Origin: Acidobacteriota bacterium
Lineage (GTDB): Bacteria > Acidobacteriota > Vicinamibacteria > Fen-336
Reading direction: 5' to 3'
DNA: 47,042 nucleotides
Assembly: GCA_031369785.1 (NCBI GenBank)
Contig: JANMPI010000510.1
Location: 1-47,042 of the forward strand
How positions within the stretch are numbered: the stretch's first letter is position 1; every line of letters starts with the position of its first letter. This document shows, in pieces, positions 1-47,042 of the stretch. A program made the translations under genes and the position numbers. Under the pieces are notes generated by a model. It searched no databases and was not told where the DNA came from. It worked only from the letters and a program-made list of their open reading frames with translations.

Positions 1-169
1 GGATGTCGAGGCCGAGCGCCACCAGCTTCGCGCCGGTGCGGACGATGTCGAGGAAGAGCGCCCGCGCGGTCGGGCGCGACTCCACGGCGTGCCCCTCCCG
101 GACGAGGAGCGGAACTTCGAGGAGCAGGCTGCGGGCATCGAGCCCGGCCACCAGGATCGGCGGCGGCAT
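1..169 (-). CDS. N-terminal 56 codons of an unknown protein running off the left edge (possibly a degenerate receiver-like fold)
   Basis: The reverse-complement ATG at 169-167 opens a frame with strong G/C third-position bias. It reads MPPPILVAGLDARSLLLEVPLLVREGHAVESRPTARALFLDIVRTGAKLVALGLDI and stays open to position 1. A GGAGG lies on the minus strand at 188-184, a rather long 14 nt upstream. The ORF is not in the supplied track. Confidence 0.3.
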   Translation of the reverse strand, partial: MPPPILVAGLDARSLLLEVPLLVREGHAVESRPTARALFLDIVRTGAKLVALGLDI

Positions 170-177
170 CGGTTAAC

Positions 178-183
178 TATAAT
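178..183 (+). promoter_or_regulatory. Perfect TATAAT hexamer 6 nt upstream of the ychF ATG (candidate -10 box of a leaderless transcript)
   Basis: TATAAT is read directly at 178-183 and the ATG is at 190. There is no purine-rich SD between them (CCTCCG). No convincing -35 hexamer was seen. Confidence 0.3.
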
Positions 184-189
184 CCTCCG

Positions 190-1269
190 ATGAAGGTCGG
201 CATCATTGGTCTGTCGTCCGTCGGCAAGAGCAGCCTCTTCCAGCTCCTGACCGGCGCCGCACCCACCGCACCCGGCAGCCGTCCGGAGGCGCGGATGGGC
301 ATCGCCCGCGTTCCCGATGCGCGCATCGAGAAGCTGTCGGAGATGTACAGGCCAAAGAAGAAGACGCCGGCGACGGTGGAGTACGTCGACGTTCCCGGGG
401 TAGGCAAGGGCGAGGGGTCCGCCCTCGTCGATCTGCCCGCGCTGCGCGGGGTCGACGCCCTCGTGCATGTCGTGCGCGCGTTCGAGTCCGACATGACGCC
501 GCACCCCGACGGCTCCGTCGATGCCATGCGCGACGCGCGGATGCTCGAGCTGGAGCTGATCCTCGCCGACCTGGGCGCGGTGGAGAAGCGGCTGGAGAAG
601 CTCGACTCCAACATCAAGAAGCTGAACAAGGCCGAGGACGTCTCCGAGCGCGTGCTCTTCCTCAAGATGAAGGAGGCGCTCGAGGCGGAGAAGCCGCTGC
701 GCGAGATGGAGCTCACGGACGACGAGCGGCGCCGCCTGCGCAACTACTCGTTTCTCACCGAGAAGCCGATCCTCCTCGTGGTGAACGTCGGCGAGGACCA
801 GATGAAGAACGCGGGCGCGCTCCTCGAGTCGTCCGGGCTCGCGGCGTTCGCGAAGGCGCCGGGCCGCGCGCTCTGCCCGGTGGCGGCCACCATCGAAGCC
901 GAGGTGGCGCAGTTGAGCCCCGAGGACGCCCGCGCTTTTCGCGAGGACCTCGGGCTCGAGGAGCCGGGCCTCGACCGCGTCATCCGCACTTCGTACGCGC
1001 TCCTCGGGCTCATCTCCTTCCTGACCGCCGGCGAGGACGAATGCCGTGCGTGGACCATCCGCAAGGGGACGAAGGCACAGATCGCCGCCGGCACCATCCA
1101 CTCCGACATCGAGCGCGGGTTCATCCGCGCCGAGGTGGTGGCGTTCGACGACCTCGTGGCCTCCGCCGGGTCGCTGCCGGCCTGCCGCGAGAAGGGAACG
1201 CTGCGCCTCGAGGGCAAGGAATACATCGTCCGCGACGGGGACGTCATCAACTTCCGCTTCAACGTTTGA
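190..1269 (+). CDS. ychF: Ribosome-binding ATPase YchF (Obg-like GTPase family)
   Basis: N-terminal P-loop MKVGIIGLSSVGKSSLFQLLT. The YchF-specific C-terminal TGS-like end is present (KGTLRLEGKEYIVRDGDVINFRFNV), as is the conserved FLTAGEDECRAWTIRKGTKA block. The ORF is 359 aa. Confidence 0.95.
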   Translation: MKVGIIGLSSVGKSSLFQLLTGAAPTAPGSRPEARMGIARVPDARIEKLSEMYRPKKKTPATVEYVDVPGVGKGEGSALVDLPALRGVDALVHVVRAFESDMTPHPDGSVDAMRDARMLELELILADLGAVEKRLEKLDSNIKKLNKAEDVSERVLFLKMKEALEAEKPLREMELTDDERRRLRNYSFLTEKPILLVVNVGEDQMKNAGALLESSGLAAFAKAPGRALCPVAATIEAEVAQLSPEDARAFREDLGLEEPGLDRVIRTSYALLGLISFLTAGEDECRAWTIRKGTKAQIAAGTIHSDIERGFIRAEVVAFDDLVASAGSLPACREKGTLRLEGKEYIVRDGDVINFRFNV

Positions 1270-2150
1270 CCTGTCCGCGCTGCCGGCGTCCGGTGGCGGT
1301 GGCGCGGCCGCAGTGCCTGTACTGCGGGGCGGACGTCTCCTCGCTCGTGCCCGCGGCGCGCTCGCATGGTGCGGCGGCGCCGGCCGCGCTCGCCCCCCCC
1401 GACCCGCGGCCGGACCGCGGGCTGGTGATCGTGGCCCGCGACGGCGCGGACCCGGCGCGGCTGGAAGCGGCCCTCCACCTCTCCCCGTACGAAGCCGCGC
1501 AATGGGCGCGGCGGGGCGGGTTTCACCTCTACCGCGCGGTGCCCTCCGCGGACGCGGAGGCGGAGCGGGAGCGAATCACCGCCCACGGAATCGTGGCTTT
1601 CACGTTCGCGGAAGCCGACGTGCGCGCGGCGGCGGATCCGGTGCCGGTCCTGGGCGGAGTCTTCGACGGCACGGCGTTGCGGCTCCGGACGCGCGCGGGC
1701 ACGGTCGCGATCGTGGCCGCCGACATCCTCCTCGTGGTGAAGGGCCCGATCGCCCGTGAGCACCCGGTGAGCGAGAGCCTGCGCTTCCCGCGCATTGCCA
1801 CCCTCGAGCCCGGGTACCGCTTCCACGTCCATCGCCATGCCGATCCCCGCCCGGTGGAGATCGATCCCGGCGCGTTCGACTTCGGCCTCGCACGAGCGGG
1901 CGAGGGCTCATCCCTCGAGGTCGCGGGATGGATCGCGGCCTTGACCACGTCGTCGCCCGTCGACGACGGCTTCCGCCGCCTGACTCCGGCCCTGGCGCCG
2001 GTGATCGCGCCCCCCGGCGCGTCCGCTCGCCCCGAGGACGCCTTGCGCACCAGTGCGTCGGCGACGCCCGCCATCCTCGACAACCTCGCCCAGTTCCGCT
2101 TCTACTCCGCCTGGCGCGGGGCCGTGGAGCGCGCGGCACGGCTTCGCTAA
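1266..2150 (+). CDS. Hypothetical protein with N-terminal CxxC-x10-CxxC zinc-ribbon
   Basis: The TTG at 1266 overlaps the ychF TGA (TTGA), the same junction type used repeatedly in this window. The N-terminus reads LTCPRCRRPVAVARPQCLYCG. Coding-like third-position bias continues after the ychF stop. The 1041-1265 part of the listed ORF lies in an alternative frame of ychF. I recognise no other domain. Confidence 0.5.
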   Translation: MTCPRCRRPVAVARPQCLYCGADVSSLVPAARSHGAAAPAALAPPDPRPDRGLVIVARDGADPARLEAALHLSPYEAAQWARRGGFHLYRAVPSADAEAERERITAHGIVAFTFAEADVRAAADPVPVLGGVFDGTALRLRTRAGTVAIVAADILLVVKGPIAREHPVSESLRFPRIATLEPGYRFHVHRHADPRPVEIDPGAFDFGLARAGEGSSLEVAGWIAALTTSSPVDDGFRRLTPALAPVIAPPGASARPEDALRTSASATPAILDNLAQFRFYSAWRGAVERAARLR

Positions 2151-2187
2151 CCGCGGTTCCGGGCCCTGTGCTACGGTTTCGCGTCGC

Positions 2188-3138
2188 ATGAAGCTCATCG
2201 TCCAGATCCCCTGCCTGAACGAGCACGACACGCTGCCGGCGACGCTGGCCGCCATCCCGCGCGTGATCCCCGGGATCGACGTGGTCGAGGTCCTGATCAT
2301 CGACGACGGCTCCACGGACGGCACGGCCGAAGTCGCCCGCGCCCACGGCGCCGATCACGTCGTGCGCTTCACCCGCCGGAAGGGCCTGGCGGCCGGCTTC
2401 ATGGCCGGGCTCGACGCGTGCCTGCGCCTCGGCGCCGACATCATCGTGAACACCGACGCCGACCATCAGTACCCCGGCCACCAGATCCCGATGCTGGTGG
2501 CGCCCATCCTGCGCGGCGAGGCGGACATGGTGGTGGGCGACCGCGAGGTGCACGGCATCGCGCACTTCTCGTGGACCAAGCGCCAGCTGCAGGGCGTCGG
2601 CTCGTGGGTGGTGCGCAAGGTGTCCGGCACCACGGTCGCGGACGCGACCAGCGGCTTCCGCGCGCTGAACCGCGAGGCCGCGCTGCGCATCAACATCGTG
2701 AGCGAGTTCACCTACACCCTGGAGTCGATCATCCAGGCCGGCAAGAAGAAGATGGCGGTCGCGCATCTCCCCATCGCGAGCCACGAGACCCGCGAGTCGC
2801 GGCTTTTCTCCTCGACCTGGGAGTACGTGAAGCGCAGCGGGGCCACCATCATCCGCATCTACGCGATGTACGAGCCGCTGAAGGTGTTCGTGCTCCTCGG
2901 CTCGGCGCTGCTCTTCGGCGGCTTCGTGCTCGGGGCGCGATACGCGTACTTCTGGGCCCTCGGCGACATCCGCGGCCACCTGCAGTCGGCGATCCTGTCC
3001 GTCCTGCTGCTGATCCTCGGCTTCCAGACCCTGCAGTGGGGGATCATGGCCGACCTCGTGGCCAGCAATCGGAAGCTCCTCGAGGACCTGTTGTACCGCG
3101 TCCGCAAGGCCGAGCTCACGGACCGGCCGCGTGGCTGA
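2188..3138 (+). CDS. GT2 glycosyltransferase, GtrB/ArnC/DPM1-like (polyprenyl-phosphate sugar synthase type) with C-terminal TM hairpin
   Basis: The ATG at 2188 (MKLIVQIPCLNE) is in frame within ORF 2053-3138. Motifs: IIDDGSTDGT and NTDADHQY (DxD). There are two C-terminal hydrophobic helices (VFVLLGSALLFGGFVLG, AILSVLLLILGFQTLQWGI). Confidence 0.85.
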   Translation: MKLIVQIPCLNEHDTLPATLAAIPRVIPGIDVVEVLIIDDGSTDGTAEVARAHGADHVVRFTRRKGLAAGFMAGLDACLRLGADIIVNTDADHQYPGHQIPMLVAPILRGEADMVVGDREVHGIAHFSWTKRQLQGVGSWVVRKVSGTTVADATSGFRALNREAALRINIVSEFTYTLESIIQAGKKKMAVAHLPIASHETRESRLFSSTWEYVKRSGATIIRIYAMYEPLKVFVLLGSALLFGGFVLGARYAYFWALGDIRGHLQSAILSVLLLILGFQTLQWGIMADLVASNRKLLEDLLYRVRKAELTDRPRG

Positions 3139-3982
3139 GCCGCGGGACGTCTCGGTGGTGATCCCGGCCTTCAATGAAGAAGGCGGGATCGCGGACGTCG
3201 TGCGCCGCCTCGCCGCCGTCGGGCCGTGGCGGGAGATCGTCGTCGTGGACGACGGCTCCACCGACGCCACCGCCGCGCGGGCAGCCGATGCCGGCGCGCG
3301 CGTCGTCCGACATCCCTACAACAAGGGCAACGGCGCTTCGGTGAAGACGGGGATACGGGAAGCGGCCGGCTCCGTCGTGCTGCTCCTGGACGCCGACGGC
3401 CAGCACGATCCCGGGGAGGCGCTTTCCGTCATCGCCCCGGTGGGCATCCACGACATGGTCATCGGCGCCCGGCGCGCGGCGGATCAGACCCTGGTGCGCG
3501 CGCTCGGAAACCGTGCGTTCAATGGACTGGCGTCCTGGCTCACGGACCGGCCGATCCCCGACCTCACGTCCGGGTTCCGCGCCGCGCGCCGCGACCGGCT
3601 GCTCGACGTCATCCACCTCCTGCCCAACGGCTTCTCCTACCCGACCACGTCGTGCCTCGCCTTCCTGAAGGCCGGCCTGAACGTTCTCTTCGTCCCCGTC
3701 ACCGCGCGCCCGCGCATCGGCAGGAGCAAGATCCGCGTGGTGCGCGACGGCGTGCGCTTCCTGCTCATCATCCTGAAGATCGTCACCCTTTACAGCCCGA
3801 TGAAGGTCTTCTTCCCCATCTCCGCGGCATCGCTCGTGGTGGGGATCGCGTACGGCATCTGGAACGTCGTGCGCTACGACAAGATCCCGATGGGGGCGGC
3901 GCTCCTCATCCAGCTCGGCGTGGTGGTCTTCCTCTTCGGGCTCATCTCCGAGCAGATCGCGTCCGCGCAGGACCGGAAGTGA
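3131..3982 (+). CDS. GT2 glycosyltransferase, GtrB/CsbB-like with C-terminal TM hairpin
   Basis: VSVVIPAFNEEGGI, VVVDDGSTDAT, LLDADGQHDP, and two C-terminal TM helices. The GTG start overlaps the upstream stop by 8 nt (GTGGCTGA). Confidence 0.85.
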   Translation: MAEPRDVSVVIPAFNEEGGIADVVRRLAAVGPWREIVVVDDGSTDATAARAADAGARVVRHPYNKGNGASVKTGIREAAGSVVLLLDADGQHDPGEALSVIAPVGIHDMVIGARRAADQTLVRALGNRAFNGLASWLTDRPIPDLTSGFRAARRDRLLDVIHLLPNGFSYPTTSCLAFLKAGLNVLFVPVTARPRIGRSKIRVVRDGVRFLLIILKIVTLYSPMKVFFPISAASLVVGIAYGIWNVVRYDKIPMGAALLIQLGVVVFLFGLISEQIASAQDRK

Positions 3983-4001
3983 GGGCGGCCGGCGCGGCCG
4001 C

Positions 4002-6647
4002 ATGACGGTTCGCCGCAACGACGTCCTCCTCATCGTCCTGCTGGCCGCGCTCCCGCTCCTCGCCTACCTGCCCGCGCTCCGCGCCGGGCGGCTGCTCGGG
4101 CCCGGGGACGGCGCCGACCTGCACCTGCCGCTGCGCGCCGCGGTGTGGGAGTCCTATCGCAGCGGCGACCTCCCGGCATGGAACCCCGGGATCTTCCTGG
4201 GCACGCCGCTCCTCGCCGCCTATCGTCCCGGGGCTTTCTACCCGCCGATGTTCGCTCTCGCCGCGCTCCCGTCCTTCACCGCCTTCCAGGTCCTCGTCCT
4301 GGCTTCGCTCGCGGCCAGCGGCCCGCTCGTCTTCCTGTATGTGCGGCGCCTGGGGGGCGAGGGCATCGGCGCCTTCGTGGCCGGGATGAGCTACGCGCTG
4401 GGTCCGTATCTCGTGGGCCACCTCGGAGACACCGCGACCGTGACCGCGGCGCCGCTCCTGCCCCTCCTGCTCCTCGCCGCCGAGTCGCACGTGAATCGCG
4501 CCCGCGCCGGACGCGCCGCCGGCCTCGCGGCCGCGATCGCGCTGGTGGTGCTGGCCGGATCCCCGGAAGCGACACGGGCCGCGGGCGCCCTGCTCATCGG
4601 CCGGCTTCTCGTCGCTCATCTCCTGCCCGGCGAGCGCACCCCCCGGCCGGGGGTGAGCGTCCTCGCGATCGCGGCCGGCCTCGCCCTCGCCGCACCGCAA
4701 TGGGCGCCGACGCTTCTGGCCCTCCGCGACGCGGGACGAGCCGTCACCGGGCTCGCCTCGCCGGAGACGCCGCTCCCCGGGTTCTTCGGCCTCGTGCTGC
4801 GCTACGCGTCGCACACGCCCGCGCCCGCGCTCGCCCTCGCCGCGCTGCCCCTCGCCATCACGCAGACGCCGGTGCGGGTCCTCGGGTCCGCGCTCCTCAT
4901 CAGCCTTGCCCTGCAGTGGGGACGCGGGCCGCTGGCCGCCGCGGGATCGCTGGCCATCGTCTTCGATCTCACGCTGTGCATCCTCGCCGGCCTGTCGCTC
5001 TCCGCGCAGTGGCGGACCCGGCGCTCGCCCGGCGGCGCGCGCCTCCGCGCCTATTTCCTCGTGGCCGCGCTCGCGTCGTCGGCCGCGCTCTCGGTGGCCG
5101 CCGCCGTCCTCGGGCCGCTGCCCCAGACGCTCGCGGGCGCGGTCGGCGTCCTCGCCTTGAGCCTCATCCTGTATTTCTCCCTCGCGTCGTCCCCGCACGC
5201 GCTGCGCGCCGGCCTGTGGCTGCTGCCGCTCACGGTGTCGTTCCTCCTCCAGCCCCACGGCCGCGGCGCCTGGAGCGATGCGCCGACGCGTGACGAGCTC
5301 TACCGCGGCTCGGGCACCCGCGAGGCGGTGCAGCGCGCGATGGGCGTCCTCGGCCACGACCGCGTGCTGACCCTCGTTCGCCGCTGGCCGCACGGCCGCG
5401 AGGCCGACCTCGCCTACGCGAACCGCGCGGTCTTCACCGGCGGGCGGAGCGCCAACGGGTACGACCCGATGGTGCCGCTGCGCACGCGGATGGCGCTCGG
5501 CGCGATGAACGTCGGCGGCATCCTGCCCGGCGCGTTCTTCCGCTCCGATCCCGCCCGTCTGGCGCTGCTCGGCATCCGCTGGGTGCAGGTCCCGGTGGAT
5601 CTCCTCGGCGGCGATCCGGGATCGATGGGCCGCGGCGAGCCGCTCGACATCACCCTCCAGCCGGGAGACGCGCGGCTCTTCCCGTTGCCGATGATCCCCG
5701 CCACGCAGATCGTGCTCGTCTCGTCACTCTCCGACGCCGTTTCCATCCCCCAGGACGAGACCGTCGTCCGGGTGCGCGCCCGCCTCGCCTCGACCGGACG
5801 CGAGTTCGTCCTCGAGGTGCGGGCCGGCGTCCACACCGCGGAATGGGCGCTCGATCGCGCCGACGTCCGCGCACGGGCCGCGCATCGCCGTCCCGACATC
5901 GCGCAGACGTGGCCCGGCCCCGGCGGCGGCTTCGAGGCCCATCTCTACCAGGGCGTGCTGCCCCTTCCCGGCCGGTACTACCTCGACGGACTCTCCGTCG
6001 AGCGCTTGCCGGGGCGCGGCGCGCTGCGGCTCGCGCACCTCGCGGTCGTGGACGAGGTCACCCATCGCACGACGTCGATCGCCCTCGGCGCGTCGTACGT
6101 GAGCGACACGCGCCATCTCGTGGAACGCGCGGCCACGCCCGCGGTGCGCCTGTTCGAGGCGCCGGCCGGGGCCGCCGCCCGCGTCGTCCCGCGGCTGCGG
6201 GTCCTCGCCGACGACGACGCCGTGCTCGAGGCGCTCGGCGCCGCGACGCGGCTCGGCATCGATCCCGCCCACGAAGCGCTGGCCACCGCCGCCGATGCCG
6301 CGGGGGTGCGGATGCCGGACGCGGCGCGGGCGGGGCGCGCGGAGATGGCGCGGTCGGACGGCGCGCGCATCGAGGTCCGCGGCGAGGGGCCGGGCCTCCT
6401 CGTCATGGCCGCGGCGTGGGATCGCGGGTGGACGGCGTCCATCGACGACCGGGCGGTGCCGCTCCTGCGCGTGAACCACGCCGAGATGGCCGTCCCCCTC
6501 GAGGCCGGCATCCATCGCGTCGTCCTGCGCTACCACGCCCGCGGGCTCGCCGCCGGGCTCGCCCTCGCCGCCGCCGCGGCGGCCGGAATCGGCCTCGCCC
6601 TCGCGCGGGCGAAGGTTGACCCTTCTCCGAAGCGCGTGCTAGCGTGA
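4002..6647 (+). CDS. Large polytopic membrane protein, YfhO-like GT-C-type glycosyltransferase candidate
   Basis: 881 aa. The N-terminal motif SGDLPAWNPGIFLGTPLLAAYRPGAFYPPM resembles the YfhO signature (lPlWNP..fgG.P). About 12 or more hydrophobic segments are followed by a roughly 400-aa soluble C-terminal region. It sits immediately downstream of two GtrB/CsbB-like GT2 genes. Confidence 0.6.
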   Translation: MTVRRNDVLLIVLLAALPLLAYLPALRAGRLLGPGDGADLHLPLRAAVWESYRSGDLPAWNPGIFLGTPLLAAYRPGAFYPPMFALAALPSFTAFQVLVLASLAASGPLVFLYVRRLGGEGIGAFVAGMSYALGPYLVGHLGDTATVTAAPLLPLLLLAAESHVNRARAGRAAGLAAAIALVVLAGSPEATRAAGALLIGRLLVAHLLPGERTPRPGVSVLAIAAGLALAAPQWAPTLLALRDAGRAVTGLASPETPLPGFFGLVLRYASHTPAPALALAALPLAITQTPVRVLGSALLISLALQWGRGPLAAAGSLAIVFDLTLCILAGLSLSAQWRTRRSPGGARLRAYFLVAALASSAALSVAAAVLGPLPQTLAGAVGVLALSLILYFSLASSPHALRAGLWLLPLTVSFLLQPHGRGAWSDAPTRDELYRGSGTREAVQRAMGVLGHDRVLTLVRRWPHGREADLAYANRAVFTGGRSANGYDPMVPLRTRMALGAMNVGGILPGAFFRSDPARLALLGIRWVQVPVDLLGGDPGSMGRGEPLDITLQPGDARLFPLPMIPATQIVLVSSLSDAVSIPQDETVVRVRARLASTGREFVLEVRAGVHTAEWALDRADVRARAAHRRPDIAQTWPGPGGGFEAHLYQGVLPLPGRYYLDGLSVERLPGRGALRLAHLAVVDEVTHRTTSIALGASYVSDTRHLVERAATPAVRLFEAPAGAAARVVPRLRVLADDDAVLEALGAATRLGIDPAHEALATAADAAGVRMPDAARAGRAEMARSDGARIEVRGEGPGLLVMAAAWDRGWTASIDDRAVPLLRVNHAEMAVPLEAGIHRVVLRYHARGLAAGLALAAAAAAGIGLALARAKVDPSPKRVLA

Positions 6648-7396
6648 CCGTTTTCCCGATGAAACCCAGCCTTTCCATCTTCTTCCCGGCCTACAACGAC
6701 GCGGGGACGATCGCGAGCCTCGTGCTCGTCGCCCACATGACGGCGCGCCAGATCACCGACGACTACGAGGTGATCGTGGTCAACGATGCGAGCCCCGACC
6801 ACACCGGCGAGCTGCTCGACGAGATGGTGCGCACCTACCCCTGGCTCAAGGTCGTCCACCACGCGCAAAACCGGGGCTACGGCGGCGCGCTCCGCAGCGG
6901 CTTCGCCGCCGCGACCAAGGATCTCGTCTTCTACACCGACGGGGACGCCCAGTACGACCCGCGCGAGCTGCTGAAGCTCTACGAAGCGTTCGGCCCCGGC
7001 GTCGACTTCGTGAACGGGATCAAGATTGCGCGCTCCGATCCCTTCCATCGCAAGGTGATCGGCCGCATCTACCACACGTTCGTGAAGACGATGTTCGGCC
7101 TCCGGCTGGAGGACGTGGACTGCGATTTCCGGCTCATGCGCCGCGCGGTGTTCGAGAAGGTGACCCTCACCCGCTCGTCGGGGGTCATCTGCGTCGAGCT
7201 CATGAAGAAGGTGCAGGACCACGGCTTCCGCATCGCCGAGGTGCCGGTGAACCACTTCCACCGCGCCTACGGCCGCAGCCAGTTCTTCAACGTGCCGCGG
7301 GTGGCGCGCACGCTCGCCGACCTCGCGAAGCTGTGGCTCGAGCTCGTGCTCCGCAAACAGCACCTGCGCGGGGAGCCGGTCGCGGTGAAGTCCTGA
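6644..7396 (+). CDS. GT2 glycosyltransferase (DPM1/ArnC-like catalytic domain, no TM tail)
   Basis: LSIFFPAYNDAGTI, VVNDASPDHT, YTDGDAQYDP. The GTG at 6644 overlaps the upstream TGA (GTGA). Confidence 0.85.
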   Translation: MTVFPMKPSLSIFFPAYNDAGTIASLVLVAHMTARQITDDYEVIVVNDASPDHTGELLDEMVRTYPWLKVVHHAQNRGYGGALRSGFAAATKDLVFYTDGDAQYDPRELLKLYEAFGPGVDFVNGIKIARSDPFHRKVIGRIYHTFVKTMFGLRLEDVDCDFRLMRRAVFEKVTLTRSSGVICVELMKKVQDHGFRIAEVPVNHFHRAYGRSQFFNVPRVARTLADLAKLWLELVLRKQHLRGEPVAVKS

Positions 7397-7425
7397 ATCA
7401 CCTCGAGTTCTACCGCGGCCGCAAG

Positions 7426-8382
7426 GTGATGGTCACCGGCGCGCTGGGGTTCATCGGCTCCAACCTGTGCCGCACCCTGGCCGACCTCGGCGCGCAAGTC
7501 CTCGCCGTCGACAGCCTCCTTCCCGATTACGGCGGCAACCTCTTCAACCTCGCCGGCTACGAGGACAAGGTCCGCATCAACATCGCCGACGTGCGCGGCC
7601 ATGCCATGGAGTACCTCGTCCGCGACCAGGAGGTGCTGTTCAACCTCGCCGGCCAGGTGAGCCACATCGACTCCATGACCGACCCCTTCACCGATCTCGA
7701 GATCAACTGCCGGAGCCAGCTCTGGATCCTGGAGGCGGTGCGGAAGAACAACCCCGGCGTGAAAATGGTGTACGCGGGGACGCGGCAGGTGTACGGCAAG
7801 CCGAAGAGCCTGCCCGTGGACGAGACGCACCTGCTGAATCCCACCGACGTCAACGGCATCAACAAGATCTCGGGCGAGCTCTATCATCTCGTCTACCACT
7901 CGGTTTACGGCGTGCGCGCCTCGTCCCTGCGCCTCACCAACACCTACGGCCCGCGGCAGCTCATCAAGCACCCCCGGCAGGGCTTCATCGGGTGGTTCGT
8001 GCGCAAGGTCGTGCTCGGCGAGGAAATCCAGATCTTCGGCGACGGCGCCCAGCTCCGCGACTTCGACTACGTGGACGACGTGGTGGATGCCTTCCTCCGC
8101 GCGGGGGCGGCGGACGCCGCCGACGGGCAGGTGTTCAACCTCGGCGGCGAGGCGCCGGTCTCGCTGCTCGACCTCGTGAAGCTGATGATCGAGATCGCCG
8201 GCCGGGGGTCGTACACGCTGGTCCCGTTCCCCCCCGAGCGGAAGCGCATCGATATCGGCGACTTCTACGGCGATGCGACCAAGATCCACGACGTGCTGGG
8301 CTGGAAGCCGAGGGTCGGCCTGCGTGAAGGGCTGGCCCGCACCATCGACTACTATCGCGCGCACAAGGACGAATACCTGTGA
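7426..8382 (+). CDS. Extended-SDR NAD-dependent sugar-nucleotide epimerase/dehydratase family protein (atypical active site)
   Basis: Rossmann motif VMVTGALGFIGSNL. It ends with family-typical TNTYGPRQ and DFDYVDDVV blocks. The start is taken as GTG 7426 or ATG 7429. The ATG at 7333 would overlap the upstream gene by 64 nt and cannot be excluded. Confidence 0.8.
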   Translation: MMVTGALGFIGSNLCRTLADLGAQVLAVDSLLPDYGGNLFNLAGYEDKVRINIADVRGHAMEYLVRDQEVLFNLAGQVSHIDSMTDPFTDLEINCRSQLWILEAVRKNNPGVKMVYAGTRQVYGKPKSLPVDETHLLNPTDVNGINKISGELYHLVYHSVYGVRASSLRLTNTYGPRQLIKHPRQGFIGWFVRKVVLGEEIQIFGDGAQLRDFDYVDDVVDAFLRAGAADAADGQVFNLGGEAPVSLLDLVKLMIEIAGRGSYTLVPFPPERKRIDIGDFYGDATKIHDVLGWKPRVGLREGLARTIDYYRAHKDEYL

Positions 8383-9491
8383 CCGCCGTGCCCTTCGTCG
8401 ACTTCAAGGCCCACGTCCGCGCCATCCGTCCGGAGATCGATGCCGCGGTGGCGCGCGTGCTCGATTCCGGGTGGTTCATCCTCGGCCCCGAGGGGGAGGC
8501 CTTCGAGCGCGAGCTCGCTTCGTTCCTGGGCGCGCGGGAGGCGGTGGCGGTCGCCAACGGGACGGAGGCGATCCAGCTCGCCCTCGAAGGGCTCGGCATC
8601 GGGAGCGGCGCAGAGGTGATCACGTCACCGCTCACCGCCGCCTTCACGGCGCTCGCGATCCTGCGCGCCGGCGCGCGGCCGGTGTTCGCCGACCTCGATC
8701 CGGTCACCTTGAACGTGGCGCCGGCTGCCGTCGCCGCCGCGATCACCCCCCTCACGCGGGCGATCCTCCCCGTTCATCTCTACGGCCACCCCGCCGACCT
8801 CGATCCGCTGCTGGCGCTCGGCCGCGAACGCGGCGTCGCGGTGATCGAAGACGCCTGCCAGGCCGCGGGCGCGTCCTACAAGGGACGCCGCGTGGGGGCC
8901 CTGTCCGGGATCGGCGCGCTGTCCTTCTATCCGACCAAGAACCTGGGCGCGCTCGGAGACGGCGGCGCCATCCTCGTGCAGGATCCGCAGGTGGCGGCAC
9001 GGCTCCGCCGGCTGCGCAACGGCGGGCAGAGCGACCGCTATCGTCACGAGATCGCGGGCATCAACAGCCGCCTCGACGAGGTGCAGGCCGCGATCCTCCG
9101 CGTCGGGCTGCGCCACCTCGAAGAGTGGACGGCACGCCGGACGGCGATCGCGGGCCGGTACCGCGCCGGCCTCGCCGGGACCTCTGGGCTGACCCTTCCC
9201 CGCGACGAGCCCTACGCGTCCCCCGCTTATCATCTCTATGTCGTTCGCCATGCGCAGCGCGACGCGCTCGCGGCGGGGCTCGCGAAGCGGGAGGTCGGTA
9301 CGCTCATTCACTATCCGATCCCGCTGCACCTGCAGCCCGCGTTCGAGGGGACGGGGCGCCCCGGAGCCTTCCCCATCGCCGAGCGGGCCGCCCGCGAGAT
9401 CCTGTCCCTGCCGCTTTATCCCGAGATGCCGGACGCGCACGTCGACGTCGTCATCGAGGCGGTCCGCGCGGTGTCCGCGACCCTCCGCTGA
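8379..9491 (+). CDS. DegT/DnrJ/EryC1/StrS-family PLP-dependent sugar aminotransferase
   Basis: GWFILGPEGEAFERELASFLG, NGTEAIQLAL and the PLP-lysine context SFYPTKNLGALGDGGAI. GTGA overlap with the upstream gene. Confidence 0.9.
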   Translation: MTAVPFVDFKAHVRAIRPEIDAAVARVLDSGWFILGPEGEAFERELASFLGAREAVAVANGTEAIQLALEGLGIGSGAEVITSPLTAAFTALAILRAGARPVFADLDPVTLNVAPAAVAAAITPLTRAILPVHLYGHPADLDPLLALGRERGVAVIEDACQAAGASYKGRRVGALSGIGALSFYPTKNLGALGDGGAILVQDPQVAARLRRLRNGGQSDRYRHEIAGINSRLDEVQAAILRVGLRHLEEWTARRTAIAGRYRAGLAGTSGLTLPRDEPYASPAYHLYVVRHAQRDALAAGLAKREVGTLIHYPIPLHLQPAFEGTGRPGAFPIAERAAREILSLPLYPEMPDAHVDVVIEAVRAVSATLR

Positions 9492-9496
9492 GCCTC

Positions 9497-12046
9497 GTGC
9501 CGGCCGCGCCGGCGGTGCTCTGCGCGCTTCTGCTCTTCCTCGTCCCCGGTCTCGTGTGGCTCGCGCTCCTGCGCGTCGGGGATCGCGCGGCGCTGGGGTG
9601 GGACGAGGCGGCCTTCCTGGTCGCCGCCATCGGCGTCGCCGTCACGGCGTGGGTGGGCCTCGTGCTCGCCGAGGCCGGGCAGTTCTCGCTCGTCACCGCC
9701 GCGATGGTGATCGCCCTGGCCGGCCTGGGCGCGCTCCTGGCCGGACGGCAGCGCGCCACTCTTCCGTGGCGCGGGCTGTCCAGGGCGCCGCACGCCTGGG
9801 GGACGCTGGCCGTCCTCGTCCTCGCCTTTGCCGTCGATGCGCGGCCGGGGGAGTACCTCCTCGGCGGCCGTGATCCCGGCATCTACATCGCGGCCATGGC
9901 GCGCATCGCGCGCACCGGCGCCATCGCGGCCGTCGACCGGACGGTGCTCTCGATTCCGCCGGAAGACCTCGAGCTCTTCTACCGGCACCCCGGCGGCCCC
10001 GAGTACACCTGGGGCCGCTTCATGGGCTTTCCGCTGGAGCGGCCGCAGACCGGCCGCGTCGTCCCCGAGTTCTTCCACTTGTTCCCGGCCTTTGGCGCGT
10101 TCCTGTTCCAGGCCATGGGCGTGCGCGGCGCGCTGGCGTCGCCGGTCGTCTTCGGGGTGATGGGCACGCTGGCCGCCCTCTTCGCGCTGCGCCGGATCTT
10201 CGGGCCGGCGGCGGGGCTGCTCGGCGCGCTCCTGCTGTGCCTGAACGTGCTCCAGGCGTGGTTCGCGCGCTACCCGGTGTCGGAGCCGATGACGCAGTTC
10301 CTCGTTCTGTCCGGCCTCTTCGCTTTTGCGCTCTGGGAAGAGCGGCGCTCCCCGGCCCTGGCGGCGATTGCCGGAGCATTCCTCGGGCTGACGCTCCTCG
10401 CCCGCATCGACAGCGTGCTCCTCGTGGTTCCGCTCCTGGCCTGGCTCGTGCTGCGGCGCGCACAGGGCGCTTTGGGAGCGCGCGAGACGTATCCCCTCCT
10501 GCTCCCGGTCGCGCTTCTCGCCTTCCACGCCTTCCTCCACGCCGGGTTCTGGTCGCGGAAATACCTGCTGGAGATCGCCACCCGTCCGTACTGGAGGCAG
10601 CCGGCCCTGGTCTGGCTCCTCGGCGCGGCGGCCGCGATCGGCTTGATCCTCGCCGTCCATCGCCTGGCGCCCCGGCTCCGCGCGCGGCTCGGACCTCGCG
10701 CGTCGGCCCTGCGCGCGGGCATTTCCGCGCTCGCCGTCGTGCTCGCGCTCTACGCCTACGCGGTGCGCCCCGCGCTCTCGGCGTGGGCGGGCGCGGACGG
10801 GAACGATCCGGCGCGCGCCCTGGCGGCGGCCCCGATGCTCCACGCCCTCGGCTTCCACAAGCTGGCCGCGCACGACGCGCAATCGCTCGTCCGCCTCGGG
10901 TGGTTCGTGACTCCCCTCGGGCTCGCCCTCGGCCTCCTCGGGATCGTGATCGCGCTCCGCGAGTGGCGTCCGCGGTACCTCTTCCCGCTGCTGACTCTCG
11001 CCACCTTCTCGCTTTTCTACTTCTACAAGATCCGCGTCTACGCCGACTACTACTTCGCCATGCGCCGCTTCGTGCCCGTGATCCTGCCCCTGGTCATCGG
11101 GCTCGCCGCCTTCGCCATCACCCGGATCGCCAGGCGCCCCGGCGTGCCGCGGGTAGTGGCCGCGGGGATGGCCGCCGTGGTCGCCGTCGTGTACGCGCAG
11201 GACATGCTGCCGACGCTGCGCCATCGGGAGTGGGCGGGCGCGGTGCGCTTCGTCGACGACGTGGCGCGGCGCTTCGGGCCGCGGGACGTCGTGATCTTCG
11301 AGCAGCCGCGCTCCATCCACCTCCTGTCCCTGCCCCTGTGGGCGATCCACGGCGTGAACGCGCTCGAGCTCGCCCGCTTCAACCCCGATCCCGACCGCCT
11401 GCAGCACCTGGTGCGGGCGTGGCGCGGCCGCTACCGGAACATCTACTTCGTGCACACGTACAGCACCGATCTCTGCGGGCTCTTCCTGGAGAGCGTCGAG
11501 GAGCGCTCGTTCGGCGCCTTCGAGTGGGAGCGCGCCTATGGGCGCGCGCCCCGGGGGCGGGAATTCAAGTCGCTGCGATTCACGATCTCGCGCGTCGTGC
11601 TGCCCGAGGAGCTGCACGTGCCGGCGCTCCCCGAGGTGGACGTGGGCGGCTCGGACGACGTTCAAGTGTCCGGCTTCTACGGCAAGGAGGGGGCCGGAGA
11701 TCACACGTACCGATGGACGGGATCGTGCGCTTCCATCTACGTCCCCGGAGCGCGGGCCGGGGAGACGCTCTCCATCGTGGCCTCCGCGGGACGAAGGCCG
11801 GCGGCGTCGCCCGCCGTCGTCCGCGTGAGCCTGGGCGGAGCGAAGCTCGGCACGTTCACCGCCGGAGCGGACTGGGAGGCACACGCGCTCCGCGTGCCGT
11901 CCACGTTCGTCGATGCGCTGCCCGTGCTCCGCCTCGACGTCGCGGGCTGGCGTCCCGCCAACACCGAGAAGGGGTCGAGCGACGTGCGCGACCTCGGGGT
12001 CATGATCGACCGCGTGCGGATGGCCCCCGCGGACGCCATACAATGA
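9497..12046 (+). CDS. Polytopic membrane protein, PMT/ArnT-like (GT-C fold) glycosyltransferase candidate with soluble C-terminal module
   Basis: The in-frame GTG at 9497 is the first start after the aminotransferase stop. The upstream 8273-9496 part of the listed 1257-aa ORF is an R/P/G-rich alternative frame of the two preceding genes. There are many TM segments, then a roughly 140-aa C-terminal non-membrane domain (HTYRWTGSCASIYVP...DVRDLGVMIDRVRM). Confidence 0.55.
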   Translation: MPAAPAVLCALLLFLVPGLVWLALLRVGDRAALGWDEAAFLVAAIGVAVTAWVGLVLAEAGQFSLVTAAMVIALAGLGALLAGRQRATLPWRGLSRAPHAWGTLAVLVLAFAVDARPGEYLLGGRDPGIYIAAMARIARTGAIAAVDRTVLSIPPEDLELFYRHPGGPEYTWGRFMGFPLERPQTGRVVPEFFHLFPAFGAFLFQAMGVRGALASPVVFGVMGTLAALFALRRIFGPAAGLLGALLLCLNVLQAWFARYPVSEPMTQFLVLSGLFAFALWEERRSPALAAIAGAFLGLTLLARIDSVLLVVPLLAWLVLRRAQGALGARETYPLLLPVALLAFHAFLHAGFWSRKYLLEIATRPYWRQPALVWLLGAAAAIGLILAVHRLAPRLRARLGPRASALRAGISALAVVLALYAYAVRPALSAWAGADGNDPARALAAAPMLHALGFHKLAAHDAQSLVRLGWFVTPLGLALGLLGIVIALREWRPRYLFPLLTLATFSLFYFYKIRVYADYYFAMRRFVPVILPLVIGLAAFAITRIARRPGVPRVVAAGMAAVVAVVYAQDMLPTLRHREWAGAVRFVDDVARRFGPRDVVIFEQPRSIHLLSLPLWAIHGVNALELARFNPDPDRLQHLVRAWRGRYRNIYFVHTYSTDLCGLFLESVEERSFGAFEWERAYGRAPRGREFKSLRFTISRVVLPEELHVPALPEVDVGGSDDVQVSGFYGKEGAGDHTYRWTGSCASIYVPGARAGETLSIVASAGRRPAASPAVVRVSLGGAKLGTFTAGADWEAHALRVPSTFVDALPVLRLDVAGWRPANTEKGSSDVRDLGVMIDRVRMAPADAIQ

Positions 12047-12804
12047 CGGGCTTGAAGCGCACCCTCGTGGTCGTGCCCACCTACAACGAGCGGGAGAACG
12101 TGGTGCCGCTGATCGCGGAGCTGCTCGCCCTCGGCCCGCACATCGACGTCTGCGTGGCCGACGACGGCAGCCCCGACGGCACCGGCGACGCGGTGCGCGC
12201 GGAGATGGCGCGCCATCCCGGCCGGGTGTCGCTCCTCGACCGCAAGGAGAAGGGCGGCCGCGGGGCGGCGGTGCTGGCCGCGTTCAAGCAGGCGCTCGCG
12301 GATTCGAAGGCCTACGAGTACGTGTTCGAGATGGACGCCGACTTTTCCCATCACCCGCGGGAGATCCCGAAGTTCCTGGCCCGGCTCGAGACCCACGACA
12401 TGGTGATCGGCTCGCGCTACATCGAGGGCGGCGGGACGTCCGAATGGGGCGTGTCGCGGCCGCTCCTGTCCTGGCTGGCCAACAAATACATCAAGCTCGT
12501 GGCCGGCATCCCCGTGCGCGACACCACGAGCGGCTATCGCGGGTACCGCCGCGAGGTGCTGGAGGCGACCGACTTCGACCGCATCAGGATCGAGGGCTTC
12601 GCCGTGCACGGCGAGATGGCGTACCAGGCCTGGGTCAACGGCTTCCGCCTGGGCGAGGTGCCGATCCACTTCAAGAACCGCGCGCGGGACGCGTCGAAGC
12701 TTTCCGGCCGCGAGATCTACATGGCCGTCCTCAACTTTGCCCTCCTCCGCGTCCGGTACGGCTTCCGCCCGCGCCGGAAGCAGGAGGCGACCCCGGGCCC
12801 GTGA
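12043..12804 (+). CDS. Polyprenol-phosphate mannose/glucose synthase-like GT2 (Ppm1/DPM1 type, soluble)
   Basis: LVVVPTYNERENV, VADDGSPDGT, EMDADFSHHP, GSRYIEGGG and RDTTSGYRGYRREVL are typical of the DPM1/Ppm1 family. The ATG at 12043 overlaps the upstream TGA (ATGA). Confidence 0.8.
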   Translation: MTGLKRTLVVVPTYNERENVVPLIAELLALGPHIDVCVADDGSPDGTGDAVRAEMARHPGRVSLLDRKEKGGRGAAVLAAFKQALADSKAYEYVFEMDADFSHHPREIPKFLARLETHDMVIGSRYIEGGGTSEWGVSRPLLSWLANKYIKLVAGIPVRDTTSGYRGYRREVLEATDFDRIRIEGFAVHGEMAYQAWVNGFRLGEVPIHFKNRARDASKLSGREIYMAVLNFALLRVRYGFRPRRKQEATPGP

Positions 12805-14006
12805 ACGTGCTCATGGTGACGTCCTCGTACCCGAGGTTTCCCGGGGACGTGGTGGCGCCCTTCATCGAGTCCATCGCGCGCGGGGTCGCCGCCCGCGGCC
12901 ATCGCGTCGACGTGGTGCTCCCCCACCATCCGGAGCTGCGCCGTCCGCCGGGCGAGCCGGTGTCCTTCTTTCCTTATCGTTACGCGCCCGAGCGGTGGAG
13001 CCGCTGGGGCTACGCGCAGAGCCTGCGCAAGGACGTGAGCGTGCGCGCGGGCGCGTTCCTGCTCGCGCCGCTGGTCGCTCTCGCCTTGCGGCGGACGGTG
13101 ACGGAGCGGCTGCGCGCCCTTCGTTACGACGTCGTGCACGCGCACTGGGTGGTGCCGAACGCGGCCCTCATCGCCGGCCTCGTGCGGCGTCACCACGTGC
13201 CGCTGGTGGTGAGCCTCCACGGCAGCGACGTGTTCGTGGCGGAGACGCTCCTGCCCGCGCGCGCCCTCGCCCGGCGCGCGCTCGGCGACGCGGGAGCGGT
13301 CACGGCGTGCAGCGCCGATCTCCACCGGCGTGCGCTGCGGCTCGGCGCCCGGCCGGAGCGTACGCGGACGGTGCCCTACGGTGTCGACGCGATGGATCAA
13401 GGCGACGTCGACATCGCCGGCGTCCGCGCGGAGCTCGGCGGGCACGCGGGGACGACGCTCGTGGTGGGCCTCGGCCGGCTCGTGGAGAAGAAGGGGTTCG
13501 CGCACCTCATCGATGCCGCGGCGCGCGTCCCCGGCCTGCGGGTGGCCCTGGCCGGGGACGGCGACCTGCGCGGCGAGCTGGAGGCGCAGGTCCGGGCCAC
13601 CGGCGCGCCGGTCGTCCTCGTCGGCGCCCTCAACCGGACGGCGGTTTTGGCCGCGCTCGCCGCCGCAGACATCGTGGTGGTGCCGTCCGTCATCGATCGC
13701 GCGGGCAACGTCGACGGCCTGCCCAACGTGCTGCTGGAGGCGATGGCGGCCGGCCGCGCGGTGATCGCGTCGCGCGTGGCGGGGATCCCGGACGTCGTCA
13801 CCGACGGCGTCGACGGCGTGCTGGTGGCGCCCGGCGACGTCGCCGCCCTGGCCGAAGCACTCGCGCGTCTCGCCGGCGACCCGGCGCTCCGCGCCCGGCT
13901 GGGCGCGGCGGCGCGGGACACGGTGACCGAGCGGCTCAGCTGGCCGCGGGCGGCGCGCACCTTCGAGGAGACCTATGCCGCCGCGGCGGCGGTTTTCGCC
14001 CGCTAG
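12801..14006 (+). CDS. GT4 (GT-B fold) glycosyltransferase
   Basis: VNVLMVTSSYPRFPGDVV N-terminus and the C-terminal EX7E-type motif GLPNVLLEAMAAGRAVIASRVAGIPDVV. GTGA overlap at 12801. Confidence 0.85.
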   Translation: MNVLMVTSSYPRFPGDVVAPFIESIARGVAARGHRVDVVLPHHPELRRPPGEPVSFFPYRYAPERWSRWGYAQSLRKDVSVRAGAFLLAPLVALALRRTVTERLRALRYDVVHAHWVVPNAALIAGLVRRHHVPLVVSLHGSDVFVAETLLPARALARRALGDAGAVTACSADLHRRALRLGARPERTRTVPYGVDAMDQGDVDIAGVRAELGGHAGTTLVVGLGRLVEKKGFAHLIDAAARVPGLRVALAGDGDLRGELEAQVRATGAPVVLVGALNRTAVLAALAAADIVVVPSVIDRAGNVDGLPNVLLEAMAAGRAVIASRVAGIPDVVTDGVDGVLVAPGDVAALAEALARLAGDPALRARLGAAARDTVTERLSWPRAARTFEETYAAAAAVFAR

Positions 14007-15177
14007 GGGAACGGCGCTCCGGGTGCAGGACCCGGTGGAGCGGATGCTCGCGGCCGCCCTCGACTTCCCCGGGCGCGCGCGGGTGCCGGCCCTCGCCGGT
14101 TCGGTCGATCTCGCCCGGGTGCGCCACGTGCTCGTCCTCCGCCTCGACCGCATCGGCGACGTGCTGATGTCCCTGCCCGCGCTGGCCGATCTCCGCCGCG
14201 CGCTGCCTTCCGCCCGGATCACGCTCGCCGTCGGGCGCTGGAGCGAAGAGGTCGCGCACATGGCGCCGGTGGACGAGGTCGTCCCCTGGAGCGCGCCCTG
14301 GGCGGGCCGCCGCGGCGAGGGTGCGGAAGGGCGATGGGCATTGACGCGCCGCGCGCGCGCGCTGGCCGCGCACCCGCCGGACGTCGCCATCGACCTCCAG
14401 GGGGACGTTCGCGCCGCCTTCCTGATGCGCCTCACCGGCGCGCGGGCGCGGGTCGGCTATGCGAACACCGGCGGCGGATCGTGGCTCACCCACGTCGTGG
14501 CCCTCGACGAGACCGTCTCCTGGGTCGAGCAGAACCGCCGGGCCGTGGAGATCGTCGCCGGTCCGCGCGACCCATCGCCCACGCGCGCCCACGTCGCCGC
14601 CGATCCGGATTGGGCGGCCGCGCTCCTCGAGCGCGAGGGTCTCGGCGGGCAACGCCCCCTGATCGCCATCCATCCCAGCGGCGGGCGGATGATCAAGCAG
14701 TGGCCCGTGGAGCGCTGGCGTGAGGTTGCGCGACGCCTGCAGGACGCGCGGGGAGCGACCATCGCGGTCACGGGCGGGGCCGGCGACGTTGGACTCGCGC
14801 ACGCTCTGGGCGAAGGGTTGTCGCGTCCCGTCATCGATCTCGCCGGACGGCTCTCGGTGGCGGAGACCATGGCGGTGATCGGCGGCGCGGATCTCTTCCT
14901 GTCTCCCGATACGGGGCCGATGCACATGGCGTGCGTGATGGGCACGCCGTCGGTCGCCGTATTCGGCCCCTCGGCGGCGGAGCGGTACGCGTCGGCCGCG
15001 CTCTCCCCGCATCCCGAGAAGCACGTCGTGGTCCGCCGCGAGCTGTGGTGCGCGCCGTGCAATCTCATCCGCCGCCCGCCGGAGGAATGCGTGGCCGACG
15101 TCACCCCGGAGTGCCTGCGGCTCGTGACCGTCGACGACGTTTACCAGGCCGCGGCGGCGCTTTTGGGCCCGCGTTGA
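13975..15177 (+). CDS. GT9-family glycosyltransferase (heptosyltransferase-like)
   Basis: VLVLRLDRIGDVLMSLPAL, IAIHPSGG..KQWP.ERW and DTGPMHMACVMGTPSVAVFGPS are classic GT9 blocks. The start is uncertain. ATG 13975 overlaps the upstream gene by 32 nt, and GTG 14023 or ATG 14044 are alternatives. Confidence 0.75.
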   Translation: MPPRRRFSPARGTALRVQDPVERMLAAALDFPGRARVPALAGSVDLARVRHVLVLRLDRIGDVLMSLPALADLRRALPSARITLAVGRWSEEVAHMAPVDEVVPWSAPWAGRRGEGAEGRWALTRRARALAAHPPDVAIDLQGDVRAAFLMRLTGARARVGYANTGGGSWLTHVVALDETVSWVEQNRRAVEIVAGPRDPSPTRAHVAADPDWAAALLEREGLGGQRPLIAIHPSGGRMIKQWPVERWREVARRLQDARGATIAVTGGAGDVGLAHALGEGLSRPVIDLAGRLSVAETMAVIGGADLFLSPDTGPMHMACVMGTPSVAVFGPSAAERYASAALSPHPEKHVVVRRELWCAPCNLIRRPPEECVADVTPECLRLVTVDDVYQAAAALLGPR

Positions 15178-17117
15178 AAGCGCTGGTGCTGTGGGGCGAT
15201 GGCGGCGTCGAGTCCGCGCGGGCGCGGCACGACGATGGCGCCCTCCTTCTTCTCTGGGACGGCGAGCGCTCGGCGGCTCTCGATGCGGCGGGCGTCCCGT
15301 ATCGATCCGCGGCGAGCCTCACCGCCGGCGCGCAGGACGCCATCGACGAAGCCGCGATGGCCTGGACGAAGGAGTGGGGACGCCGCGCGCTGCTCGACGG
15401 CAAGAGCTTCCGCGCGCTGTTCGCGTGGAAGGGCGTCTCGCTCTGGTGGTTCGCCGAGCTCTATCTCCATCACTCCACCGACGCCCCGCGGCACGTCCGC
15501 GTCATCGAGTCCGTGCACCGCATCCTCGACGCCGAGACACCGGACGAAGTGGAGACGGTCGGCCTCTCCCCGGAGGACACGCTGCTCGTCGAGCGAACCT
15601 GCACCGCCCGCGGCGTCCTCTTCCAGGGCCCGCGGCGCCTCACCGGATCTCCCGCCGGGCGCAAGGTCGCGAGCGTCGTGCGGCGCAGCCGGTGGAACGC
15701 GGCCAAGGCGCTGCTGACCGCGGCCAAGGCCCGCCTCGCCGGCCCTCCGCAAGCACCGCCGGAGAGCGCGCAACCGACCGTCCTCTTCCTGTCCCACGCC
15801 GCCTTCTGGCGCGCGCGCGATGAAGAACGGGAGGAGTACGAGCACTACTTCGACCGCGTGATCCCCGCCGCCGCCGAGCAGGGCTTGCGGGCGTTCGTGG
15901 TCGCGGTGGGCCCGCGGTCGGCCTTCCGCCGGCGCGGCCGGCGCGAGCAGGTGGCGGAGTGGCTGCGCCTGTCCTCGAGCGACGAGCCGTACGTCCACGT
16001 CAACCGCTACAGCGACGCCCGCGTCCATCGCGAGGTGCGCCGCGCGACGACGATGATCCACGACGGCTGGCAGCGCCTGCGGCGGTCGCCGGCCCTCGTC
16101 GAGGCCTTCTCCCATCGCGGCGTCGCCTTCGCCGATCTCGCGGAGGCCGATCTCGCGTCGACCATGCTTTTGCAGCTGCCGTGGGCGGTGCGCTGCTACG
16201 AGGAGATGGCGGCGGTGCTCCTGTCGGTGCGGCCGGCGGTCGTCTGCCTGTACGCGGAGTCGAGCGGATGGGGGCGGGCGGCGGTCGCGGCCTGCCGCGC
16301 CGCCGGCGTGCCGACGGTCGCCATCCAGCACGGGATCGTCTACCCGAAGTACTACTCGCACCGGCACGCGCCGGACGAAGGTGACACGCCGGTGCCCGAC
16401 GCGACCGCGCTTTTCGGCGCCTCCGCGCGGCGGCTGCTCGTCCACCTCGGCCACCCGCGGCCGGAGTCGCTCGTCCTCACCGGCAGCCCGCGCTTCGACG
16501 AGCTCCTCGAGCGTGCGCGGTCCGGCGACCGCGACGCGCTCCGCCGATCGATGGGCGCCGCGGAAGGGCAACCGCTGGTCGCGGTGGCGAGCCGCTTCCG
16601 GGCCATCCGCGACACCCATTCCGCCATCGGCACCGCGTTCCCGTCCCTGGTCGCCGCGATCCGCGCCCTCGGCGTGCGCGCGGTGGTGAAGCCGCATCCC
16701 GCGGAGTCCCACGGCGAGTACCTGGCCGCCATCGGCCTTTCCGATCCCGCGATCGCGGTGCTGTCGCCGTCCGCCGATCTCCTCGACCTGCTGATCGCGG
16801 CCGACGCGCTCGTAACCGTGGAATCGCTCTCCGCGGTGGAGGCCCTCGTCGTCGGCCGCCCGGTGGTGATCCTCAACATGCCCACGCACCTGGGCGCGCT
16901 GGTGGACGCCGGGGTGGCGTTGGGCGTCGACGCCGGGGCCGATCCCACGGACGTCCTTCGCCGCGCGCTCCTCGACCCCGAGACGCGCAACGCGCTGCAG
17001 CACGCGCGCACCCTGTACCTCGACGAGCTGGCGCTGGGCGTCGACGGGCTTGCCACCCGGCGCATCGTCGACCTGCTGCGCCAGACCGCATCCGCGTCGT
17101 TTCCGGCCATTTCGTAG
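15174..17117 (+). CDS. Unassigned 647-aa protein, C-terminal half GT-B-like (TagF/KpsS-like KPHP motif); candidate glycan/nonulosonate transferase
   Basis: The TTG at 15174 overlaps the upstream TGA (TTGA). The region has coding-type third-position bias. Motifs: VPTVAIQHGIVYP, LTGSPRFDEL, VVKPHPAES, ADALVTVESLSAVEALVVGRPVV. The function is inferred only from context, directly upstream of the NeuB genes. Confidence 0.45.
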   Translation: MKALVLWGDGGVESARARHDDGALLLLWDGERSAALDAAGVPYRSAASLTAGAQDAIDEAAMAWTKEWGRRALLDGKSFRALFAWKGVSLWWFAELYLHHSTDAPRHVRVIESVHRILDAETPDEVETVGLSPEDTLLVERTCTARGVLFQGPRRLTGSPAGRKVASVVRRSRWNAAKALLTAAKARLAGPPQAPPESAQPTVLFLSHAAFWRARDEEREEYEHYFDRVIPAAAEQGLRAFVVAVGPRSAFRRRGRREQVAEWLRLSSSDEPYVHVNRYSDARVHREVRRATTMIHDGWQRLRRSPALVEAFSHRGVAFADLAEADLASTMLLQLPWAVRCYEEMAAVLLSVRPAVVCLYAESSGWGRAAVAACRAAGVPTVAIQHGIVYPKYYSHRHAPDEGDTPVPDATALFGASARRLLVHLGHPRPESLVLTGSPRFDELLERARSGDRDALRRSMGAAEGQPLVAVASRFRAIRDTHSAIGTAFPSLVAAIRALGVRAVVKPHPAESHGEYLAAIGLSDPAIAVLSPSADLLDLLIAADALVTVESLSAVEALVVGRPVVILNMPTHLGALVDAGVALGVDAGADPTDVLRRALLDPETRNALQHARTLYLDELALGVDGLATRRIVDLLRQTASASFPAIS

Positions 17118-17137
17118 GGGCGTGGTAGGTTTACCCC

Positions 17138-18169
17138 GTGCGACCGACGACGTTCACGCTCGGAACCCGGCAGGTCGGCGAGGGACAGCCGTGCTTCGTC
17201 CTGGCCGAGGTCGCGTCCGCCCACGGCGGGTCCGCGGACGTGGCCCTCCGGATGCTGGAGTCGGCGTTCAAGATGGGCGCCGACGGCATCAAGTTCCAGC
17301 TCTTTCGCGCCGACCTCCTGGTGGTCGCGCGGCACCCCGGGCGCAAGGACTTCGACCAGATCGAGCTCGGAGCGAAGGACTGGCAGAGGGTCTTGCGCGC
17401 GGCCAAGGCGTCCGGGCTGACCGTGCTCGCTGAGGCCTTCGATCCGCCCTCCCTCCGCCTCGCGGAAGAGGAAGGCGTCGACGGCTACAAGATCCACTCC
17501 ACGGACATGGAGAACCCGGAGTTCATCAAGGCGGTAGGGACCGTGCGGCGGCCCGTCTTCTTCGCCACCGGCGGCGTTCCCGAAGACGCGGTGCGCGAGG
17601 CCCTCGACCTCGTGGGCAACGCGCCGGTCGGACTGCTGCACGGGTTCCAGACCTTCCCCACTCCGATCGAGGAGATCCGGTTCCGCGAGCTCTCGGCCTG
17701 GAAGGAGCGCTACCGCGTGCCGGTCGGGTTCCTCGATCACACCGACGGCGGAAGTGCCTTCGCGCTGGCCGCTCCCGCCCTCGCCGTGGGCTACGGCGCG
17801 GACCTCGTCGAGAAGCACTTCACGCTCGACCGCAGCGAGAAGGGGTTCGACTACCAGTCGTCGCTCAACCCCGAGGACTTCTACCGCATGGTCGAGCTGC
17901 TGCGCCAGGCCGAGCGCGCGGCGGGGGACGGGCCGGCGGCGGAGAGCGAGGGCGCGAAGCGGTACCACCGCGTGATGGCGCGGTCGATCGTGGCCGGCAA
18001 GCTGATCCCGCGCGGCGAGGTGCTGACCCTCGAGATGCTGGCCTTCAAGCGCACCGACATCCGCTTCGATCCGGGCTTTCCGCCGCGAAATGCGGACCGC
18101 GTCATCGGCCGCCGCGCCGCCCGCCCCATCCAGGCCGACGAGACGATCCGCGAGGACATGCTCCAGTGA
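17138..18169 (+). CDS. NeuB/SpsE-family nonulosonic (sialic-acid-like) acid synthase paralog 1, with C-terminal SAF domain
   Basis: PCFVLAEVASAHGGS..A..M...A...GADGIKFQLF, GYKIHSTDM and VGFLDHTDGGS (metal His context). The C-terminal SAF-like segment is RSIVAGKLIPRGEVLTLEML. GTG start at 17138. Confidence 0.8.
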   Translation: MRPTTFTLGTRQVGEGQPCFVLAEVASAHGGSADVALRMLESAFKMGADGIKFQLFRADLLVVARHPGRKDFDQIELGAKDWQRVLRAAKASGLTVLAEAFDPPSLRLAEEEGVDGYKIHSTDMENPEFIKAVGTVRRPVFFATGGVPEDAVREALDLVGNAPVGLLHGFQTFPTPIEEIRFRELSAWKERYRVPVGFLDHTDGGSAFALAAPALAVGYGADLVEKHFTLDRSEKGFDYQSSLNPEDFYRMVELLRQAERAAGDGPAAESEGAKRYHRVMARSIVAGKLIPRGEVLTLEMLAFKRTDIRFDPGFPPRNADRVIGRRAARPIQADETIREDMLQ

Positions 18170-18948
18170 CCGAGGCGGTGTGGATCGTGGTCTCCGCGCG
18201 GATGGCGTCGTCCCGGTCGCCGGGCAAGGCCATGGCCGACCTCGCCGGGCGCCCGCTGCTCGAGGTGCTGCTTTCGAGGATGAAAACCGCGCGCGGCGTG
18301 GCCGGCGTCGCGCTCGCCACCTCGCAGCGCGACGAGAACCACCCCCTGGCCAAGGTCGCGGGGCGGCTGGGCGTTCCCGTCTTCCGCGGGGACGAGAACG
18401 ACGTCCTCCGCCGGCATCTCGATTGCGCGCGCTGGCTGGGCGCGGATCACGTCGTCCGCGTCACCGGCGACAACCCGCTCACCGACGTGGAAACCGCGGA
18501 ATCCCTGGTGGCTCTCCATCTCGCCGAGGATGCCGACTACACGTACGTGCCCGGGGACGCGCTGCTCATGGGGATCCTGTCCGAGGTGATCGCCACCGAT
18601 GCGCTGGCGCGGGCGTGGGAGCGCGGCGAGGAGCGGCATCGCTCCGAGCTCATGACGCTCTACATCAAGGAGAACCCGGGCGAATTCCGCATCGCGCTGG
18701 GGACGCTGGCCAGGGACCTCTATCGTCCGGAGTACCGGTTGACGGTGGACGAGCCCGAGGACGTGGCCCTCATGCAGGCGCTCTTCGCGCGCCTTGCCCG
18801 GCCCCCGCACGTGGTGACGACGCGGGAGACGATCGCGCTCCTGGACGCCGACCCGTCGCTCGGCGCCATCAACGCCGCCGCCCGCCACAAGGCCGGCAAC
18901 CTCCATTCCGTCGCCCTCGACGCGGGCATCGCCGGCGCGCGCCGATGA
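18166..18948 (+). CDS. SpsF-like cytidylyltransferase-family protein (acylneuraminate cytidylyltransferase superfamily)
   Basis: VWIVVSARMASSRSPGKAMADLAGRPLL matches the SpsF-type N-terminus (QARmgStRLPGK). VVRVTGDNPL is also present. GTGA overlap upstream and ATGA overlap downstream. Confidence 0.75.
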   Translation: MTEAVWIVVSARMASSRSPGKAMADLAGRPLLEVLLSRMKTARGVAGVALATSQRDENHPLAKVAGRLGVPVFRGDENDVLRRHLDCARWLGADHVVRVTGDNPLTDVETAESLVALHLAEDADYTYVPGDALLMGILSEVIATDALARAWERGEERHRSELMTLYIKENPGEFRIALGTLARDLYRPEYRLTVDEPEDVALMQALFARLARPPHVVTTRETIALLDADPSLGAINAAARHKAGNLHSVALDAGIAGARR

Positions 18949-19997
18949 AGTCGACTTTCGAGATAGCGGGCCGCAAGGTCGGCATCGGCCAGCCCTGCTA
19001 CGTGATCGCGGAGGCGGGGGTCAACCACAACTGCGACGTGCAGCTCGGCTACAAGCTGATCGAGACCGCGGCCGCGTCGGACGCCGACGCGATCAAGTTC
19101 CAGAGCTACACCGCGGGCAAGATCTCGACCCGCGTGGCGCCCCGGTACTGGGTGGAGCCGAAGGACCCGAACGGCACGCAGTGGGACACCTTCGACAAGC
19201 TCGACAAGCTGTCCGACCGCGACTTCAAGTCGCTGCTCGGCCAGGCCCGGCACGTCGGGATCACCGCCTTCTCGACACCGTTCGACGACGACGCGGTGGA
19301 CTTCCTGGCCACCCTCGACGTGCCGGCGTTCAAGATCGCGTCCGCCGACCTCACCTGCCACGGGCTCATCGCCCGCGCGGCGCGCCTCGGCAAGCCGATG
19401 ATCCTGTCCACGGGAACGTCGTCGCTGTCGGAGGTCGAGGAGGCGCTCGACGTCTGCCGGCGCGAAGGGAACGAGCAGGTCGCGATCCTCCACTGCACGC
19501 TCAAGTACCCGTGCCCGCCGGAGGCCATCAACCTCCGGATGATGGAGCACCTGATGCGCGCCTTCCCCGAGGTCCCGGTCGGCCTCTCCGATCACTCGCT
19601 CGGGATCAGCGTGCCGCAGGCGGCGGTGGCGCTCGGCGCGTGCGTCGTCGAGAAGCACTACACGGTGGACAAGACCCTCCCGGGGTCGCCCGATCATCAT
19701 CTTTCCGTCGACCCGCCGGAGATGAAGGCAATGGTGTCCGGCATCCGCACGGTGGAGAAGGCGCTGGGCAAGGCGCAAAAGGCGCTGGAGCCCATGGAGC
19801 GCGACGCGTATCTCTTCGCGCGACGCAGCGTCACGTCCGCGGTGGCGATCGCGAAGGGCACCGCGATCACCGCCGCGATGCTCACCTACAAGCGGCCGGG
19901 CACCGGCATCAACGCCAAGCTGCTCGACGTCGTGGTCGGCCGCGTGGCGCGGGTGGACATCCCCGCTGACACCACCATGACCTGGGAAATGCTTTAG
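18945..19997 (+). CDS. NeuB-family nonulosonic acid synthase paralog 2 (NeuB/PseI/LegI-like), canonical motifs
   Basis: PCYVIAEAGVNHNCDVQLGYKLIETAA.SDADAIKFQSY, FKIASADLT, PMILSTGTSSLSEVEEA, VGLSDHSLG and a C-terminal SAF domain. The ATG at 18945 lies within listed ORF 18090-19997. Confidence 0.9.
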   Translation: MKSTFEIAGRKVGIGQPCYVIAEAGVNHNCDVQLGYKLIETAAASDADAIKFQSYTAGKISTRVAPRYWVEPKDPNGTQWDTFDKLDKLSDRDFKSLLGQARHVGITAFSTPFDDDAVDFLATLDVPAFKIASADLTCHGLIARAARLGKPMILSTGTSSLSEVEEALDVCRREGNEQVAILHCTLKYPCPPEAINLRMMEHLMRAFPEVPVGLSDHSLGISVPQAAVALGACVVEKHYTVDKTLPGSPDHHLSVDPPEMKAMVSGIRTVEKALGKAQKALEPMERDAYLFARRSVTSAVAIAKGTAITAAMLTYKRPGTGINAKLLDVVVGRVARVDIPADTTMTWEML

Positions 19998-20078
19998 CCA
20001 CAGCCGGCGCGCCCAGTCGAAGACTCACTGCGGCGGAGCGCGAGGGGCCTGGGGGGTGCCGGCGCGGCATCCGCCCAG

Positions 20079-20924
20079 CTAGTTGACGCTGGCCTTCCGG
20101 TTCAGGCTGAACCTCAGGGTGTCCGCGGCGGCGCGCAAGAGGCCGGCGACGTTCGCCCGCGGGTCGTGCGCGCGCCACACGTCCGGGATGGGGCCGCTGT
20201 TGGCGCGCACCACGTCGGCAAGCGCCGCCACTTCTCCGACGGCGGCCACGGTGGCTCCAGCCTGGTAGGTCGTCCGGGCATGGCTGAGCCGTGCCTGGAG
20301 GTCGGCGAGCGCCGGGCCTGGGATGGAGGGCGCGTGGGTGTCGAGAAGAGACTGGGCGGCATCGAACTTCGCGGAAATGACGGTATCGATGGGCCGTCGG
20401 TCGACCACGATCACGAACTCCGAGAAGCCGCCGCCCGTCCCGCCCGCGCGATAGCTCCCGATCCCCTCGTTGCGCATGATGTCGCGGAAGGGGCCGCCTC
20501 CCGATGCCGAATGGAGGGCCAGCGGAATGTTGGGCACGAGGTTCAGGTTGTGGGTGTGCAAGGAGACCGCGACCGTGCCCGCGAAGGAAAGTGCGCTCGA
20601 CGGCGAGGGCTCGATGCGGATCACCACGGGGAAAGCCGCCGGCGGCGCGATCAGCCCTCCGCCTCCGAGCCGGGACAGTAGAGTGCCGTCTAGGGGATTG
20701 ACCAGGCTGGCTGACACCTCGAGCGCGGCCGGGTTCAGCCCCACCACCTGCTCGAAGGTGATCGACAGCTCGGCCCCCACGCCTCCGGGGAGCTGGATCA
20801 CCCCGGTCGCCTCGCTCCCGGATACGGTGAGGGGAATACTGGCCTGGGCGAACACACCCGGCGCGGAGCCGAGCAGACAAGCGACGATCGCGAGGCGCTG
20901 AAAACTGGTCACTTTCGTGAACAA
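20079..20924 (-). CDS. Secreted hypothetical protein (signal peptide, no recognised domain)
   Basis: 281 aa. The N-terminus MFTKVTSFQRLAIVACLLGSAPGVFAQA has an AQA|S SPase-I-like site. It also contains an IVAC lipobox-like string. Codon bias is good. The start is TTG at 20924, without a clear SD. Confidence 0.6.
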   Translation of the reverse strand: MFTKVTSFQRLAIVACLLGSAPGVFAQASIPLTVSGSEATGVIQLPGGVGAELSITFEQVVGLNPAALEVSASLVNPLDGTLLSRLGGGGLIAPPAAFPVVIRIEPSPSSALSFAGTVAVSLHTHNLNLVPNIPLALHSASGGGPFRDIMRNEGIGSYRAGGTGGGFSEFVIVVDRRPIDTVISAKFDAAQSLLDTHAPSIPGPALADLQARLSHARTTYQAGATVAAVGEVAALADVVRANSGPIPDVWRAHDPRANVAGLLRAAADTLRFSLNRKASVN

Positions 20925-20991
20925 GAATTAACGCAGCGGCGACCCCTCGTCAAGCCCATTTGCGCGAAGAAGCAAAAATGAGGCCTTCACC

Positions 20992-21639
20992 TCAGGCGAG
21001 GAGCAAGCCTCGACGGGCCGCGAAGCGGATCAGCTCCGCCGTGCTATGGACGCCAAGCCTCGCCATCAGGTGCGTCCGGTGGTTGTCTACCGTCTTGGGG
21101 CTGATGAAAAGGATGCGCGCGACCTCCGCGTTGGTCCGCCCTTCGATCAGCAGCTGGAAGACCTCGCGCTCCCGTGCCGTCAGCCGCTCATAGGGGTCTT
21201 CCGCGGCGGCGCTTCCCTGCTCGTAGCCGGCAGCCAGGGCCTTGGCCGCCTGGGGCCCGAAGTATCCCTGCCCCGCGCTCACCGCGCGGATGGCGGCCAC
21301 CAGCTCCCCGGCGGCGCTGTCCTTGACCACGTATCCCGAAGCGCCGGCGCGCACGCTGCGGAGGACGTACTCCTCGTCGTCGTGCATGGTGAGGACCAGG
21401 ATGCGGGTGCGGGGCAGCGCCTTGTGGATGCGGCGAGCGGCCTCGAGGCCGCCGAGGCGCGGCATGCTGAGGTCGAGCACCGCCACGTCGGGCCGGGACT
21501 CGAGTGCCTTCTCGACCGCCTCGTGGCCGTCGGCAGCCTCCCCCACTACCTCAAATTCCGCGTGGCTGCGGAGAATACTGATGAGGCCCTGACGGATCAT
21601 GGTGTGATCGTCGGCCACGAGGATCCGGGTCCGCGCCAC
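20992..21639 (-). CDS. NarL/FixJ-family response regulator (REC + LuxR-type HTH)
   Basis: RILVADDH, DVAVLDLSMP (phospho-acceptor Asp context) and TMHDDEEY. The C-terminal HTH reads LTAREREVFQLLIEGRTNAEVARILFISPKTVDNHRTHLMARLG. Confidence 0.92.
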   Translation of the reverse strand: MARTRILVADDHTMIRQGLISILRSHAEFEVVGEAADGHEAVEKALESRPDVAVLDLSMPRLGGLEAARRIHKALPRTRILVLTMHDDEEYVLRSVRAGASGYVVKDSAAGELVAAIRAVSAGQGYFGPQAAKALAAGYEQGSAAAEDPYERLTAREREVFQLLIEGRTNAEVARILFISPKTVDNHRTHLMARLGVHSTAELIRFAARRGLLLA

Positions 21640-21641
21640 GG

Positions 21642-22409
21642 TCAGCGACCGTCTTCCAGCGGCAGCTCCACCTCGACCAGGGTTCCGGCCCCCGGGGCCG
21701 TCCGCAGCTCGAACCGCCCGCCGAAGAGGTCCACGCGGTCGCGCATCCCGCGCAGCCCGCCTCCGTGCTGGTCCTCCCGGGCCGCGAGCGCCGGCCCGGG
21801 GTCGAATCCCCGCCCCTGGTCCCGGACGCTCAGGAAAAGCCGGTCCCGCTCCCGGCGCACGCGGACCTCCGCCGACGCGGCGGCGGCGTGCTTGGCGGCA
21901 TTGGTGAGCGCCTCCTGGACTAGGCGGTAGACGATGGTCTCCAGGTCGGGCCCGACGCGCTCCTCCATGCCCTCGATGGAGAGCTGGACGCCCAGACCCG
22001 TTCCTTCCTGGAGCGTCCGCGCCAGCCAGCGCAGGGTCGGCACCAGGCCAAGCTCGTCGAGCATCTGCGGGCGCAGGAGGCGGGAGAGCTGGCGGACGTC
22101 CTGCAGGGAGCGGTCCGCGATCTGCGTAAGCTCGGCCAGACGGGCTCGCAGCACCCCGTGGTCCGTCGCCGATCGCTCCAGGATCTCGAGCTGCATCTTG
22201 AGCGCAGTCAGGGACTGGCCCACGCCGTCGTGCAGCTCACGGGAGATTCGCCCCCGCTCCACTTCCTGGATCCGCAGGATGCCGCGCGCGATGAGGCGGA
22301 AGCGCTTCTCGCCCTGAGTCAGGCGGTCGAGCAGCCGGGCGTTCTCGGCGGTGATGCGGGCCACATCGCGGGCAAAAGCCTGCTGGCCATCCACCGTCTC
22401 GTCGCTCAC
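21642..22409 (-). CDS. Soluble HisKA_3-type sensor histidine kinase without a recognisable input domain
   Basis: H-box RISRELHDGVGQSLTALKMQLE, N-box EALTNAAKHA, G1 DQGRGFD and G2 GGLRGMRDRV..GG. There is no TM segment. The GTG at 22409 overlaps the TGA of the upstream kinase gene (GTGA). The ATG at 22448 listed in the track would give a 43-nt overlap. Confidence 0.88.
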   Translation of the reverse strand: MSDETVDGQQAFARDVARITAENARLLDRLTQGEKRFRLIARGILRIQEVERGRISRELHDGVGQSLTALKMQLEILERSATDHGVLRARLAELTQIADRSLQDVRQLSRLLRPQMLDELGLVPTLRWLARTLQEGTGLGVQLSIEGMEERVGPDLETIVYRLVQEALTNAAKHAAAASAEVRVRRERDRLFLSVRDQGRGFDPGPALAAREDQHGGGLRGMRDRVDLFGGRFELRTAPGAGTLVEVELPLEDGR

Positions 22410-25400
22410 GGGCGGGCCGTGGTGCGCGCCGCTGATTCCCGCACCCACGGGATGGCGTCGAAGGAGGCGCGGACGTCCGTGGCCATGCCTTCGCGCAACC
22501 GTGCGATCCCGCGCGCCGTCTCCTCGTACTCCCGCGCCGCGGCGGAGGCATCCCCTCTTTTTGCGAGGACCACGCCCAGGAGGGCGTGGAGCCGGGAGAG
22601 TCCCGCCTCAAAACCGTGCCGGCTCGCGGCGGTGAGGGCACGGCGGGCCATCTCTTCGGCCTCGACGAGATGGCCGCGCGCGAGCTGGGCGCGGGTCATC
22701 GCTTCCGCGGCGCGGATACGCAGCATGACGTCTCCCAGTGCGTCGGCCTCCCGCTGCAGGGGACGCAATTGCAAGGTGGCCGCCGCCGCATCGCCGACCG
22801 CGACGAGAACGGCCGCCTGCGCGATGCGGGCACGGAGATACGCGGCCCGGCTGTTGCTCCCACGCGCCTGCTCGACCGCGCGCGCGAGGGCGCGCCGGGC
22901 ATCATCCCCCGCCCCCTGCCGAGCGTGCCATTCGCCGAGGACGACATGGTAATCGGCGGACTGCTCGCGATTGCCGGTCTCGCGCACCCAGGCCTCGGCG
23001 CGGGTGAGCCCCGCCCGTGCCTCGTCCAGCCGCCCGAGCTCCAGCAGCGCGGCCGACTGCTTGATGGTGAATTCGGCCAGCCCCCGCTTGTCTCCCAGGC
23101 CCTCGAGCACGGCGAGGGCCTCGCCGAAGGAGGCGAGCGCCGCCCCGTACCGCCCTTCATATTGCTGAAGCAGCCCCATGTTTCCCAGGGAGACAGCGGT
23201 CGCGTTCTTGTAGTCGATCTCGCGGCTGTCTTCCAGGGCTTTCGCAAAGGCCTTCAGCGCCTCGCCCCAGCGCCCCTGCACAATGTGGAGGAATCCCAGG
23301 TTCTGCGTAGACAGGACGATCCCGGCCTTCTCCCCGAGCTTCCGCCGGAGGTCGAGAGATTGCTTCCAATACACGAAGGCGTTGTCGTACTCGCCCTCCA
23401 CGAAGAATATGTAGCCGACGTTGTCGTAGCTCTGCGCCATCTGGCGCTCGTCTCCCATGTTGCGCCGGACCTTGAGCGCGTCCTGGTACGCCTTCAGCGC
23501 CTGCCCGAACTCGCCCCGGTTCTCGTGCACGAGGCCGAAGTCGTTCAGGACATCGGCGAGCCCGGCCCGGTCGCCGATTTTTTCCGCGATGCGGCGCGCC
23601 TCCTTCAGGTCAGGCTCCGCGGCGGCGAGGTTGCCCATCGAAATGTGCATCCGCGCCCGGTTCTTGAGGCTGGTCGCCACCCCGCGCTCGTCCCCGAGGC
23701 GCTGGCGGATGGCCGCGGCGGCGGAGTACTTCTCGATCGCCTGCGGGTAGTCCCCCAGTTGGTGGTACGCCACGCCCATCGCGTTCAGCACCTCGGCCTG
23801 CCCCTGCTCGTTGTGGAGCTGGCCGTGCAGGGCCAGCGCCCTCACGAGATGATCCTTCACCGCACGGCCGGCGTTTCCCATGAGGATGGTGTTCTTCCCC
23901 AGCAGGAACCACACGCGGGGGTCGCTGCGGTCGAGCTGCGACGCTTTTTCAAGGGTTGCCACGGCCCGGGCCACGTCGCCCTGACTCGCCTGCGCCGAAG
24001 CGAGATCGAGCAGCGCCTCGAGGTCGTTGGGGAAGCGGCGGGCCAGCTCGACGTAGCTCTTCTCCGCTTCCGCGGGCTCGCCGCGGAGGAGGGCCACGCG
24101 TGCCCGGATGCGATATCCAAGGCGTGCTTCGCTCGCTCCGGCGGCCCGGGCGGCGCGCTCCGCGACGGCAAGGGCCTTTTCTTCGTAGCCCAGGTTCTGG
24201 TAGGTCTCGGCCAGGCGCTCCAGGGCCACGGCGAATTCCGGGTCGGCGGCGACCGCCTTCTCCAGGGCAGGAGCGGCCGACACGTATTCCCCCCGGGCCA
24301 GGAGATCGCGGCCCTCCTGGTAGGCCCGGGCCGCGGCCAGCGAGGTCGTCTCCGGGAGCGCGGCCGCCGCCCGCGCCGCCTGCTCCGCGCCGAGATCGCG
24401 CCGCAGCCGATCGCCCAGGGCGTCCACCATGCGAAAGAGACCGTCATCCCCGGTGGACTCGTCGCCGAAATGACGCGTCTCCATCACCCCCGAGGGACTC
24501 ACCGCGACCAGCCGCAGGTCAATCCGCACGGTGGAGCCCGCCTTGCGCACGCTGCCGGCCACCAGGCGGTCGACCTCAAGCGTCTCCGCCAGTTGCCGCA
24601 GGGCGCGCTCGTCCTGCGTCCGGCCCAGCTTCAGATCACGCAGCGAATGGAAGACCCGCTGCGCGTCGAGCACACGAAGGGCGGGGCTCTCCGAGAGACC
24701 GGCAGCCAGCATCTCGGGGATGCCGGTCCCGGCCCAGTCGAGGTCGGGGTCCGCGGTCTCGACGTTCAGGGGGAGGACGGCAACCGAGTGCAGGGCCGCC
24801 ACCGGGGGCGCGGACGGCGACGGCAATCCGCCGGGCGGCGCAGGGCCCCGATTCCGCTGCGCGCCCCAGATTCCGGCCGCGGCGAGCACTGCGACGCACG
24901 CGGCCAGCCAGTACTGACGGCGGATCGCCGGCGTCCGCACGGCCCGCCGATCGAGGTCCGCGACCAGGTCGCGCGCGGACTGGTAACGACGGGAAGGGCT
25001 CCGTTCCAGGCACCGCGCAATCGCGGCGCGCACGTAGGCGGGGACCGCGATTCCCGTCTCGCGGATGTCGCGGGCGCGTCCGCCGATGCGCTGGGCGAGG
25101 ATCTCGGCCTGGGACTCGCCGGGAAAGGGCAGTTGCCCGGTGAGGATCTCGTAGAAAAGGATGCCGAGGGCGTAGACGTCGCTGCGGCCGTCGATCGCCT
25201 CCCCCGCCACCTGCTCCGGCGAGAGGTAATCGGGCGTTCCCACCACGGCCCCGGTGCGGGTGAGCCCCTCGCGGCCGAGGGAGCGGGCGACGCCGAAGTC
25301 CGTGACATAGGCGGTGTCATCCGCCTCGACCAGGACATTGGCGGGCTTGAGGTCGCGATGGACGACCCCGGCGTCGTGCGCCTGCTGCAGGGCTTCCGCG

Positions 25401-25810
25401 ACTTGGCGGACGATCCGTTCCGCGCGCGCAACGGGCAAGGAGCCCTCCGCGCGCAGGACCTCGAGCAACGAGCGCCCCTCCACGTAACGCATGGTCAGGA
25501 AGCGCAGGCCCTGGTCCTCGCCGATGTCGTGGATGCGCACGACGTTGCGATGCGTGACCTGCCGCGCCAGCACCAGCTCGCGCCGGAAACGCGCGATCCA
25601 GTCGGGATCGGCGCCCAGGTCCGGCCGCAGGACCTTGAGCGCGACATCCTCGTCCAGCTCGAGGTCGCGGGCCTTGTAGACGACACCCATGCCCCCGATG
25701 CCCGCGGTCGCGATCACACGGTAGCGGCCGGCGACGACGGCCCCGGGGGCCAGCTGGCGCGCCATGTCCACGCTGGTGTCGGTGTCCTTCAAGGGCGGGC
25801 GGGCGCCCAC
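22406..25810 (-). CDS. Hanks-type Ser/Thr protein kinase with one TM helix and a very long extracytoplasmic TPR region
   Basis: GIGGMGVVYKA, VALKV, HRDLKPANVL, DFGVAR and GTPDYLSPE. The TM helix is YWLAACVAVLAAAGIWGA at about residues 300-317. It is followed by a VAVLPLNVETADPDLDWAGTGIPEML-type module and about 700 aa of TPR-like repeats. The start is GTG 25810 or ATG 25765. Confidence 0.9.
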   Translation of the reverse strand: MGARPPLKDTDTSVDMARQLAPGAVVAGRYRVIATAGIGGMGVVYKARDLELDEDVALKVLRPDLGADPDWIARFRRELVLARQVTHRNVVRIHDIGEDQGLRFLTMRYVEGRSLLEVLRAEGSLPVARAERIVRQVAEALQQAHDAGVVHRDLKPANVLVEADDTAYVTDFGVARSLGREGLTRTGAVVGTPDYLSPEQVAGEAIDGRSDVYALGILFYEILTGQLPFPGESQAEILAQRIGGRARDIRETGIAVPAYVRAAIARCLERSPSRRYQSARDLVADLDRRAVRTPAIRRQYWLAACVAVLAAAGIWGAQRNRGPAPPGGLPSPSAPPVAALHSVAVLPLNVETADPDLDWAGTGIPEMLAAGLSESPALRVLDAQRVFHSLRDLKLGRTQDERALRQLAETLEVDRLVAGSVRKAGSTVRIDLRLVAVSPSGVMETRHFGDESTGDDGLFRMVDALGDRLRRDLGAEQAARAAAALPETTSLAAARAYQEGRDLLARGEYVSAAPALEKAVAADPEFAVALERLAETYQNLGYEEKALAVAERAARAAGASEARLGYRIRARVALLRGEPAEAEKSYVELARRFPNDLEALLDLASAQASQGDVARAVATLEKASQLDRSDPRVWFLLGKNTILMGNAGRAVKDHLVRALALHGQLHNEQGQAEVLNAMGVAYHQLGDYPQAIEKYSAAAAIRQRLGDERGVATSLKNRARMHISMGNLAAAEPDLKEARRIAEKIGDRAGLADVLNDFGLVHENRGEFGQALKAYQDALKVRRNMGDERQMAQSYDNVGYIFFVEGEYDNAFVYWKQSLDLRRKLGEKAGIVLSTQNLGFLHIVQGRWGEALKAFAKALEDSREIDYKNATAVSLGNMGLLQQYEGRYGAALASFGEALAVLEGLGDKRGLAEFTIKQSAALLELGRLDEARAGLTRAEAWVRETGNREQSADYHVVLGEWHARQGAGDDARRALARAVEQARGSNSRAAYLRARIAQAAVLVAVGDAAAATLQLRPLQREADALGDVMLRIRAAEAMTRAQLARGHLVEAEEMARRALTAASRHGFEAGLSRLHALLGVVLAKRGDASAAAREYEETARGIARLREGMATDVRASFDAIPWVRESAARTTARP

Positions 25811-25815
25811 GCGCG

Positions 25816-26766
25816 TCAGAGCGCCGGCGGATCGAGGGCGAGGCGCGGCGGGGAGGGCTCGTGCGCGCGGAGCGCGAGCGATCCGATGCGCTGCTGCAAC
25901 TCCTCGACCGAAGCGCTGGTGCGGGACGGGCGCGCCTGGAGCTCGGCGATCCGCCGCTCCAGCTGCAGGCCGCCAATGACCAGCGCCGTGTGCTCGGCGA
26001 GGGCTTCCAGGATCTCCAGGTCCAGGTCCGTGAAGCCGCCGCCGGCCGTGGTGCTGTCCACGTAGAGGATGCCGAGCAGGCGGTCGTCCTGGAGCAATGG
26101 CACGCAGGCCAGGACCCCCAGGCGCATCTCCACCACGCTCGCCCGCGCGCCCAGCAGCGGATGGCGCTGGGCATCGGAGACGACGACGCTGGCATGGGTC
26201 TCCACCGCGTGCCGCAGGGCCCCGACGCTGCCCGTGAACCCGTCGTCCCGCACCTGGCCGGGAGCGAACCCGGCCGCGACCTCCGCGTGCAGCCGCCCGT
26301 CGGCGCCCGCGATCAGGACGAACCCCCGCTCGGCGCCCGTGGCCCCGAGGGCGGATTCCAGGAGCCGCAGCAGCAAGTCGAAGGTGTCCAGATCGGCGTT
26401 CAACCTGCGCTTGAGCTCGATGCTGGTGTGGAGCCGCGCGAGGCGCTGTCCCGAAAGGGCGCGCGCCTCATCCTCCGTGATGCGGTCGAAGCGGCCGAGG
26501 AGGCCGCCAAAGCTCAACCACTCTCCGCCCTCCAGGCGTCGGCCGGAGACGGCCATCCCGTTCACGGAGGAGCCGTTCTTGCTGCCGGCGTCTTCGAGAG
26601 TCCACCCGTCGCTCCAGACCAGCCGCGCGTGCTGTTTCGACACCCGGCCATCCTCGATCACCAGCCCGCATTCGGGATCGCGCCCGATGGTCAGGCTTTC
26701 TCCGTCACCGATCACGATGAACCTGGCCGGCCGGTGCGGGGGATGAAGTGTCAGCTTGGCGGGCAT
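25816..26766 (-). CDS. FHA domain - GAF domain protein
   Basis: The ATG at 26766 (MPAKLTLHPP) is the chosen start. FHA motif: LTIGRDPECGLVIEDGRVSKQHARLVWSDGWTLEDAGSKNGSSVNG. GAF-like motif: GAERGFVLIAGADGRLH...LGILYVDS. The upstream 26767-26901 part of the listed ORF looks non-coding. Confidence 0.85.
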   Translation of the reverse strand: MPAKLTLHPPHRPARFIVIGDGESLTIGRDPECGLVIEDGRVSKQHARLVWSDGWTLEDAGSKNGSSVNGMAVSGRRLEGGEWLSFGGLLGRFDRITEDEARALSGQRLARLHTSIELKRRLNADLDTFDLLLRLLESALGATGAERGFVLIAGADGRLHAEVAAGFAPGQVRDDGFTGSVGALRHAVETHASVVVSDAQRHPLLGARASVVEMRLGVLACVPLLQDDRLLGILYVDSTTAGGGFTDLDLEILEALAEHTALVIGGLQLERRIAELQARPSRTSASVEELQQRIGSLALRAHEPSPPRLALDPPAL

Positions 26767-26774
26767 CGGCGTGG

Positions 26775-26799
26775 CCCTTCCACGCGTTCTCGGGAAGGG
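26775..26799 (-). promoter_or_regulatory. 7-bp stem hairpin whose 3' arm contains the SD-like GGAAGGG of the FHA-GAF gene
   Basis: The minus strand reads CCCTTCC-cgagaacgcgt-GGAAGGG-ccacgccg-ATG. The arms are perfectly complementary. The purine-rich arm lies 8 nt upstream of the ATG at 26766. Confidence 0.35.
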
Positions 26800-26875
26800 A
26801 AGCGGTCCCGGGAGTTCAGCGTATGAAGGATCTTCGCCCCTGCCCCCGGGGGAGTCAAGACAGCCCCAAAAGGAG

Positions 26876-26908
26876 CGCTCGCGTGGACCCGGAAGGCCCA
26901 CGCGAGCG
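26876..26908 (-). terminator. Intrinsic-terminator-like hairpin downstream of metalloprotease 1
   Basis: Perfect 11-bp inverted repeat CGCTCGCGTGG / CCACGCGAGCG with an 11-nt loop. It lies 27 nt after the TAG at 26938-26936. On the minus strand it is followed by CTCCTTTTGGGG (a T4 tract). Confidence 0.6.
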
Positions 26909-26935
26909 GGGTACGACCCGGGCGACGGTGCGACG

Positions 26936-29900
26936 CTACTGGTTCAGCACCGTGCGCGCGATGCTGATCTCGATGGAGAACGCTCCGGGGACGTTCAGCA
27001 CCTGCACCCGGTAGACGCCCGGAGCCGACACCGGCTTGTCCAGGCCGGAGACGGTGAGGCCCGGGATCAACGCTTCACCGGTGGCGATCAGGTTGCCCGC
27101 GGGGTCGAGGAGCCGCACCGTCAGCGGCACAGCACTTCCGGTCACGACCACGGAGACGTCCCGGTCGAGCGAGCCTACGTTGACCGTCCGCTCGACGACC
27201 GGCCCCTCGCTCGACGAAGCCGTGCTCGTGGTGGTGACCGACCCGGATTCCGCGGCGGCGGGATTGGGCCCGCTCCCCGCGCACCCGAAGGCGAAGCCGT
27301 CCACGGTCACCACGCCCGTCCGGTGAACGAGCTTGAACTCGTGCGCGGCCAGGGTGAGGCCGGAGTAGGTGAGGCGGTGCCCGAAGGTCGGCGATCCGCT
27401 GCCGCTGGCATAGGACACCGTGCCCCGGAGGATGCCGTCGATGAAGACGTCCGCCGTCCCCGCCGCGGGCGTGATCACGAAGAAGTAGGTGATCGACGTG
27501 GCATTGAAGACGACGCGCGCGGTGGGGGTGCCGGACCCGTTGTTTGTCCCCGTGCGCTCCTGATAGCGGCCGTTGGAGGCGCGCACGTCCGTCTTCCGAT
27601 GCCAGCCGTTCTTGTACTCGACCGCGCGGTCGCCTTCGTCGATGGAGACGCAGTTCTCGTTGACCGTCACCGTGACGTTGGCGGGGTCGGTGCCGCCCCG
27701 CCCGTCGGAGTTCGTGTACGTGAACGTGTCGGCGCCGATGAAGTTCGCGTCCGGGGTGTAGGTGACGGTGCTGCCGTTGGTCGTGGCGGTTCCGTTGGGC
27801 GGATCGCCGACCGCGGTGACGGTCAGGGGGTCGCCGTCGGGGTCGCTGTCGTTCCCGAGCACGTTCACCGTGACCGGGGTGTTCACGATGGTGGTGGCGG
27901 TGTCGTCCACCGCGTCGGGGGCGGCGTTGCAGATGTCGGACTGCTGGTCGGGGCCCTGGAGCAGGACGTTGGTGAGCCGGACCTGGTCGAACTGCAGTCC
28001 TTCGAGGGACTGCAGGGCATCCGAGCCGTAGGCCACCTCGATCTGCACGGGCTGGCCGGCGTAGCCCGCGGCTCCCAGGGCGGTCGCGCTCCAGGTGCTC
28101 TCCGCCCACGGATTGGCCGGCTGGGTTGCGGAAGTCGCCCACCCGGGGCCGTTGTTGCAGCCGGTGTAGGAGTTGGCCGCGTTGTAGAGCCGCCCGCCGC
28201 TCGGGTTGACGATCGTCGTCTGCCCCTGCGCGTTGACGATCCCCACGTTGCCGCGGTCGTAGAACGGCGTCGCGGGCGTCTCGGGCTCGGTGGCGAACTG
28301 GTTGTAGAGCGACAGGGTCGAGCTCGCGGTGAGCCGCACCTTCGGCGATCGCGCGCGGTCGCAGGCGTTGTCCGCCCCGGAGGACGACTTCAGGTAGAAG
28401 GCGCTGCCGTCTGCTCCCGGCGGCGGGAGGTTGGTGCGGTCGAAGGTCCCCGAGAACGTCGTCCAGCCCTGAGCTCCGCTCTCGAAGTCGAAAATCGCGT
28501 TCCCGAGCACGAGGTCGGTCTCGGTATCGCGCACGGTGAGGATTCCCGTGGCCATGACGGGGCCGCCGGGGCTGTCGGCCTCCACCGCGACGTTGAAGGT
28601 CAAGGTGGACTGGGAAGCCAGGCCTCCCGCGCGGAAGCGGAAGGTCGCGGGCCCCGTCGAGTTGGCGCCTCCGCATCCGGCGCCCAGCGACCCCACGACG
28701 ATGGGCAGGGTGGTGAGGATCGACGTCTGCCCGCTGGACGGCTGGATCGCCGTGACGCGCACGTTGGTCAGGTTCATGCCGCCGGTGTTCACGACGTTGA
28801 AGGTCAGGCCCGCGATCTCGCAGTTGTCCACGAACGGATCGCCGTCGCCGGTCTCGATGACGGGACTCGCGCCTTTATCTTCGACCGCGACGCCGGGGCC
28901 GGTGAGGATGCCCGGCGCGAGCGGCGTGACCATGGCGCAGGCGCTCATGGGCCCGGCGCAGGATTCGGCGGGGACGCCCAGCGCGCCGCCCACGGCCACC
29001 ACGCTGTAGTAGTAGGTGAGCCCGTCGAGGAGGTCGCTCTGGGTGAAGGTGAAGCTGCCCGCGGCGGCCGGCACCTCGGCGACGCGGGTCTTGCCGAAGT
29101 CGCATCCGTGAACGCCGTCCGTCCGCAGCACCCAGTACTCGGCCGCGCCGGGAACGGCGGGCCAGGTGACGGTCGCGCTCTGCACGCCGGCGGTGGCCGT
29201 GACCGTGGGGGCGGTGATCGGGGCCGGAGTGGCCACGCAGCCCAGGTTCATCGGAAGCGGCGCGCCGCAGGCGATGCCGTGGCGGCTGAAGGCGTCGTGG
29301 ATGGCCACCATGTGCGGCGTGCCGTTGCCGATGGCGCCGTCGTCGTCGTCCGCAGCCAGGAAGTTCAGGTACCAGCTGTCCGCGTTGCACCCGCCGAGGG
29401 CGACGTCGCAGGTGTAGCCGAAGGTCACCCCGCCCGCGGCGCGGTAGAACAGCCGCGTGGTGAGGACCAGCGACGAATTGTCGTCCATGAAGCGGGGCAG
29501 GGCGTTCGTGCACCGGCCGCCGGCCACTGTCCCCGAGGCGTGGCTCTCCCACCGGCGCGTGTGACAGGGCAGGTCACGCTTGAGGAGGTCCCACACCGAC
29601 TCGCCGATGATCGTTCCCTCGCAGTGGGTCGAGCGGCCGCAGGGGCCGCCGCCCAGGGCGGGGGTGGGCGGATTGAGAACGGGGCAGCCGCCCGGGATGG
29701 TGGGGTTCTGCCCCAGCACCCAGGCGAGGTCGTGCGGCCGCTGCGACTGGCGCTTCTTCCAATCATCCTCGCGGACGCCGGTGCACTCCGTGCACGGGTC
29801 GCCGTTACCGCCGCAGGTGCCCGTGGTGTAGAAGCCCCGGCCGATGCACGAGGTGTTCAGCCGGAAGATGGCCGCCATGTCCGCGTACGCCTCGCCGGGG

Positions 29901-31426
29901 GAGCTGACTCCCGGGTGGTCGTCGAAGTGGTCGAGCCCGTGCCCCCACTCGTGGTCGAAGACGGCCGCGATCTCGCCCGTATTGCGGCACCGGCCGCTGT
30001 TGGGCGACGCCGAGACCTCGCGATAGAAGTTGATGGAACCGGTGGCGGGATTGGCGGTATCCGCAAAGCTGAAGAACGCGTTGCACGAGTTGTTGATGTT
30101 CATGTTGGCCGGGAGCTGGCGGTTGAGCCATTGCCTGGACACAGCACCGGGGCCCAGCCAGCTCTTGGCCTGGTCGATGATGCGGTTCACTTCGTAGAAG
30201 CCCGTGCGCGCGGAGTGGGTGTCCCCCGCGGAGTGGCCGGGGGGCACGGCGCAGTCGGTGCCGGCGCTCATCCCGAGGTCCAGGGCCGGGCAGGCGGTGG
30301 ACTCGTTGATGATGCCGCAGTTGTCCACGATCTTGACGAAGGGACCGGTCAGGTCCGTGCGGAACTGCCCGCTCACCGGCACGAGGCCCTCGCTGTTGGA
30401 CGTCAGCCGCGTGCTGTCCTGCTTGAACACGTAGGCGCGGGACATCGGGTATCCGGGCTGCTCGACGCCGTCCGGGATTCCGCCCGGCGAGGCGCCGTCG
30501 TTGCTCACGGGGAAGATGCCGCCCACGACCTTCTTATGGTCCATGTACTGGTTGGTGTCGGCAAAGGCGAGGAGATCGCCGTCGTGAGCGTCGACCAGGC
30601 CCTCCCAGCCGCCGAGGCTTCCATTCACCTGCGGGCCGACGGCCCAGGCCAGGCGATAGCGGTACCCGCTGCCCTCGATCGAGGCACTGCCGTCGCCGCC
30701 GGCCATGGGCAGCAGCACCAGCTGCGCGCGGCGCCAACTCGCGATCGTGAAGCCCGACAGGTGGCGCGCCACCACGGCCTGGGCCTGCGATGCGGACAGG
30801 CGCGGGGTGGTGGAAACGTCGACCGCACCCCAGCTCTGTGTCCCATACAGGACGAGGTTGCCGTGGTTGATCGTCGCCTTGACGAAGCTCCGCCGCACGG
30901 GAACTCCGTTCACCACCCGATCGACGTTGATGTGCACGAGGCCGCCGTTGTCGTAGCTGCCGATGCTCGGCGGGCCCAGCTCCGCCGCGTCGATGCCCAG
31001 CTGCGCCCGGTGCGCGGCCAAGTAACCGCGGAACGCCTGCCACACCGCGTCCTTGTACGCGGCGTCGCCGGTCGGAGCGCCCAGACCCAGTCCCTGCCAG
31101 GTGAGCCGGTTGCCCACCCCGGTTCCGGGAACGACCGGAGCCGCAGGAAGCAACGTACCCCACCGCCCGCCGCGCACGTCGTAGAAGCCGAGCGCGCCCG
31201 CGACTCCCAGCGTGTCGAGCTGCGGGCCCAGGCGAGCGGCCATCTCCGGGGGAAGCTTCGCGATGGGCTGATGGACGTTGCGGAGGTAGAGCCCATCAAC
31301 CTCGAAGGAGAGCGCCGCGACGGGATCGCCCTCGGGGGGGACCGCCGCCCCGGCCAGGGCGGGCAGGAGCATCAGTGCGCCCACGACCAGGCGTCGAGTC
31401 CGGTTCTGCGCGCTTGACTTCATCAT
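26936..31426 (-). CDS. Giant secreted multidomain zinc metalloprotease (gluzincin, FTP/PepSY-type propeptide, M36/M4-like HEWGH core), paralog 1
   Basis: The ATG pair at 31426/31423 is preceded by GAGGAG. Signal peptide: [28 protein letters not shown]. The HEWGH motif is encoded at 29953-29939, followed by PGEAYAD (candidate third zinc-ligand Glu). The core is Cys-rich. Further modules: FN3-like ([21 protein letters not shown]), cadherin/VCBS-like ([18 protein letters not shown]...[12 protein letters not shown]) and a PPC-like C-terminus. Confidence 0.8.
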
Positions 31427-31491
31427 GCTCTCCTCGGTGGACGCTCGATGGCGTCGCAGACAGGTGTCTGTTTTGACGGCGCGATGCGCGG

Positions 31492-34400
31492 TCACTGCGG
31501 GCAGCCCACGACCTCGTAGCTCCCGCCGGCCACCAGGCTGTCCGGCATGTTGTCGGGCGTGAGGGCGCTACCGTCCGGGCTCTCGATGCGGATGCGGCTC
31601 AGAAAAGCCGTCAGCTTCTGCCCGACCTGGGGGTTGCCGATCGCGCTTCCCGACACGACGATGCGGATCGTTCCGTCGGCGCTGAAGCTGCTCCCAGGGT
31701 CCGCCGGCGTTCCCGGGGCGGTGTAGGGAGTCACGGTGGCGCCGTTGCCATGCGCGAACGCGGGGGGGTTGGTAGGGAGCACGTTCGCCGTATTCATGCG
31801 CACGAACCGCACCGCCCCGTCCGCCCCCGTGTAGGAGATGGGCCAGGTCGTCGCCTGCGGAACCGAGGCCAGGCTCGTCATCTTCAGGATGAAGACGAGC
31901 TTGCCGTCCGCAGTCTGCGCGATGGCCGCGCTGCGAACGTCGTGGCCGGGTCCTGTGCTGGCGTCGCCGACAGGGTCGGTGAGCACGGTGAAGCCCTCCG
32001 CGCAGGGATCGCCGGCCACGGTCAAGGTGACGCGGCCGGTGTCGGATCCGCCCCGGCCATCGCTGATCACGTAGTCAAAGGTGTCGACGCCCTCGAAGCC
32101 GGCCGGGGGCGTGTAGGTGACTCGGCTGTCGGGGTTGAGCACCGCCTGCCCGAAAGCAGGGGCGCTCACGCTCGTCACCACCAGCGCGTCGTTATCGGGG
32201 TCGGTGTCGTTGCCGGCGACGGCGACGGTGTTGGGGTGATTGCGCGGAACGGAGATGGCGTCGTCCACCGCGGTGGGCGGCTGGTTCGCCGGAGCCTGGC
32301 ATGCCCCGGGGGTCCCGCTCGGCGGGAGCGGCGTGATCGCCGCGCAGTCGCTCATCGGGCCCGCGCACGCATCGGCCCCAATGCCCGCGGGGACGAGGCC
32401 GCCCACGGGGAGGACGCTGTAGTAGTAAGTCAGCCCGTCGAGGAGGTCGCCCTGGGCAAAGGTCCGGGGCGCCGTGGCGGCGATGCGCGCCATGCGCGTC
32501 TTGCCGAAGTTGCAGCCGTGGATCCCGTCCGTGCGCAGGATCCAGTATTCGGCCGCGCCGGGCACGGCGCTCCAGGCGATGCTCGCGCTGCGCGGACCGG
32601 CGGATCCCGTCACCACCGGCTTGGCGGGCGGCGCGGGAGTGGCCAGGCAGCCGCCGTTGAGCGGCGCCGGGGCCCGGCAGGCGAGCCCATGACGCCGGAA
32701 GGCGTCGTTGATGGCGAGCATGTGGGGCGTCCCGTTGGCGAAGGTGCCGTCGTCGTCGTCCGCGGCGAGGAAGCTCATGTACCAGCTGTCCGCGTTGCAG
32801 CCGCCGTTGCGCGCCGCCCCGGTTCCCGGCGCCTGGTCGCACTGATAACCCAGCGCGACGCCGCCCGCGGCCAGGTAGTAAAGCCGCGTCCCGAGCACCA
32901 GGGCCGTGTCCGCATCCATGGTCGGGGCGGCGTTCGCACCGCGACAGCGGCCACCTGCGATGGGGCCGTTGCCGCCCGGGAACGGCGCCTCCCATCCCCG
33001 TGTGTGGCACGGAAGGTCCCGCTTCAGGAGATCCCAGAAGGCCTCGCCCAGGATCGTGCCCTCGCAGTGCGTGCCACGCTGGCAGGGGCCGGAGTTGAAC
33101 GGCGTGGCGGGGACGAGGACGGCCCCGCAGTTCCCCGGCACCGTCGGGTTCTGGTCCAGCACCCAGGCCAGGTCGTGGGGCATCCTCGACTCGCGCTTCA
33201 TCCAGTCGTCCTCGCGCACGCCCGTGCACTCGGTGCAGGGGTCGCCGTTGCCGGTGCAGCGGCCGCCGATCACGTTGTTCAGATAGAACCCGCGGCCGAT
33301 GCACGACGTGTTCAGGCGGGCGATGGCGGCCGCGTCGGCGTAGAACTCGCCGGGCAGGCTGACCCCCGGAGAGTCGTCAAAGGTGTCGAGACCGTGACCC
33401 CATTCGTGGTCGAAAACGGCCGCGATCTCGCCCGTGTTGCGGCAGGTGTTGGAACCCAGGGCGCCCTGCCGGTAGAAGTTGATGGAGCCGGTGCTTACTG
33501 CCGCGGTGTCGGTGGGCGAGAAGAACGCGTTGCAGGCGTTGTTGATGTTCATGTTGGCGGGGAGCTGGCGGTTGAGCCATCCCGCCGGGGTGTTCGCGGT
33601 GGCCTCCGGGCCGAGCCAGGTCTTGGCCTGGTCGATGAGGCGATTCAGCTCGTAGAACCCGGTTCGCGCGGAACGCGTGTCGCCCAGGGAGTGACCGTCG
33701 GGGCGCGCGCAATCCGTCCCCTGGCCGATGCCGAGGTCGAGGGCGTCGCAGGTCGTCGTCTCGTTGACCGCACCGCAGCCGTCCTGGATGCGGACGAAAG
33801 GGCCGGTGAGGCTGGTGCGGTAGGCGCCGCTCGCGGTGACCAGGCCCTCGCTATTGGCCTGGATCCGCGTCGTGCCCTGGAACACGTAGGCCCGCGACAT
33901 CGGATAGCCGGGCTGCTCGAAGCCGTCGGGCACTCCGCCGGGGGATTGACCGTCGTTGCTCACGGGAAGCACCCCGCCCACGATCTTCTTCTGGTCGAAG
34001 TAGGAGTTGGTGTCGTGGAACGACAGCAGCTCGCCGCTATGGGCGTCCACCAACGCCTCCCACGAGCCCTGGCTCCCATCGACCCGCGCGGCGATCGCCC
34101 AGGCCAGCCGGTACGTGTACCCGCGGCCCACCGCGGCCGTGGCGGTAGCACCGCTGGCCATGGGAAGGATGACGAGCGCGGGTTCGCCGAAATGGGCGAC
34201 GGTGAGTCCCTTCAGATGGCGGGCCACGAGGCCGCGTGCGTCATCCGCGGAGAGTCCCGGAGTGGCCGCGACATCGATCGCGCCCCAGTTCCGCGCCACG
34301 TACAGGACGAGGTTGCCGCTGTTCAGGGTGGCCTTCACGAAGCTGTCGCGGACTGGGATCCCTTCATGCACGCGACCGGCATGAACGTGCACCAGCCGGT

Positions 34401-34878
34401 TGCCCTCGTGGGCGCCGATGGTCGGCGGGGCGAGCTCCGCCACGTCGACGCCGAGCTCGGCTTCGTGCGTTTCCAGCCAGGCCGTGAACGCCTGCCACAC
34501 CGCCTCCTTGTACGCGGCGGCGTCGGCGGGCGGGGCGGCCGCCCAGCCGAGCGTGTTGCCCACTCCCGGCCCCGGAACCAATGGAGTGGCCGTGATCAGC
34601 GAACCCCAGCGCCCGGCGCGGACGTCGTACCCTCCCGCTTCGCCCTCCACGGAGAGCGCGGAGAGGTCGTCGCGCAGCTTCCGGTTCAGCTCGTCCGGCA
34701 GTTGATCGAGGGACAAGTGGACGGCGCGGACGAACAGGTCGCGGTGCCCGGTCACACGCCGTTCGACGCGATCGCCCTCGGGCGGGACGGCCGCGACGGC
34801 GTCTCGCGCGGGAAGCAGTAGAGCGACGACGAAGGAAGCGCAAACGAGCGCGATCGCGCCACGAGCCGTCGTGTTCAT
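31492..34878 (-). CDS. Giant secreted multidomain zinc metalloprotease, paralog 2
   Basis: The ATG at 34878 is preceded by GGAGG 8 nt upstream on the minus strand. Signal peptide: [29 protein letters not shown]. The HEWGH motif is encoded at 33408-33394. It is colinear with paralog 1 through the propeptide, catalytic, Cys-rich, FN3 and cadherin-like parts. The C-terminus differs. Confidence 0.8.
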
Positions 34879-35008
34879 GCGGTGAGCCTCCATGACCGCA
34901 AGACTAGGCAACCGCACGCGCACCCGACAATGAGGGAACCGCCTCAGAAAAGGGTGAGAAGGCAACTCATTTTTCGGGCGTGGCCGGAGCCCGTGCTAAG
35001 TTCGCGCG

Positions 35009-36712
35009 GTGAGAGACGGGTTGCGGGTGATCGCCATCGTGCCGGCCCGCGGCGGCACCGATCCTGTCCCGTACCTGAACATCAAGCGCCTCGGCGACTG
35101 CCCGCTGCTCGCGCACACCCTGACCGCGGCCCGCGATGCGCCGTCGGTCGACCGCGTGGTGGTGACGACGGACGACGCGCGGGTGGCCGAGGTCGCGAAG
35201 AGCTACGGCGCCGACGTGCCGTTCCTGCGCCCGCCCGATCTCGCCGCCGATCTGCCCAGCCTGAAGCCGGTCATCGTGCACGCCGTGGCCGAGCTCGAAA
35301 GGGCCGGCGAGCACGCCGACGTCATCGTCATCCTGCAGGCCACGACGCCGTTCCGCGAGGCGGAGGCCATCGAGTCCGCGATCTCCACGCTTCTGGAGGG
35401 CGCCTTCGACACCGTGGTCTCGGTGACCAAGGACCGGACGCTCAACTGGCGCGCCGCGGACGGCCTGCTGCGGCCTCTCTTCGAGAAGGAAGGCCGGCGC
35501 GAGGAGCAGGAGCCGATCTACCGCGAGAACGGCGCGGTGGTGGCGCTGCGCCGGGGCGTGCTCGACTCCGCCTCGCGGTTCGGGGACCGTGTCGGCTACG
35601 TGGTCCTCGACAAGCGCGCCGGGTTCACCGTCTACGACCTCGAGGACTTCTGGATGGCGGAGCGCCTGCTGCGCCAGCCGCGCGTGCTCTTCCGCGTCGA
35701 CGGCAGCACGGGGATGGGCCTGGGCCACGTCTACCGCTCGCTCGCCATCGCCGATGCTCTGCGCCAGCTGAGCCGGGCCGATATCGCGTTCCTGATGAGC
35801 GCGGATCACCCGGAGGGGCTGATCACCGTCTCGCGCCGCGGCTATCCGGTGCGCGTGGTGGGCGACGGCCGGCTCGACAACTACCTCGAGCACATCCGGG
35901 ACTTCTCGCCCGAGATTCTGATCAACGACCTGCCCACGGTTGAGGCCGCCTACATGCGAGCGCTCAGCCACGTCGGCGCGACCACCGTGAACCTCGTCGA
36001 CACCCCGGAGGACCTGGAGACCGCGGAGCACTACGAGCAGGTCATCGTCTCCGTGATGAGCCAGGACCGCGAGACGCCGGAAGGCTTCTACGCCGGTCCC
36101 GCCTACGCGATCCTGCGCGAGCAGTTCCGCGGGCGGGCCAAGGACGTGCGGCAGAGGCCGCGCACGGTGCTGCTGAGCTTCGGGGGCAGCGACCCGCAGG
36201 GGCTCACCCTGAAGGCGGCGCGGGCGCTCGACGCCCTCGATGGATCGATCGAAGTGGTGGCGGTCGCGGGGGCCGCGTTCTCGTATCGCGCCGAGCTCGC
36301 CGCCCTCGTCCCCACGCTGCGGCGGCCGCTGCGGGTGATCAACGACGCCGGCGGGCACATCTCGGAGCTGATGCTGGAGGCAGACCTGATGGTGGGATCG
36401 GGCGGCATGTCGGTGTACGAGATCGCGGCCCTCGGAACGCCCGGGGTCATCCTGGGCCAGAACGTGCGCGAGGACCGCCGCATGCGCGAGTTCGCGCGAC
36501 ATGGGACGGTCCACTATCTCGGCCTCGGTTCCGAGGTCGCGGAGGCGGAGATCGCCACTGCGGTGACGGCGCTGCTGCGCGACTTCCCGGGCCGTCGGGC
36601 GATGAGCGAGCGCGGCCGGGCTCTCGTGGACGGGCTCGGCGCCTCGCGGGCGGCGGAGGCGGTGCTCGAGCGCCGCAAGGTCCCGCGCGCGGCGGAGATG
36701 GCCAAAAAGTGA
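35009..36712 (+). CDS. Fusion protein: N-terminal CMP-nonulosonate (NeuA/PseF-type) cytidylyltransferase + C-terminal PseG/SpsG-like UDP-sugar hydrolase (GT28-like) domain
   Basis: N-terminal part: VIAIVPARGGTDPVPYLNIKRLGDCPLLAHTL..VVVTTDD (CTP_transf_3 pattern). C-terminal part: VLFRVDGSTGMGLGHVYRSLAIADAL and VLLSFGGSDPQG..GGMSVYEIAALGTPGVIL (PseG pattern). GTG start at 35009. 567 aa in one frame. Confidence 0.75.
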   Translation: MRDGLRVIAIVPARGGTDPVPYLNIKRLGDCPLLAHTLTAARDAPSVDRVVVTTDDARVAEVAKSYGADVPFLRPPDLAADLPSLKPVIVHAVAELERAGEHADVIVILQATTPFREAEAIESAISTLLEGAFDTVVSVTKDRTLNWRAADGLLRPLFEKEGRREEQEPIYRENGAVVALRRGVLDSASRFGDRVGYVVLDKRAGFTVYDLEDFWMAERLLRQPRVLFRVDGSTGMGLGHVYRSLAIADALRQLSRADIAFLMSADHPEGLITVSRRGYPVRVVGDGRLDNYLEHIRDFSPEILINDLPTVEAAYMRALSHVGATTVNLVDTPEDLETAEHYEQVIVSVMSQDRETPEGFYAGPAYAILREQFRGRAKDVRQRPRTVLLSFGGSDPQGLTLKAARALDALDGSIEVVAVAGAAFSYRAELAALVPTLRRPLRVINDAGGHISELMLEADLMVGSGGMSVYEIAALGTPGVILGQNVREDRRMREFARHGTVHYLGLGSEVAEAEIATAVTALLRDFPGRRAMSERGRALVDGLGASRAAEAVLERRKVPRAAEMAKK

Positions 36713-37686
36713 AGGCACTGCTGACGGGGGGCGCCGGGTTCGTGGGCAGCCATCTCGCGGAGGCGCTCCTCGCCCGCGGGGACACCGTCCACGTCCTCGA
36801 CAACCTCTCGACCGGGTCGATGGACAACATCGGCCACCTGAAGGGGCGCGAGCGCTTCCACTACATCGTCGACACGGTGATGAACGAGCGCGTGGTGGCG
36901 GAGGCGGTGGACCGCGTCGACGTCGTCTACCACCTCGCGGCCGCGGTGGGCGTAAAGCTCATCGTCGAGAGCCCCGTGAACACCATCGAGACCAACGTGC
37001 ACGGCACGGAGATGGTGCTGAAGGTGGCGAGCAAGAAGAAGAAGAAGGTCCTGATCGCCTCGACGTCGGAGGTCTACGGGAAAAGCGAGGACGTCCCGTT
37101 CCGGGAGGACGCCGACCTCGTCCTCGGCGCCACCACCAAGGGGCGCTGGAGCTACGCCTGCAGCAAGGCCATCGACGAGTTCCTGGCCCTCGCCTACTGG
37201 AAGGAGAAGGGGCTGCCCGTGGTCGTCTTCCGCCTCTTCAACACCGTGGGGCCGCGGCAGACCGGCCGCTACGGGATGGTCATCCCCAACTTCGTGAAGC
37301 AGGCGGTGCAGGGAGAGCCCATTACCGTCTACGGCGACGGCACGCAGAGCCGCTGCTTCACCTACGTGAGCGACGTGGTCGAGGCGCTGGTCAAGCTGGC
37401 CGAGCACCCGGCCGCGGTCGGGCAGGTGATCAACATCGGCAACGATCACGAGGAGATCTCCATCCTCGATCTCGCCCGGCGGGTGAAGGAGCGCACGCGC
37501 TCGGCGAGCCCGATCGAGATGGTGCCGTACGACAAGGCCTACGAAGAAGGCTTCGAGGACATGCCGCGCCGCGTGCCCGATCTCACCAAGGTCAGGGCGC
37601 TCCTCGGGTACGAGCCGAAGGTGCACCTCGACGAGATCCTGGACCGCGTGGCCGAGTACTTCACGTCGGACCGGGCGCGGGTTTGA
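36709..37686 (+). CDS. Extended-SDR sugar-nucleotide dehydratase/decarboxylase/epimerase, ArnA-C-terminal/UXS-like
   Basis: MKALLTGGAGFVGSHL. The canonical YxxxK sits in an ArnA-like context, RWSYACSKAIDE. FNTVGPRQ is also present. GTGA overlap at 36709. Confidence 0.85.
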   Translation: MKALLTGGAGFVGSHLAEALLARGDTVHVLDNLSTGSMDNIGHLKGRERFHYIVDTVMNERVVAEAVDRVDVVYHLAAAVGVKLIVESPVNTIETNVHGTEMVLKVASKKKKKVLIASTSEVYGKSEDVPFREDADLVLGATTKGRWSYACSKAIDEFLALAYWKEKGLPVVVFRLFNTVGPRQTGRYGMVIPNFVKQAVQGEPITVYGDGTQSRCFTYVSDVVEALVKLAEHPAAVGQVINIGNDHEEISILDLARRVKERTRSASPIEMVPYDKAYEEGFEDMPRRVPDLTKVRALLGYEPKVHLDEILDRVAEYFTSDRARV

Positions 37687-39152
37687 CCGGGGACCGCACC
37701 TCCCTCCTCCGCCACCTCGGCAAGCTCGCCTCGCACTCGGCGGTCTACGGGCTCGCCGACGTCTTCACCACCGTCGTCAACCTCCTCCTCATCCCGCTGT
37801 ACACGACGTACCTCGGCGCCACCGAGTACGGGCACCTCGCCCTCCTGATGCTGTTCTCGACCGCGGCCAAGATCCTCTTCCGCCTCGGCCTCGACGCGGG
37901 CTTCTTCCGCGTGCACTACGACATGACCAGCGACTCGGAGCGGCGGACCCTGGCCGGCACGGTGGCGCTCTTCGCCGCGGGCGCTTCGACGGTGCTGATG
38001 GGGCTGGTGCTCGTCCTCCGCGGCCCGCTCACGCGGGCCTTTCTCGGCGCGGGGATCCCGGAGAGCTGGATCGTCCTCGCCGCTTCGGACGTGTACCTCG
38101 GCACCTTCGCGTTCGTGCCGCTCAGCCTGCTGCGCATCCAGGACCGGCCGCAGCTCTTCTCGGCGCTCTCCGTGGTGCGGCACACCGTGAACATCACGCT
38201 CAAGGTCGTCCTGGTGAGCCGCGGGCTGGGCATCTCCGGGATCCTGTGGGCGGACGTCGCCGCCACCGCCGCCTTCGCGCTCGTGCTGCTGCCCATCCTG
38301 GTGAAGAACGCGGCCGCCGCCTTCTCGATGCCGCTGCTGCGCGATGTGCTCACCTTTGCCCTGCCCAAGGTGCCGCACGGGGTGATGCTGCAGGTCCTGA
38401 ACCTCGCCGACCGCAAGATCCTCGATCTCTTCGTCACCCGCGCCGAGGTCGGCGTCTACCAGATGGGCTACACGTTCGGGGGCGGGGTGAAGTTCGCGAT
38501 GTCCGCCTTCGAGCCCGCGTGGGGGCCGTTCGTCTATGCGCGGGCGCGGGAGGAAGGCGGCGCTTCGACCCTGGCGCGGGTCGCGACCTACGCGTTCGCG
38601 GCCTTTGCCGCCGCCGCGCTCGCCGTGGCCGCCCTCGGGCCCGATCTCCTGCGCCTCATGACCCCGCGCAATCCGGCGTTCCATGCCGCGGCTCCGATCA
38701 TCCCCGTCATCGCACTCGCGTACCTGCTGCACGGCGTGTTCCTGCTGACGTCGGTCGGTATCGGGATCGCCCGCCAGGCGCGGTACTACCCGATGGTCAC
38801 GGGCGCCGCCGCGGCCACGAACGTCGCCGCGAACTTCGCACTCATCCCGCGCTTCGGCGCCATGGGCGCGGCCTGGGCCACCGTCCTCGCCTACGCGGTG
38901 ATGGCGGGCCTCGGTCACGTCTTCTCGCGGCGGGTGTTCCCGATCCCCTTCGAGGGATCGCGGCTGCTGCGGATCGCGGCCGCGGCCGCCGGGGCCTATG
39001 CGCTGTCCACCCTTGTCGGCGGCGCGGGGACCGCGGCGGCGAGCGCGCGGGCCCTGACCCTGATCGCGTTCCCCGTCCTTGCCCTCGCCCTGGGTGTCCT
39101 CCGTACCGACGAGTCACAACGGCTCCGGCGTATATTCGGAGCGAGGGTCTGA
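37683..39152 (+). CDS. Wzx-like oligosaccharide flippase (MOP/polysaccharide biosynthesis protein family)
   Basis: 489 aa with about 12-14 TM segments. The N-terminus HSAVYGLADVFTTVVNLLLIPLYTTYLGATEYG is typical of PST-family flippases. TTGA overlap at 37683. Confidence 0.8.
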   Translation: MTGDRTSLLRHLGKLASHSAVYGLADVFTTVVNLLLIPLYTTYLGATEYGHLALLMLFSTAAKILFRLGLDAGFFRVHYDMTSDSERRTLAGTVALFAAGASTVLMGLVLVLRGPLTRAFLGAGIPESWIVLAASDVYLGTFAFVPLSLLRIQDRPQLFSALSVVRHTVNITLKVVLVSRGLGISGILWADVAATAAFALVLLPILVKNAAAAFSMPLLRDVLTFALPKVPHGVMLQVLNLADRKILDLFVTRAEVGVYQMGYTFGGGVKFAMSAFEPAWGPFVYARAREEGGASTLARVATYAFAAFAAAALAVAALGPDLLRLMTPRNPAFHAAAPIIPVIALAYLLHGVFLLTSVGIGIARQARYYPMVTGAAAATNVAANFALIPRFGAMGAAWATVLAYAVMAGLGHVFSRRVFPIPFEGSRLLRIAAAAAGAYALSTLVGGAGTAAASARALTLIAFPVLALALGVLRTDESQRLRRIFGARV

Positions 39153-39175
39153 TCCATCAATAGGAGGCATTCGTC

Positions 39176-39733
39176 ATGAAGATGCTCATCGTCGCCGCCG
39201 CCGTCGCCGTCCCGCTCTTCGCCGCCGCCGCGGACGAGAAGCCCATGAAGACTCCCCCGGGCATGATGCACGTGATGGCGGCCGGGCGCGCCGTCGCCGT
39301 GCTGCGCTCGGCGCCCGCCGGCAAGGTCGAAGGGACGATCTGGTTCGAGCCCGCGGGGAGCGGCGTCGCGGTCAAGGCCCGAATCTCCGGCCTGACGCCG
39401 GGCACGCATGGGTTCCACGTCCACGAGTTCGGGGATTGCTCGGCGGCCGACTTCACCTCCGCCGGCGGGCATTTCAACCCGATGACGATGGCGCACGGCG
39501 CACCGCAGGCCGCGACCCGTCACGTCGGCGATCTCGGGAACATCGAGGCCAACGCCGAGGGCGTGGCCACCCTCGATCTCACCGATGCGCAGCTCGCGTT
39601 CGACGGCCATCACGGGATCGTCGGCCGCGCGGTGATCGTCCACGCCAAGGCCGATGACCTGAAGACGCAGCCCACGGGCGACGCCGGCGGCCGCCTCGCC
39701 TGCGGCGTGATCGGAATCGCGAAGCAGCCGTAG
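39176..39733 (+). CDS. sodC: Periplasmic Cu/Zn superoxide dismutase
   Basis: Signal peptide MKMLIVAAAVAVPLFAAAA. Motifs: GFHVHEFGDC, GGHFNP, RHVGDLGNI and GGRLACGVIG. An AGGAGG SD lies 7 nt upstream of the ATG. Confidence 0.95.
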   Translation: MKMLIVAAAVAVPLFAAAADEKPMKTPPGMMHVMAAGRAVAVLRSAPAGKVEGTIWFEPAGSGVAVKARISGLTPGTHGFHVHEFGDCSAADFTSAGGHFNPMTMAHGAPQAATRHVGDLGNIEANAEGVATLDLTDAQLAFDGHHGIVGRAVIVHAKADDLKTQPTGDAGGRLACGVIGIAKQP

Positions 39734-39736
39734 GTC

Positions 39737-39790
39737 GGGACTGTAGCGCTAGCTGGGGCTGTAGCCGTGCTTGGGCTGTAGCCGTGGCTG
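39737..39790. repeat. Three tandem ~18-nt direct repeats (core GGGNCTGTAGC)
   Basis: The copies are GGGACTGTAGCGCTAGCT, GGGGCTGTAGCCGTGCTT and GGGCTGTAGCCGTGGCTG, read directly. They start 4 nt after the sodC stop. Confidence 0.7.
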
Positions 39791-39807
39791 CGACCAGCTT
39801 ATTGAAG

Positions 39808-39892
39808 CTGGGGGGGAACGTCAGCGACGCGCAAGCGAAGCGCTTCGCTCCCCCCCCAGACCCCCCACCGGGCGCCGCCGCTGCGCGGCGCC
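39808..39892. terminator. Compound GC-rich stem-loops in the convergent intergenic region (possible bidirectional terminator / REP-like element)
   Basis: CTGGGGGGG (39808-39816) pairs with CCCCCCCAG (39851-39859). Together they enclose the perfect 16-nt palindrome AGCGAAGCGCTTCGCT (39834-39849). A second hairpin is GGCGCCGC-cgctgc-GCGGCGCC (39871-39892). No U-tracts are present. Confidence 0.45.
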
Positions 39893-39906
39893 GCCCTCCT
39901 GATCAG

Positions 39907-40980
39907 CTAACCGGCACTACGCCTGCGGCCGACCAACCCCGCCAGCGCGCAAGCCGCCAGCGACGCCAGCGGGGCGGCGCCGAAGGCCAGCGCGTGCATC
40001 TCGAGGCCGAGGCGGACGGGGAGCGCCGACGCACCCGCCGCTACCGCCAGTGCGGCGACGATGGCCGCCGCGTGCGTGCGCAAGGCCGCTCCCGACGCCG
40101 CGCGCGTGAACGCAAGCGACGCCGCCAGCGCCACCAGCGCGGCGACGTCGAGGCGCCACGGCATCGCGGCGACGGGGATCGAAGACGCATCGACGAACGC
40201 CGACGGTACGCGGACGAAGCCCGGGATCGACCACGCGTACTCGGCCACGAAGACGAGGCCGAGCGCGATCCCGTACGCGCCCAGGACCCAGCGTGCGCGG
40301 CGGCGGTGTCCGGCTGCAATCTCGAGGGCGGCCGCCACCAGGACGAGCGCGAGCAGCACGGGGATCGCCCCCGCATAGAGGGCCTGCGCGCCGAAGAAGA
40401 ATGCGCAGGCGGCGGCGCCGTCCCGCGCCGCCTCCAGCACCCGCTGGCGGCGGACGAGATGCACGAGGACGGCCAGCTCGCCCGCGCTGCCGAGGACGGA
40501 CGGGAAGCGGCCGGCGGCAAGCGGCTGGCGCATTTCCGGGAGCGCCAGGGCGATCACCTGGGCGAGGACCCCCGCCCACGCCGGCGCGCCGAGCCCTCGC
40601 GCGAGGGCATGCGTGAGGAGGAGCGCTGTGCCGAGCGCGGCACCGGCGAGGACGCGAACGCCCAGCGCGTCACCGAACACAATGGCCAGCGGCCAGGCCA
40701 GGAGCCGGAAGCATCCGGCGGCGGAAACCGGCGCGGGATCGAAGAAGGCAAACGGATCCGCGCGCACCGCGTCGAGCGCCGCGGCCTGCGCGCGAGCGCC
40801 GTCGCCCGCCGGAAGGAGCCAGAGCGTCCATACCGCGGCCAGCGCGGGGACGACGAGGGGGCCGGGGCTCCACGGCAGATGCTCGGGCCAGCAGCGCGAG
40901 AGGCCGTGGAAGACGAGGGCGATGATGCAGAGCGCGACCCCCACGGCAGCGGCGAGCGGCCATGAGAAAGGAGGCAGCAC
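39907..40980 (-). CDS. Polytopic integral membrane protein of unknown function (~10 TM)
   Basis: 357 aa, almost entirely hydrophobic A/L/V/G-rich segments with short R-rich loops. GTG start at 40980. It is divergent from the next gene with a 32-bp spacer. Confidence 0.5.
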   Translation of the reverse strand: MLPPFSWPLAAAVGVALCIIALVFHGLSRCWPEHLPWSPGPLVVPALAAVWTLWLLPAGDGARAQAAALDAVRADPFAFFDPAPVSAAGCFRLLAWPLAIVFGDALGVRVLAGAALGTALLLTHALARGLGAPAWAGVLAQVIALALPEMRQPLAAGRFPSVLGSAGELAVLVHLVRRQRVLEAARDGAAACAFFFGAQALYAGAIPVLLALVLVAAALEIAAGHRRRARWVLGAYGIALGLVFVAEYAWSIPGFVRVPSAFVDASSIPVAAMPWRLDVAALVALAASLAFTRAASGAALRTHAAAIVAALAVAAGASALPVRLGLEMHALAFGAAPLASLAACALAGLVGRRRSAG

Positions 40981-41012
40981 GGGTCGACCGAGGACGTTAG
41001 CATGTCTCCCCG

Positions 41013-42854
41013 ATGATTCCTTCCCACACCGCCGCGCGCCTGGCCGCGCTCCTTGGCGTCCTCGCGATGAGCGAAGGCCTCTTCGCGCTGGCCGCGGCGC
41101 GCCGGGCTCCGGTGACGGTCGACGTGGGCCCGTCCACCGGCGCCATCGGTGCCGGGTTCACGGAGAGCGAAGAGCGCCCGCCGACGACCTTCCGATGGAC
41201 GCGCCGCGTGGCCGCGATCGACGTGCCGGTGACGACACGCGGCGGTCCCGCCGTGGTCACGTTGCGCGCCGCGCGCTTCCTCGACGATCCCGCGTCGGTG
41301 CAAATCTTCCTCTCCGGCCGACGCGCGGGCGCGTTCACCGCCGCGCCGGGCGGGTTCCGGATTTACCGTCTCGAGGCCGACGTGCCGCCGGGGCCGCTGC
41401 GGATCGAGGTGCTCAGCGCGTCACCGGGTGACGAAGACCTCGGGGTCGCCCTCGACTGGGTCCGCGTGGAGGGGCCGGCGTGCACGATGGCGGGCTGGCG
41501 CCCGCGGGCGCTCGTCGCCATCGCGTTCGCGGTGGCGATGGCGGGCGGGCTCGGAGCCGCCGGCGCGGCGGTGACAGGCCTCGGCCTCGCGCTCCTGATC
41601 GCTCTCGCCGCCGCGGTCGATCCGTTCGCCGCCGCGCACGTGAGCGGCCACCTCGTCGTCGGCGCCGCCCTCCTCCCGCTGGCCGTCGCGGGCGCGCTGC
41701 GCGGCGTCCCGGGGCGCCGCTTCGTCGTCGTCATCGTGCTCGCCGGGTACGTCGTGAAGGGCGGCGGCGTCTTCCATCCGCGCTACTTCTACCCGGACGT
41801 GCGCAACTTCGGCCGCTACGTCGAAGCGCTCGCGGCCGGCGACGGATGGCCGGACGAGCGCGGCCGCGCCGCCCAGGTACGCACCAACACCGCGTATCCG
41901 CGGTACGTCGGCGGAAAAGCCTACGCCTTCCCGTACTCGCCGCTGTTCTTCCTGCCCTTCACCGGCCTCGTCTCCGATCGGGCGCGGGTCGAGGACGCGC
42001 TGAAGCACGCCGCCCTCGCCGCCGCCGCGCTCGAGGTGGTCGCGGTGTTCCTCCTCGCGCGCGCGGTGGGAGGGGCTGGATCCGGGATCGCGGCCGCGCT
42101 CCTCGCCGCGTTCCTCCCCCCGCTCTTCAACCGCCTCCTGTTCGCCATGTTCGCGACCATCGCCGGCCATCTCCTCGACGTGGCCGCCATGGCCGCCGCC
42201 GCCCGCGCCGCGCGGGTGCGTACCCGGCGCGCGCTGGCCACCGCCTTCGCCTTCACCCTCGCCGCCCTCCTCACCTACGTGTCGAGCCTCTTCAACCTCA
42301 CGGCTTTCTTCGCCGCCTTCGCGGCGCTCGAGCGGCGCCTGGCGCGGCCGCTGCTCGCCCTCGCGCTCGTGGCCTCGGTGTTCACGGTCGCGTTCCTCTA
42401 CGTGCCCTTCGTGCTCGACTTCGTGCGTGAGATCGCACCCGCGGCGCTGCGGGGCGGCGGTGCGGCGGCCGCGGCCGGCCCCGGCGGCGCGCTGGCCCGC
42501 ATCCCGCTCTTCTACGGCATCGCGTATCCCTTGCTTACGTTGGCCGGGATCGCGCTCATCGCGCGAAGGGCGCCGCCGGAGGGACGCCACGCGATCCTCG
42601 CGTACGCGCTGGCCTTCGCGGTTCTGGTGGCGCTCCGCGCCTTCGGCGCGGGCCTGTTCAAGGACCTGAAGGAGATCGAGTTCGCCTCCCCGCTGGTGGC
42701 GATCGCGACCGGCGCGGTGCTCGAGGTGATCGCGGGCCGCGGGCGGGCCGGAATGTGGGCCGCGGCGATGGTCGCGGCCGGCCTCCTTGCCTTCTCGCTG
42801 GGGCGCTCCTTCGAGTACCTGGCTGCTCATACCGTGTTGGTAGGACTCGGCTAA
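41013..42854 (+). CDS. Polytopic membrane protein, GT-C-like candidate with N-terminal extracytoplasmic module
   Basis: 613 aa. A signal-anchor is followed by a ~120-aa soluble module (TTFRWTRRVAAIDVP...DLGVALDWVRVEG) and then 12 or more TM segments. One loop reads HPRYFYPDVRNF...YPRYVGGKAYAFPYSPLFFLPF. Confidence 0.55.
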   Translation: MIPSHTAARLAALLGVLAMSEGLFALAAARRAPVTVDVGPSTGAIGAGFTESEERPPTTFRWTRRVAAIDVPVTTRGGPAVVTLRAARFLDDPASVQIFLSGRRAGAFTAAPGGFRIYRLEADVPPGPLRIEVLSASPGDEDLGVALDWVRVEGPACTMAGWRPRALVAIAFAVAMAGGLGAAGAAVTGLGLALLIALAAAVDPFAAAHVSGHLVVGAALLPLAVAGALRGVPGRRFVVVIVLAGYVVKGGGVFHPRYFYPDVRNFGRYVEALAAGDGWPDERGRAAQVRTNTAYPRYVGGKAYAFPYSPLFFLPFTGLVSDRARVEDALKHAALAAAALEVVAVFLLARAVGGAGSGIAAALLAAFLPPLFNRLLFAMFATIAGHLLDVAAMAAAARAARVRTRRALATAFAFTLAALLTYVSSLFNLTAFFAAFAALERRLARPLLALALVASVFTVAFLYVPFVLDFVREIAPAALRGGGAAAAAGPGGALARIPLFYGIAYPLLTLAGIALIARRAPPEGRHAILAYALAFAVLVALRAFGAGLFKDLKEIEFASPLVAIATGAVLEVIAGRGRAGMWAAAMVAAGLLAFSLGRSFEYLAAHTVLVGLG

Positions 42855-42903
42855 CCGCCCTCGGGAGGGCCATGCTAGTCTCAGCGTTTCGCGAACGGGA
42901 GGG

Positions 42904-43953
42904 ATGTCCGGCATAGCGATCACTCCGCGGAGCGCGGCCGACGATGAGGAGCTCTTCCGGCTGTACCGCGCCGTCTTCGGGGAGGCCCTCGCCGAGTCCA
43001 GTCGCCGCCGCTGGCGGTGGCAGTACCAGGAGAACCCGGCGACACCGCCCGGCGGTCCGGAGATCTGGGTCGCCCGCGACGGAGCCACCCTTCTCGGCCA
43101 GTACGCGTCGATGCCCGTCCACCTTCGCTGGGGAGATCGCGAGGTCCGGTCCTCGTGGGGAATGGACGTCTTCCTGTCCCCCGCCGCGCGCGGCCGCGGG
43201 GTCGGGGCGCAGCTGTTCACGACCTGGAGCGACCACGTCGAGGTCGCCCTCGGCCTCGGCCTCACCTCGTCCTCCTATGGCCTCTTCCAGAAGCTCGGCT
43301 ACGACGACGTCGGACCGGTGCCCTTCTACTACCGGATCCTCGACGCTCGCGCGGTGGTGGCGCGGCGGATGGGCGGCGCGGGGGCCGGGCTCGGGCGTTT
43401 GCTGGAGCTCGGGTGGGGCCTCCGCCATCCCGAGCGAGCGCGTCCCGCCGCCGACATCGGCGTCGCGCCCGTCTCCGGCTTCGACGCGCGCTACGACGCG
43501 CTGTGGGCGAACGCGGGCCCGTCCTACGCGATGTGCGTGCGTCGTGACGCCGCGTATCTCGAATGGAAGTACGCGCGCTGCCCGAATTACCGCTATGACA
43601 TCGTCGAAGCTACGCGCGGCGGCGCCCTGGCCGGGTTCGCGGTGAGCCGGCACGAGGAGCTTCGCGGCCTGCGGCTGGGGTGGATCGTCGACCTCTTCGC
43701 GCACGCCGACGATCACGCCGTGCGCGATGCCCTGCTCGGCCGGGTGCTGGACGGCTTCCGCGCGGCGGGAGTCGCCCGCGCGCAGGCCTTCAGCATGAAC
43801 GCCGGCATCGGCGCGGACCTCGGGCGCCGCGGGTTCCGGCGCGGGCCGTCGCCAATGCAGTTTTGCGTCCGCTCGCGCCTGCCCTCCGAGGACGTCCTGG
43901 CCGCGACGTCGCGCTGGCACGTGATGTTCGGCGATAGCGACATGGACCGATGA
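42904..43953 (+). CDS. GNAT-family N-acetyltransferase (two-lobed, 349 aa)
   Basis: Acetyl-CoA motif A context VFLSPAARGRGVGAQLF. The overall pattern is GNAT-like. Confidence 0.65.
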   Translation: MSGIAITPRSAADDEELFRLYRAVFGEALAESSRRRWRWQYQENPATPPGGPEIWVARDGATLLGQYASMPVHLRWGDREVRSSWGMDVFLSPAARGRGVGAQLFTTWSDHVEVALGLGLTSSSYGLFQKLGYDDVGPVPFYYRILDARAVVARRMGGAGAGLGRLLELGWGLRHPERARPAADIGVAPVSGFDARYDALWANAGPSYAMCVRRDAAYLEWKYARCPNYRYDIVEATRGGALAGFAVSRHEELRGLRLGWIVDLFAHADDHAVRDALLGRVLDGFRAAGVARAQAFSMNAGIGADLGRRGFRRGPSPMQFCVRSRLPSEDVLAATSRWHVMFGDSDMDR

Positions 43954-44909
43954 CGCCGGCGGTGATGATCGGCGTCGACACCGAGGCCGACGACCAGTGG
44001 TCGGCGGGCGGGCGCGAACGCATGGAGGTCACGAACGCGGGGCGCCTTCCCGCGCTGCAGGCGCTGTGCGACGAGTACGGCATCCGGCCGACGTACCTGG
44101 TCACCCATGAGATGGCGACGCGGCCGGAGAGCGTCTCCATCCTCGCCGGCCTCGCCCGGACGGGACGCTGCGAGATCGGCGCGCATCTCCATCCCTGGAG
44201 CTCGCCGCCCTTCCGTCCCGAGGACAAGGCCGCGCACACCTACCCGCACAATCTGCCCCCCGAGCTCCTCGAGCGGCAGATCGGCGGGCTGACGGCGACC
44301 ATCGAGACCGCGATCGGCGTGCGTCCCACCACCTATCGCGCCGGCCGCAACGGCTTCGACGGCGGCACGCTGCCCATCCTCGAGCGGCTGGGCTATACCG
44401 TGGACACGAGCGTCGACCCGCTGTTCAACGAGCGCCGCAAGGGCGGGATGGTGTTCGCGGGCGCGCCGGTGCTGCCCTATCACCCGTCGTACGACGACGT
44501 GCGCCGGCCGGGGACGTCGACGATCCTAGAGGTGCCGATCACCGCCGCGACCGATCCGCCGCTCCCCAAGGCGCTGGAGCACGCCTACGCGCTGCTGCCC
44601 GCCATTCCCTATCGCGGCGCCCTGCGCCGGCTCGGCATCCAGCCGGTGTGGCTGCGCCCCTCGTACACCTCGCGGCCGCGCATGCTCGCGTTCGCGTCGC
44701 GCCTGCACCGAAGCGGCGCGCCCTGCTTCAACATCATCTTCCACTCCAGCGAGCTCCTCCCCGGCGGCAGCCCCTACACCCCGGACGCGGCCAGCGTGGA
44801 GCGCTTCTGCTCCGACCTCCGTGCCCTGCTCGAGCACCTGACCCGCCGGCTGGGCGCGGTCGGGCGGACGTACGCGGAGTTCGCGCGGGAGTGGAGCCCG
44901 GCGGCATGA
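43950..44909 (+). CDS. Polysaccharide-deacetylase-like (CE4/WalW-like) protein
   Basis: IGVDTEADD, EIGAHLHPW, YRAGRNGFDG and IIFHSSELLPG resemble the divergent deacetylase family found in EPS loci. I did not see the canonical NodB TFDDG motif. ATGA overlap at 43950. Confidence 0.45.
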   Translation: MTPAVMIGVDTEADDQWSAGGRERMEVTNAGRLPALQALCDEYGIRPTYLVTHEMATRPESVSILAGLARTGRCEIGAHLHPWSSPPFRPEDKAAHTYPHNLPPELLERQIGGLTATIETAIGVRPTTYRAGRNGFDGGTLPILERLGYTVDTSVDPLFNERRKGGMVFAGAPVLPYHPSYDDVRRPGTSTILEVPITAATDPPLPKALEHAYALLPAIPYRGALRRLGIQPVWLRPSYTSRPRMLAFASRLHRSGAPCFNIIFHSSELLPGGSPYTPDAASVERFCSDLRALLEHLTRRLGAVGRTYAEFAREWSPAA

Positions 44910-46015
44910 ACGTCCTCATGGTGACGCCGCACCTGCCGCCGCACCAGGCCGCCAACGCCCTCCTGCCCCATCTCCTCGGCCAGGGCCTCGCGGAGCGCGG
45001 CCATCGCGTGCAGTACCTCACCTTCGGGCCTTCGACCGGCCGCGACGGGGTGGCGTACGTCCGCCGCCGCTCGCGACGCCTCCGCGTGACGCGGATCCCC
45101 CAGGCCATGGAGGCGGTCGAGACCTGGGCCCGGGCGCGCCCGCTGATGCGCGCGGCCGACGTCGTCCACATCCACTCCAGCACGTGGATGAACCACGTCG
45201 CGGCGCGGCTCGCCACGCGCAGCGGCAAGCCGTACGTCCTCACCCACTACGGCACCGAGATCTGGCACCACGACGGGCACGACGCCGCTTTCCGGCGGTT
45301 CAACCGCGAGGCCCGCCACGTCGCCTTCTACAGCCGCGCGCTCATGGAGAGGGCGGGGGCGCTGGCCGTCCCCGTGCGCGCAGGATCGGTCATCTATCCG
45401 CCGGTGGCCGACGCGTTCCGCCCGATGCTGCCGCGCCAGCGCGAGGCCGTCCATCGACGCTATGCGCCCGCGGGAGGCCCGCTGCTCCTGAACGTGAAGC
45501 GCCTCCATCCGCTCGCCGACCATCACACGCTGCTGCGCGCGATGGCGGAAGTGGTCGCCGCGCGACCCGACGCGGTGCTCCTCGTCGCCGGCGCGGGGGA
45601 AGAGGAAGCGGCGCTCAAGGCCCAGGCGGAGCGGCTCGGGCTTGGCCGCTCGGTGCAGTTTCTCGGCCTCGTTCCCAACGACGAGGTGGCGGCGCTCTCC
45701 GGCGGCGCGGACCTGTTCGTGCTGTCCTCGATCCTCGAGGCGACGCCGACGGTCGCCCTCGAAGCCATCGCCTGCGGCACGCCCGTCGTCTCCACCGACA
45801 ACCCGGGCGGGGTCGAGCTGCACGAGATGTTCGACGGCGACGTCGAGGTGGTGCCCAAGGGAGACGCGCCCGCGCTGGCGGCGGGCATCCTCCGCTTCCT
45901 GGCCGAGCCGCGCCGCACCCGGCCGGGCAGCGACCGCTGCATCGAGGAGCGCTTCCGGCTTCCCGGCGTGCTCGATCGCTACCTCGCGCTCTACCGCGAG
46001 GCGGCCGGGCATTGA
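44906..46015 (+). CDS. GT4 (GT-B fold) glycosyltransferase
   Basis: MNVLMVTPHLPPHQAANAL N-terminus and the EX7E-type motif SSILEATPTVALEAIACGTPVVSTDNPGG. ATGA overlap at 44906. The 44648-44905 part of the listed ORF is an alternative frame of the upstream gene. Confidence 0.85.
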   Translation: MNVLMVTPHLPPHQAANALLPHLLGQGLAERGHRVQYLTFGPSTGRDGVAYVRRRSRRLRVTRIPQAMEAVETWARARPLMRAADVVHIHSSTWMNHVAARLATRSGKPYVLTHYGTEIWHHDGHDAAFRRFNREARHVAFYSRALMERAGALAVPVRAGSVIYPPVADAFRPMLPRQREAVHRRYAPAGGPLLLNVKRLHPLADHHTLLRAMAEVVAARPDAVLLVAGAGEEEAALKAQAERLGLGRSVQFLGLVPNDEVAALSGGADLFVLSSILEATPTVALEAIACGTPVVSTDNPGGVELHEMFDGDVEVVPKGDAPALAAGILRFLAEPRRTRPGSDRCIEERFRLPGVLDRYLALYREAAGH

Positions 46016-46851
46016 GGTCGATCGACAACGCCGCCATCGCCGCCGCCGCGGCGACGCGGTTCCGCAGCGAGTACGACTACGCGGTCTTCGAGTACCGCAG
46101 GAGCGCCAAGGTGCTGGCCGCCCTCGATCGCGCGGGCGTGCGCGTCTCCGGGCGCGTCCTCGACGCGGGATGCGGGGGGGGCGGGACGGTGCTCTCCCTG
46201 GCCGAGGAATCCGCGTTCGCGGTGGGGCTCGACCTGGAGGCGCGCTTCGCGGGATCGGGGACGCGGCTGGCGTCGGAAAAGGGAACCGCCAACGCGGCCT
46301 TCGTGCAGGGCGACGGGGCGCTCCTTCCCTTCGCCGATGCGACCTTCGACCTCGTGTTCAGCCACTCGGTGATCGAGCACGTGACGACCGCCGACGGCTA
46401 TCTCCGCGAGTGCCACCGCGTGCTGCGTCCCGGAGGCGTGCTCTACCTGTCCACCGCGCCGACGCTGTCCCTGGCCGGCGCGCATCTTCCCCGCCTGCTG
46501 CTGCCGGTGCCGGTGCACATTCTCCTCGGACGCCGCCGCGCGTTCTCGCTCTTCCGCTCCCTGGCCCGCCACGCGCCGAGGCTGCTGCAGGAGCCGAAGG
46601 AAGCCAACACCTTCATCGCGCTGGCCGAGCAGGGGAAGGAAAAGCGCGACGACGTGCTGCAGCGGGTGACGGTGCGCGGCCTCGACCGCTGGATCCGCGA
46701 CTCGGGGTTCCGTCTCGTGCACGAGGACCGGCAAGTCACCGGGTTCTTCCGCCGCTTCGTGCCCGGCGCGCTGCGGCGCCGCATGGAGCGCACGGCGTTC
46801 GTGCAGGACGTGATGATCGGCCACATCCAGTGCGTGCTGGAGAAGCCGTGA
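46012..46851 (+). CDS. Class I SAM-dependent methyltransferase
   Basis: Motif I VLDAGCGGGGTVLSLA, post-I GLDLE and motif II/III DLVFSHSVIEHV..LRPGGVLYLS. The TTG at 46012 overlaps the upstream TGA. Confidence 0.85.
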   Translation: MRSIDNAAIAAAAATRFRSEYDYAVFEYRRSAKVLAALDRAGVRVSGRVLDAGCGGGGTVLSLAEESAFAVGLDLEARFAGSGTRLASEKGTANAAFVQGDGALLPFADATFDLVFSHSVIEHVTTADGYLRECHRVLRPGGVLYLSTAPTLSLAGAHLPRLLLPVPVHILLGRRRAFSLFRSLARHAPRLLQEPKEANTFIALAEQGKEKRDDVLQRVTVRGLDRWIRDSGFRLVHEDRQVTGFFRRFVPGALRRRMERTAFVQDVMIGHIQCVLEKP

Positions 46852-47042
46852 CCGCGGTGCTGATTCCGGCCGACGTGCGGTTCCCGCTCGAGCGCGCGAA
46901 CGGCGTGCAGATCGTGAAGACGGCGGCCGCCCTCGCGCGGGCGGGCGTCCTGGCCACGCTTCTCGTGCGCGACAGCGACCCGCGTCCGACGGACGAGATC
47001 CTCCCCCTCTTCGGGATCGCGCCCGGCGCGCTGCGCGTGCGG
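46848..47042 (+). CDS. Glycosyltransferase (GT4-like N-terminus), 3'-truncated by the window edge
   Basis: The GTG at 46848 overlaps the upstream TGA (GTGA). The frame reads VTAVLIPADVRFPLERANGVQIVKTAAALARAGVLATLLVRD and stays open to the end. This is a typical GT4 N-terminal beta-alpha-beta pattern. Confidence 0.5.
   Translation, partial: MTAVLIPADVRFPLERANGVQIVKTAAALARAGVLATLLVRDSDPRPTDEILPLFGIAPGALRVR

Follow-up and report, generated by a model that had tools for sequence, protein, structure and literature searches.

A conserved operon of Vicinamibacteria (Acidobacteriota) predicted to encode multi-component transmembrane glycosylation

Systems in which a Dpm1/GtrB-type GT-A/GT2 enzyme is encoded beside a polytopic GT-C enzyme include GtrA/GtrB/Gtr*, CsbB/GtcA/YfhO, GtlA/GtlB and the S. 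mutans pairs SccN-SccM and SccP-SccQ. Their general mechanism is established, as is the occurrence of more than one GT-A/GT-C pair in a single locus or genome, for example S. mutans Scc and L. lactis Csd (PMC8035078, PMC11754754). Two further types of system are relevant here: the Arn system of lipid A aminoarabinose (ArnA/ArnB/ArnC/ArnT), and actinobacterial Ppm1/Pmt together with mycobacterial PpgS and its partner GT-C. Francisella FlmF2/FlmK and Bordetella LgmA/B/C are analogues of Arn, and the mycobacterial PpgS and GT-C proteins are Rv3631/Rv3779. In O-antigen pentofuranosylation of Citrobacter youngae, the GT-C enzyme is a GT136 protein with a C-terminal CBM (PMC11127046).

The operon described here, from a soil bacterium of the class Vicinamibacteria (Acidobacteriota), is an uncharacterised example of this well-known type of system rather than a new kind. 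We analyzed a 47,042-nt stretch of DNA (the window), in which a sequence-only reading had proposed stacked GT2 and GT-C genes at 2188-12804. That reading called such a density unusual, which was overstated: two or three GT-A/GT-C pairs have already been described in a single locus or genome (PMC11754754, PMC8035078). A search of the literature on glycosylation in Vicinamibacteria found nothing.

A single plus-strand run of genes between about 190 and 19997 is supported by GC3 frame periodicity (Table 1). All six genes of the sequence-only reading (four GT2 and two GT-C) are real, and the proteins GT2a, AT, GTC2, and GT2d are identical to the calls on the source contig (NCBI record, 47,042 nt), as GTC1 is to P0121; that reading omitted SDR1 and the DegT gene AT. 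The start of SDR1 is uncertain (GTG 7333, CTG 7393, GTG 7423, or ATG 7426). Operon junctions are overlaps of 4-8 nt or gaps of 5-20 nt, with GTGA-type overlaps at 3131/3138 (8 nt, GT2a/GT2b), 6644/6647 (GTC1/GT2c), 8379/8382, and 12801/12804; the ATGA overlap through which GTC2 had been seen as coupled to GT2d, at 12043-12046, is also real. The GT9 gene lies 3′ of GTC2 in close and distant loci alike, and its product scores 102 bits against the NCBIfam heptosyltransferase I model, under the 185 cut-off.

Table 1. Features of the operon and of membrane proteins encoded further downstream
Feature	Positions	Strand	Length (aa)	Assignment	Evidence
GT2a	2188-3138	+	316	Dpm1/GtrB/ArnC-type GT2, C-terminal two-helix membrane anchor	Pfam PF00535, E 3e-24
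GT2b	3131-3982	+	283	GtrB/AglJ-type GT2, C-terminal TM hairpin	Pfam PF00535, E 7e-25
GTC1	4002-6647	+	881	GT-C fold membrane glycosyltransferase, YfhO-like architecture	Pfam YfhO, AF2 model, Foldseek
GT2c	6644-7396	+	250	ArnC-like GT2 without TM helices	Pfam PF00535, E 2e-26
SDR1	7423-8382	+		Extended short-chain dehydrogenase, GalE/RmlB-like fold	Pfam Epimerase, E 4e-44
AT	8379-9491	+		DegT/DnrJ/EryC1 PLP-dependent sugar aminotransferase	Pfam, E 7e-114
GTC2	9497-12046	+	849	GT-C fold glycosyltransferase (PMT_2/GT39-GT83-like), C-terminal CBM-like beta-sandwich	Pfam PMT_2, AF2, Foldseek
GT2d	12043-12804	+	253	Soluble Ppm1/DPMS-type GT2	Pfam PF00535, E 5e-30
GT4	12801-14006	+		GT4 glycosyltransferase, cytoplasmic Leloir type	Pfam Glycos_transf_1 and Glyco_trans_4; syntenic in nearly all loci
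GT9	13975-15177	+		GT9-family (heptosyltransferase-like) glycosyltransferase	Pfam Glyco_transf_9, E 1e-35
Wzx	37683-39152	+		Wzx/MOP-type flippase	Pfam Polysacc_synt, E 2e-10; NCBIfam HfsF, 4e-15
m1	39907-40980	-	357	About 10 TM helices	GC3 frame supports minus strand; divergent from m2
m2	41013-42854	+	613	About 12 TM helices	N-terminal periplasmic domain homologous to GTC2 C-terminal beta-sandwich

The four GT2 paralogs are mutually distant (23%-30% identity, with only 26% between the adjacent GT2a and GT2b) and have in common the motifs NE...DDGSxDxT...DxD...(T/C)(S/D)GFR. All match PF00535, as the sequence-only reading had proposed (E 3e-24 to 5e-30), and over the whole catalytic domain the best NCBIfam and PDB matches of each are polyprenyl-phosphate glycosyltransferases (archaeal DPMS, ArnC, GtrB, AglJ, PpgS). 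The top families are AglJ, Dol-P-hexose transferase, PpgS, ArnC, and PgfS, all at scores far under the equivalog cut-offs; the top PDB chains are DPMS 5mlz, ArnC 9hwj/9bhc/8vxh, and GtrB 5ekp. GT2a (motif NTDADHQYP) is closest in NCBIfam to AglJ (2e-32) and Dol-P-hexose transferase, has an ArnC alignment spanning residues 2-291, and matches DPMS 5mlz (2e-15) and ArnC (8e-14) in the PDB, while GT2b (LLDADGQHDP) matches AglJ (9e-41) and PpgS (5e-24). GT2c matches ArnC and PgfS in NCBIfam (4.5e-23 and 1.5e-19) and ArnC 9hwj (1.3e-20), DPMS (5e-16), and GtrB 5ekp (9e-11) in the PDB. For GT2d, whose relatives are named dolichol-phosphate mannosyltransferase in IMG, the matches are DPMS 5mlz (1.2e-26) and PpgS (1e-12). 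Hydropathy gives two C-terminal hydrophobic helices in GT2a (approximately 231-249 and 264-290) and GT2b (approximately 210-247 and 254-272) and none in GT2c or GT2d, in agreement with the hairpins and the soluble Ppm1 type suggested earlier. We therefore predict from sequence that GT2a-d are polyprenyl-phosphate sugar synthases. A reading as processive polysaccharide synthases, which had been named beforehand as one of two refuting outcomes (the other being membrane proteins without GT-C folds), is rejected in view of the size of the proteins (250-316 aa), the presence of at most two TM helices, these being C-terminal, the lack of a QxxRW motif in any of the four, and best relatives that are polyprenyl-phosphate enzymes.

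The models of the two large membrane proteins are confident and show GT-C folds, as had been anticipated, and in both PDB fold searches only GT-C enzymes head the list. GTC1 has the YfhO architecture of a TM bundle (about 11 helices), a large extracytoplasmic domain (beta-rich, about 420 aa), and a C-terminal TM helix. The Pfam YfhO model scores 38.2 bits against a 28.5 cut-off and covers only residues 791-855, the last 65; a PDB sequence search gave no match. The AF2 model (pLDDT 90.4) finds AftD (E 6e-11) and ArnT 5f15 (5.6e-6, TM-score 0.60 normalized by target length) among PDB structures in Foldseek, as well as STT3, AftA, Emb, ALG6/9, DPY19, and Pmt4. GTC2 matches PMT_2 at 30.9 bits (cut-off 26.1), and its top 26 Foldseek PDB matches (pLDDT 88.5) are all GT-C enzymes (STT3, ArnT, AglB, ALG9/12, AftD, EmbB, PglB). 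Matches of its C-terminus to CBM35/36/6 are listed after the GT-C enzymes, including Pmt4; a C-terminal CBM-like sandwich of this kind fits with GT-C enzymes whose bound acceptor is a polysaccharide (PMC11127046, section 10). A candidate for the first-loop acidic residue expected by the sequence-only reading is an invariant Asp in each protein, D36 of GTC1 (in GPGDGA, directly after TM1) and D126 of GTC2 (in GGRDPGxY, in the loop following helix 100-114). Both lie between a TM helix and the first extracytoplasmic helix and are candidate active-site residues. GTC1 and GTC2 are predicted to act from outside, transferring sugars to the cell envelope.

Between GT2c and GTC2 lie SDR1 and AT. In PDB alignments of SDR1 to 4zrm, 7ys8, and 9rl0, Asn replaces the catalytic Tyr, with NGINK at the expected YxxxK; 38 syntenic homologs retain this Asn, as do 99 of 150 cluster representatives. 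The best PDB matches of AT are 7b0d (1e-110), DesV 2oga (7e-108), QdtB (2e-90), and WbpE (1e-84), compared with 5e-60 for ArnB. AT is thus closest to C3-aminotransferases by sequence, and the sugar product is probably 3-amino. SDR-DegT fusion proteins occur among relatives, which links the two enzymes, and SDR1 is predicted to be the keto-sugar supplier for the transaminase.

The collinear order GT2a-GT2b-GTC1-GT2c-SDR-AT-GTC2-(GT2d)-GT4-GT9 recurs in about 35 independent species-level Vicinamibacteria genomes, so the block is more than chance. GT2c-SDR-DegT-GTC2 is its evolutionarily invariant core: GT2c always adjoins SDR-DegT-GTC2, and these genes and GT9 are kept in distant Vicinamibacterales even where the identity of GTC2 falls to about 30%. 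The GT2a-GT2b pair is likewise adjacent even in distant loci. GT2d is accessory: between about one third and one half of related loci carry it (14 of the 43 close ones), and its proposed pairing with GTC2 is not a conserved one.

The operon resembles the three-component systems in its GT2/GT-C organization and, like S. mutans, has several GT2 and GT-C genes in one locus; in S. mutans no flippase has been identified either (PMC11754754, PMC8035078). It differs in its Gram-negative acidobacterial host, in the lack of a GtrA/GtcA gene, in having two GT2s without membrane anchors, in the partial fit of the YfhO model, and in its four GT2 genes for only two proven GT-C genes, which leaves the pairings ambiguous. 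With Arn it shares the logic of an SDR, a DegT transaminase, an ArnC-like GT2, and a PMT_2/ArnT-fold GT-C beside LPS-core-type transferases; ArnC is the best PDB relative of GT2c, and ArnT ranks among the closest folds to both GTC1 and GTC2. Identity with the Arn pathway is nevertheless rejected, given the nature of AT and the Asn of SDR1, which scores 32 bits against the 777 cut-off of the ArnA decarboxylase model. The operon also lacks a formyltransferase, an ArnD-type deformylase, and ArnE/F, GT2c lacks the TM hairpin of ArnC, and GTC2 has three extra N-terminal helices besides the CBM-like domain. By description, the Citrobacter youngae system is similar in that a GT-C with a C-terminal beta-sandwich CBM decorates an LPS glycan in the periplasm after polymerization, alongside auxiliary sugar-modifying enzymes. 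However, its donor synthase is of the phosphoribosyl type, not GT2, and its locus encodes a small four-helix transporter that has no counterpart here.

From these families, folds, motifs, topology, and synteny we infer activities, pairings, sugar, and acceptor as follows. The interval is the front half of a translationally coupled envelope-glycan operon of about 18 kb, conserved across the class, that most likely encodes multi-component transmembrane glycosylation; we put the probability of this explanation as a whole at roughly 0.6. At the cytoplasmic face, each GT2 would load one sugar from a nucleotide sugar onto polyprenyl (undecaprenyl) phosphate. A transporter encoded outside the operon may flip the lipid-linked monosaccharides, and in the periplasm the two unrelated GT-C enzymes would act as inverting transferases that pass the sugars to an already exported glycan. 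In the core unit, SDR1 and AT would make an NDP-amino sugar, which GT2c would load on the lipid carrier and GTC2 attach outside. This would follow the logic of ArnA/B/C/T or Francisella FlmF/FlmK, except that the sugar differs and the operon encodes neither formyl nor deformyl steps. GT2a and GT2b may form a second unit with GTC1, GT2d being a putative accessory donor synthase. Since the neighbors are GT9, GT4, and nonulosonic-acid genes, LPS core or O-polysaccharide would be the most probable acceptor, with LPS or another surface glycan likely. The sequence-only observation is thus confirmed, and its interpretation is supported.

Counted against this reading, SDR1 and AT could instead belong to a nonulosonic-acid (pseudaminic or legionaminic) pathway later in the operon, with GT2c loading an ordinary neutral sugar. 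The window does hold two NeuB-type synthases, a CMP-transferase, a PseF-PseG fusion, and a LegB/UXS-like second SDR, yet only the one DegT gene, whose product scores PseC as well as ArnB in NCBIfam (229 and 227 bits). Both scores are, however, far under the cut-offs (423 bits for PseC), and among the enzymes listed, DesV, QdtB, and WbpE (364-287 bits) are far nearer to AT than any C4 enzyme is. The residues that PseB/LegB-type dehydratases have are missing from SDR1, and GT2c-SDR-AT-GTC2 is contiguous in distant Vicinamibacterales loci without NeuB in 10-kb flanks. We consider this alternative unlikely.

Less probable still is that the GT-C enzymes glycosylate proteins, in the manner of Ppm1/Pmt or Pgf O-glycosylation, for example the two giant Ig/cadherin-like (Big_9) surface proteins of 1157 and 1519 aa encoded at 26936-34965. 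A soluble DPMS-like GT2 translationally coupled to a PMT_2-type GT-C is indeed the arrangement of Ppm1/Pmt and PpgS, relatives of GTC2 carry the names GT39 or protein mannosyltransferase in NCBI and IMG, and NCBIfam shows a faint match to PgfM2, a YfhO-like protein that functions in protein glycosylation. But GTC2 has neither a PMT (PF02366) match nor MIR domains, Pmt4 appears only at rank 33 in one fold search and rank 22 in the other, and GT2d is dispensable, most related loci being without it. The carbohydrate-binding resemblance of the C-terminal domain and the LPS-core type of the conserved GT9 and GT4 neighbors point to a glycan acceptor. Finally, the breadth of the GT2 family, the NCBIfam scores under cut-off, and the lack of a nearby flippase gene for lipid-linked monosaccharides would allow the GT2s to be ordinary Leloir transferases extending an Und-PP-oligosaccharide in the cytoplasm, with polymerase-like, ligase-like, or structural membrane proteins in place of transferases that use their products, but this is very improbable in view of the polyprenyl-phosphate transferases that are the top-scoring characterized relatives of all four, the confinement of PgaC, NodC, and EpsE-type matches to the first ~90 residues, the GtrB/ArnC-type hairpins of GT2a and GT2b, membrane proteins that match GT-C enzymes and not Wzy or WaaL, and the conserved tight GT2/GT-C coupling.

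As the sequence-only reading had noted, there is no small flippase gene of the GtrA/GtcA type in the 47-kb window, nor is there one in 80 related loci; a window-wide search for stop-to-stop ORFs of 60-300 aa with at least three hydrophobic segments found none. The sole flippase-like gene there is of the Wzx/MOP type. Wzx-type flippases have been proposed for multi-component glycosylation systems (PMC8035078), and this protein could flip lipid-linked monosaccharides, although it more probably acts in a repeat-unit pathway. The two downstream proteins that had been taken as further GT-C candidates, m1 and m2, are indeed polytopic membrane proteins, but they are encoded divergently and the GT-C assignment is not supported for either: m1 has no Pfam or NCBIfam match, and the TM part of m2 has no Pfam, NCBIfam, or PDB assignment. 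In hhalign, residues 35-156 of m2 align with residues 713-846 of GTC2 (probability 97%, E 1e-11).

Third-position GC periodicity places a single string of plus-strand genes between ∼190 and 19997 of the window, which has ∼72% G+C overall. The gene families were mapped with Pfam (see table). At the junctions of this operon, neighboring genes overlap by 4-8 nt or are separated by gaps of 5-20 nt, and four of the window's proteins are identical to those called on the source contig (NCBI MAG record). The sequence-only reading had described a stack of GT2 polyprenyl-phosphate sugar synthase genes (here GT2a to GT2d) and large GT-C membrane enzyme genes (GTC1 and GTC2) at 2188-12804. We find these genes as stated, including the ATGA overlap of GTC2 with GT2d at 12043-12046, but an SDR gene (SDR1) and a DegT transaminase gene (AT) inside the same interval had been overlooked. 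An Rfam scan found no RNA families in the window, and scan counts of promoters and terminators did not differ from those of shuffled controls.

Genes of the plus-strand string and two further membrane protein genes (m1 and m2) of the window
Feature	Position	Strand	Remark
YchF	190-1269	+	Pfam map
Conserved unknown protein	to 2150 (∼1299-2150)	+	between YchF and GT2a
GT2a	2188-3138	+	Pfam map
GT2b	3131-3982	+	Pfam map
GTC1, 881-aa membrane protein	4002-6647	+	Pfam map
GT2c	6644-7396	+	Pfam map
SDR1, epimerase/dehydratase family	∼7393/7423-8382	+	Pfam map
AT, DegT aminotransferase	8379-9491	+	Pfam map
GTC2, 849-aa membrane protein	9497-12046	+	Pfam map
GT2d	12043-12804	+	Pfam map
GT4	12801-14006	+	Pfam map
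GT9	13975-15177	+	Pfam map
TagF-like "surface carbohydrate" protein	to 17117	+	Pfam map
NeuB, CMP-transferase, NeuB	17138-19997	+	Pfam map
m1	39907-40980	-	no family assignment
m2	41013-42854	+	∼12 TM helices

Two further proteins may be noted here. The conserved protein preceding GT2a has an N-terminal CxxC...CxxC zinc-ribbon-like motif, and its gene always separates YchF from GT2a in the related loci (27%-47% identity); it matches no family in Pfam or NCBIfam. A DUF6689 protein (20079-20924, minus strand; Pfam E = 1.5e-62) is convergent with the end of the glycan operon.

Among the Acidobacteriota, the Vicinamibacteria abound in soils and sediments and have few cultured members; of their envelope operons, this locus is among the most conserved. 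We scanned one genome per GTDB species for related loci and kept 80 loci out of 195 stretches, nearly all of the 80 from MAGs of Vicinamibacteria or unclassified Acidobacteriota; the named homologs of GTC1 and GTC2 likewise come from Vicinamibacteria (Acidobacteriota) MAGs. By tblastn of the window proteins against the related loci, the order GT2a-GT2b-GTC1-GT2c-SDR-AT-GTC2-(GT2d)-GT4-GT9 is collinear in ∼35 loci, where GTC2 is 45%-62% identical. GT2d is found in 14 of 43 close loci, and four loci are without the SDR gene. In distant Vicinamibacterales (GTC2 ∼30% identical), GT2a and GT2b are followed by another membrane protein and then by GT2d-GT4-GT2c-SDR-AT-GTC2-GT9. Since its order is kept in close and distant loci, GT2c-SDR-AT-GTC2 is the invariant unit, beside GT9 and GT4. 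Across the close loci the soluble enzymes show 72%-80% conservation and the GT-C proteins only ∼55%.

Two variants of the GTC1 region were seen among these loci. In distant Vicinamibacterales, the place of GTC1 between GT2b and GT2d is taken by a 432-aa polytopic membrane ORF (L075, 3639-4937, plus strand), in which THDEREY follows the first TM helix; its end is overlapped by GT2d (ATGA). This ORF gave no Pfam match and no hhalign match; it may reflect replacement of the YfhO-like enzyme by a smaller GT-C. Another locus (L083, 81-3644) encodes a 1187-aa fusion of GTC1 and GT2c homologs (P0222), joined by a 75-aa linker rich in R, G, P, and S. Its topology is sensible, a C-terminal TM helix bringing the chain back to the cytoplasm. 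As Rosetta-stone evidence for a GTC1-GT2c link the fusion is weak: It comes from a single 8.5-kb contig, and the linker looks like read-through.

Within the invariant unit, AT has PDB matches to 7b0d (1e-110), DesV (7e-108), QdtB (2e-90), WbpE (1e-84), and ArnB (5e-60). DesV, QdtB, and WbpE are C3-aminotransferases; a literature search on entry 7B0D found no paper. SDR1 aligns end to end with the GalE-like structures 4zrm and 7ys8 and with tyvelose epimerase, with an Asn in place of the catalytic Tyr (NGINK vs. YxxxK). It is also without the dehydratase Asp-Glu pair, having TRQVYG where the dehydratase/epimerase motif is expected. The Asn is kept in 38 of 38 syntenic homologs. A search against 1.84 billion cluster representatives gave NxxxK in 99 of the best 150 matches, and the Asn therefore marks a broad SDR subfamily that is apparently uncharacterized. 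Several representatives are fusions of the Asn-variant SDR to a DegT aminotransferase (P0368, P0394, P0431, P0467, and P0486), the first of which is a full fusion of 707 aa (SDR, 10-311; DegT, 355-700); these natural fusions suggest that the SDR and DegT enzymes act consecutively.

The logic of the GT2c-SDR-AT-GTC2 core is like that of the Arn pathway, but tests of Arn membership came out negative. AT is not of the ArnB type, its ArnB match being far weaker than those to DesV, QdtB, and WbpE (5e-60 vs. 1e-108 to 1e-84), and it scores equally against the NCBIfam PseC and ArnB models, in both cases far below the cut-off (ArnB, 227 bits vs. 631). The set of ArnA (UDP-GlcA decarboxylase and formyltransferase), the deformylase ArnD, and the flippase ArnE/F is likewise missing: SDR1 reaches 32 bits where ArnA requires 777, its YxxxK motif reads NxxxK, and the glycan operon has neither a formyltransferase nor a small polytopic ORF. 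The ArnB and ArnA scores, the closer similarity of AT to C3-aminotransferases, and the NxxxK of SDR1 rule out a true Arn pathway.

The window also holds nonulosonic-acid genes (14931-19997 and 35009-37686), comprising two NeuB-type synthases, a CMP-transferase, a PseF-PseG fusion (567 aa), a LegB/UXS/ArnA-C-like SDR, and a TIGR04396 "surface carbohydrate biosynthesis" protein. These genes suggest that the same surface glycan also carries a sugar of the pseudaminic or legionaminic acid type. They share the window with SDR1 and AT, which themselves stay between GT2c and GTC2 in close and distant loci alike; we think it unlikely that SDR1 and AT serve the nonulosonic-acid pathway.

For the two large membrane proteins, sequence alone gives thin support for a GT-C assignment. 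GTC1 matches Pfam YfhO (PF09586) with 38.2 bits (gathering threshold 28.5), over residues 791-855 only (profile 769-834 of 835); its architecture fits the YfhO type, and its relatives are labeled YfhO by NCBI and IMG. The match of GTC2 to PMT_2 (PF13231; ArnT/GT83- and GT39-like) is marginal (30.9 bits vs. 26.1, residues 198-344), with GT39 and GT83 as candidate CAZy families. PDB sequence searches with both proteins gave no matches, so a fold search was needed. AlphaFold2 models built from alignments of 66 GTC1 and 73 GTC2 homologs have pLDDT values of 90.4 and 88.5 and pTM values of 0.89 and 0.88, respectively, and the top Foldseek PDB matches of both are exclusively GT-C enzymes, with probability 1.00. 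For GTC1 these are AftD (6e-11) and ArnT 5f15 (5.6e-6; TM-score 0.60 normalized to ArnT), followed by STT3, AftA, EmbA/B/C, ALG6/9, DPY19, and Pmt4; for GTC2 they are STT3, ArnT, AglB, ALG12/9, AftD, EmbB, PglB, and AftB. The TM-scores are modest (0.3-0.6) because both proteins have several domains. With confident models and only GT-C enzymes at the top of the Foldseek lists, the proposal that GTC1 and GTC2 are GT-C enzymes is well supported at the level of predicted structure. Each family has an invariant Asp (D36 in GPGDGA across the 66 GTC1 homologs, D126 in GGRDPGxY across the 73 GTC2 homologs), which in the model comes after a TM helix and before the first loop helix; each is a candidate for the conserved acidic residue of the first extracytoplasmic loop, its catalytic placement being inferred. 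Profile-profile comparison detected no relationship between the two families, which thus appear to be independent GT-C lineages.

The C-terminal beta-sandwich of GTC2 has Foldseek matches to CBM35/36/6 modules, and there is direct precedent for a GT-C whose CBM binds its own O-antigen acceptor (PMC11127046). Judging from this CBM-like domain, from the conserved neighbors GT9 and GT4, and from the nonulosonic-acid genes, the acceptor is more likely LPS core, O-polysaccharide, or capsule than protein. A system for protein O-glycosylation seems more doubtful still than a nonulosonic-acid role for SDR1 and AT.

The four GT2 enzymes are distant paralogs, mutually 23%-30% identical. All score above the PF00535 cut-off, and DxD (DAD or DGD), DDGSxDxT, and (T/C)(S/D)GFR align in all four. 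In NCBIfam they match best to AglJ, Dol-P-hexose transferase, PpgS, ArnC, and PgfS, and their best PDB structures are Pyrococcus DPMS, ArnC, and GtrB, GT2c being nearest to ArnC (1.3e-20) and GT2d to DPMS (1.2e-26). Over the full catalytic domain, the closest characterized relatives of all four are lipid-phosphate transferases. Since every NCBIfam score stays under its equivalog cut-off, the assignment is to the family and not to a subfamily or sugar. GT2a and GT2b have two C-terminal TM helices and GT2c and GT2d have none, in agreement with the C-terminal hairpin earlier described for the first two and with the description of GT2d as soluble. GT2c and GT2d resemble the soluble Ppm1/PpgS/GacI subtype, which requires a membrane partner (PMC8035078). 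None of the four (250-316 aa) has a QxxRW motif, and their NCBIfam matches to PgaC/NodC are limited to the N-terminal ∼90 residues, which rules out processive polysaccharide synthases. The absence of QxxRW, with AglJ, PpgS, ArnC, DPMS, and GtrB as top relatives, argues for the polyprenyl-phosphate glycosyltransferase type that the sequence-only reading had proposed. With such relatives, it is highly improbable that the GT2 enzymes act as ordinary Leloir transferases.

Families, folds, topologies, motifs, and synteny are what the analysis shows directly. In the mechanism that we infer as most likely, the GT2 enzymes would load single sugars onto undecaprenyl phosphate, an unlinked flippase would carry the loaded lipids across the membrane, and GTC1 and GTC2 would pass the sugars to an exported glycan. 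No small polytopic ORF of the GtrA, ArnE/F, or SMR type (60-300 aa, at least three hydrophobic segments) occurs in the window, and no small flippase candidate lies inside the clusters of 83 related loci. The earlier remark that a small GtrA-type flippase gene is missing thus extends to the related loci, and the system differs in this from three-component Gtr O-antigen glucosylation. The sole flippase-like gene of the window encodes a Wzx/MOP protein (37683-39152). There are documented cases of such systems in which the flippase is encoded elsewhere, serves more than one system, or is as yet unidentified (PMC8035078, PMC11754754).

Transmembrane glycosylation by multi-component systems is a well-established process in both Gram-positive and Gram-negative bacteria, and several GT-A/GT-C pairs can occur per locus or genome, as with SccN/M and SccP/Q of S. 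mutans, CsdAB/CD/EF of L. lactis, and CsbB/YfhO, YkcBC, and YkoST of B. subtilis (PMC11754754, PMC8035078). Since multi-pair systems are established and public pipelines already label relatives "YfhO family," "GT39," or "dolichol-phosphate mannosyltransferase," the locus is an uncharacterized example of an established system type in an understudied phylum. It brings no change to the concept of how these systems operate. A full-text literature search found no paper on glycosyltransferases or LPS of Vicinamibacteria. We predict that their LPS or surface glycan bears several periplasmically added sugars, an amino sugar included; such decorations could affect charge, cationic-antimicrobial resistance, phage susceptibility, and desiccation tolerance. 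To glycobiologists the locus offers four candidate Und-P-sugar synthases that are divergent and well conserved; two GT-C enzymes, also divergent, with confident models; and a clean genomic entry point to an SDR subfamily without the canonical catalytic tyrosine.

The membrane proteins m1 and m2 had also been called GT-C-like, which is unproven: m1, on the minus strand, belongs to no assigned family, and for m2 only an N-terminal beta-sandwich was matched in Pfam and NCBIfam searches (m2 and 41 relatives), a PDB profile search, and hhalign comparison with both GT-C families. Residues 35-156 of m2 are homologous to the CBM-like sandwich of GTC2 (713-846; hhalign probability 97%), a common module that is N-terminal in m2 and C-terminal in GTC2. 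The TM part of m2 has no detectable relative in these searches, and the ∼100 homologs of m2 in Acidobacteriota are all labeled hypothetical. This common domain, the coupling of the Tyr-less SDR subfamily to DegT, and the always adjacent tandem pair GT2a/GT2b are the side observations with more novelty.

A bolder reading, which we hold to be possible but rather unlikely, joins several of these observations. GT2c, the Tyr-less SDR, the C3-type DegT enzyme, and GTC2 would form a constitutive, class-wide, Arn-analogous pathway of Vicinamibacteria that places an undescribed lipid-linked amino sugar on lipid A or LPS core. The Asn-for-Tyr SDR subfamily, large, uncharacterized, and often fused to DegT, would carry out the first step of this pathway, and m2, which shares the acceptor-binding domain of GTC2, would represent a new enzyme family with the same glycan as its target. 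If true, the Asn-variant SDR would be a new route to the keto-sugar substrate.

Downstream from m2 (42904-46851, plus strand) are genes for a GNAT acetyltransferase, a polysaccharide-deacetylase-like protein, a GT4, and a class I methyltransferase. The deacetylase-like gene (43950-44909) is a weak match (Pfam E = 3e-4) and lies 32 kb away; it is speculation that the acetylation/deacetylation pair could provide N-protection, as formylation and ArnD do in the Arn pathway. Two giant adjacent proteins are encoded on the minus strand (26936-31495, 1519 aa; 31492-34965, 1157 aa), in each of which Pfam recognizes only a single Big_9/cadherin-like Ig domain and assigns nothing else; they adjoin an FHA-GAF protein, a Ser/Thr kinase with TPR repeats, and a LuxR-type two-component pair (20992-26901).

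Follow-up and report, generated by a model that had tools for sequence, protein, structure and literature searches.

By its sequence, par1 belongs to an old, widespread and multi-phylum branch of the NeuB family that is uncharacterised. We tentatively favour a reading, which we place a little short of evenly balanced, in which the operon containing par1 carries two synthase-activator modules for nonulosonic acids. These would be par1 with an SpsF-type cytidylyltransferase, and a second synthase, par2, with a PseF-PseG-like fusion protein; par1 would be active with a new function. Nonulosonic acids, a group that includes sialic, legionaminic and pseudaminic acid, are found on the surfaces and flagella of bacteria. 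The sugar made by a given genome is routinely predicted from its NeuB homologue. The operon is placed within a surface-glycan cluster of a Vicinamibacteria (Acidobacteriota) soil genome. The stretch of DNA analysed, 47,042 nucleotides in full, is referred to as the window.

Two NeuB homologues flank an SpsF-type cytidylyltransferase gene

Three overlapping genes occupy positions 17138-19997 on the plus strand. The first, par1 (17138..18169), has a GTG start and encodes a divergent NeuB-superfamily protein of 343 aa, with a TIM barrel and a SAF domain; it typifies what we call the par1-like subfamily. The second (18166..18948; 260 aa) encodes an SpsF-type (COG1861-like) cytidylyltransferase, which we pair with par1. 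The third, par2 (18945..19997; 350 aa), encodes a canonical, SpsE/LegI-like nonulosonate synthase with Pfam NeuB and SAF domains. The par1 and SpsF-type genes share a GTGA overlap (18166-18169), and the SpsF-type gene and par2 an ATGA overlap (18945-18948). An earlier note on this DNA had described two NeuB-family paralogs around an SpsF-like gene, with these positions and junctions, and our analysis agrees. The identical three ORFs were obtained when genes were called independently on a contig of 98% identity. Third-position GC is 0.92-0.95 over the three genes (0.93 for par1), which is a coding signature. A simple gene caller based on third-position GC was erratic in lower-GC relatives, and its calls were left out of our conclusions.

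The SpsF-type protein is a member of Pfam family CTP_transf_3 (PF02348; 82.6 bits against a gathering cutoff of 22.6). It has the N-terminal nucleotide-binding motif AR..S.R.PGK, seen as VVSARMASSRSPGKAM. Its best PDB match is 6OEW, a 'cytidylyltransferase' (73 bits), with KdsB enzymes next. The distance between par1 and the SpsF-type gene is below 100 nt in all 49 related loci. SpsF-type enzymes also adjoin canonical synthases where there is no par1-like gene (15 of 52 diverse loci). Hence, the SpsF-type enzyme could serve par2, and we count this against the two-module reading.

Catalytic residues and the PEP pocket of par1

The par1 and par2 proteins are 30% identical. Pfam matches to NeuB (PF03102) and SAF (PF08666) exceed the gathering cutoffs in both, at 151.7 and 46.6 bits for par1, with the SAF domain at aa 282-342, and 275.6 and 39.5 bits for par2. 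Neither protein reaches the NCBIfam equivalog cutoffs for NeuB_NnaB (TIGR03569; 205 bits for par1 and 347 for par2, cutoff 399.65) or PseI (TIGR03586; 166 and 285 bits, cutoff 340.25).

Residue roles were drawn from PMC8208679, PMC6795526 and PMC7371886; unless stated otherwise, positions follow NmNeuB numbering. Catalytic roles are described for E25, E134 and E234, and metal binding for His215 and His236 (PMC8208679). Both par1 and par2 have H215, H236, E25 and E234; position 134 is D in both, as in structure 6NCS. In its own numbering, par1 retains E24, H29, K52, Q54, K118, D123, H201, E225, H227, D238 and R305. It is altered at A28, E99, H120, A143, G169, Q171, F173 and L199, corresponding to N29A, T110E, 131H, S154A, C182G, N184Q, Y186F and S213L. 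Residues 110, 129, 131, 132, 182 and 184 surround PEP (PMC7371886), and four of these six positions differ systematically in the par1-like branch. We scored both paralogs for a canonical PEP pocket (T/S110, small 131, S132, S154, C182, S213). par2 has T, A, S, S, C and S, and all of its mapped active-site residues are canonical except N184L. In par1, these positions carry E, H, S, A, G and L, and the pocket is not canonical. Because par1 retains metal and catalytic residues, and is changed at positions surrounding PEP, we read it, tentatively, as an active enzyme with a new function.

The earlier note had placed the main deviation in the N-terminal motif. The canonical form, VIAEAGVNHNCD, is indeed present in par2, and par1 does have LAEVASAHGGS (aa 22-32), together with KFQ (aa 52-54), the DHT context (GFLDHT, aa 197-202) and the SAF domain; EKH is at aa 225-227. 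Within G.NHN, only the change of N29 to A is a real departure. The motif itself is variable, reading AELSANHAGS in PseI and EIGINHEGS in N. meningitidis NeuB; like par1, C. jejuni PseI departs at the Gly of AE.G, having Ser in its place. Loss of G.NHN was thus ruled out as the key deviation. As a difference it is the least diagnostic; changes of a systematic kind lie around the PEP site.

The AF2 model of par1 (pLDDT 96.3) has TM scores of 0.85 to CjPseI (8H2C) and 0.83 to NmNeuB (1XUU). In a fold search with this model, DAHPS and KDO8PS rank right after the NeuB-family structures. The par1-like proteins match DAHP synthase models weakly (22-53 bits) and par2 does not. We considered the proposal that par1 cannot use PEP, from the loss of T110, S154 and S213, and dropped it; K53 and K129 are retained, and DAHP synthases, which par1 weakly resembles, are PEP users. 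Hence, an enzyme with an acidic residue on strand 4 may still use PEP, as the KDO8PS and DAHPS motifs presumably allow.

The placement of these differences bears on a serious rival that was absent from the options in the earlier note. Here, there is a single nonulosonate pathway and par1 is an accessory non-synthase enzyme or partner on the NeuB scaffold. We consider this a real possibility. The systematic differences sit around PEP, and not at the metal or sugar-C1 site, as would suit an enzyme with a retained metal-bound open-chain aldose site and a PEP pocket refilled with acid/base residues (E99 and H120 of par1). Such an enzyme could epimerise or isomerise free hexose ahead of par2, for example at C2, offsetting a non-epimerising PseG-type hydrolase. 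Alternatively, it could pass its product to the SpsF-type cytidylyltransferase. Conversely, K53 and K129, which pair with the PEP carboxylate in NeuB, are retained throughout the SpsF-linked clade, and both the weak DAHP synthase matches and the ranking of DAHPS and KDO8PS in the fold search argue against an accessory role. We also know of no epimerase activity of this kind on the NeuB fold.

An insertion separates par2 from a PseF-PseG-like fusion gene

A further plus-strand gene, cyt567 (35009..36712), encodes a two-domain fusion, in which aa 8-220 form a PseF-like cytidylyltransferase and aa 225-481 a PseG-like nucleotide-sugar hydrolase. We take it to be the partner of par2. The N-terminal part also matches Pfam CTP_transf_3. 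NCBIfam scores are below the equivalog cutoffs for both PseG (TIGR03590; 129 bits against 153.55) and PseF (TIGR03584; 110 against 205.7), though the sequence homology of both domains to these families is clear. The arrangement is presumably that of H. pylori HP0326. Since all equivalog scores at the locus fall below their cutoffs, we leave the stereochemistry of its product (Leg, Pse or other) unassigned.

The earlier note had counted two synthases and two activating enzymes, and two NeuB-family synthase homologues and two cytidylyltransferases are what we find. It was also right that a PseF-like cytidylyltransferase domain starts at 35009. It had placed this gene elsewhere in the window, and that part does not stand. 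Because cyt567 lies directly 3' of par2 both in relatives and in a strain with 98% identity, we conclude that it has been displaced by an insertion. The contig from that strain is 98.2% identical over window positions 13814-19991 and then resumes at 35031. The two genes, par2 and cyt567, are neighbours in 23 of 30 related loci. The strain-specific insertion (about 19992..35030, some 15 kb) splits the operon between the two genes, and its own genes are all on the minus strand. They encode a DUF6689 protein, a LuxR-type response regulator, a histidine kinase, a Ser/Thr kinase with TPR repeats, an FHA-GAF protein and two giant Big_9/cadherin-like paralogs. The insertion flanks were searched for direct and inverted repeats and for tRNA genes, and none were found.

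Other genes of the operon are conserved around this core. Upstream, up728 (15186..17117, plus strand; GTG start, 643 aa by the independent gene call) encodes a candidate nonulosonate transferase with a TagB/GT-B-like C-terminal domain. Its Pfam match to Glyphos_transf (22.6 bits) is barely over the cutoff, and NCBIfam matches to 'surface carbohydrate biosynthesis protein' (43 bits) and 'BFO_1060 family glycosyltransferase' (36 bits) are below theirs. Relatives of BFO_1060 are Tannerella transferases for Pse/Leg derivatives (PMC5420450). In 29 of 39 loci, up728 is directly upstream of par1. Downstream, 36709..37686 (plus strand) encodes an SDR-family 4,6-dehydratase or decarboxylase-like enzyme, with NCBIfam scores, all below cutoff, of 186 bits for LegB, 178 for UDP-4-keto-pentose/UDP-xylose synthase and 158 for ArnA. 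This gene follows cyt567 in relatives too. Next is a Wzx-type polysaccharide flippase (37683..39152, plus strand; Pfam Polysacc_synt and Polysacc_synt_3), which is also conserved downstream in relatives. The best explanation is an ancestral operon ordered up728, par1, SpsF, par2, PseF-PseG fusion, SDR and flippase. Further upstream, on the plus strand, family matches identify an NDP-sugar 4,6-dehydratase-like SDR (7333-8382) and a DegT/PseC/ArnB-like aminotransferase (8379-9491), which may supply an amino-deoxyhexose precursor. These two genes persist in relatives from which the synthase module has been lost and are therefore not specific to nonulosonate synthesis.

A model with two synthase-activator modules

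We suggest that the three overlapping genes are at the heart of a single ancestral operon, whose products would make and activate nonulosonic (sialic-acid-like) sugars. In one module, par2 would condense PEP with a free 2,4-diamino-2,4,6-trideoxyhexose-type sugar released by the PseG-like domain, and the PseF-like domain would then CMP-activate the product. In the other, par1 would catalyse a metal-dependent, aldol-type reaction and have a new function. Its product would be a keto-acid sugar unlike that of par2, the difference lying in the aldose accepted or in binding of the three-carbon donor. The SpsF-type enzyme would turn this product into its CMP form for transfer. Consistent with two modules, the window and its relatives have two cytidylyltransferases, which would be superfluous for the single pathway that an accessory par1 implies. 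Against them, we count the single PseG-like hydrolase present for two synthases.

The behaviour of the modules also bears on a heteromeric synthase, in which par1 would be a second subunit that regulates par2 or sets its specificity. The NeuB dimer is domain-swapped, with each active site completed by a SAF-domain arginine from the partner chain. Both par1 and par2 retain the SAF domain and R314, and they are within one translationally coupled operon. However, in two relatives (L026 and L037) the par1-SpsF and par2-cyt567 pairs lie 1.7-2.2 kb apart, each pair staying together. About a dozen Vicinamibacteria loci have no par2 within 6 kb downstream of par1-SpsF; this absence applies to the 6-kb neighbourhood only, as a pattern-based genome scan missed even the known par2 of L026 and L037. 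In addition, par1 has a full catalytic set of its own. A heteromer, one of three readings offered in the earlier note, thus seems improbable as a general arrangement. Of those three we still prefer the other two, a neofunctionalised paralog and two different sugars, and the earlier interpretation as a whole is partly supported.

The par1-like branch in other bacteria

The par1 signature is common to 116 of 134 representatives, the best full-length ones after clustering at 50% identity. Hence par1 is part of an ancient, widespread subfamily, and did not arise as a deviant copy of par2 at this locus. Among the 134 representatives, H215, H236 and D247 are retained in 133, and E25, E234 and R314 in 130. 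Every member of the SpsF-linked clade, at 46%-84% identity, has E25, H30, K53, Q55, K129, D134, H215, E234, H236, D247 and R314. The derived residues N29A, T110E/D, N184Q, Y186F and S213L are clade-wide in these SpsF-linked members. Canonical and par1-like groups separate in a neighbour-joining tree, with modest support (exact split in 17 of 50 bootstraps) that we count against the two-module reading. The tree used Kimura distances, saturation affected some of the bootstraps, and characterised C. jejuni LegI and NeuB1 were left out. Thus, par1 and par2 neither share a clade nor match in predicted substrate residues, an outcome that would have spoken against the earlier note; they are apart in the tree and their PEP-pocket residues differ. 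We found no NCBIfam model specific to the par1-like branch, no literature report of a characterised member, and, among the papers searched, none joining Acidobacteria, nonulosonic acid and NeuB. The sources name par1-like members generically only.

An SpsF-like domain is fused C-terminally in 38 of the 116 par1-like representatives and in none of the 18 canonical ones. In one natural protein (P0126), a canonical synthase is joined to both a par1-like and an SpsF-like domain. This triple fusion is consistent with both a heteromer and an accessory par1; set against the heteromer, par1-like proteins are fused to SpsF-like domains 38 times and to a canonical synthase once among the fusions examined. 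A canonical synthase is also present in every gene neighbourhood examined, except relic loci without the module. In four of five fusion-bearing clusters (L072, L073, L075 and L076), the SpsF-like domain of the fusion is the sole cytidylyltransferase (CTP_transf_3). These four have a separate canonical NeuB and a PseG-like gene, and three (L072, L075 and L076) have a GNAT gene. With one cytidylyltransferase beside a separate canonical synthase, these clusters fit a single pathway with an accessory par1-like domain better than they fit two sugars.

Some par1 relatives lack E25, K53 and K129, and often H215 and H236, but still have dN/dS values of 0.09-0.31. As these residue-lost relatives remain under purifying selection, the par1 fold has some non-catalytic value; this favours an accessory par1 and counts against two active modules. 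Such losses could also suggest redundancy or decay, with par1 a duplicate that has no function of its own. Two relatives carry a stop or are split (L057 and L068), and long ORFs survive by chance at 70% GC. However, intact par1 pairs have dN/dS values of 0.07-0.24, indicating purifying selection. The invariance of the derived residues over 46-84% identity, the signature of a deep multi-phylum subfamily and the third-position GC of par1 likewise argue against decay. We already regard it as very improbable.

Comparison with known systems

The locus resembles the B. subtilis Leg pathway in having a SpsE-like par2 (best PDB match 1VLI, 211 bits), an SpsF-type middle gene and a PseG-like hydrolase akin to SpsG. 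In B. subtilis, Leg synthesis requires spsE and spsG, and Leg transfer to the spore surface requires spsF (PMC7439481). That system has one synthase and one cytidylyltransferase; conversely, the locus described here has par1, and a PseF-like domain fused to the PseG-like domain, in addition. No NeuC-type epimerase was seen among the genes annotated. With respect to the Campylobacter and Helicobacter Pse enzymes, C. jejuni PseI (8H2C) is the best PDB match of par1 by both sequence (122 bits) and fold, though par1 differs from PseI at N29, S110, A131, S154, C182, S184, Y186 and S213. Beside the operon, we identified no PseB-type (Polysacc_synt_2) dehydratase and no PseH.

NmNeuB (1XUU/1XUZ) shares with par1 the fold, the metal histidines, E25, E134 (as D), E234, K53, K129, Q55, D247 and R314. 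The two are only ~23% identical, and positions 110, 131, 182, 184 and 213, which surround PEP, are changed in par1. A precedent for several synthases and several CMP-nonulosonate synthetases in one cluster is Leptospira interrogans, where two of each were taken by the authors to indicate several nonulosonates (PMC3438082). Unlike par1, the Leptospira synthase seen in structure 6NCS retains the canonical PEP pocket, and the unusual Leptospira synthase has a C-terminal phosphatase-like domain that par1 does not have (PMC3438082). In a Vibrio Pse cluster without NeuA, an SpsF-like domain fused to an aldo-keto reductase is the proposed NeuA replacement (PMC7371886). The par1-like fusions similarly contain an SpsF-type half in a bifunctional protein, though the Vibrio partner is an aldo-keto reductase and not NeuB-like.

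Implications

The par1-like branch may contain no nonulosonate synthase, providing instead a new activity on the NeuB scaffold tied to SpsF-type cytidylyltransferases; we think this somewhat doubtful. Possible activities would be a metal-dependent aldose epimerase or isomerase, or condensation with a three-carbon donor that is not PEP. In that case, thousands of genes named 'N-acetylneuraminate synthase family protein' or 'legionaminate synthase', including those for 585-aa fusions, would be misnamed. There would also be an unrecognised step in the biosynthesis of bacterial sialic-acid-like sugars, and the same fold would additionally be retained as a non-catalytic pseudoenzyme in some Vicinamibacteria. 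The dead but selected relatives of par1 are a natural case of an enzyme becoming a pseudoenzyme. The par1-like reaction, once known, would define a new sugar, a new pathway step or the correction of a widespread annotation. It would also help to predict from genome sequences which surface glycans are made by Acidobacteriota, which are abundant in soil.

par1 and par2 flank an SpsF-like gene

The window has a GC content of 70–75% and is most closely related to metagenome-assembled genomes from the Acidobacteriota class Vicinamibacteria. An earlier note described two NeuB paralogues on either side of an SpsF-like cytidylyltransferase gene. This arrangement is real, and the motifs quoted in the note were all found in the sequences. 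The first paralogue, par1 (17138–18169, plus strand), encodes 343 aa and the second, par2 (18945–19997, plus strand), encodes 350 aa. Both products carry Pfam NeuB and SAF domains. The SpsF-like gene (18166–18948, plus strand) encodes 260 aa with a CTP_transf_3 domain. The junctions are GTGA and ATGA overlaps, and the coding signature is strong throughout (GC3 0.92–0.95). The same three ORFs were called independently on a contig with 98% identity.

We then compared both products with the NCBIfam equivalog models for NeuB (cutoff 399.65 bits) and PseI (cutoff 340.25 bits). The scores were 205 and 166 bits for par1, and 347 and 285 bits for par2. Since every score is below its cutoff, the stereochemistry of the product (Leg, Pse or other) is not assignable for either paralogue.

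par1 keeps the catalytic residues and has an altered PEP pocket

The paralogues are 30% identical. We placed both on the numbering of N. meningitidis NeuB (NmNeuB) using PDB sequences. At all of the catalytic, metal and substrate positions examined par2 is canonical; the sole exception is N184L. In par1, residues E25, H30, K53, Q55, F112, K129, S132, D134, H215, E234, H236, D247 and R314 are unchanged. The alterations are N29A, T110E, 131H, S154A, C182G, N184Q, Y186F, S213L and F288V. The NeuB active-site residues are listed in PMC6795526, and the catalytic roles of E25, E134, E234 and R314 are summarised in PMC8208679. Positions 110, 129, 131, 132, 182 and 184 surround PEP, and this part of the protein is conserved across the synthases of Neu, Leg and Pse (PMC7371886). 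Four of the six are altered in par1. Loss of T110, S154 and S213 suggests that par1 no longer uses PEP as the donor. Retention of K53 and K129, and a weak likeness of par1-like proteins to the PEP-using DAHP synthases, count against this, so that PEP may or may not be the donor.

The earlier note stressed the loss of an N-terminal 'G.NHN' motif in par1. This motif proved to be the weakest marker, because the characterised enzymes C. jejuni PseI (AELSANHAGS) and NmNeuB (EIGINHEGS) vary there too.

The top PDB sequence match for par1 is PseI 8H2C (122 bits) and that for par2 is B. subtilis SpsE 1VLI (211 bits). An AlphaFold2 model of par1 was very confident (pLDDT 96.3). It superposed on PseI and NeuB (TM 0.83–0.85) and then on DAHP and KDO8P synthases. 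Bacillus-type DAHP synthase models from NCBIfam gave weak matches (22–53 bits) to par1-like domains but not to par2. These matches fall at aa 77–145 of par1 and also in the homologous proteins P0137, P0126 and P0156.

par1 belongs to a large subfamily

Rather than being a local oddity, par1 has many relatives that form a subfamily with it. We searched 1.84 billion representatives exhaustively with HMMER and obtained 12,581 matches. We defined a par1-type signature as A27, A/S at position 29, D/E at 110, His at 131, 'HGFQxFPT' and a non-Ser residue at 213. Among the 134 best full-length matches, 116 carry this signature, 133 retain H215, H236 and D247, and 130 retain E25, E234 and R314. In a neighbour-joining tree, 117 par1-like sequences (par1 included) parted cleanly from 23 canonical sequences (NmNeuB, CjPseI, BsSpsE, 6NCS, par2 and 18 representatives), with modest bootstrap support (the exact split in 17 of 50 replicates). 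Given the weak DAHP synthase matches, the par1-like branch may lie closer than canonical NeuB to the DAHPS and KDO8PS families. We found no NCBIfam model dedicated to the branch. Its members are named in the sources only as 'N-acetylneuraminate synthase family protein' or, automatically, as 'legionaminate synthase'.

In 61 loci of Vicinamibacteria and Marinacidobacterales, the SpsF-linked orthologues of par1 show 46–84% identity. In every one the kept and derived residues are identical to those of par1, and dN/dS is 0.07–0.24. That par1 is simply a duplicate in decay is very improbable.

A conserved operon is interrupted by a 15 kb insertion

In relatives, the gene order is GT9, up728, par1, SpsF, par2, PseF-PseG fusion, SDR and flippase. 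Here up728, directly upstream of par1, is a candidate transferase; it has weak matches to the TagB-like family to which the Tannerella Pse/Leg transferases belong. The PseF-PseG fusion gene of the window, cyt567 (35009–36712), encodes a PseF-like domain (aa 8–220, 110 bits) and a PseG-like hydrolase domain (aa 225–481, 129 bits). Neither domain reaches its equivalog cutoff. The earlier note placed a second cytidylyltransferase at this position. The PseF-like domain is indeed present; it is fused to the PseG-like domain, and its gene adjoins par2 in relatives. Of 30 loci, 23 have the two genes less than 100 nt apart.

L078, a contig from a different sample, matches window positions 13814–19991 at 98.2% identity and resumes directly at 35031. 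In L078, par2 overlaps the PseF-PseG gene. Hence, the 15 kb block at ~19992–35030 is a strain-specific insertion into the operon, exactly between these two genes. All of the inserted genes are on the minus strand. They encode DUF6689, a two-component system (LuxR-type response regulator and histidine kinase), a 1134-aa Ser/Thr kinase with TPR repeats, an FHA-GAF protein and two giant Big_9/cadherin-like surface proteins. The genes for the latter are adjacent (26936–31495, 1519 aa; 31492–34965, 1157 aa) and are paralogues, sharing ~1.5 kb at 72–95% nucleotide identity. A search of the insertion for terminal or flanking repeats and tRNA genes found none. The PseF-PseG gene and the inserted cadherin-like gene are divergent, and only ~43 bp (34965–35009) lie between their start codons. 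Hence, the insertion may have taken the place of the native translational coupling between par2 and the PseF-PseG gene.

Two loci (L026 and L037) have split operons. In both, par1 remains with SpsF, and par2 with the PseF-PseG fusion, which defines two modules. We tentatively favour, at a little under even confidence, a single nonulosonate operon with two modules, each a synthase with its activator. In this scheme par1 would be an active, metal-dependent paralogue with a new function, and its product would be CMP-activated by the SpsF-type enzyme. The canonical module would be par2 with the PseF/PseG fusion, closest to the legionaminic acid route of the B. subtilis Sps type (PMC7439481). The interpretation in the earlier note, which ranged from two nonulosonic acids or a heteromeric synthase to a neofunctionalised paralogue, is partly supported. 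A heteromer of par1 and par2 is unlikely.

Glycan genes surround the operon

A cluster at 2053–12804 encodes three or four GT2 enzymes, a YfhO-like protein, a PMT_2-like large membrane glycosyltransferase-like protein (9512–12046) and an aminotransferase with PseC- and ArnB-like scores. An SDR (36709–37686) has scores resembling those of LegB, UXS and ArnA. Relatives without the synthase module retain most of the genes just named, a hint that a separate, Ara4N-like pathway for a lipid-linked amino sugar shares the locus. Further downstream are glycan modification genes: a GNAT acetyltransferase (42904–43953), a polysaccharide-deacetylase-like gene (43950–44909), a GT4 (ORF 44648–46015) and a SAM methyltransferase (ORF 45184–46851), the last two with unrefined starts. 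The GNAT could supply the N-acetyltransferase that the nonulosonate pathway otherwise lacks.

par1-like proteins are tied to SpsF-type cytidylyltransferases

In all 49 of 49 loci, par1 and the SpsF-like gene are less than 100 nt apart; their median overlap is 7 nt. In 38 of 116 par1-like representatives the two form a single chain of ~585 aa, with the SpsF-like domain C-terminal; none of 18 canonical representatives has such a fusion. Natural fusion proteins include P0137 (L072, 10001–11755). P0126 (L075, 2696–5587; 963 aa) joins canonical synthase (NeuB), par1-like and SpsF-like domains. P0156 (L073, 10001–12700; 899 aa) has an N-terminal AP_endonuc_2-like domain before the par1-like and SpsF-like domains. 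Among 52 diverse loci, 15 have an SpsF-type gene beside a canonical synthase but no par1-like gene, the same pairing as B. subtilis SpsE-SpsF.

All five of the fusion-bearing clusters that we examined contain a canonical NeuB, separate or fused, and most contain a PseG-like gene and a GNAT. GATase/HisF-like and NAD-synthase-like amidotransferases are encoded near the fusion genes, which suggests acetamidino-modified nonulosonates. The fused SpsF-like domain is the sole visible cytidylyltransferase in four of the five clusters. Clusters with only one such enzyme favour the main rival to our two-module reading, as does the altered PEP pocket. Here, there would be a single pathway, with par1 an accessory, non-synthase enzyme or partner. 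We consider this possible but doubtful.

Relic par1 homologues are under selection

SpsF is absent from about a dozen Vicinamibacteria loci. Most of these also lack par2, the PseF-PseG fusion, up728, GT4 and GT9; the exceptions are L042, which retains an up728-like stretch, and L032, which retains GT4 and GT9. Relic par1 homologues are found in L019, L032, L042, L043, L046–L050, L052 and L064, near position 6001 in most. The par1-like ORF usually sits between a GT2 gene and a downstream SDR; in L019 and L032 it adjoins a par2-like fragment and a SOD gene. E25, K53 and K129 are missing from these ORFs, as in many cases are H215 and H236. Two further copies (L057 and L068) are broken. The intact relics have dN/dS of 0.09–0.31, similar to active-looking copies, and look like pseudoenzymes retained for a non-catalytic role. 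They too favour a single pathway. Pseudoenzymes under selection caution against taking catalysis as the only value of par1. As an operon, the locus is conserved in Vicinamibacteria; its interest lies in the uncharacterised, widespread branch of the NeuB family that includes par1.

Follow-up and report, generated by a model that had tools for sequence, protein, structure and literature searches.

The window analyzed here (the whole stretch of 47,042 nt, from a soil acidobacterium) carries on its minus strand a cassette of five genes, the four middle ones of which are shown to form one operon with predicted translational coupling, a promoter-like element and putative flanking terminators (Table 1). 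The reading that we favor, and regard as an even bet, is that this is a conserved five-protein signalling cassette in which, for the steps beyond co-transcription, we infer a relay from a Hanks-type Ser/Thr kinase (STK) through an FHA-GAF protein and a histidine kinase (HK) to a response regulator (RR). The operon offers a clean system to test the talk between the two main bacterial phosphorylation systems. An earlier note on this DNA did not recognize the four-part combination as a described system, and indeed no description of this operon was found in the literature, including the literature on DUF6689 and FHA-GAF.

The three junctions were read directly on the minus strand. The FHA-GAF stop codon TGA (25818-25816) is separated by 5 nt (cgcgc) from the STK start codon GTG at 25810; the STK TGA and the HK GTG overlap (spacing -4 nt) in the common GTGA at 22409-22406; and the HK TGA (21644-21642) is followed, after a 2-nt gap, by the RR GTG at 21639. 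This agrees with the spacing of 5, -4 and 2 nt given previously, and the junctions, together with the operon's own boundaries (see below), support the description of the four genes as one compact transcription unit. There is no PP2C phosphatase gene within the operon. An independent gene call yields proteins of 316 (FHA-GAF), 1134 (STK), 255 (HK) and 215 aa (RR). The ATG at 26766, chosen in the earlier note as the FHA-GAF start, is right, as opposed to the longest-ORF start at 26901, because the N-terminus MPAKLTLHPP is nearly invariant among 26 homologues and the independent gene call begins at the same codon.

Table 1. Cassette genes, neighboring genes and predicted regulatory elements in the window.
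Feature	Coordinates	Strand	Evidence and remarks
Two paralogous giant secreted proteins	ORFs 26936-31495 and 31492-34965	-	Upstream of the operon
Predicted intrinsic terminator hairpin	26876..26908	-	15-bp stem, 11 G-C pairs, then TTTTGG; strong
Promoter-like element TTGACT-17-GAAGAT	26830..26858	-	Upstream of FHA-GAF
FHA-GAF protein, 316 aa, cytoplasmic	25816..26766	-	Pfam FHA 2e-14, GAF 6e-14
Hanks-type STK with TPR, 1134 aa	22406..25810	-	Pfam Pkinase 8.1e-49, TPR_12 1e-39
Soluble sensor-less HisKA_3 HK, 255 aa	21642..22409	-	Pfam HisKA_3 3e-18, HATPase_c 4e-16
NarL/LuxR-type RR, 215 aa	20992..21639	-	REC and GerE HTH; Response_reg 2e-28, GerE 9e-21
Small hairpin TGAGGT-N4-(G/A)CCTCA	20979..20994	-	6 bp; on the RR stop codon, then T-run
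Second promoter-like element TTGACG-17-TAATTC	20925..20953	-	Just 5' of the DUF6689 gene
Secreted DUF6689 protein, 277 aa	20079..20912	-	Pfam 1.5e-62; signal peptide ending VFAQA

Every domain previously listed for the four proteins is matched in Pfam, and the catalytic and recognition motifs claimed to be intact are so in all four. In the FHA-GAF protein, the FHA domain (residues 1-95) is joined by a long helix to the GAF domain (about 128-278). FHA domains are 11-strand beta sandwiches in which Gly-Arg, Ser-x-x-His and Asn-Gly contact phosphothreonine. The corresponding G28-R29 and S43 do not vary among 26 homologues, in which H46 and N64 reach a conservation of at least 90%; moreover, in the AF2 model (pLDDT 82) the FHA fold superposes on GarA/OdhI (TM 0.83-0.9, rmsd about 1.5 A), the FHA domain of FhaA being also matched. 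Both the conserved residues and the fold thus identify an FHA domain, a predicted phosphothreonine reader. The GAF fold is confirmed by Pfam, the AF2 model and a structure match, the model resembling GAF-A of DosS (TM 0.76 on target). GAF ligand pockets have known signatures, for example NKFDE where the ligand is a cyclic nucleotide, His where it is haem and Cys where it is bilin. By inspection, the canonical NKFDE is missing from this GAF domain, a putative small-molecule sensor; a conserved histidine for haem binding is absent too, and the residues invariant in the 26 homologues (R147, D198, R208, S210, C221) match no known ligand class.

Hanks-type kinases are characterized by a Gly-rich loop, a catalytic Lys, HRDLKPxN, DFG and an activation loop leading to an APE-like motif. 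In the STK, GIGGMGVVY, VALKV, HRDLKPAN, DFG, LTRTG and SPE are all readable, which places it in this type (PF00069). Its kinase domain (residues 30-277) is followed by a hydrophobic segment (300-318) and by about 800 C-terminal residues with TPR arrays. Threonine T184 of the activation loop is kept in 24 orthologues, and at least 90% of these share a twin-threonine motif T-x-T (T11, T13) ahead of the kinase domain. In a single-pass receptor kinase, a clear transmembrane helix would separate the kinase domain from the C-terminal region; here the segment 300-318 is the sole candidate, with a Kyte-Doolittle mean of 1.48 that falls short of the usual 1.6, and a hydrophobic, Arg-flanked stretch is retained at this position in the orthologues. 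Judged from this one marginal segment, the TPR region is probably extracytoplasmic; since the segment is marginal, it could also be cytoplasmic.

The hallmarks of HisKA_3/NarL-type two-component systems, namely the DHp H-box, the N/G1/G2 boxes, the acidic pocket, phospho-Asp, Thr and Lys of REC, and the LuxR-type HTH, are found in the HK and RR. The HK comprises the H-box, the ATPase domain and, at its N-terminus, a conserved helix; neither Pfam nor hydropathy reveals a transmembrane or hydrophobic segment, a PAS or a GAF domain in it. In 10 orthologues the motifs ELHDGVGQ (the H-box), QEALTNAAKHA, DQGRGF and GGGLRGMRDR are kept, conservation of the N-terminal helix (EN.RL..RL...E.RFR) equals that of the H-box, and residues DD9-10, D55, T83 and K105 of the RR are kept as well. 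The best NCBIfam models are MctS, UhpB and LiaS for the HK and MctR and NarL-like models for the RR, all under cut-off (MctS 153.7 bits vs 700; MctR 192 bits vs 300).

The earlier proposal could have failed on gene order in related genomes, and the order FHA-GAF, STK, HK, RR does recur: it is present in at least 13 independent loci, at which FHA-GAF identity ranges from 40% to 86% (L001, L002, L006, L009, L013, L015, L019, L022, L025, L099, L100, L101, and the near-identical pair L011/L012). Distant homologues of the HK (57-63% identity), picked regardless of context, lie inside the same cluster in 3/3 cases. Gene spacing in the relatives was taken from an independent gene caller: the STK and HK genes overlap by 4-11 nt in 5/5 loci with an intact STK call (L011, L013, L099, L100, L101), this start-stop overlap being retained across 40% to 100% FHA-GAF identity, and in 6/6 called loci, including L015, HK and RR overlap by up to 4 nt or are at most 2 nt apart. 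As these overlaps and tight spacings recur across loci, the arrangement is, on genomic grounds, beyond chance. FHA-GAF and HK are encoded by separate genes in all loci with gene calls; in L031, where the STK is absent between them, the two genes overlap directly. The cassette is found mainly in Acidobacteriota, mostly in MAGs labelled Vicinamibacteria.

The unit proposed initially had four genes, DUF6689 being treated as a neighbor, while it really is a cassette of five. In 49 of the 71 informative loci, FHA-GAF is directly preceded by the DUF6689 gene (which in the window's clade is placed after the RR instead), and the family sizes are close (445 matches for DUF6689, 465 for FHA-GAF); synteny makes DUF6689 the fifth member of the cassette and its most constant one. 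The AF2 model of DUF6689 is confident (pLDDT 90, pTM 0.85) and has no fold match in the PDB. As for the HK-RR pair, its adjacency stands, but the pair is optional: among the 24 scored loci, i.e. those where the STK is complete and the DNA extends far enough downstream, it follows in 10 and is absent from 14 (L009 adds one more case outside the 24, its 42% STK being under the scoring threshold). Therefore STK, FHA-GAF and DUF6689 can work without the pair, and in terms of gene neighborhood this trio is the widest core. The trio also adjoins stressosome-like RsbR/S/T with a HisKA kinase, sigma-54 regulators and PilZ/GGDEF proteins.

Because the HK lacks a sensor domain, the logic of the earlier note, by which STK and FHA-GAF converge on the His-Asp pair, would explain the arrangement most economically. 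In such a relay the STK would be the system's sensor, with its TPR region probably outside the cytoplasm and the secreted DUF6689 as a possible ligand or co-receptor. Activated STK would autophosphorylate at T184 in the activation loop and at the N-terminal T11-x-T13, and the FHA domain would dock on these phosphothreonines, as GarA does on PknB and PknG. The FHA-GAF protein would then give the HK its missing input, a GAF sensor domain in trans; the parts united in GAF-HisKA_3 kinases (DosS or NarS, for example) would be split between two proteins. As an additional or alternative route, the STK may phosphorylate the HK directly on threonine. Finally, the HK would phosphorylate the RR on D55, and the RR would alter transcription, its targets probably being the cassette itself, DUF6689, and the neighboring giant surface-protein or polysaccharide-synthesis genes. 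That the HK is fed by the module is suggested by its lack of transmembrane, PAS or GAF regions, while its N-terminal helix matches the H-box in conservation, and the gene overlap in L031 argues for coupling between FHA-GAF and HK. An STK-to-two-component relay is plausible because there are precedents: the autophosphorylated N-terminal threonines of PknG recruit GarA, and STKs act on HK autokinase activity in PknL-NarS (M. tuberculosis), IreK-CroS (E. faecalis) and YbdM-DegS (B. subtilis) (PMC12189002).

Somewhat unlikely, in our opinion, is mere co-expression, in which STK/FHA-GAF and HK/RR would be separate pathways that share a promoter but exchange no signal, the HK sensing a cytoplasmic cue via its own N-terminal helix or an unlinked partner. 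The 14 loci where the trio occurs without the pair are consistent with it, as is the location of the trio beside other signalling genes, which may simply cluster in these genomes. Moreover, in the 10 orthologues neither HK nor RR has a conserved Ser/Thr outside canonical motifs that would mark a phospho-site, and no counterpart of the CroS ATP-lid Thr is conserved in the HK. However, co-expression alone would account neither for the retention of the STK/HK overlap at such diverged identities, nor for the presence of all three distant HK homologues inside the cassette, nor for an HK devoid of any input domain, nor for the joining of FHA-GAF directly to HK in L031.

It is also possible, though unlikely, that the STK targets the RR and not the HK, threonine phosphorylation tuning DNA binding by the RR, and that FHA-GAF serves a different output, as a substrate or scaffold in its own right. 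Most documented cross-talk between STKs and two-component systems does hit the RR, threonine phosphorylation having been reported for DosR, CovR, VraR, GraR and AlgR (PMC12189002), and the RR is the best-conserved cassette protein here (60-91% identity across loci). However, every conserved Thr of the RR occupies a canonical REC or LuxR-HTH position, and both the loss of every sensor domain from the HK and the FHA-GAF/HK gene overlap in L031 would be left unexplained.

At the upstream boundary of the operon, the strong hairpin located past the stop codon of the adjacent giant gene is predicted to terminate this gene and to isolate the operon. The spacer of the promoter-like element that follows contains the palindrome CCCCCGGGGG, a candidate that may be an operator. 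The promoter block is kept in L013, L015 and L017, where the flanks diverge, and the two palindrome halves co-vary between loci. A similar element heads the cluster in L001, L002, L018, L019, L020, L022 and L025, and overall such elements are found upstream of the first gene in 13/69 loci, compared to 0.6% of background windows. At the downstream end, the small hairpin, kept in L013 and L015, is probably a weak terminator or attenuator. The second promoter-like element, kept in L013 and not in L015, does not appear in the output of the consensus promoter scan and is assigned to DUF6689 with low confidence. No operator motif common to the three candidate target promoters was found.

In the sister clade, a sigma-54-type -24/-12 element precedes the module in 17/45 loci (0.9% in the background), as does a divergent NtrC-type RR gene, and therefore a two-component regulator plausibly drives the module there. 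Positive autoregulation is common in two-component systems. The reverse wiring, with the HK-RR pair acting upstream of the module, autoregulating the operon promoter and setting the level of the STK module, would fit this sister-clade arrangement and the co-varying palindrome in the window, but we consider it improbable, as it still leaves the HK without input, and it is compatible with the relay rather than exclusive of it.

The two giant genes are recurrent neighbors outside the operon and possible regulatory targets. The likely start of the second ORF is ATG 34893 or 34878. Each protein has one Big_9/cadherin-like domain and a HEWGH...GEAYAD motif, kept as HEWGH(x19)GEAYAD not only in the pair but also in homologues from L013, L014, L015 and L098. 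Zinc metalloproteases are recognized by HExxH and a third zinc ligand within a known peptidase fold or family. No peptidase family is matched in Pfam (even at E<=1), NCBIfam or PDB sequences, so that only the HExxH-type motif stands behind the former label "two giant secreted protease genes".

Several known systems share features with the cassette. Like the HK-RR pair, DegS-DegU of Bacillus subtilis combines a soluble HisKA_3 kinase having an N-terminal helical region with a NarL-type regulator, and DegU controls secreted degradative enzymes. The resemblance pointed out in the earlier note holds at the family level but not as orthology, since the best NCBIfam models are those given above, below cut-off, and neither a DegS nor a DegU model is among the matches; moreover, the neighboring giants here are not established proteases. 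In the threonine-phosphorylation pathway of the P. aeruginosa T6SS (TagQRST-PpkA-PppA-Fha1), a Hanks kinase of the membrane, to which the STK would correspond, is likewise combined with an FHA protein, and the exported accessory factor TagR promotes activation of the kinase, as DUF6689 may do here; unlike this pathway, the cassette has no T6SS genes and no PppA phosphatase, and its output is a two-component pair.

In Myxococcus xanthus EspA, an FHA-containing hybrid HK encoded in one locus with the Ser/Thr kinases PktA5 and PktB8, an FHA domain also links Ser/Thr kinases to an HK, but it is fused to HK, PAS and receiver domains, with no GAF, whereas here FHA-GAF is separate and the HK minimal. 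Membership in the EspA type was rejected (23.7 bits with the NCBIfam model vs a cut-off of 1400, in the FHA region only; FHA-GAF and HK are separate genes). DosS/DosT-DosR and NarS-NarL of M. tuberculosis have the same parts list (GAF, HisKA_3, HATPase, NarL-type RR). STK input into this pathway is documented, PknB phosphorylating the DevSR regulator (PMC12189002). Unlike in DosS and NarS, the GAF domain here is on another polypeptide, joined to FHA, and its coupling to the HK would be in trans.

PknB/PknG-GarA (OdhI) of Actinobacteria resembles the cassette in pairing a Hanks kinase with a small FHA protein, the FHA folds being superposable and the N-terminal T-x-T motif of the STK recalling PknG. 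GarA differs in having a flexible N-terminal ETTS phospho-acceptor tail and in regulating metabolic enzymes, while the FHA domain here is fused to GAF and its gene is packed with HK and RR. A GarA/OdhI-type switch was rejected, as there is no tail: the first ten FHA-GAF residues have a mean pLDDT of 88, and residues 3-7 (AKLTL) form FHA strand 1 in the AF2 model. With the OdhI model of NCBIfam the score is 26.5 bits, where 200 would be needed, and T-x-T is on the kinase instead.

The closest precedents for an STK acting on an HK are not known to involve an FHA adaptor. NarS and DegS are HisKA_3 kinases with NarL-type regulators, DegS being soluble like the HK studied here. PknL, IreK and YbdM are encoded apart from their two-component genes and have many substrates. 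In the cassette, by contrast, the overlap of the STK and HK genes and their joint occurrence in diverged genomes suggest that the two kinases form a dedicated pair.

The four ORFs encoding the FHA-GAF protein, the Hanks-type kinase with TPRs (STK), the histidine kinase (HK) and the response regulator (RR) run on the minus strand from 26766 to 20992, and all three of their junctions, listed in the table below, are exactly those described in the earlier note, as is the internal ATG at 26766 taken there for the FHA-GAF start: the N-terminus MPAKLTLHPP is nearly invariant in the family. The genes are translationally coupled, and an independent gene caller yields the same four products from a near-identical contig (L011). 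The G+C content of the window is about 71%, and a scan of the whole window with Rfam gave no match. Given the terminator, the promoter-like element behind it and the distal hairpin, a single operon is the best reading of the four genes, and transcription may continue into the DUF6689 gene. That gene is the fifth member of the cassette, a membership which the earlier note had missed.

Features of the cassette, its surroundings and comparison loci (positions in the window unless a locus is named)
Feature	Position	Description
FHA-GAF gene	25816-26766 (-)	316 aa; FHA and GAF (Pfam)
STK gene	22406-25810 (-)	1134 aa; Pkinase and several TPR families (Pfam)
HK gene	21642-22409 (-)	255 aa; HisKA_3 and HATPase_c (Pfam)
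RR gene	20992-21639 (-)	215 aa; Response_reg and GerE (Pfam)
DUF6689 gene	20079-20912 (-)	secreted protein
FHA-GAF/STK junction	25818-25810	TGA 25818-25816, 5 nt, STK GTG at 25810
STK/HK junction	22409-22406	tetranucleotide GTGA, common to STK TGA and HK GTG
HK/RR junction	21644-21639	HK TGA 21644-21642, 2 nt, RR GTG at 21639
Terminator hairpin	26908-26876	15-bp stem, then T-run; directly past the stop codon of the giant gene lying upstream
Promoter-like element	26858-26830	TTGACT-17-GAAGAT; 3' of the terminator; kept in L013, L015 and L017 while the surrounding intergenic DNA diverged
Spacer palindrome	26843-26852	CCCCCGGGGG
Distal hairpin		6 bp and T-run; overlaps the RR stop codon; kept in L013 and L015
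Second promoter-like element		weaker; 5' of the DUF6689 gene
Giant genes	26936-31495 and 31492-34893 (-)	paralogous neighbours
Surface-sugar genes	12444-19997 and 35009-39152 (+)	glycosyltransferases; two tandem NeuB-family (nonulosonic acid synthase) genes; CTP_transf_3 cytidylyltransferase fusion; GDP-mannose-dehydratase-like epimerase; Wzx-like flippase
Sister-clade sets	L060 14603-18148; L057 14660-18993	stressosome-like genes after the STK gene
Gammaproteobacteria-labelled cluster	L009 (JBQTHP010000004.1) 5252-11799	all five cassette genes
Overlapping FHA-GAF and HK genes	L031 209-1475	1.5-kb metagenome contig
Lone FHA-GAF paralogue	L097 8442-14506	beside c-di-GMP-type genes
Sigma-54-type element		L005, L050, L051, L057, L059-L061, L063-L065, L067, L069, L073, L074, L076, L077, L094

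Conservation of the gene order was followed in 10 loci from GTDB representatives and 80 metagenome loci, retrieved with an alignment of FHA-GAF homologues (A1), and in extra loci found by exact-protein look-ups. All synteny counts come from tblastn searches of every locus with the window proteins as queries; a crude GC3-based gene caller, which merged or missed some genes, served for picking ORFs for Pfam only. Judged by the titles of related MAGs, the family is found mainly in Acidobacteriota labelled Vicinamibacteria, with one MAG labelled Luteitalea and one Gammaproteobacteria (L009), and two HK homologues carry the name Thermoanaerobaculia. The STK gene is next after the FHA-GAF gene in 48 of 64 loci, and DUF6689 lies directly 5' of FHA-GAF in 49 of the 71 loci with room to judge. 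In the clade to which the window belongs (L011-L013, L015) it is found past the RR gene. HK and RR follow the STK in 10 of the 24 loci with a complete STK gene and at least 1.6 kb downstream; L009, where the STK has 42% identity and falls under the scoring threshold, is one further such locus. When the search started from the HK, all three homologues looked up (57-63% identity, on long contigs) were found in the order DUF6689, FHA-GAF, STK, HK, RR (L099-L101), with overlaps of 8-11 nt between STK and HK and of 1-4 nt between HK and RR. The earlier note had named loss of the four-gene synteny in related genomes as what would refute it; the order is kept at FHA-GAF identities from 40% to 100%, and thus the finding survives.

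In the FHA-GAF tree (neighbour-joining, midpoint-rooted, without support values) the HK-RR loci are basal and the STK-only loci form a derived clade, suggesting an ancestral five-gene form. The cluster of L009 is complete, in the order DUF6689, FHA-GAF, STK, HK, RR (40-65% identity, locus G+C 67%), and is followed by a convergent gene for a 1253-aa Big_9-like protein; given its label, it was either transferred horizontally or misbinned or mislabelled. Another MAG, AA35 (QHVJ01), has two FHA-GAF loci, L005 and L007, with 49% and 57% identity to the window protein, and therefore the module is present as within-genome paralogues.

Compared over all loci, the broad core consists of DUF6689, FHA-GAF and STK, an input trio whose outputs, by gene content, differ between lineages. 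Sister-clade loci such as L057 and L060 have the STK gene followed by genes for an RsbR-like STAS protein, an RsbS-like STAS protein and an RsbT-like kinase, then by a PP2C gene (seen in L057), an RsbU_N-HisKA histidine kinase gene and an Hpt protein gene; upstream, one NtrC-type and two NarL-type regulators are encoded. An RsbU_N-HisKA gene and an RsbT-like gene are also found past the RR gene in L002, L019, L022 and L101, and a GAF-sigma-54 activator gene is next after the STK gene in L036. Some FHA-GAF paralogues are solitary or lie beside PilZ or GGDEF genes. In L097 a lone paralogue adjoins genes for a PAS-GGDEF-EAL protein, a PilZ protein and a PilZ-Pkinase-PEGA-TonB_C kinase; there are hints that the FHA-GAF adaptor family is tied to c-di-GMP signalling in some lineages. 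A short metagenome contig, L031, has the end of its FHA-GAF gene overlapping the beginning of an HK gene (product 67% identical to the window HK), without an STK gene in between; this neighbourhood argues for FHA-GAF and HK being direct partners.

The scan for consensus sigma-70 sequences detected no promoter, and the conserved element behind the terminator came from the comparison of loci instead. Its general form, TTGAC(T/A)-17-(C/G)A(A/G)(G/C)AT, stands ahead of DUF6689, there the leading gene of the cluster, in L001, L002, L018, L019, L020, L022 and L025; a pattern search located the element 5' of the leading gene at 13 of 69 loci, compared with 0.6% of background windows. The spacer contains a palindrome with equivalents in L013, L015 and L017, whose halves covary (GACTCC-N4-GGAGTC in L015 and L017, CTCCCC-CC-GGGGAG in L013, and a further version in the window), and it could serve as an operator or form a DNA/RNA hairpin. 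A search for an operator motif shared by the operon promoter region and those of DUF6689 and the giant genes gave no common inverted repeat; the terminator alone was detected. In the sister clade, a sigma-54-type -24/-12 element (C/T)GGCGC-N5-TTGCT lies ahead of DUF6689, about 50-140 nt upstream of its start as estimated, in 17 of 45 loci compared with 0.9% of background windows. Those of the loci that have enough upstream DNA also contain a divergent NtrC-type response-regulator gene upstream, and from these two features the module seems to switch promoter class between clades.

The DUF6689 family is similar in size to the FHA-GAF family (445 and 465 matches), and we found no mention of it in the searchable literature. 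Its genes nearly always adjoin one for an FHA-GAF protein. The protein begins with a signal peptide (h-region at residues 11-30, ending in VFAQA), and its predicted structure (AF2, pLDDT 90, pTM 0.85) consists of a beta sandwich at residues 29-171 and a four-helix bundle at 175-276, with no meaningful fold match in PDB (best E 1e-3, TM 0.3). None of the five cassette proteins reaches an NCBIfam equivalog cut-off.

The STK retains every catalytic motif and the conserved activation-loop T184. A (D/E)-T-x-T-x-x-D-L motif (T11, T13), located on the N-terminal side of the kinase domain, is present in at least 90% of 24 orthologues, in both clades. The sole hydrophobic segment (residues 300-318) reaches 1.48 in a Kyte-Doolittle window of 19 residues, and the orthologues keep an Arg-flanked hydrophobic stretch at this position; membrane topology is therefore probable, not certain. 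In the FHA-GAF alignment the residues that contact pThr show little or no variation. The AF2 model (pLDDT 82) comprises FHA (1-95), a long helix (98-121), GAF (128-278), whose last helix has 32 residues, and another helix (284-295); the FHA domain superposes on GarA, OdhI and FhaA, and the GAF domain on those of sensor kinases, including DosS GAF-A. A GarA-like intramolecular switch with the conserved T6 (MPAKLTLHPP) as phospho-acceptor was considered and rejected, as AF2 places residues 3-7 with high confidence in the first FHA strand. The HK has neither a TM segment nor a sensor domain, and its H-box is preceded by a highly conserved helix of about 45 residues (EN.RL..RL...E.RFR). The RR is canonical.

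The products of the two giant genes are secreted, are 62% identical over the N-terminal ~860 residues and have one Big_9/cadherin-like domain each. Their earlier designation as proteases found no support in family searches, as no peptidase match was obtained with Pfam (E<=0.01 for whole proteins, E<=1 for the HExxH region), NCBIfam or PDB sequences (E<=10), and an HExxH-type motif alone remains. Both contain HEWGH(x19)GEAYAD at about residue 515, in a Cys-rich region without a Pfam, NCBIfam or PDB family match. As the motif is kept in homologues from L013, L014, L015 and L098, a zincin-like active site, maybe in an undescribed zincin-like domain, is possible. Large Ig-like surface proteins are encoded near the cassette in L009, L013-L015, L017, L095, L098, L099 and L100, and are absent in L001, L002, L019, L022 and L025; their recurrence in several lineages weakly hints that they are targets of the cassette. 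On both sides, the cassette and giant genes are flanked by surface-sugar genes.

We infer every step of the mechanism proposed here, from sensing by the STK to a change in transcription. The STK would be the sensor, and DUF6689 is a candidate for its partner in the periplasm; the kinase would autophosphorylate at T184 and at T11/T13, and the FHA-GAF protein would dock onto these pThr residues. The sensor-less HK would take its input from the FHA-GAF protein, from direct phosphorylation of Thr, or from both, the former being a GAF domain supplied in trans, in a split form of DosS/NarS-type kinases. The HK would then phosphorylate the RR, altering transcription. Alternatively, the coupled genes may be co-expressed without cross-talk of their products, or the STK may act on the RR; in 10 orthologues we found no conserved non-canonical Ser/Thr as a candidate STK target, neither in the N-terminal helix or ATP lid of the HK nor in the RR. 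The HK-RR pair may also stand upstream, as the transcriptional controller of the module.

The fullest form of the proposal, a dedicated, hard-wired hybrid phospho-relay in which pThr, not a ligand-binding domain, is the input of the HK, appears to us rather unlikely as a whole. According to it, the receptor STK, with the new-fold secreted DUF6689 as its extracytoplasmic partner, would autophosphorylate on the N-terminal T-x-T and recruit the FHA-GAF adaptor, whose C-terminal helices would complete the truncated signalling helix of the sensor-less HisKA_3 kinase, and thus a GAF-HK sensor would be assembled only with the STK active. The DUF6689/FHA-GAF/STK module would be a portable front end for varied His-Asp outputs in sister clades, namely the NarL pair, the stressosome-HK set and sigma-54 regulators.

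Cross-talk between Hanks-type STKs and two-component systems is well documented, and nearly all known cases involve a promiscuous kinase acting on unlinked targets, so that specificity and physiological relevance are hard to establish. Here one kinase, a pThr reader, an input-less HK and a regulator are apparently fixed as a translationally coupled unit across deeply diverged soil Acidobacteriota, a well-conserved and experimentally tractable arrangement. If its components do signal to each other, they would form a minimal system of four proteins, amenable to reconstitution, in which pThr gating of His-Asp phosphotransfer could be tested. Moreover, DUF6689, a family of unknown function with a confident predicted fold and no solved relative, would then acquire a role. 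For the Vicinamibacteria, an abundant and scarcely cultured soil lineage, the cassette offers a first handle on regulation, possibly including that of the giant surface proteins and surface-sugar genes.

In the searchable literature we found no description of a separate FHA-GAF protein as a family, of this protein being consistently paired with DUF6689 and a TPR receptor kinase, of the attachment of a translationally coupled sensor-less HisKA_3 kinase and NarL regulator, or of one input trio being reused, as it appears to be, with other His-Asp outputs. The parts themselves, and STK/two-component cross-talk as an idea, are already known. The closest systems are PknB/PknG-GarA, PknL-NarS, IreK-CroS, YbdM-DegS, EspA with PktA5/PktB8, DosS-DosR and the PpkA-Fha1-TagR pathway. 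Among them, stimulation of HKs by STKs has been described for PknL-NarS (T380), IreK-CroS (T346) and YbdM-DegS, and N-terminal pThr of PknG recruits GarA (PMC12189002).

Follow-up and report, generated by a model that had tools for sequence, protein, structure and literature searches.

Peptidases of MEROPS family M4 (thermolysin, bacillolysin, aureolysin, vibriolysin, pseudolysin) are built from a signal peptide, an FTP/PepSY propeptide and a two-lobed catalytic domain, an order also predicted for the proteins described here. Fungalysins (M36) are likewise thermolysin-like gluzincins with an FTP-containing propeptide; their third zinc ligand stands in a motif of the G-E-x-x-x-D type and their catalytic domain is larger than that of M4. 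In M13 (neprilysin, Zmp1) the third zinc ligand lies some 60 residues downstream, and M13 enzymes are not known to carry an FTP/PepSY propeptide. Two adjacent genes, P2 and P1, in a window of 47,042 nt (the whole stretch of DNA analysed, from an Acidobacteriota bacterium) are compared here with these systems: their products are probably secreted zinc metalloendopeptidase zymogens, encoded by an old tandem duplicate and belonging to a family that Pfam and NCBIfam do not recognise and that is a distant relative of M4.

Gene organization

P2 (the upstream, 'short' paralogue) and P1 (the downstream, 'long' paralogue) are separated by 65 nt (Table 1). An original prediction, made from the sequence, had described two adjacent same-strand genes for proteins of about 1496 and 1128 aa, and strand, coordinates and lengths match exactly. 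P2 begins MNTTARG and P1 MMKSSAQ, with GGAGG and GAGGAG, respectively, 5' of the start codon. P2 is identical to database protein P0031 and has 30 orthologues of 1099-1169 aa, while the long orthologues of P1 measure ~1400-1457 aa. More than 690 homologues of the two proteins were found: together with high-confidence models and significant Big_9/cadherin and FN3 matches, these establish P1 and P2 as real genes. Long open reading frames are also present on the (+) strand (26756-31417 and 31750-34821); judging from composition, they are most likely by-products of ~71% G+C. The P2-P1 pair probably forms one operon, whose probable end is a terminator-like hairpin situated 28 nt past the P1 stop codon.

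Table 1. Features of the P2-P1 locus, with positions counted from the first nucleotide of the window.
Feature	Position	Strand	Residues	Basis or remark
P2 gene ('short')	31492-34878	-	1128 aa	ORF and start codon
P2 Sec-type signal peptide	34795-34878	-	1-28	putative; read from sequence
P2 FTP/PepSY-type propeptide	33991-34794	-	29-296	weak Pfam matches; homology to P1 region
P2 catalytic domain	32647-33990	-	297-744	thermolysin-like, Cys-rich; ~70% identity to P1
P2 putative zinc site	33334-33408	-	H491-E492-W-G-H495 ... E511-x3-D515	
P2 FN3-like domain	32320-32634	-	~749-853	profile match to Fn3-like protein 3mpc
P2 Big_9/cadherin-like domain	32017-32286	-	865-954	Pfam Big_9, E 1.2e-23
P2 C-terminal beta-sandwich domain	31495-32016	-	174 aa	hallmark of 'short' paralogues
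P1 gene ('long')	26936-31426	-	1496 aa	ORF and start codon
P1 Sec-type signal peptide	31349-31426	-	1-26	putative; read from sequence
P1 propeptide	30536-31348	-	27-297	hhalign, Foldseek, Pfam
P1 catalytic domain	29237-30535	-	298-730	thermolysin fold, Cys-rich insertions; Foldseek, motif register
P1 putative zinc site	29879-29953	-	H492-E493-W-G-H496 ... E512-A-Y-A-D516	invariant in 67 aligned sequences
P1 FN3-like domain	28913-29224	-	~735-838	profile match 3mpc, E 1.5e-7; many FN3 structural matches
P1 Ig-like (CARDB-like?) domain	28502-28912	-	839-975	putative; not in P2
P1 MAM-like domain	27932-28501	-	976-1165	weak InhA-like_MAM matches; not in P2
P1 Big_9/cadherin-like domain	27653-27931	-	1166-1258	Pfam Big_9, E 6e-23
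P1 C-terminal region	26939-27652	-	238 aa	lectin/CBM-like domain (1259-1395), then ~100-aa terminal domain
Terminator-like hairpin	26866-26908	-		15-bp stem, 11 G-C pairs, then CTCCTTTTGG; pattern match only
Shared string AAVPPEGD			P1 27 / P2 29	
Shared 13-letter string (letters withheld)			P1 322 / P2 321	
Shared 20-letter string (letters withheld)			P1 480 / P2 479	
Shared 15-letter string (letters withheld)			P1 542 / P2 545	
Shared 10-letter string (letters withheld)			P1 615 / P2 618	
Shared string FLAADDDDG			P1 689 / P2 703	

A shared core with a predicted thermolysin fold

P1 residues 19-838 and P2 residues 20-853 are 63% identical (BLASTP), a stretch that spans signal peptide, propeptide, catalytic domain and FN3 domain; this order is the core architecture of both proteins. 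The six strings originally listed as shared are present in both, at matching positions. Cleavage of the P2 signal peptide is predicted after AVA and before AVPPEGD, and no lipobox was seen in it on reading the sequence; the P1 signal peptide is modelled as an N-terminal helix of low confidence.

Comparison of P1 residues 132-287 with residues 63-219 of the thermolysin precursor gave an hhalign probability of 93% (E 3e-7), and structural matches (Foldseek) to this part of P1 include the vibriolysin propeptide 3nqy_A, the PepSY domain of YpeB (5boi) and the fungalysin propeptide 4k90_B (E 1.4e-4). The P1 propeptide appears to consist of an FTP segment (~150-197), a PepSY segment (~212-288) and a low-confidence linker (290-297). 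Pfam matches are sub-threshold in both paralogues (FTP E 0.03 in P1; FTP E 0.16 and PepSY E 0.23, both weak, in P2), and among 40 diverse family representatives 6 have a significant PepSY match. The M4/M36-style propeptide proposed at the outset is thus supported by structure, by profile alignment and by relatives.

The predicted model of the shared core (P1 1-838) has a pLDDT of 85.8 and a pTM of 0.84. Its best PDB matches are M4 enzymes – gentlyase (4ger_A, E 9.2e-7), aureolysin (1bqb, 2.6e-6) and thermolysin (5fxn, 1.1e-5) – with target-normalised TM scores, for the predicted model, of 0.58-0.64 and sequence identities within the structural alignments of 10-13%. As modelled, the core has a two-lobed thermolysin fold. 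With hhalign the motifs NAFW, HExxH and ExxxD fall in register with thermolysin, H492/E493/H496 and E512/D516 aligning to H142/E143/H146 and E166/D170; for the active-site block, aligned to thermolysin residues 111-175, P is 1e-3 to 3e-3, and for the catalytic core the hhalign probability is only 10-22%. A full-length alignment of low confidence is colinear with thermolysin, placing THCEG on GVHIN (H231) and RLFY on KIFY. The spacer between H496 and E512 is 15 residues in both paralogues rather than the 19 of M4, so that hhalign needs a 4-residue gap here; no Tyr occurs in the zinc-ligand loop of P1 or P2, and hence there is no equivalent of Tyr157.

Across the family, HExGHxxD...ExxxD is invariant (67 aligned sequences) and HE[WY]GH was found in all 120 homologues checked, W being usual and Y rare; 14 Cys are conserved in the catalytic domain. 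Motifs and fold are consistent with zinc-dependent peptidase activity and with binding of zinc by the HExxH His pair and the downstream Glu, as in clan MA(E) gluzincins, the class to which the original prediction had assigned these proteins.

Recognition and extent of the family

For family assignment, Pfam, NCBIfam and PDB sequences were used in place of MEROPS. None of these profiles gave a significant match to the ~430-aa catalytic domain. Neither Peptidase_M4 (PF01447) nor Peptidase_M4_C (PF02868) matched the two paralogues at a cutoff as loose as E<=10, or any of 40 diverse members at E<=1e-3; Peptidase_M4 appeared below threshold in 4 of 21 family catalytic domains (best E 0.0052). Peptidase_M36 (PF02128) was without a match at E<=10 in P1, P2 and the family catalytic domains, NCBIfam T9SSA_dep_M36 reached E 0.23 over 37 propeptide residues only, and a search of PDB sequences with the family profile returned no M4 or M36 chain at E<=10. 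Thus the catalytic region could not be placed cleanly in any characterised family from the three collections searched; this, together with the 14 conserved Cys and the W of HEWGH, bears out the view that the proteins are atypical of both M4 and M36.

At 50% identity the family comprises 3353 clusters (E<=1e-3), 2335 (E<=1e-10) or 636 (E<=1e-30), and species-representative genomes contain at least 565 of its loci. Its proteins are 330 to 4458 aa long and come mostly from Thermoanaerobaculia and other Acidobacteriota. The catalytic domain likely represents a large sequence family, a distant relative of M4, whose members neither Pfam nor NCBIfam identifies as peptidases.

C-terminal modules

The FN3 and cadherin-like domains anticipated from the sequence are both confirmed by significant matches (Table 1). 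P1 carries in addition a block of 328 aa (839-1166; ~300 aa had been estimated) that is missing from P2 and contains, at residue 979, the 15-letter string quoted for it in the original prediction. Its Ig-like part has only a weak DUF7507 match (E 0.043) and is conserved among long orthologues; the MAM-like part is strongly conserved among them. The MAM-like assignment finds weak support in P1 itself (InhA-like_MAM, PF20773, E 0.018, sub-threshold; InhA structure sequence 4yu5, E 0.013), and InhA-like_MAM is significant in 2 of 40 other family members (3.5e-14). The Big_9 domain of P1 is an insertion missing from most long orthologues: of 22 sequences in one alignment (A3) a single one carries Big_9, and the domain is cleanly missing in P0007, P0006, P0013 and P0012 and found in P0065 and P0059.

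The unmatched ends of P1 (238 aa) and P2 (174 aa) have no detectable similarity to each other, profile-profile comparison included. A lectin-like and PPC-type terminus had been suggested for P1. The lectin-like part survives as a hint: among the C-terminal matches in orthologues (Laminin_G_3, CBM_6, GH115_C, Golvesin_C, all sub-threshold) are CBM_6 and Laminin_G_3. The PPC part does not: PPC (PF04151) had no match at E<=10 in P1 or in seven orthologous C-termini, and was found in one other family member (1.6e-24). Some long orthologues have CARDB plus a different module in place of the C-terminal 238 aa of P1. The P2 domain, put at ~190 aa in the original prediction and there called unrelated to P1, indeed has no similarity to any P1 module and no Pfam or PDB sequence match. 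Every one of the 30 short orthologues retains it, many of its residues being invariant; it is modelled as all-beta (pLDDT 89.4), and its structural matches are generic Ig-like only. The C-terminal modules are beta-sandwich domains, putative in function, that vary between the two copies and across the family.

Proposed mechanism

By analogy with M4 enzymes, on which every step below is based, the precursors would be exported via the Sec system, with the propeptide acting as folding aid and inhibitor until autoproteolysis close to the disordered linker (P1 290-297) removes it. The mature enzyme (P1 numbering) would bind zinc through H492, H496 and E512; E493 would activate the water, D516 would support a zinc-binding His in the manner of thermolysin D170, and the N449-A450-F edge strand would hold the substrate backbone. 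The transition-state stabiliser of thermolysin, H231, probably corresponds to H601 (THCEG), an assignment based on the low-confidence alignment and on helix order, with H705 (NGTPH) as the alternative. The ~14 conserved Cys probably form disulfides that stabilise the large insertions, which account for a catalytic domain of ~430 aa compared with 316 aa in thermolysin. The beta-sandwich modules would most likely give the two enzymes different target substrates or surfaces; P1 has Ig-like, MAM-like, Big_9, CBM-like and terminal domains for this role, P2 has Big_9 and the family-specific 174-aa domain.

Alternative explanations

Recent duplication with module shuffling, as originally proposed, would make P1 and P2 young, largely redundant copies. 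In its favor are adjacency on one strand, long identical peptide strings, Big_9 domains that are 56% identical (P1 1167-1255, P2 865-954) and the lineage-specific insertion of Big_9 in P1. However, the core is only 71% identical in DNA (63% in protein), and codons differ at 189 of 532 identical amino-acid positions. In clustering, the short paralogues separate from the long ones, and P1 and P2 each resemble orthologues elsewhere more closely (up to 72-77%) than they resemble one another. The short-then-long pair recurs in L001-L003 with gaps of 17-21 nt, its order is conserved in L001-L008, and tandem copies are present in all of the closest loci. Identity, codon usage, orthologue and pair-order evidence thus contradict a recent origin, which we regard as highly improbable: the duplication is old, as seen from the core DNA identity and the presence of the pair in other genomes. 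Being kept as a short-then-long pair, the copies have most likely diverged in function and are not redundant.

The abundance of Ig, cadherin, FN3 and MAM-type modules, the database names of some relatives ('trimeric autotransporter adhesin', 'Ig-like domain-containing protein') and the replacement by Arg in P2 of a near-invariant His (H404 of P1, within GDTHS) could suggest surface adhesins or binding proteins, pseudoenzymes whose protease-like domain is a scaffold without catalytic activity. There is very little to recommend this, as zinc-ligand and catalytic motif residues, usually lost in pseudoenzymes, are invariant in both paralogues and the family, and a cleavable-type propeptide is kept. 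Inactivating changes were looked for and none was found in P1 or P2; each retains every invariant residue (P2 all invariant columns of alignment A1), and both copies look active. A less remote, though still unlikely, proposition is that P1 and P2 are divergent members of M4 itself and constitute no separate family. The thermolysin fold with M4 enzymes as top structural matches, the homologous propeptide, the motif register and the sub-threshold Peptidase_M4 matches are in its favor; yet Peptidase_M4 and Peptidase_M4_C stay below threshold in both paralogues and in 21 + 40 relatives, and the failure of the family profile to retrieve M4 or M36 chains, the low identity in structural alignments, the shortened spacer with its lack of a Tyr157 equivalent, the ~115 additional residues and the 14 conserved Cys likewise argue for a separate family of distant M4 relatives.

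Comparison with known protease families

Likeness to M13 is restricted to local motifs around NAF and HExxHG(F/L)D: the best PDB match of the family profile, M13 Zmp1, is not significant (E 0.049) and covers only ~80 residues. With M6 immune inhibitor A (InhA) only an accessory domain is common, the extra block of P1 weakly resembling the InhA-like MAM domain, and no InhA/M6 catalytic match was found in P1 or P2. M36 differs in that its Pfam profile does not match the two proteins, and no M36 catalytic chain is among the top 50 Foldseek matches of the P1 core. Likeness is greatest to M4, and encompasses the NAFW substrate-binding strand, the HExxH helix, Glu as third zinc ligand in ExxxD, a His opening a later helix (the probable H231 equivalent in P1) and C-terminal accessory beta-domains comparable to those of vibriolysins. 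The P1/P2 family nevertheless differs from M4 in lacking a significant catalytic sequence-profile match, in the size of the catalytic domain (~430 aa as against ~300-316 aa), in its HEWGHG(L/M)D signature, in a conserved FN3 domain immediately C-terminal to the catalytic domain, and in C-terminal extensions that are much longer and more variable.

Organization of the gene pair

P1 and P2, the downstream (long) and upstream (short) members of the HEWGH pair, are separated by 65 nt. Their limits and sizes are exactly those of the original prediction, and the six shared strings quoted there all occur in both proteins at matching positions. P1 19-838 and P2 20-853 are 63% identical (BLASTP); 328 aa of P1 (839-1166) are absent from P2 and the two C-termini are unlike, bearing out the extra block and differing ends that had been described. 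No inactivating changes, a possibility raised at the same time, were seen in P1 or P2. Opposite the two genes lie long plus-strand ORFs (26756-31417, 1553 aa; 31750-34821, 1023 aa), and similar shadow ORFs are found throughout the window: with a G+C content of ~71%, the ORFs antisense to P1 and P2 are probably a by-product of composition, not genes.

Features of the protease pair and neighboring genes (window positions in nt unless marked aa)
Feature	Position	Strand	Remarks
YfhO-like	4002-6647
PMT_2 protein	8273-12046		1257 aa
GT4 glycosyltransferase	12444-14006
NeuB+SAF	18090-19997
Ser/Thr kinase with long TPR arrays	22406-25810	minus	separate ORF, ~5 nt from FHA+GAF ORF
FHA+GAF protein	25816-26766	minus	separate ORF downstream of P1
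P1	26936-31426	minus	1496 aa; start MMKSSAQ (most plausible start codon), GAGGAG upstream
P1 Ig-like domain	839-975 aa	minus	weak DUF7507 match only
P1 MAM-like domain	976-1165 aa	minus	InhA-like MAM, E 0.013-0.018; well conserved among orthologues
P1 Big_9	1166-1258 aa; 27653-27931	minus	Pfam
P1 C-terminal end	last 238 aa	minus	orthologues: sub-threshold CBM_6, Laminin_G_3, GH115_C, Golvesin_C
P2	31492-34878	minus	1128 aa; start MNTTARG (most plausible start codon), GGAGG upstream
P2 after FN3		minus	Big_9, then 174-aa domain
CTP_transf_3 cytidylyltransferase	35009-36712		divergent from P2
NAD-dependent epimerase/dehydratase	36709-37686
Polysaccharide flippase	37683-39152

The pair is set amid cell-envelope glycan genes (4002-19997 and 35009-39152). 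Together, the YfhO-like, PMT_2, GT4, NeuB, CTP_transf_3, epimerase and flippase genes suggest that the surroundings serve nonulosonic-acid or surface-glycan synthesis as one locus; three related loci from other genomes (L001, L002 and L003) likewise have PMT_2 genes close to the pair, and L001 has NeuB and CTP_transf_3 genes as well.

The catalytic core

The catalytic domain of the pair has diverged past ordinary profile detection. The sole families recognized by Pfam in P1 and P2 are Big_9/Cadherin_5/Cadherin_4 (E about 1e-23), and the sole NCBIfam match is to a tandem-repeat domain, under its cutoff. When the Pfam threshold is relaxed, weak matches to FTP (E 0.03 and 0.16) and PepSY (E 0.23) emerge in the shared 838-aa core, at equivalent positions in both proteins; the catalytic region gives none in either protein. 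Comparison with all PDB sequences (phmmer and profiles) returned only an FN3-like domain for the core (3mpc, E 1.5e-7), a weak InhA MAM match for P1 (4yu5, E 0.013) and an insignificant match to the M13 zinc site. For the catalytic domain, neither single-sequence nor profile queries found anything significant in Pfam, NCBIfam or PDB sequences, and Pfam Peptidase_M4 gave sub-threshold matches in four of 21 family catalytic domains (best E 0.0052). Literature searches turned up nothing relevant on HEWGH, on Thermoanaerobaculia metalloproteases, or on a new thermolysin-like PepSY/FTP family.

An AlphaFold2 model of P1 1-838, based on an alignment of this core with P2 and 65 homologues, has a pLDDT of 85.8 and a pTM of 0.84, with a low-confidence linker at 290-297. 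Its top Foldseek matches in the PDB are M4 peptidases (gentlyase 4ger, 9.2e-7; aureolysin 1bqb, 2.6e-6; thermolysin 5fxn, 1.1e-5), with a target-normalized TM of about 0.6 and 10-13% identity; the N-terminal part matches the propeptide of vibriolysin MCP-02 (3nqy_A, 1.7e-5), YpeB PepSY (5boi) and the fungalysin propeptide (4k90_B), and residues ~735-835 match FN3 domains. From this model and the sequence comparison with thermolysin (below), the core is concluded to be a gluzincin of thermolysin fold whose propeptide is truly of the M4/M36 type, the kind of enzyme that had been proposed.

Seven residues in and around the zinc site (H492, E493, G495, H496, D499, E512 and D516) are invariant in the alignment, as are H565, H601, H705, H716, R407 and nine Cys; five further catalytic-domain Cys are at least 90% conserved, and HE[WY]GH is present in 120 of 120 retrieved homologues. 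Just past the zinc-ligand helix of P1 the motif SC-x10-C-x6-C-x2-C (C527, C538, C545, C548; window 29762-29848, minus strand) could, from its sequence, bind a structural metal as a Cys4 site or else form two disulfides. P2 has Arg (R403; window ~33672-33674, minus strand) where P1 has H404 of the motif GDTHS: P1 shares this motif with at least 90% of the family, and most short (P2-type) orthologues keep the His.

The mechanism would be that expected of a thermolysin-like enzyme. By analogy, the precursor would be exported through Sec, and the propeptide would both assist folding and inhibit, with self-cleavage near residues 290-297. H492, H496 and E512 would bind zinc, with E493 as the general base and D516 supporting a zinc-binding His; N449-A450 would bind the substrate backbone, and H601 (alternatively H705) would stabilize the transition state. 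Disulfides may stabilize insertions in the catalytic domain, and the C-terminal modules may steer substrate or surface specificity. What tool results show directly is the order of the domains, zinc-site motifs that are invariant in both copies, a fold like that of thermolysin and a propeptide homologous to its own; the biology proposed is conventional and overturns nothing in current understanding.

Size and distribution of the family

A word-indexed search returned more than 690 relatives. Those named are proteins from Thermoanaerobaculia MAGs labeled "hypothetical", "CARDB domain-containing", "Ig-like domain-containing", "BACON domain-containing" or "trimeric autotransporter adhesin", and none bears a peptidase Pfam domain. 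When a catalytic-domain profile was searched against 1.84 billion cluster representatives, 3353, 2335 and 636 clusters were found at E<=1e-3, 1e-10 and 1e-30, respectively, with protein lengths of 330 to 4458 aa and a domain start near residue 300 in most of the top 150 clusters. At least 565 loci were obtained from one genome per species: most belong to Thermoanaerobaculia and other Acidobacteriota (Holophagales, Terriglobia), others to Wenzhouxiangella, Xanthomonadales/Lysobacterales, Arenicella, Polyangiaceae and an Acidimicrobiia bin. Labels of MAG or uncultured isolate are carried by nearly all of the 80 best loci.

The C-termini of 40 diverse representatives vary widely (Big_9, InhA-like MAM, PPC, P-domain, CARDB, Calx-beta, dockerin, TSP3, lectins and others); six of them have a significant PepSY match, and none matches M4 or M36. 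Given such varied modules behind a constant core, the family is best described as a fixed core with a variable tail.

Soil and sediment are rich in Acidobacteriota, which are believed to share in the turnover of protein and biopolymers. Because family members are named as hypothetical, CARDB, Ig-like or adhesin proteins, these probable extracellular proteases are missing from the peptidase inventories of the phylum: a large group, in an abundant environmental lineage, goes unrecognized as peptidases by current annotation. These inventories would benefit if the family were given its own HMM and a place in MEROPS.

History of the pair

The original prediction held the pair to be recently duplicated. 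This is wrong: the cores of P1 and P2 are 71% identical at the DNA level, with differing codons at 189 of 532 positions of identical amino acid, and clustering of cores sets 31 short proteins of 1099-1169 aa apart from a group of 24 long (P1-type) proteins. The short-then-long order recurs, with gaps of 17-21 nt, in L001, L002 and L003. DNA identity, separate clusters and conserved order together argue for an old duplication, the pair having been kept as a unit. Two or three tandem copies are present in all of the closest loci (L001-L008 and L010), but in only three of ~70 more distant loci. Some relatives carry tandem arrays of at least three copies: L004 has three (2516-13292), and the overlapping L008 and L010 (CAWHTA010000002.1, 145-164 kb) hold two to four, depending on hits in the shared stretch, which points to local expansion past the pair.

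Directly after P1, pattern matching found a terminator-like hairpin (26908-26876) with a T-rich tail behind it, suggesting that P2-P1 is a two-gene operon; a promoter scan upstream of P2 found none. A functional tie to the downstream FHA-GAF and Ser/Thr kinase genes was considered and rejected: the neighborhood is common to L001, but it is absent from L002 and L003 and the hairpin lies between the genes, so that a link is unlikely. In L001 a single gene (14405-20002, 1865 aa) joins the FHA, GAF, Pkinase and TPR regions; the two arrangements could have arisen by fusion or splitting of genes, or could reflect a frameshift in either assembly.

C-terminal modules

The P1-type Big_9 is lacking in all 21 aligned long orthologues; among database homologues of the long type it is present in P0065 and, in three copies, in P0059, a presence/absence polymorphism. 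Since it is 56% identical to the Big_9 of P2 (BLASTP over the cadherin-like domains, P1 1167-1255 and P2 865-954), it may have been copied long ago from a P2-like gene. In some long orthologues the last 238 aa are replaced by CARDB and another module. From the distribution of Big_9 and this replacement it follows that module gain, loss and replacement are real, but spread over long evolutionary time. As to the modules themselves, the block taken to be MAM-like does show weak InhA-like MAM similarity and the lectin- or CBM-type matches of the C-terminus are all sub-threshold, while a PPC-type ending is unsupported, there being no PPC match in the last 238 aa of P1 or in orthologues.

The 174-aa domain of P2 is conserved, many of its residues being invariant, in 30 of 30 short orthologues (identity to P2 855-1128 is 58-73%). 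Neither Pfam nor PDB sequences yield a match to it, and by profile comparison it resembles none of the P1 modules. The predicted structure is an all-beta sandwich (pLDDT 89.4), for which Foldseek found only generic tandem Ig/cadherin-like matches among PDB and viral structures (TM 0.2-0.36); we infer a binding or targeting role. A word-indexed search with P2 955-1128 returned only 15 short fragments (Big_9 or CARDB, then the 174-aa domain) and no new protein context, but coverage is doubtful because 30 known full-length orthologues were missed: negatives from such short queries do not equate to absence.

Comparison with thermolysin and related families

Comparisons drew on a thermolysin query checked against PDB 1kei (706.8 bits over residues 1-316) and a set of 120 genuine M4 precursors. 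Profile alignment pairs the propeptide (P1 132-287) with thermolysin precursor 63-219 (93% probability, E 3e-7). At the active site, CNAFW...HEWGH...GEAYAD is in register with thermolysin N112-A-F-W, H142-E-x-x-H146 and E166-x3-D170, with weak statistics (probability 10-22%, P 1e-3 to 3e-3). The catalytic domain could not be aligned globally with thermolysin by hhalign; a relaxed, low-confidence local alignment is colinear with all of thermolysin, places THCEG (H601) on GVHIN (H231) and RLFY on KIFY, and fits the helix order of the model.

The boldest reading, put at slightly under even chances, would make the HEWGHG(L/M)D proteins a new family of MEROPS rank in the thermolysin clan, in which an M4-type propeptide is joined to a strongly remodeled, disulfide-rich catalytic domain with a possible structural Cys4 metal site (C527/C538/C545-x2-C548). 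Members of the family would number in the hundreds to thousands, in Acidobacteriota as well as in some Gammaproteobacteria and Myxococcota, and the conserved two-gene cassette of Thermoanaerobaculia would provide differently targeted enzymes jointly attacking different parts of a complex substrate.

M4 and M36 are the closest known families, having in common with the HEWGH proteins the propeptide, the fold and the zinc signature. When tested, the HEWGH proteins fall outside the M4 and M36 HMMs and differ in zinc-ligand spacing; for these reasons, and as judged by Pfam, NCBIfam and PDB sequences, we class them as a new family-level variant of the thermolysin clan and not as members of M4. The conserved Cys, the HE[WY]GH motif and the lack of M4 or M36 HMM membership agree with the atypical character first ascribed to them. 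With a propeptide that is still M4-like and a catalytic domain beyond profile detection, the family is a useful case for the tolerance of the thermolysin fold to change: the catalytic domain is about 430 aa as against 316 aa in thermolysin, it has 14 conserved Cys, and HExxH is separated from the Glu ligand by 15 residues rather than the 19 of thermolysin.

Follow-up and report, generated by a model that had tools for sequence, protein, structure and literature searches.

A widespread fusion of a CMP-sugar synthetase-like domain to a PseG/SpsG-like domain in Vicinamibacteria, with the key catalytic residues of the synthetase half replaced

Introduction

Bacterial surfaces carry nonulosonic acids (sialic, legionaminic and pseudaminic acids) as decoration, and the pathways that make them are annotated routinely by automated pipelines. 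CMP-sialate synthetases, which are obligate dimers, have a subdomain for dimerisation, and in the vertebrate enzymes a non-catalytic phosphatase-like domain serves as a tetramerisation platform. CMP-linked sugars can also act as inhibitors: CMP-Neu5Ac inhibits mammalian GNE, and CMP-Pse inhibits PseB. For C. jejuni PseG the catalytic His is said to be His17, as reportedly established by Rangarajan and colleagues in 2009.

In B. subtilis, SpsE, SpsF and SpsG belong to the UDP-linked legionaminic acid pathway of the spore crust (PMC7439481). For the CMP-NeuAc synthetases, K21A abolished and K16A attenuated activity, and R71 reads the cytosine and N22 the ribose (PMC6580227). D209 and D211 are the Mg2+-binding Asp pair of CMP-sialate synthetase, for which mutagenesis data exist (PMC2901514), and mutation of K16, K21, D209 or D211 cripples or abolishes the CMP-NeuAc synthetases (PMC2901514, PMC6580227).

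Here we analyse a window of 47,042 nucleotides (the whole stretch of DNA considered) from an Acidobacteriota genome, in which a single gene encodes a NeuA/PseF-like domain followed by a PseG/SpsG-like domain (Table 1). The original prediction had read this gene as a fusion of PseF-like and PseG-like steps, which in the canonical pseudaminic acid pathway belong to separate enzymes with the synthase step between them; it called such a fusion, at 15 kb from the synthase genes, noteworthy and a possible sign of a metabolon. We find that the domain assignments stand, that two active steps are improbable, and that the fusion is neither unusual nor, beyond a local insertion, set apart from the synthase genes.

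Table 1. Features of the window discussed in the text, in order of position.
Feature	Coordinates	Strand	Description or basis
NeuB1, divergent NeuB-family synthase	17138..18169	+	NeuB_NnaB 205 bits
Stand-alone SpsF-type cytidylyltransferase	18166..18948	+	Arg/Lys-containing P-loop SARMASSRSPGK; conserved beside NeuB genes
NeuB2, more canonical NeuB/LegI-type synthase	18945..19997	+	NeuB_NnaB 347 bits; 82% identity to L001 NeuB2
Block of ~15 kb	20079..34965	-	Signalling operon and two large secreted proteins; interrupts the cluster, and does so in no other genome examined
Fusion gene, 567 aa and stop	35009..36712	+	GTG start; NeuA/PseF-like N-domain, PseG/SpsG-like C-domain
N-domain, residues 1-222	35009..35674	+	Cytidylyltransferase fold, catalytic residues replaced
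Remodelled P-loop, residues 12-26	35042..35086	+	PARGGTDPVPYLNIK (canonical PARGGSKGIPRKNLR); alignments to 1eyr, family alignment
Degenerate Mg2+-binding motif, residues 207-213	35627..35647	+	TVYDLED (canonical DIDTxxD); alignments and clade conservation
C-domain, residues 223-567	35675..36709	+	PseG/SpsG-family GT-B NDP-sugar hydrolase domain (putative)
G-L-G-H loop, residues 237-240	35717..35728	+	H240 aligned to His17 of C. jejuni PseG (3hbm)
SDR epimerase/dehydratase	36709..37686	+	4-nt overlap with fusion; LegB-like 187 bits, UDP-xylose-synthase-like 178 bits
Wzx-type flippase (Polysacc_synt)	37683..39152	+	Overlaps SDR stop

Results

Is the fusion real? Its open reading frame has codon-position GC of 0.74/0.47/0.93, typical of real genes in this window of ~71% GC, and in an AF2 model of the whole protein (mean pLDDT 88.1) the inter-domain junction is confidently modelled. 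Close full-length homologs fall into >120 protein clusters at 70-97% identity, the fusion is found in about 65 species-representative Vicinamibacteria/Acidobacteriota genomes, and in >100 further fused clusters, at 26-53% identity, both domains are matched in a single stretch. The predicted single frame of 567 residues is thus borne out, with no stop or frameshift at the junction, and the proposed division of the protein at about residue 225, VLFRVDGSTGMGLGH..., is likewise correct, since the profile matches cover residues 8-220 on one side and 225-481 on the other. That an assembly or sequencing artefact joined two adjacent genes has in its favour that the source is a fragmented MAG of 604 contigs and nothing else; set against the uniform coding signal, the confident junction model and the uninterrupted architecture in hundreds of independent assemblies, we take such an artefact, a frameshift at the junction included, to be ruled out for all practical purposes.

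The fusion is a large and old family, not a rare one. Moreover, the consecutive locus tags or names of pseF/pseG (Cj1311/Cj1312), rkpN/rkpO and flmC/flmD suggest that in classical clusters genes of the PseF and PseG types are already neighbours, so that no metabolon argument is needed to account for fusing them. Both points count against the fusion being as noteworthy as it was first taken to be. The literature that we searched held no specific description of a PseF-PseG fusion, which is an absence there and not a proof.

For the C-terminal domain, PseG is by far the best family at the level of sequence. Residues 225-481 match the PseG model TIGR03590 with 129.0 bits (E 2.5e-37; model positions 2-266 of 280), and the genome search gave the domain 131.2 bits, under the NCBI equivalog cut-off of 153.55. 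The match to the PseG structure 3hbm has an E of 1.4e-6 from the single sequence and of 3.8e-20 from the family profile, against 1.3e-8 for MurG in the profile search; when the query was searched against Pfam and NCBIfam, neither MurG TIGR01133 nor Glyco_tran_28_C gave a match at E<=0.01. Structure comparison does not separate the two families, since Foldseek gives a target-normalised TM of 0.74 (rmsd 3.8) for 3hbm and of 0.75 for MurG, and the GT-B fold as such does not discriminate. Some relatives of the fusion show weak murG or PF04101 matches. The PseG-type catalytic His that the original prediction asked about is in place as H240, and a His stands at this position in 112/114 representatives of the family and in 121/121 close homologs. 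PseG Tyr78 pairs with a Pro of the C-domain in a pairwise alignment that is unreliable in that region.

The rest of the genome bears on this assignment as well. The C-domain is its only PseG-type domain, and no NeuC-type hydrolysing epimerase above cut-off was found in this fragmented MAG; since two NeuB synthases would need free sugar, this favours a hydrolase, and we infer that the C-domain is probably an NDP-sugar hydrolase.

The N-terminal half is of the CTP_transf_3 type, as predicted. It scores 67.5 bits against the Pfam model CTP_transf_3 (PF02348; cut-off 22.6), residues 8-220 score 110 bits against PseF TIGR03584 (under the equivalog cut-off of 205.7), and Foldseek matches it to 6ifd, 9t4z, 9ftc and 1eyr with a target-normalised TM of 0.82-0.88. 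Aligned to 1eyr, in the numbering of the N. meningitidis/E. coli CMP-NeuAc synthetases, its P-loop has K16 replaced by D18 and K21 by L23, and its Mg2+ motif has D209 replaced by T207 and D211 by Y209. The first of these changes, K to D, reverses the charge at a beta-phosphate contact. The canonical residue occurs at these four positions in none of 61 related species, which carry D/H/P for K16, L/M/I for K21, T/A/S for D209 and H/Y/R for D211. Fusions with an intact site, on the other hand, keep K, D and D at the positions of K21, D209 and D211 in 95/95.

The residues that hold the ligand have been kept. Equivalents of R12, N22, R71, Q104, T106 and R165 are conserved in 61/61 species, among them the query contacts R74, N24, Q110 and R164, which correspond to R71, N22, Q104 and R165. 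Nor is the N-domain decaying: mean pairwise identity is 62.6% for the N-domain against 59.4% for the C-domain, and 50 of the 222 N-domain positions are >=97% conserved. Within the query clade K26, D210 and D213 show high conservation, most members have H209, and the domain carries a conserved motif specific to the clade, GxDxxPYLN(I/A)K.

With all four mutagenesis-defined residues replaced, it is unlikely that the N-domain is a working CMP-nonulosonate synthetase, and the fusion is probably not two catalytic steps in one. The N-domain is most likely devoid of cytidylyltransferase activity and probably acts as a binding or regulatory module and not as a second enzyme. Since the cytosine, ribose and sugar contacts are kept and the domain is under purifying selection, binding of a cytidine nucleotide or a CMP-sugar has probably been retained. 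K26, D210 and D213 together with H209 could in principle make up a non-canonical active site.

How is the loss of the catalytic site distributed over the family? Counted in HMM-aligned coordinates over loci whose flanking sequence extends >=5 kb both ways, a separate CTP_transf_3 gene is present at 36/42 degenerate-site loci against 1/19 intact-site loci, an association inflated by shared ancestry; related loci were sought with an alignment of closer homologs and, in metagenomes, with a set of intact-site sequences. Three of four genomes that have no local copy carry one elsewhere. In a FastTree tree of the fusion family, with branch supports that are SH-like only, the site has been lost independently at least five times. 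Loci L157 and L158, which are independent losses, also have a separate cytidylyltransferase. The same is true of L074 and L076, but these belong to the query clade as distant members and do not count as losses of their own. No separate cytidylyltransferase was found for the degenerate-site loci L075 and L159, within 10 kb or contig-limited sequence, nor for genome G003, and the 684-aa radical-SAM protein upstream in L075 contains no hidden SpsF-like domain. A loss that correlates with another cytidylyltransferase and that recurs is what relaxed selection on catalysis would be expected to leave behind. A Chloroflexota locus (L068) has an unfused pair of SpsF and PseG-like genes.

In the window the separate gene of this kind lies between NeuB1 and NeuB2, and its product is likely the actual CMP-sugar synthetase. 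About 50 relatives share the gene order NeuB1-SpsF-NeuB2-fusion, with NeuB2 adjoining the fusion and often only 6 nt from it; in the window this order is split by the minus-strand block, which is absent from the same position in locus L001 and about 50 other relatives. The distance of 15 kb was correctly noted for this window, but it reflects a lineage-specific insertion. On the other side of the fusion, the SDR gene follows in nearly all loci of the clade. The cluster also holds a TIGR04396/BFO_1060-like candidate transferase, at 14931-17117, and several other GTs.

A pseudaminic acid pathway, which the original prediction used as its frame of reference, is not demonstrable here. No PseB ortholog above cut-off is found in the genome, the best match being a contig-end fragment of 91.7 bits (in a MAG of 604 contigs, for which absence is not proven), and NeuC is likewise missing above cut-off. 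For both NeuB1 and NeuB2 the NeuB/LegI model gives a better score than PseI does. On these two grounds we did not adopt the canonical Pse pathway, in which PseG works alongside PseB, PseC, PseH and PseI.

Discussion

On balance we favour, with a little better than even confidence, a joint account in which a working hydrolase is fused to a non-catalytic N-domain that binds a nucleotide or CMP-sugar, and in which an SpsF-type enzyme performs the activation. The fusion would serve a nonulosonic/ulosonic-acid surface-glycan cluster. Its C-domain would hydrolyse an NDP-linked (probably UDP-linked) hexose derivative and free the sugar, which one or both of the neighbouring NeuB-type synthases would condense with PEP, and CMP activation would then fall to the stand-alone SpsF-type cytidylyltransferase between NeuB1 and NeuB2. 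The N-domain presumably descends from an active CMP-sugar synthetase of the NeuA/PseF type, and the greater part of the fusion family appears to have kept that synthetase; in the query clade, where both P-loop lysines and both Mg2+-binding aspartates are lost, CMP-sugar synthesis has most likely gone with them. What would such a domain do? Binding of a cytidine nucleotide or CMP-sugar has probably persisted, and the role of the domain for the hydrolase may be regulatory (product-sensing), structural (dimerisation) or both. More specifically, the domain might be an allosteric sensor of the CMP-nonulosonate end product that feeds back on the fused hydrolase, whose step would commit a nucleotide sugar to the free-sugar branch; such sensors would have arisen at least five times, once a second cytidylyltransferase had made catalysis redundant. 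We offer this extension tentatively, and regard it as possible but rather doubtful.

Several other readings have to be weighed against the joint account. The N-domain could make CMP-nonulosonate from the NeuB2 product by means of non-canonical residues, so that both halves would be catalytic after all. Its intact fold, its conserved nucleoside and sugar contacts and the clade motif with conserved D210/D213 and frequent H209 would suit such an enzyme, as would the intact-site relatives, which form a compact fusion-NeuB pair where the N-domain is the sole cytidylyltransferase. However, every one of the four residues that mutagenesis marks as critical is replaced, one of them by charge reversal, and their loss both correlates with another cytidylyltransferase and recurs independently; we give a bifunctional enzyme a small but real chance. 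We are more sceptical still of an N-domain with a structural role alone, which would be a remnant of the dimeric synthetase fold that serves dimerisation or stability and neither binds a ligand nor regulates. The region of the dimerisation subdomain, about residues 135-180, is indeed retained with good model confidence, but six ligand contacts conserved in 61/61 species are hard to explain unless a ligand is bound.

It is also conceivable, though in our judgement quite unlikely, that the C-domain is a GT-B glycosyltransferase to which the N-domain presents a captured CMP-sugar or other nucleotide sugar donor. The fold comparison, in which MurG is on a par with PseG, agrees with this, and so do the PseG score under the equivalog cut-off, the length of the C-domain (~345 aa against 282 residues for the C. 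jejuni PseG chain) and the MurG-like C-terminal region of some relatives. At the sequence level, however, PseG is clearly best, nothing else in the genome would free sugar for the two NeuB synthases, and the cluster is already supplied with a TIGR04396/BFO_1060-like candidate transferase and several GTs. Moreover, B. subtilis SpsG, which belongs to the same COG, is needed for Leg synthesis and not just for transfer (PMC7439481).

What the joint account would change is mainly how such genes are read. The widespread annotation "SpsG/CMP-NeuAc synthetase" covers two groups that differ in function: in one, both domains are plausibly active, and in the other, universal in the Vicinamibacteria (abundant soil Acidobacteriota), the cytidylyltransferase half would now be a pseudoenzyme, to judge from its residues. 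Domain matches alone are an unsafe basis for inferring that a pathway is complete. Were the N-domain to sense a CMP-sugar, this soluble protein would offer a simple natural case of an enzyme domain recycled as a feedback sensor, with a logic analogous to the end-product inhibition of GNE and PseB. The finding opens no new class of system.

The B. subtilis Sps genes are the same set as those of the query cluster. Each set comprises a synthase of the NeuB type, a cytidylyltransferase of the SpsF type (COG1861-like) and a GT-B UDP-sugar hydrolase of the SpsG/PseG type, and each is clustered, close to genes for SDR, aminotransferase and acetyltransferase enzymes. Unlike B. subtilis SpsG, the SpsG-like domain of the query carries an additional, catalytically degenerate NeuA-like N-domain, and unlike the Sps cluster the query has two NeuB paralogs and a 4,6-dehydratase that is not of the SpsM/PglF type. 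With respect to C. jejuni and H. pylori PseG (3HBM/3HBN), the C-terminal half matches the PseG family best and has the GxGH His at the position of His17; with respect to PseF, the N-terminal half has the PseF/NeuA fold and resembles the Aeromonas caviae CMP-Pse5Ac7Ac synthetase 9ftb/9ftc. Both halves nevertheless fall under the equivalog cut-offs, the PseF-like half is without the catalytic Lys/Lys/Asp/Asp, and what are separate proteins in C. jejuni form a single polypeptide here. The CMP-NeuAc synthetases of N. meningitidis (1EYR) and V. cholerae (6IFD) and the murine enzyme (1QWJ) have the fold of the N-domain and share with it the nucleoside residues R71/N22/R12 and the sugar contacts Q104/R165, but in the query other residues stand in for K16, K21, D209 and D211, and a GT-B domain is joined to the N-domain. 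The intact-site CTP_transf_3-PseG fusions, for which JGI uses the name 'CMP-N-acetylneuraminic acid synthetase / SpsG', have architecture, length and ancestry in common with the query and an adjacent NeuB, and a TIGR04396-like transferase and a flippase are frequent neighbours; they keep PARGGSKGIPRKN and DIDT..D, whereas the query clade has lost both motifs.

Results

The reading frame and domain boundary of the original prediction, which had joined a CMP-nonulosonate synthetase to a PseG hydrolase in a single polypeptide, agree with our ORF call and with the Pfam and NCBIfam spans. CTP_transf_3 (Pfam) covers residues 8-141 of the protein with 67.5 bits, and two NCBIfam models match below their equivalog cut-offs, PseF TIGR03584 at residues 8-220 (110 bits, cut-off 205.7) and PseG TIGR03590 at residues 225-481 (129 bits, cut-off 153.55). 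Among solved structures, the N-half matches CMP-sialate and CMP-Pse synthetases (9ftb, 4e-21; 1eyr, 3e-17) and the C-half matches C. jejuni PseG (3hbm, 1.4e-6). The codon-position GC of 0.74/0.47/0.93 is the pattern of a genuine gene in the ~71% GC DNA of the window.

A search of 5.8 billion clustered proteins with the fusion gave 565 matches; the top 120 are full-length without exception (554-587 aa, 71-97% identity) and come mostly from Vicinamibacteria or Acidobacteria MAGs. When 1.84 billion representatives clustered at 50% identity were scanned exhaustively with HMMER, 466 matched at E<=1e-30, more than 100 of them being separate clusters of ~530-580 aa that match the two domains in a single stretch (26-53% identity). 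The AF2 model has a mean pLDDT of 88.1, and 81-90 across junction residues 201-240. Full-length homologs and a confidently modelled junction together exclude a frameshift artefact. In two long-read Acidobacteriota MAGs (L065, L067) the homolog is split into several ORF fragments, which may reflect either indel errors of long-read assembly or genuine pseudogenes.

The fusion is not rare. Its close clade occurs in ~65 species-representative genomes of our genome scan, all Vicinamibacteria, "Ca. Marinacidobacterales" or unclassified Acidobacteriota. Moreover, automated annotation already captures the fused architecture: many of the best 120 matches carry the two-COG JGI name "SpsG / CMP-N-acetylneuraminic acid synthetase", and one member is called "NTP transferase domain-containing protein" at NCBI. 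No paper in the limited literature collection searched describes the fusion or its degenerate-site subclade, in which the N-domain lacks the canonical catalytic residues.

This loss is seen when the query is aligned with 113 full-length fusion-family representatives. The family consensus, PARGGSKGIPRKN ... LQPTSP ... DIDTxxDW, reads PARGGTDPVPYLN ... LQATTP ... TVYDLEDF in the query. Mapped through HMMER alignments onto N. meningitidis CNS (1eyr numbering), R12, N22, R71 and Q104 are kept (R14, N24, R74 and Q110 in the query), and K16, K21, D209 and D211 are replaced by D18, L23, T207 and Y209. K16 and K21 touch the alpha/beta-phosphates, and in E. coli CMAS activity is attenuated by K16A and abolished by K21A; the cytosine base is recognised by R71, the ribose hydroxyls by N22 (PMC6580227). 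D209 and D211 form the Mg2+-binding Asp pair (PMC2901514). In the 61 full-length sequences of the clade that we compared, each from a different species, the K21 position is L, M or I and never K, the K16 position is D, H or P, the D209 position T, A or S, and the D211 position H, Y or R, with the equivalents of R12, N22, R71, Q104, T106 and R165 kept in 61/61. All 95 intact-site fusions keep K at the K21 position and D at both the D209 and the D211 position. Since mean pairwise identity in the clade is 62.6% for the N-domain versus 59.4% for the C-domain, and conservation reaches 97% or more at 50 of the 222 N-domain positions, the N-domain is not decaying; its identity exceeds that of the C-domain in 80% of 1,830 pairs. 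The synthetase fold is also intact (Foldseek target-normalised TM 0.82-0.88 to 6ifd, 9t4z, 9ftc and 1eyr).

We classified the fusion site in 153 loci, including the window, 69 from the Acidobacteriota clade and earlier look-ups, and 80 from metagenomes searched with intact-site members as seeds, and scanned the flanks with HMMs for NeuB and for other CTP_transf_3-type genes. Where each flank reaches at least 5 kb, a separate cytidylyltransferase, mostly SpsF-type, accompanies 36/42 degenerate-site fusions versus 1/19 intact-site fusions (Fisher p = 1.7e-9, inflated by shared ancestry and descriptive only). Intact-site fusions directly adjoin a single NeuB in 68/75, a compact module of two genes and three predicted activities. 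Four clade genomes lack a local SpsF; three of them carry an SpsF-type gene elsewhere, at a distance of 10-20 kb or on a different contig, and in the fourth none was detected.

In a FastTree phylogeny the query clade has SH-like support of 99 and all seven representatives are degenerate; at least four further independent site losses occur (P0150; P0195/P0216/P0225; P0231; P0243). The locus of P0225 (L157) has a separate CTP_transf_3 gene 2.2 kb downstream, in the order DegT, fusion, NeuB, a 372-aa gene without Pfam match, CTP_transf_3. That of P0231 (L158) reads CTP_transf_3, NeuB, fusion, NeuB, then a sulfatase, and thus shares the components of the Vicinamibacteria cluster (separate cytidylyltransferase, two NeuB around the fusion) in a different order. 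The gene sets of L157 and L158 are convergent in unrelated lineages that lost the site independently. The P0243 locus (L159) has no separate cytidylyltransferase on its 12.6-kb contig. Of the distant main-clade members, L074 and L076 carry a separate cytidylyltransferase; in L075 none lies within 10 kb. Catalytic-site loss thus tends to go with the availability of another cytidylyltransferase, with some exceptions. The L075 cluster also holds a B12-binding and a SPASM radical SAM protein, two sulfotransferases, APS kinase, ATP sulfurylase and two DegT, which suggests that the ulosonic acid is sulfated or carries other extensive modifications.

Features of the fusion gene and its cluster in the window
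Feature	Position	Strand	Remarks
GT2 genes, SDR+DegT pair, GT9 gene			upstream of fusion
TIGR04396/BFO_1060-like "surface carbohydrate" protein	14931-17117		upstream of fusion
NeuB1 (NeuB-type synthase)	17138-18169		upstream of fusion
SpsF-type cytidylyltransferase	18166-18948		upstream of fusion; P-loop SARMASSRSPGK
NeuB2 (NeuB-type synthase)	18945-19997		upstream of fusion; NeuB_NnaB 347 bits
~15-kb insert block	20079-34965	-	between NeuB2 and fusion; signalling operon and two large secreted proteins
Fusion ORF	35009-36712	+	GTG start, 567 aa, uninterrupted
SDR epimerase/dehydratase	36709-37686		overlaps fusion by 4 nt; LegB-like 187 bits, UDP-xylose-synthase-like 178 bits
Wzx-type flippase	37683-39152		overlapped by SDR gene
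Cu/Zn superoxide dismutase	39176-39733		after flippase

In ~50 relatives with enough flank, the gene order is GT9, surface-carbohydrate protein, NeuB1, SpsF, NeuB2, fusion and SDR, usually then Wzx, and NeuB2 often ends 6 nt before the fusion. Because NeuB2 adjoins the fusion in relatives, the 15 kb between fusion and synthases, though present in the window as the original prediction said, is a lineage-specific interruption of one cluster and no meaningful separation. The inserted genes (DUF6689, response regulator, histidine kinase, Ser/Thr kinase with TPR repeats, FHA-GAF protein, two large secreted proteins) occupy this place in this genome only, among those compared; the related locus L001 has one 420-aa minus-strand gene without Pfam match there, and most other relatives have NeuB2 directly beside the fusion. 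The ATG start of NeuB2 overlaps the SpsF-like stop (ATGA), and a plain ORF listing hides NeuB2 within a 635-aa same-frame ORF (18090-19997) that starts farther upstream. In Ca. Marinacidobacterales-type loci (L042-L067) Wzx is located on the opposite strand ahead of the cluster, with the SDR still directly after the fusion. The TIGR04396/BFO_1060-like proteins (560-730 aa; also in L070 and L073), with weak Glyphos_transf, Epimerase_2 or Capsule_synth similarity, accompany intact-site and degenerate-site fusions alike and are candidate CMP-ulosonic-acid transferases. The superoxide dismutase, an unusual companion for glycan genes, recurs after the flippase in L001, L004, L006, L013, L014 and others.

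Discussion

Is the C-domain a hydrolase or a transferase? Foldseek matches MurG and PseG equally (target-normalised TM 0.75 and 0.74), so the choice rests on sequence and context. PseG is the sole strong family match of the C-half (E 2.5e-37), neither MurG nor Glyco_tran_28_C matches the query at E<=0.01 in Pfam or NCBIfam, and the fusion-family profile matches PseG 3hbm at 3.8e-20 versus MurG at 1.3e-8. The G-L-G-H loop of the query aligns to G-F-G-H of C. jejuni PseG, which places H240 at His17, reportedly proposed by Rangarajan et al. in 2009 as the catalytic base; this His is found in 112/114 family representatives and 121/121 close homologs. With H240 present and PseG best by sequence, the MurG-like reading that the original prediction had named as its possible undoing is improbable, and the C-domain looks like a functional PseG/SpsG-type hydrolase. 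The whole genome contains no second PseG-family domain, and because no NeuC-type hydrolysing 2-epimerase was found there at cut-off, yet two NeuB-type synthases need free sugar, the C-domain is the only visible source of that sugar.

For the N-domain, any account has to accommodate the architecture, residue replacements, conservation and synteny that we observe. Both predicted domains are present; it is the synthetase catalysis that has probably been lost, the K16, K21, D209 and D211 equivalents being replaced. Judged from these residues, the pattern is probably one of phosphate/Mg2+ catalysis lost, nucleoside and sugar recognition kept and selection still acting, as one expects of a ligand-binding pseudoenzyme and not of a working cytidylyltransferase. 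A fully bifunctional fusion, its N-domain active through K26, D210, D213 and H209, would keep the synthetase role in the same fold with the same nucleoside contacts, but we consider it improbable in view of that pattern. We favour instead a non-catalytic N-domain that would bind a cytidine nucleotide or CMP-sugar and act in regulation, in dimerisation or in both. Replacing K16 by Asp reverses the charge where the beta-phosphate is contacted, a change that would count more against CTP than against a CMP-ester. Of the specific roles, the one that we find most appealing, and put forward tentatively, is end-product feedback on the hydrolase via the N-domain.

In the pathway that we propose, the C-domain would hydrolyse an NDP-hexose derivative that the adjacent SDR, and perhaps also the cluster's DegT and GNAT, would have modified beforehand; NeuB2, and perhaps NeuB1 too, would condense the freed sugar with PEP; the SpsF-type enzyme would make the CMP-sugar; and the TIGR04396-like protein or other GTs would transfer it, with Wzx exporting the lipid-linked glycan. 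The finding sets right what is plausibly a mis-annotation throughout a major soil phylum. The fusion would be a simple candidate for enzyme-to-sensor conversion and no new type of system.

PseF/NeuA, PseG/SpsG and their gene neighbourhood are well known. Since no PseB ortholog was found in the genome, the classical pseudaminic acid pathway, in which the fusion had been framed, is not supported. A Chloroflexota MAG (L068:5366-7265) has the unfused state, an SpsF-type gene followed by an overlapping stand-alone PseG-like gene whose product is 35% identical to the query C-half, the same arrangement as spsF-spsG of B. subtilis. There, spsE-spsF-spsG has been proposed as a route from UDP-linked precursors to CMP-legionaminic acid, in which SpsG would be the UDP-sugar hydrolase and SpsF the cytidylyltransferase (PMC7439481); the NeuB, SpsF and SpsG-like genes of our window parallel this gene set.
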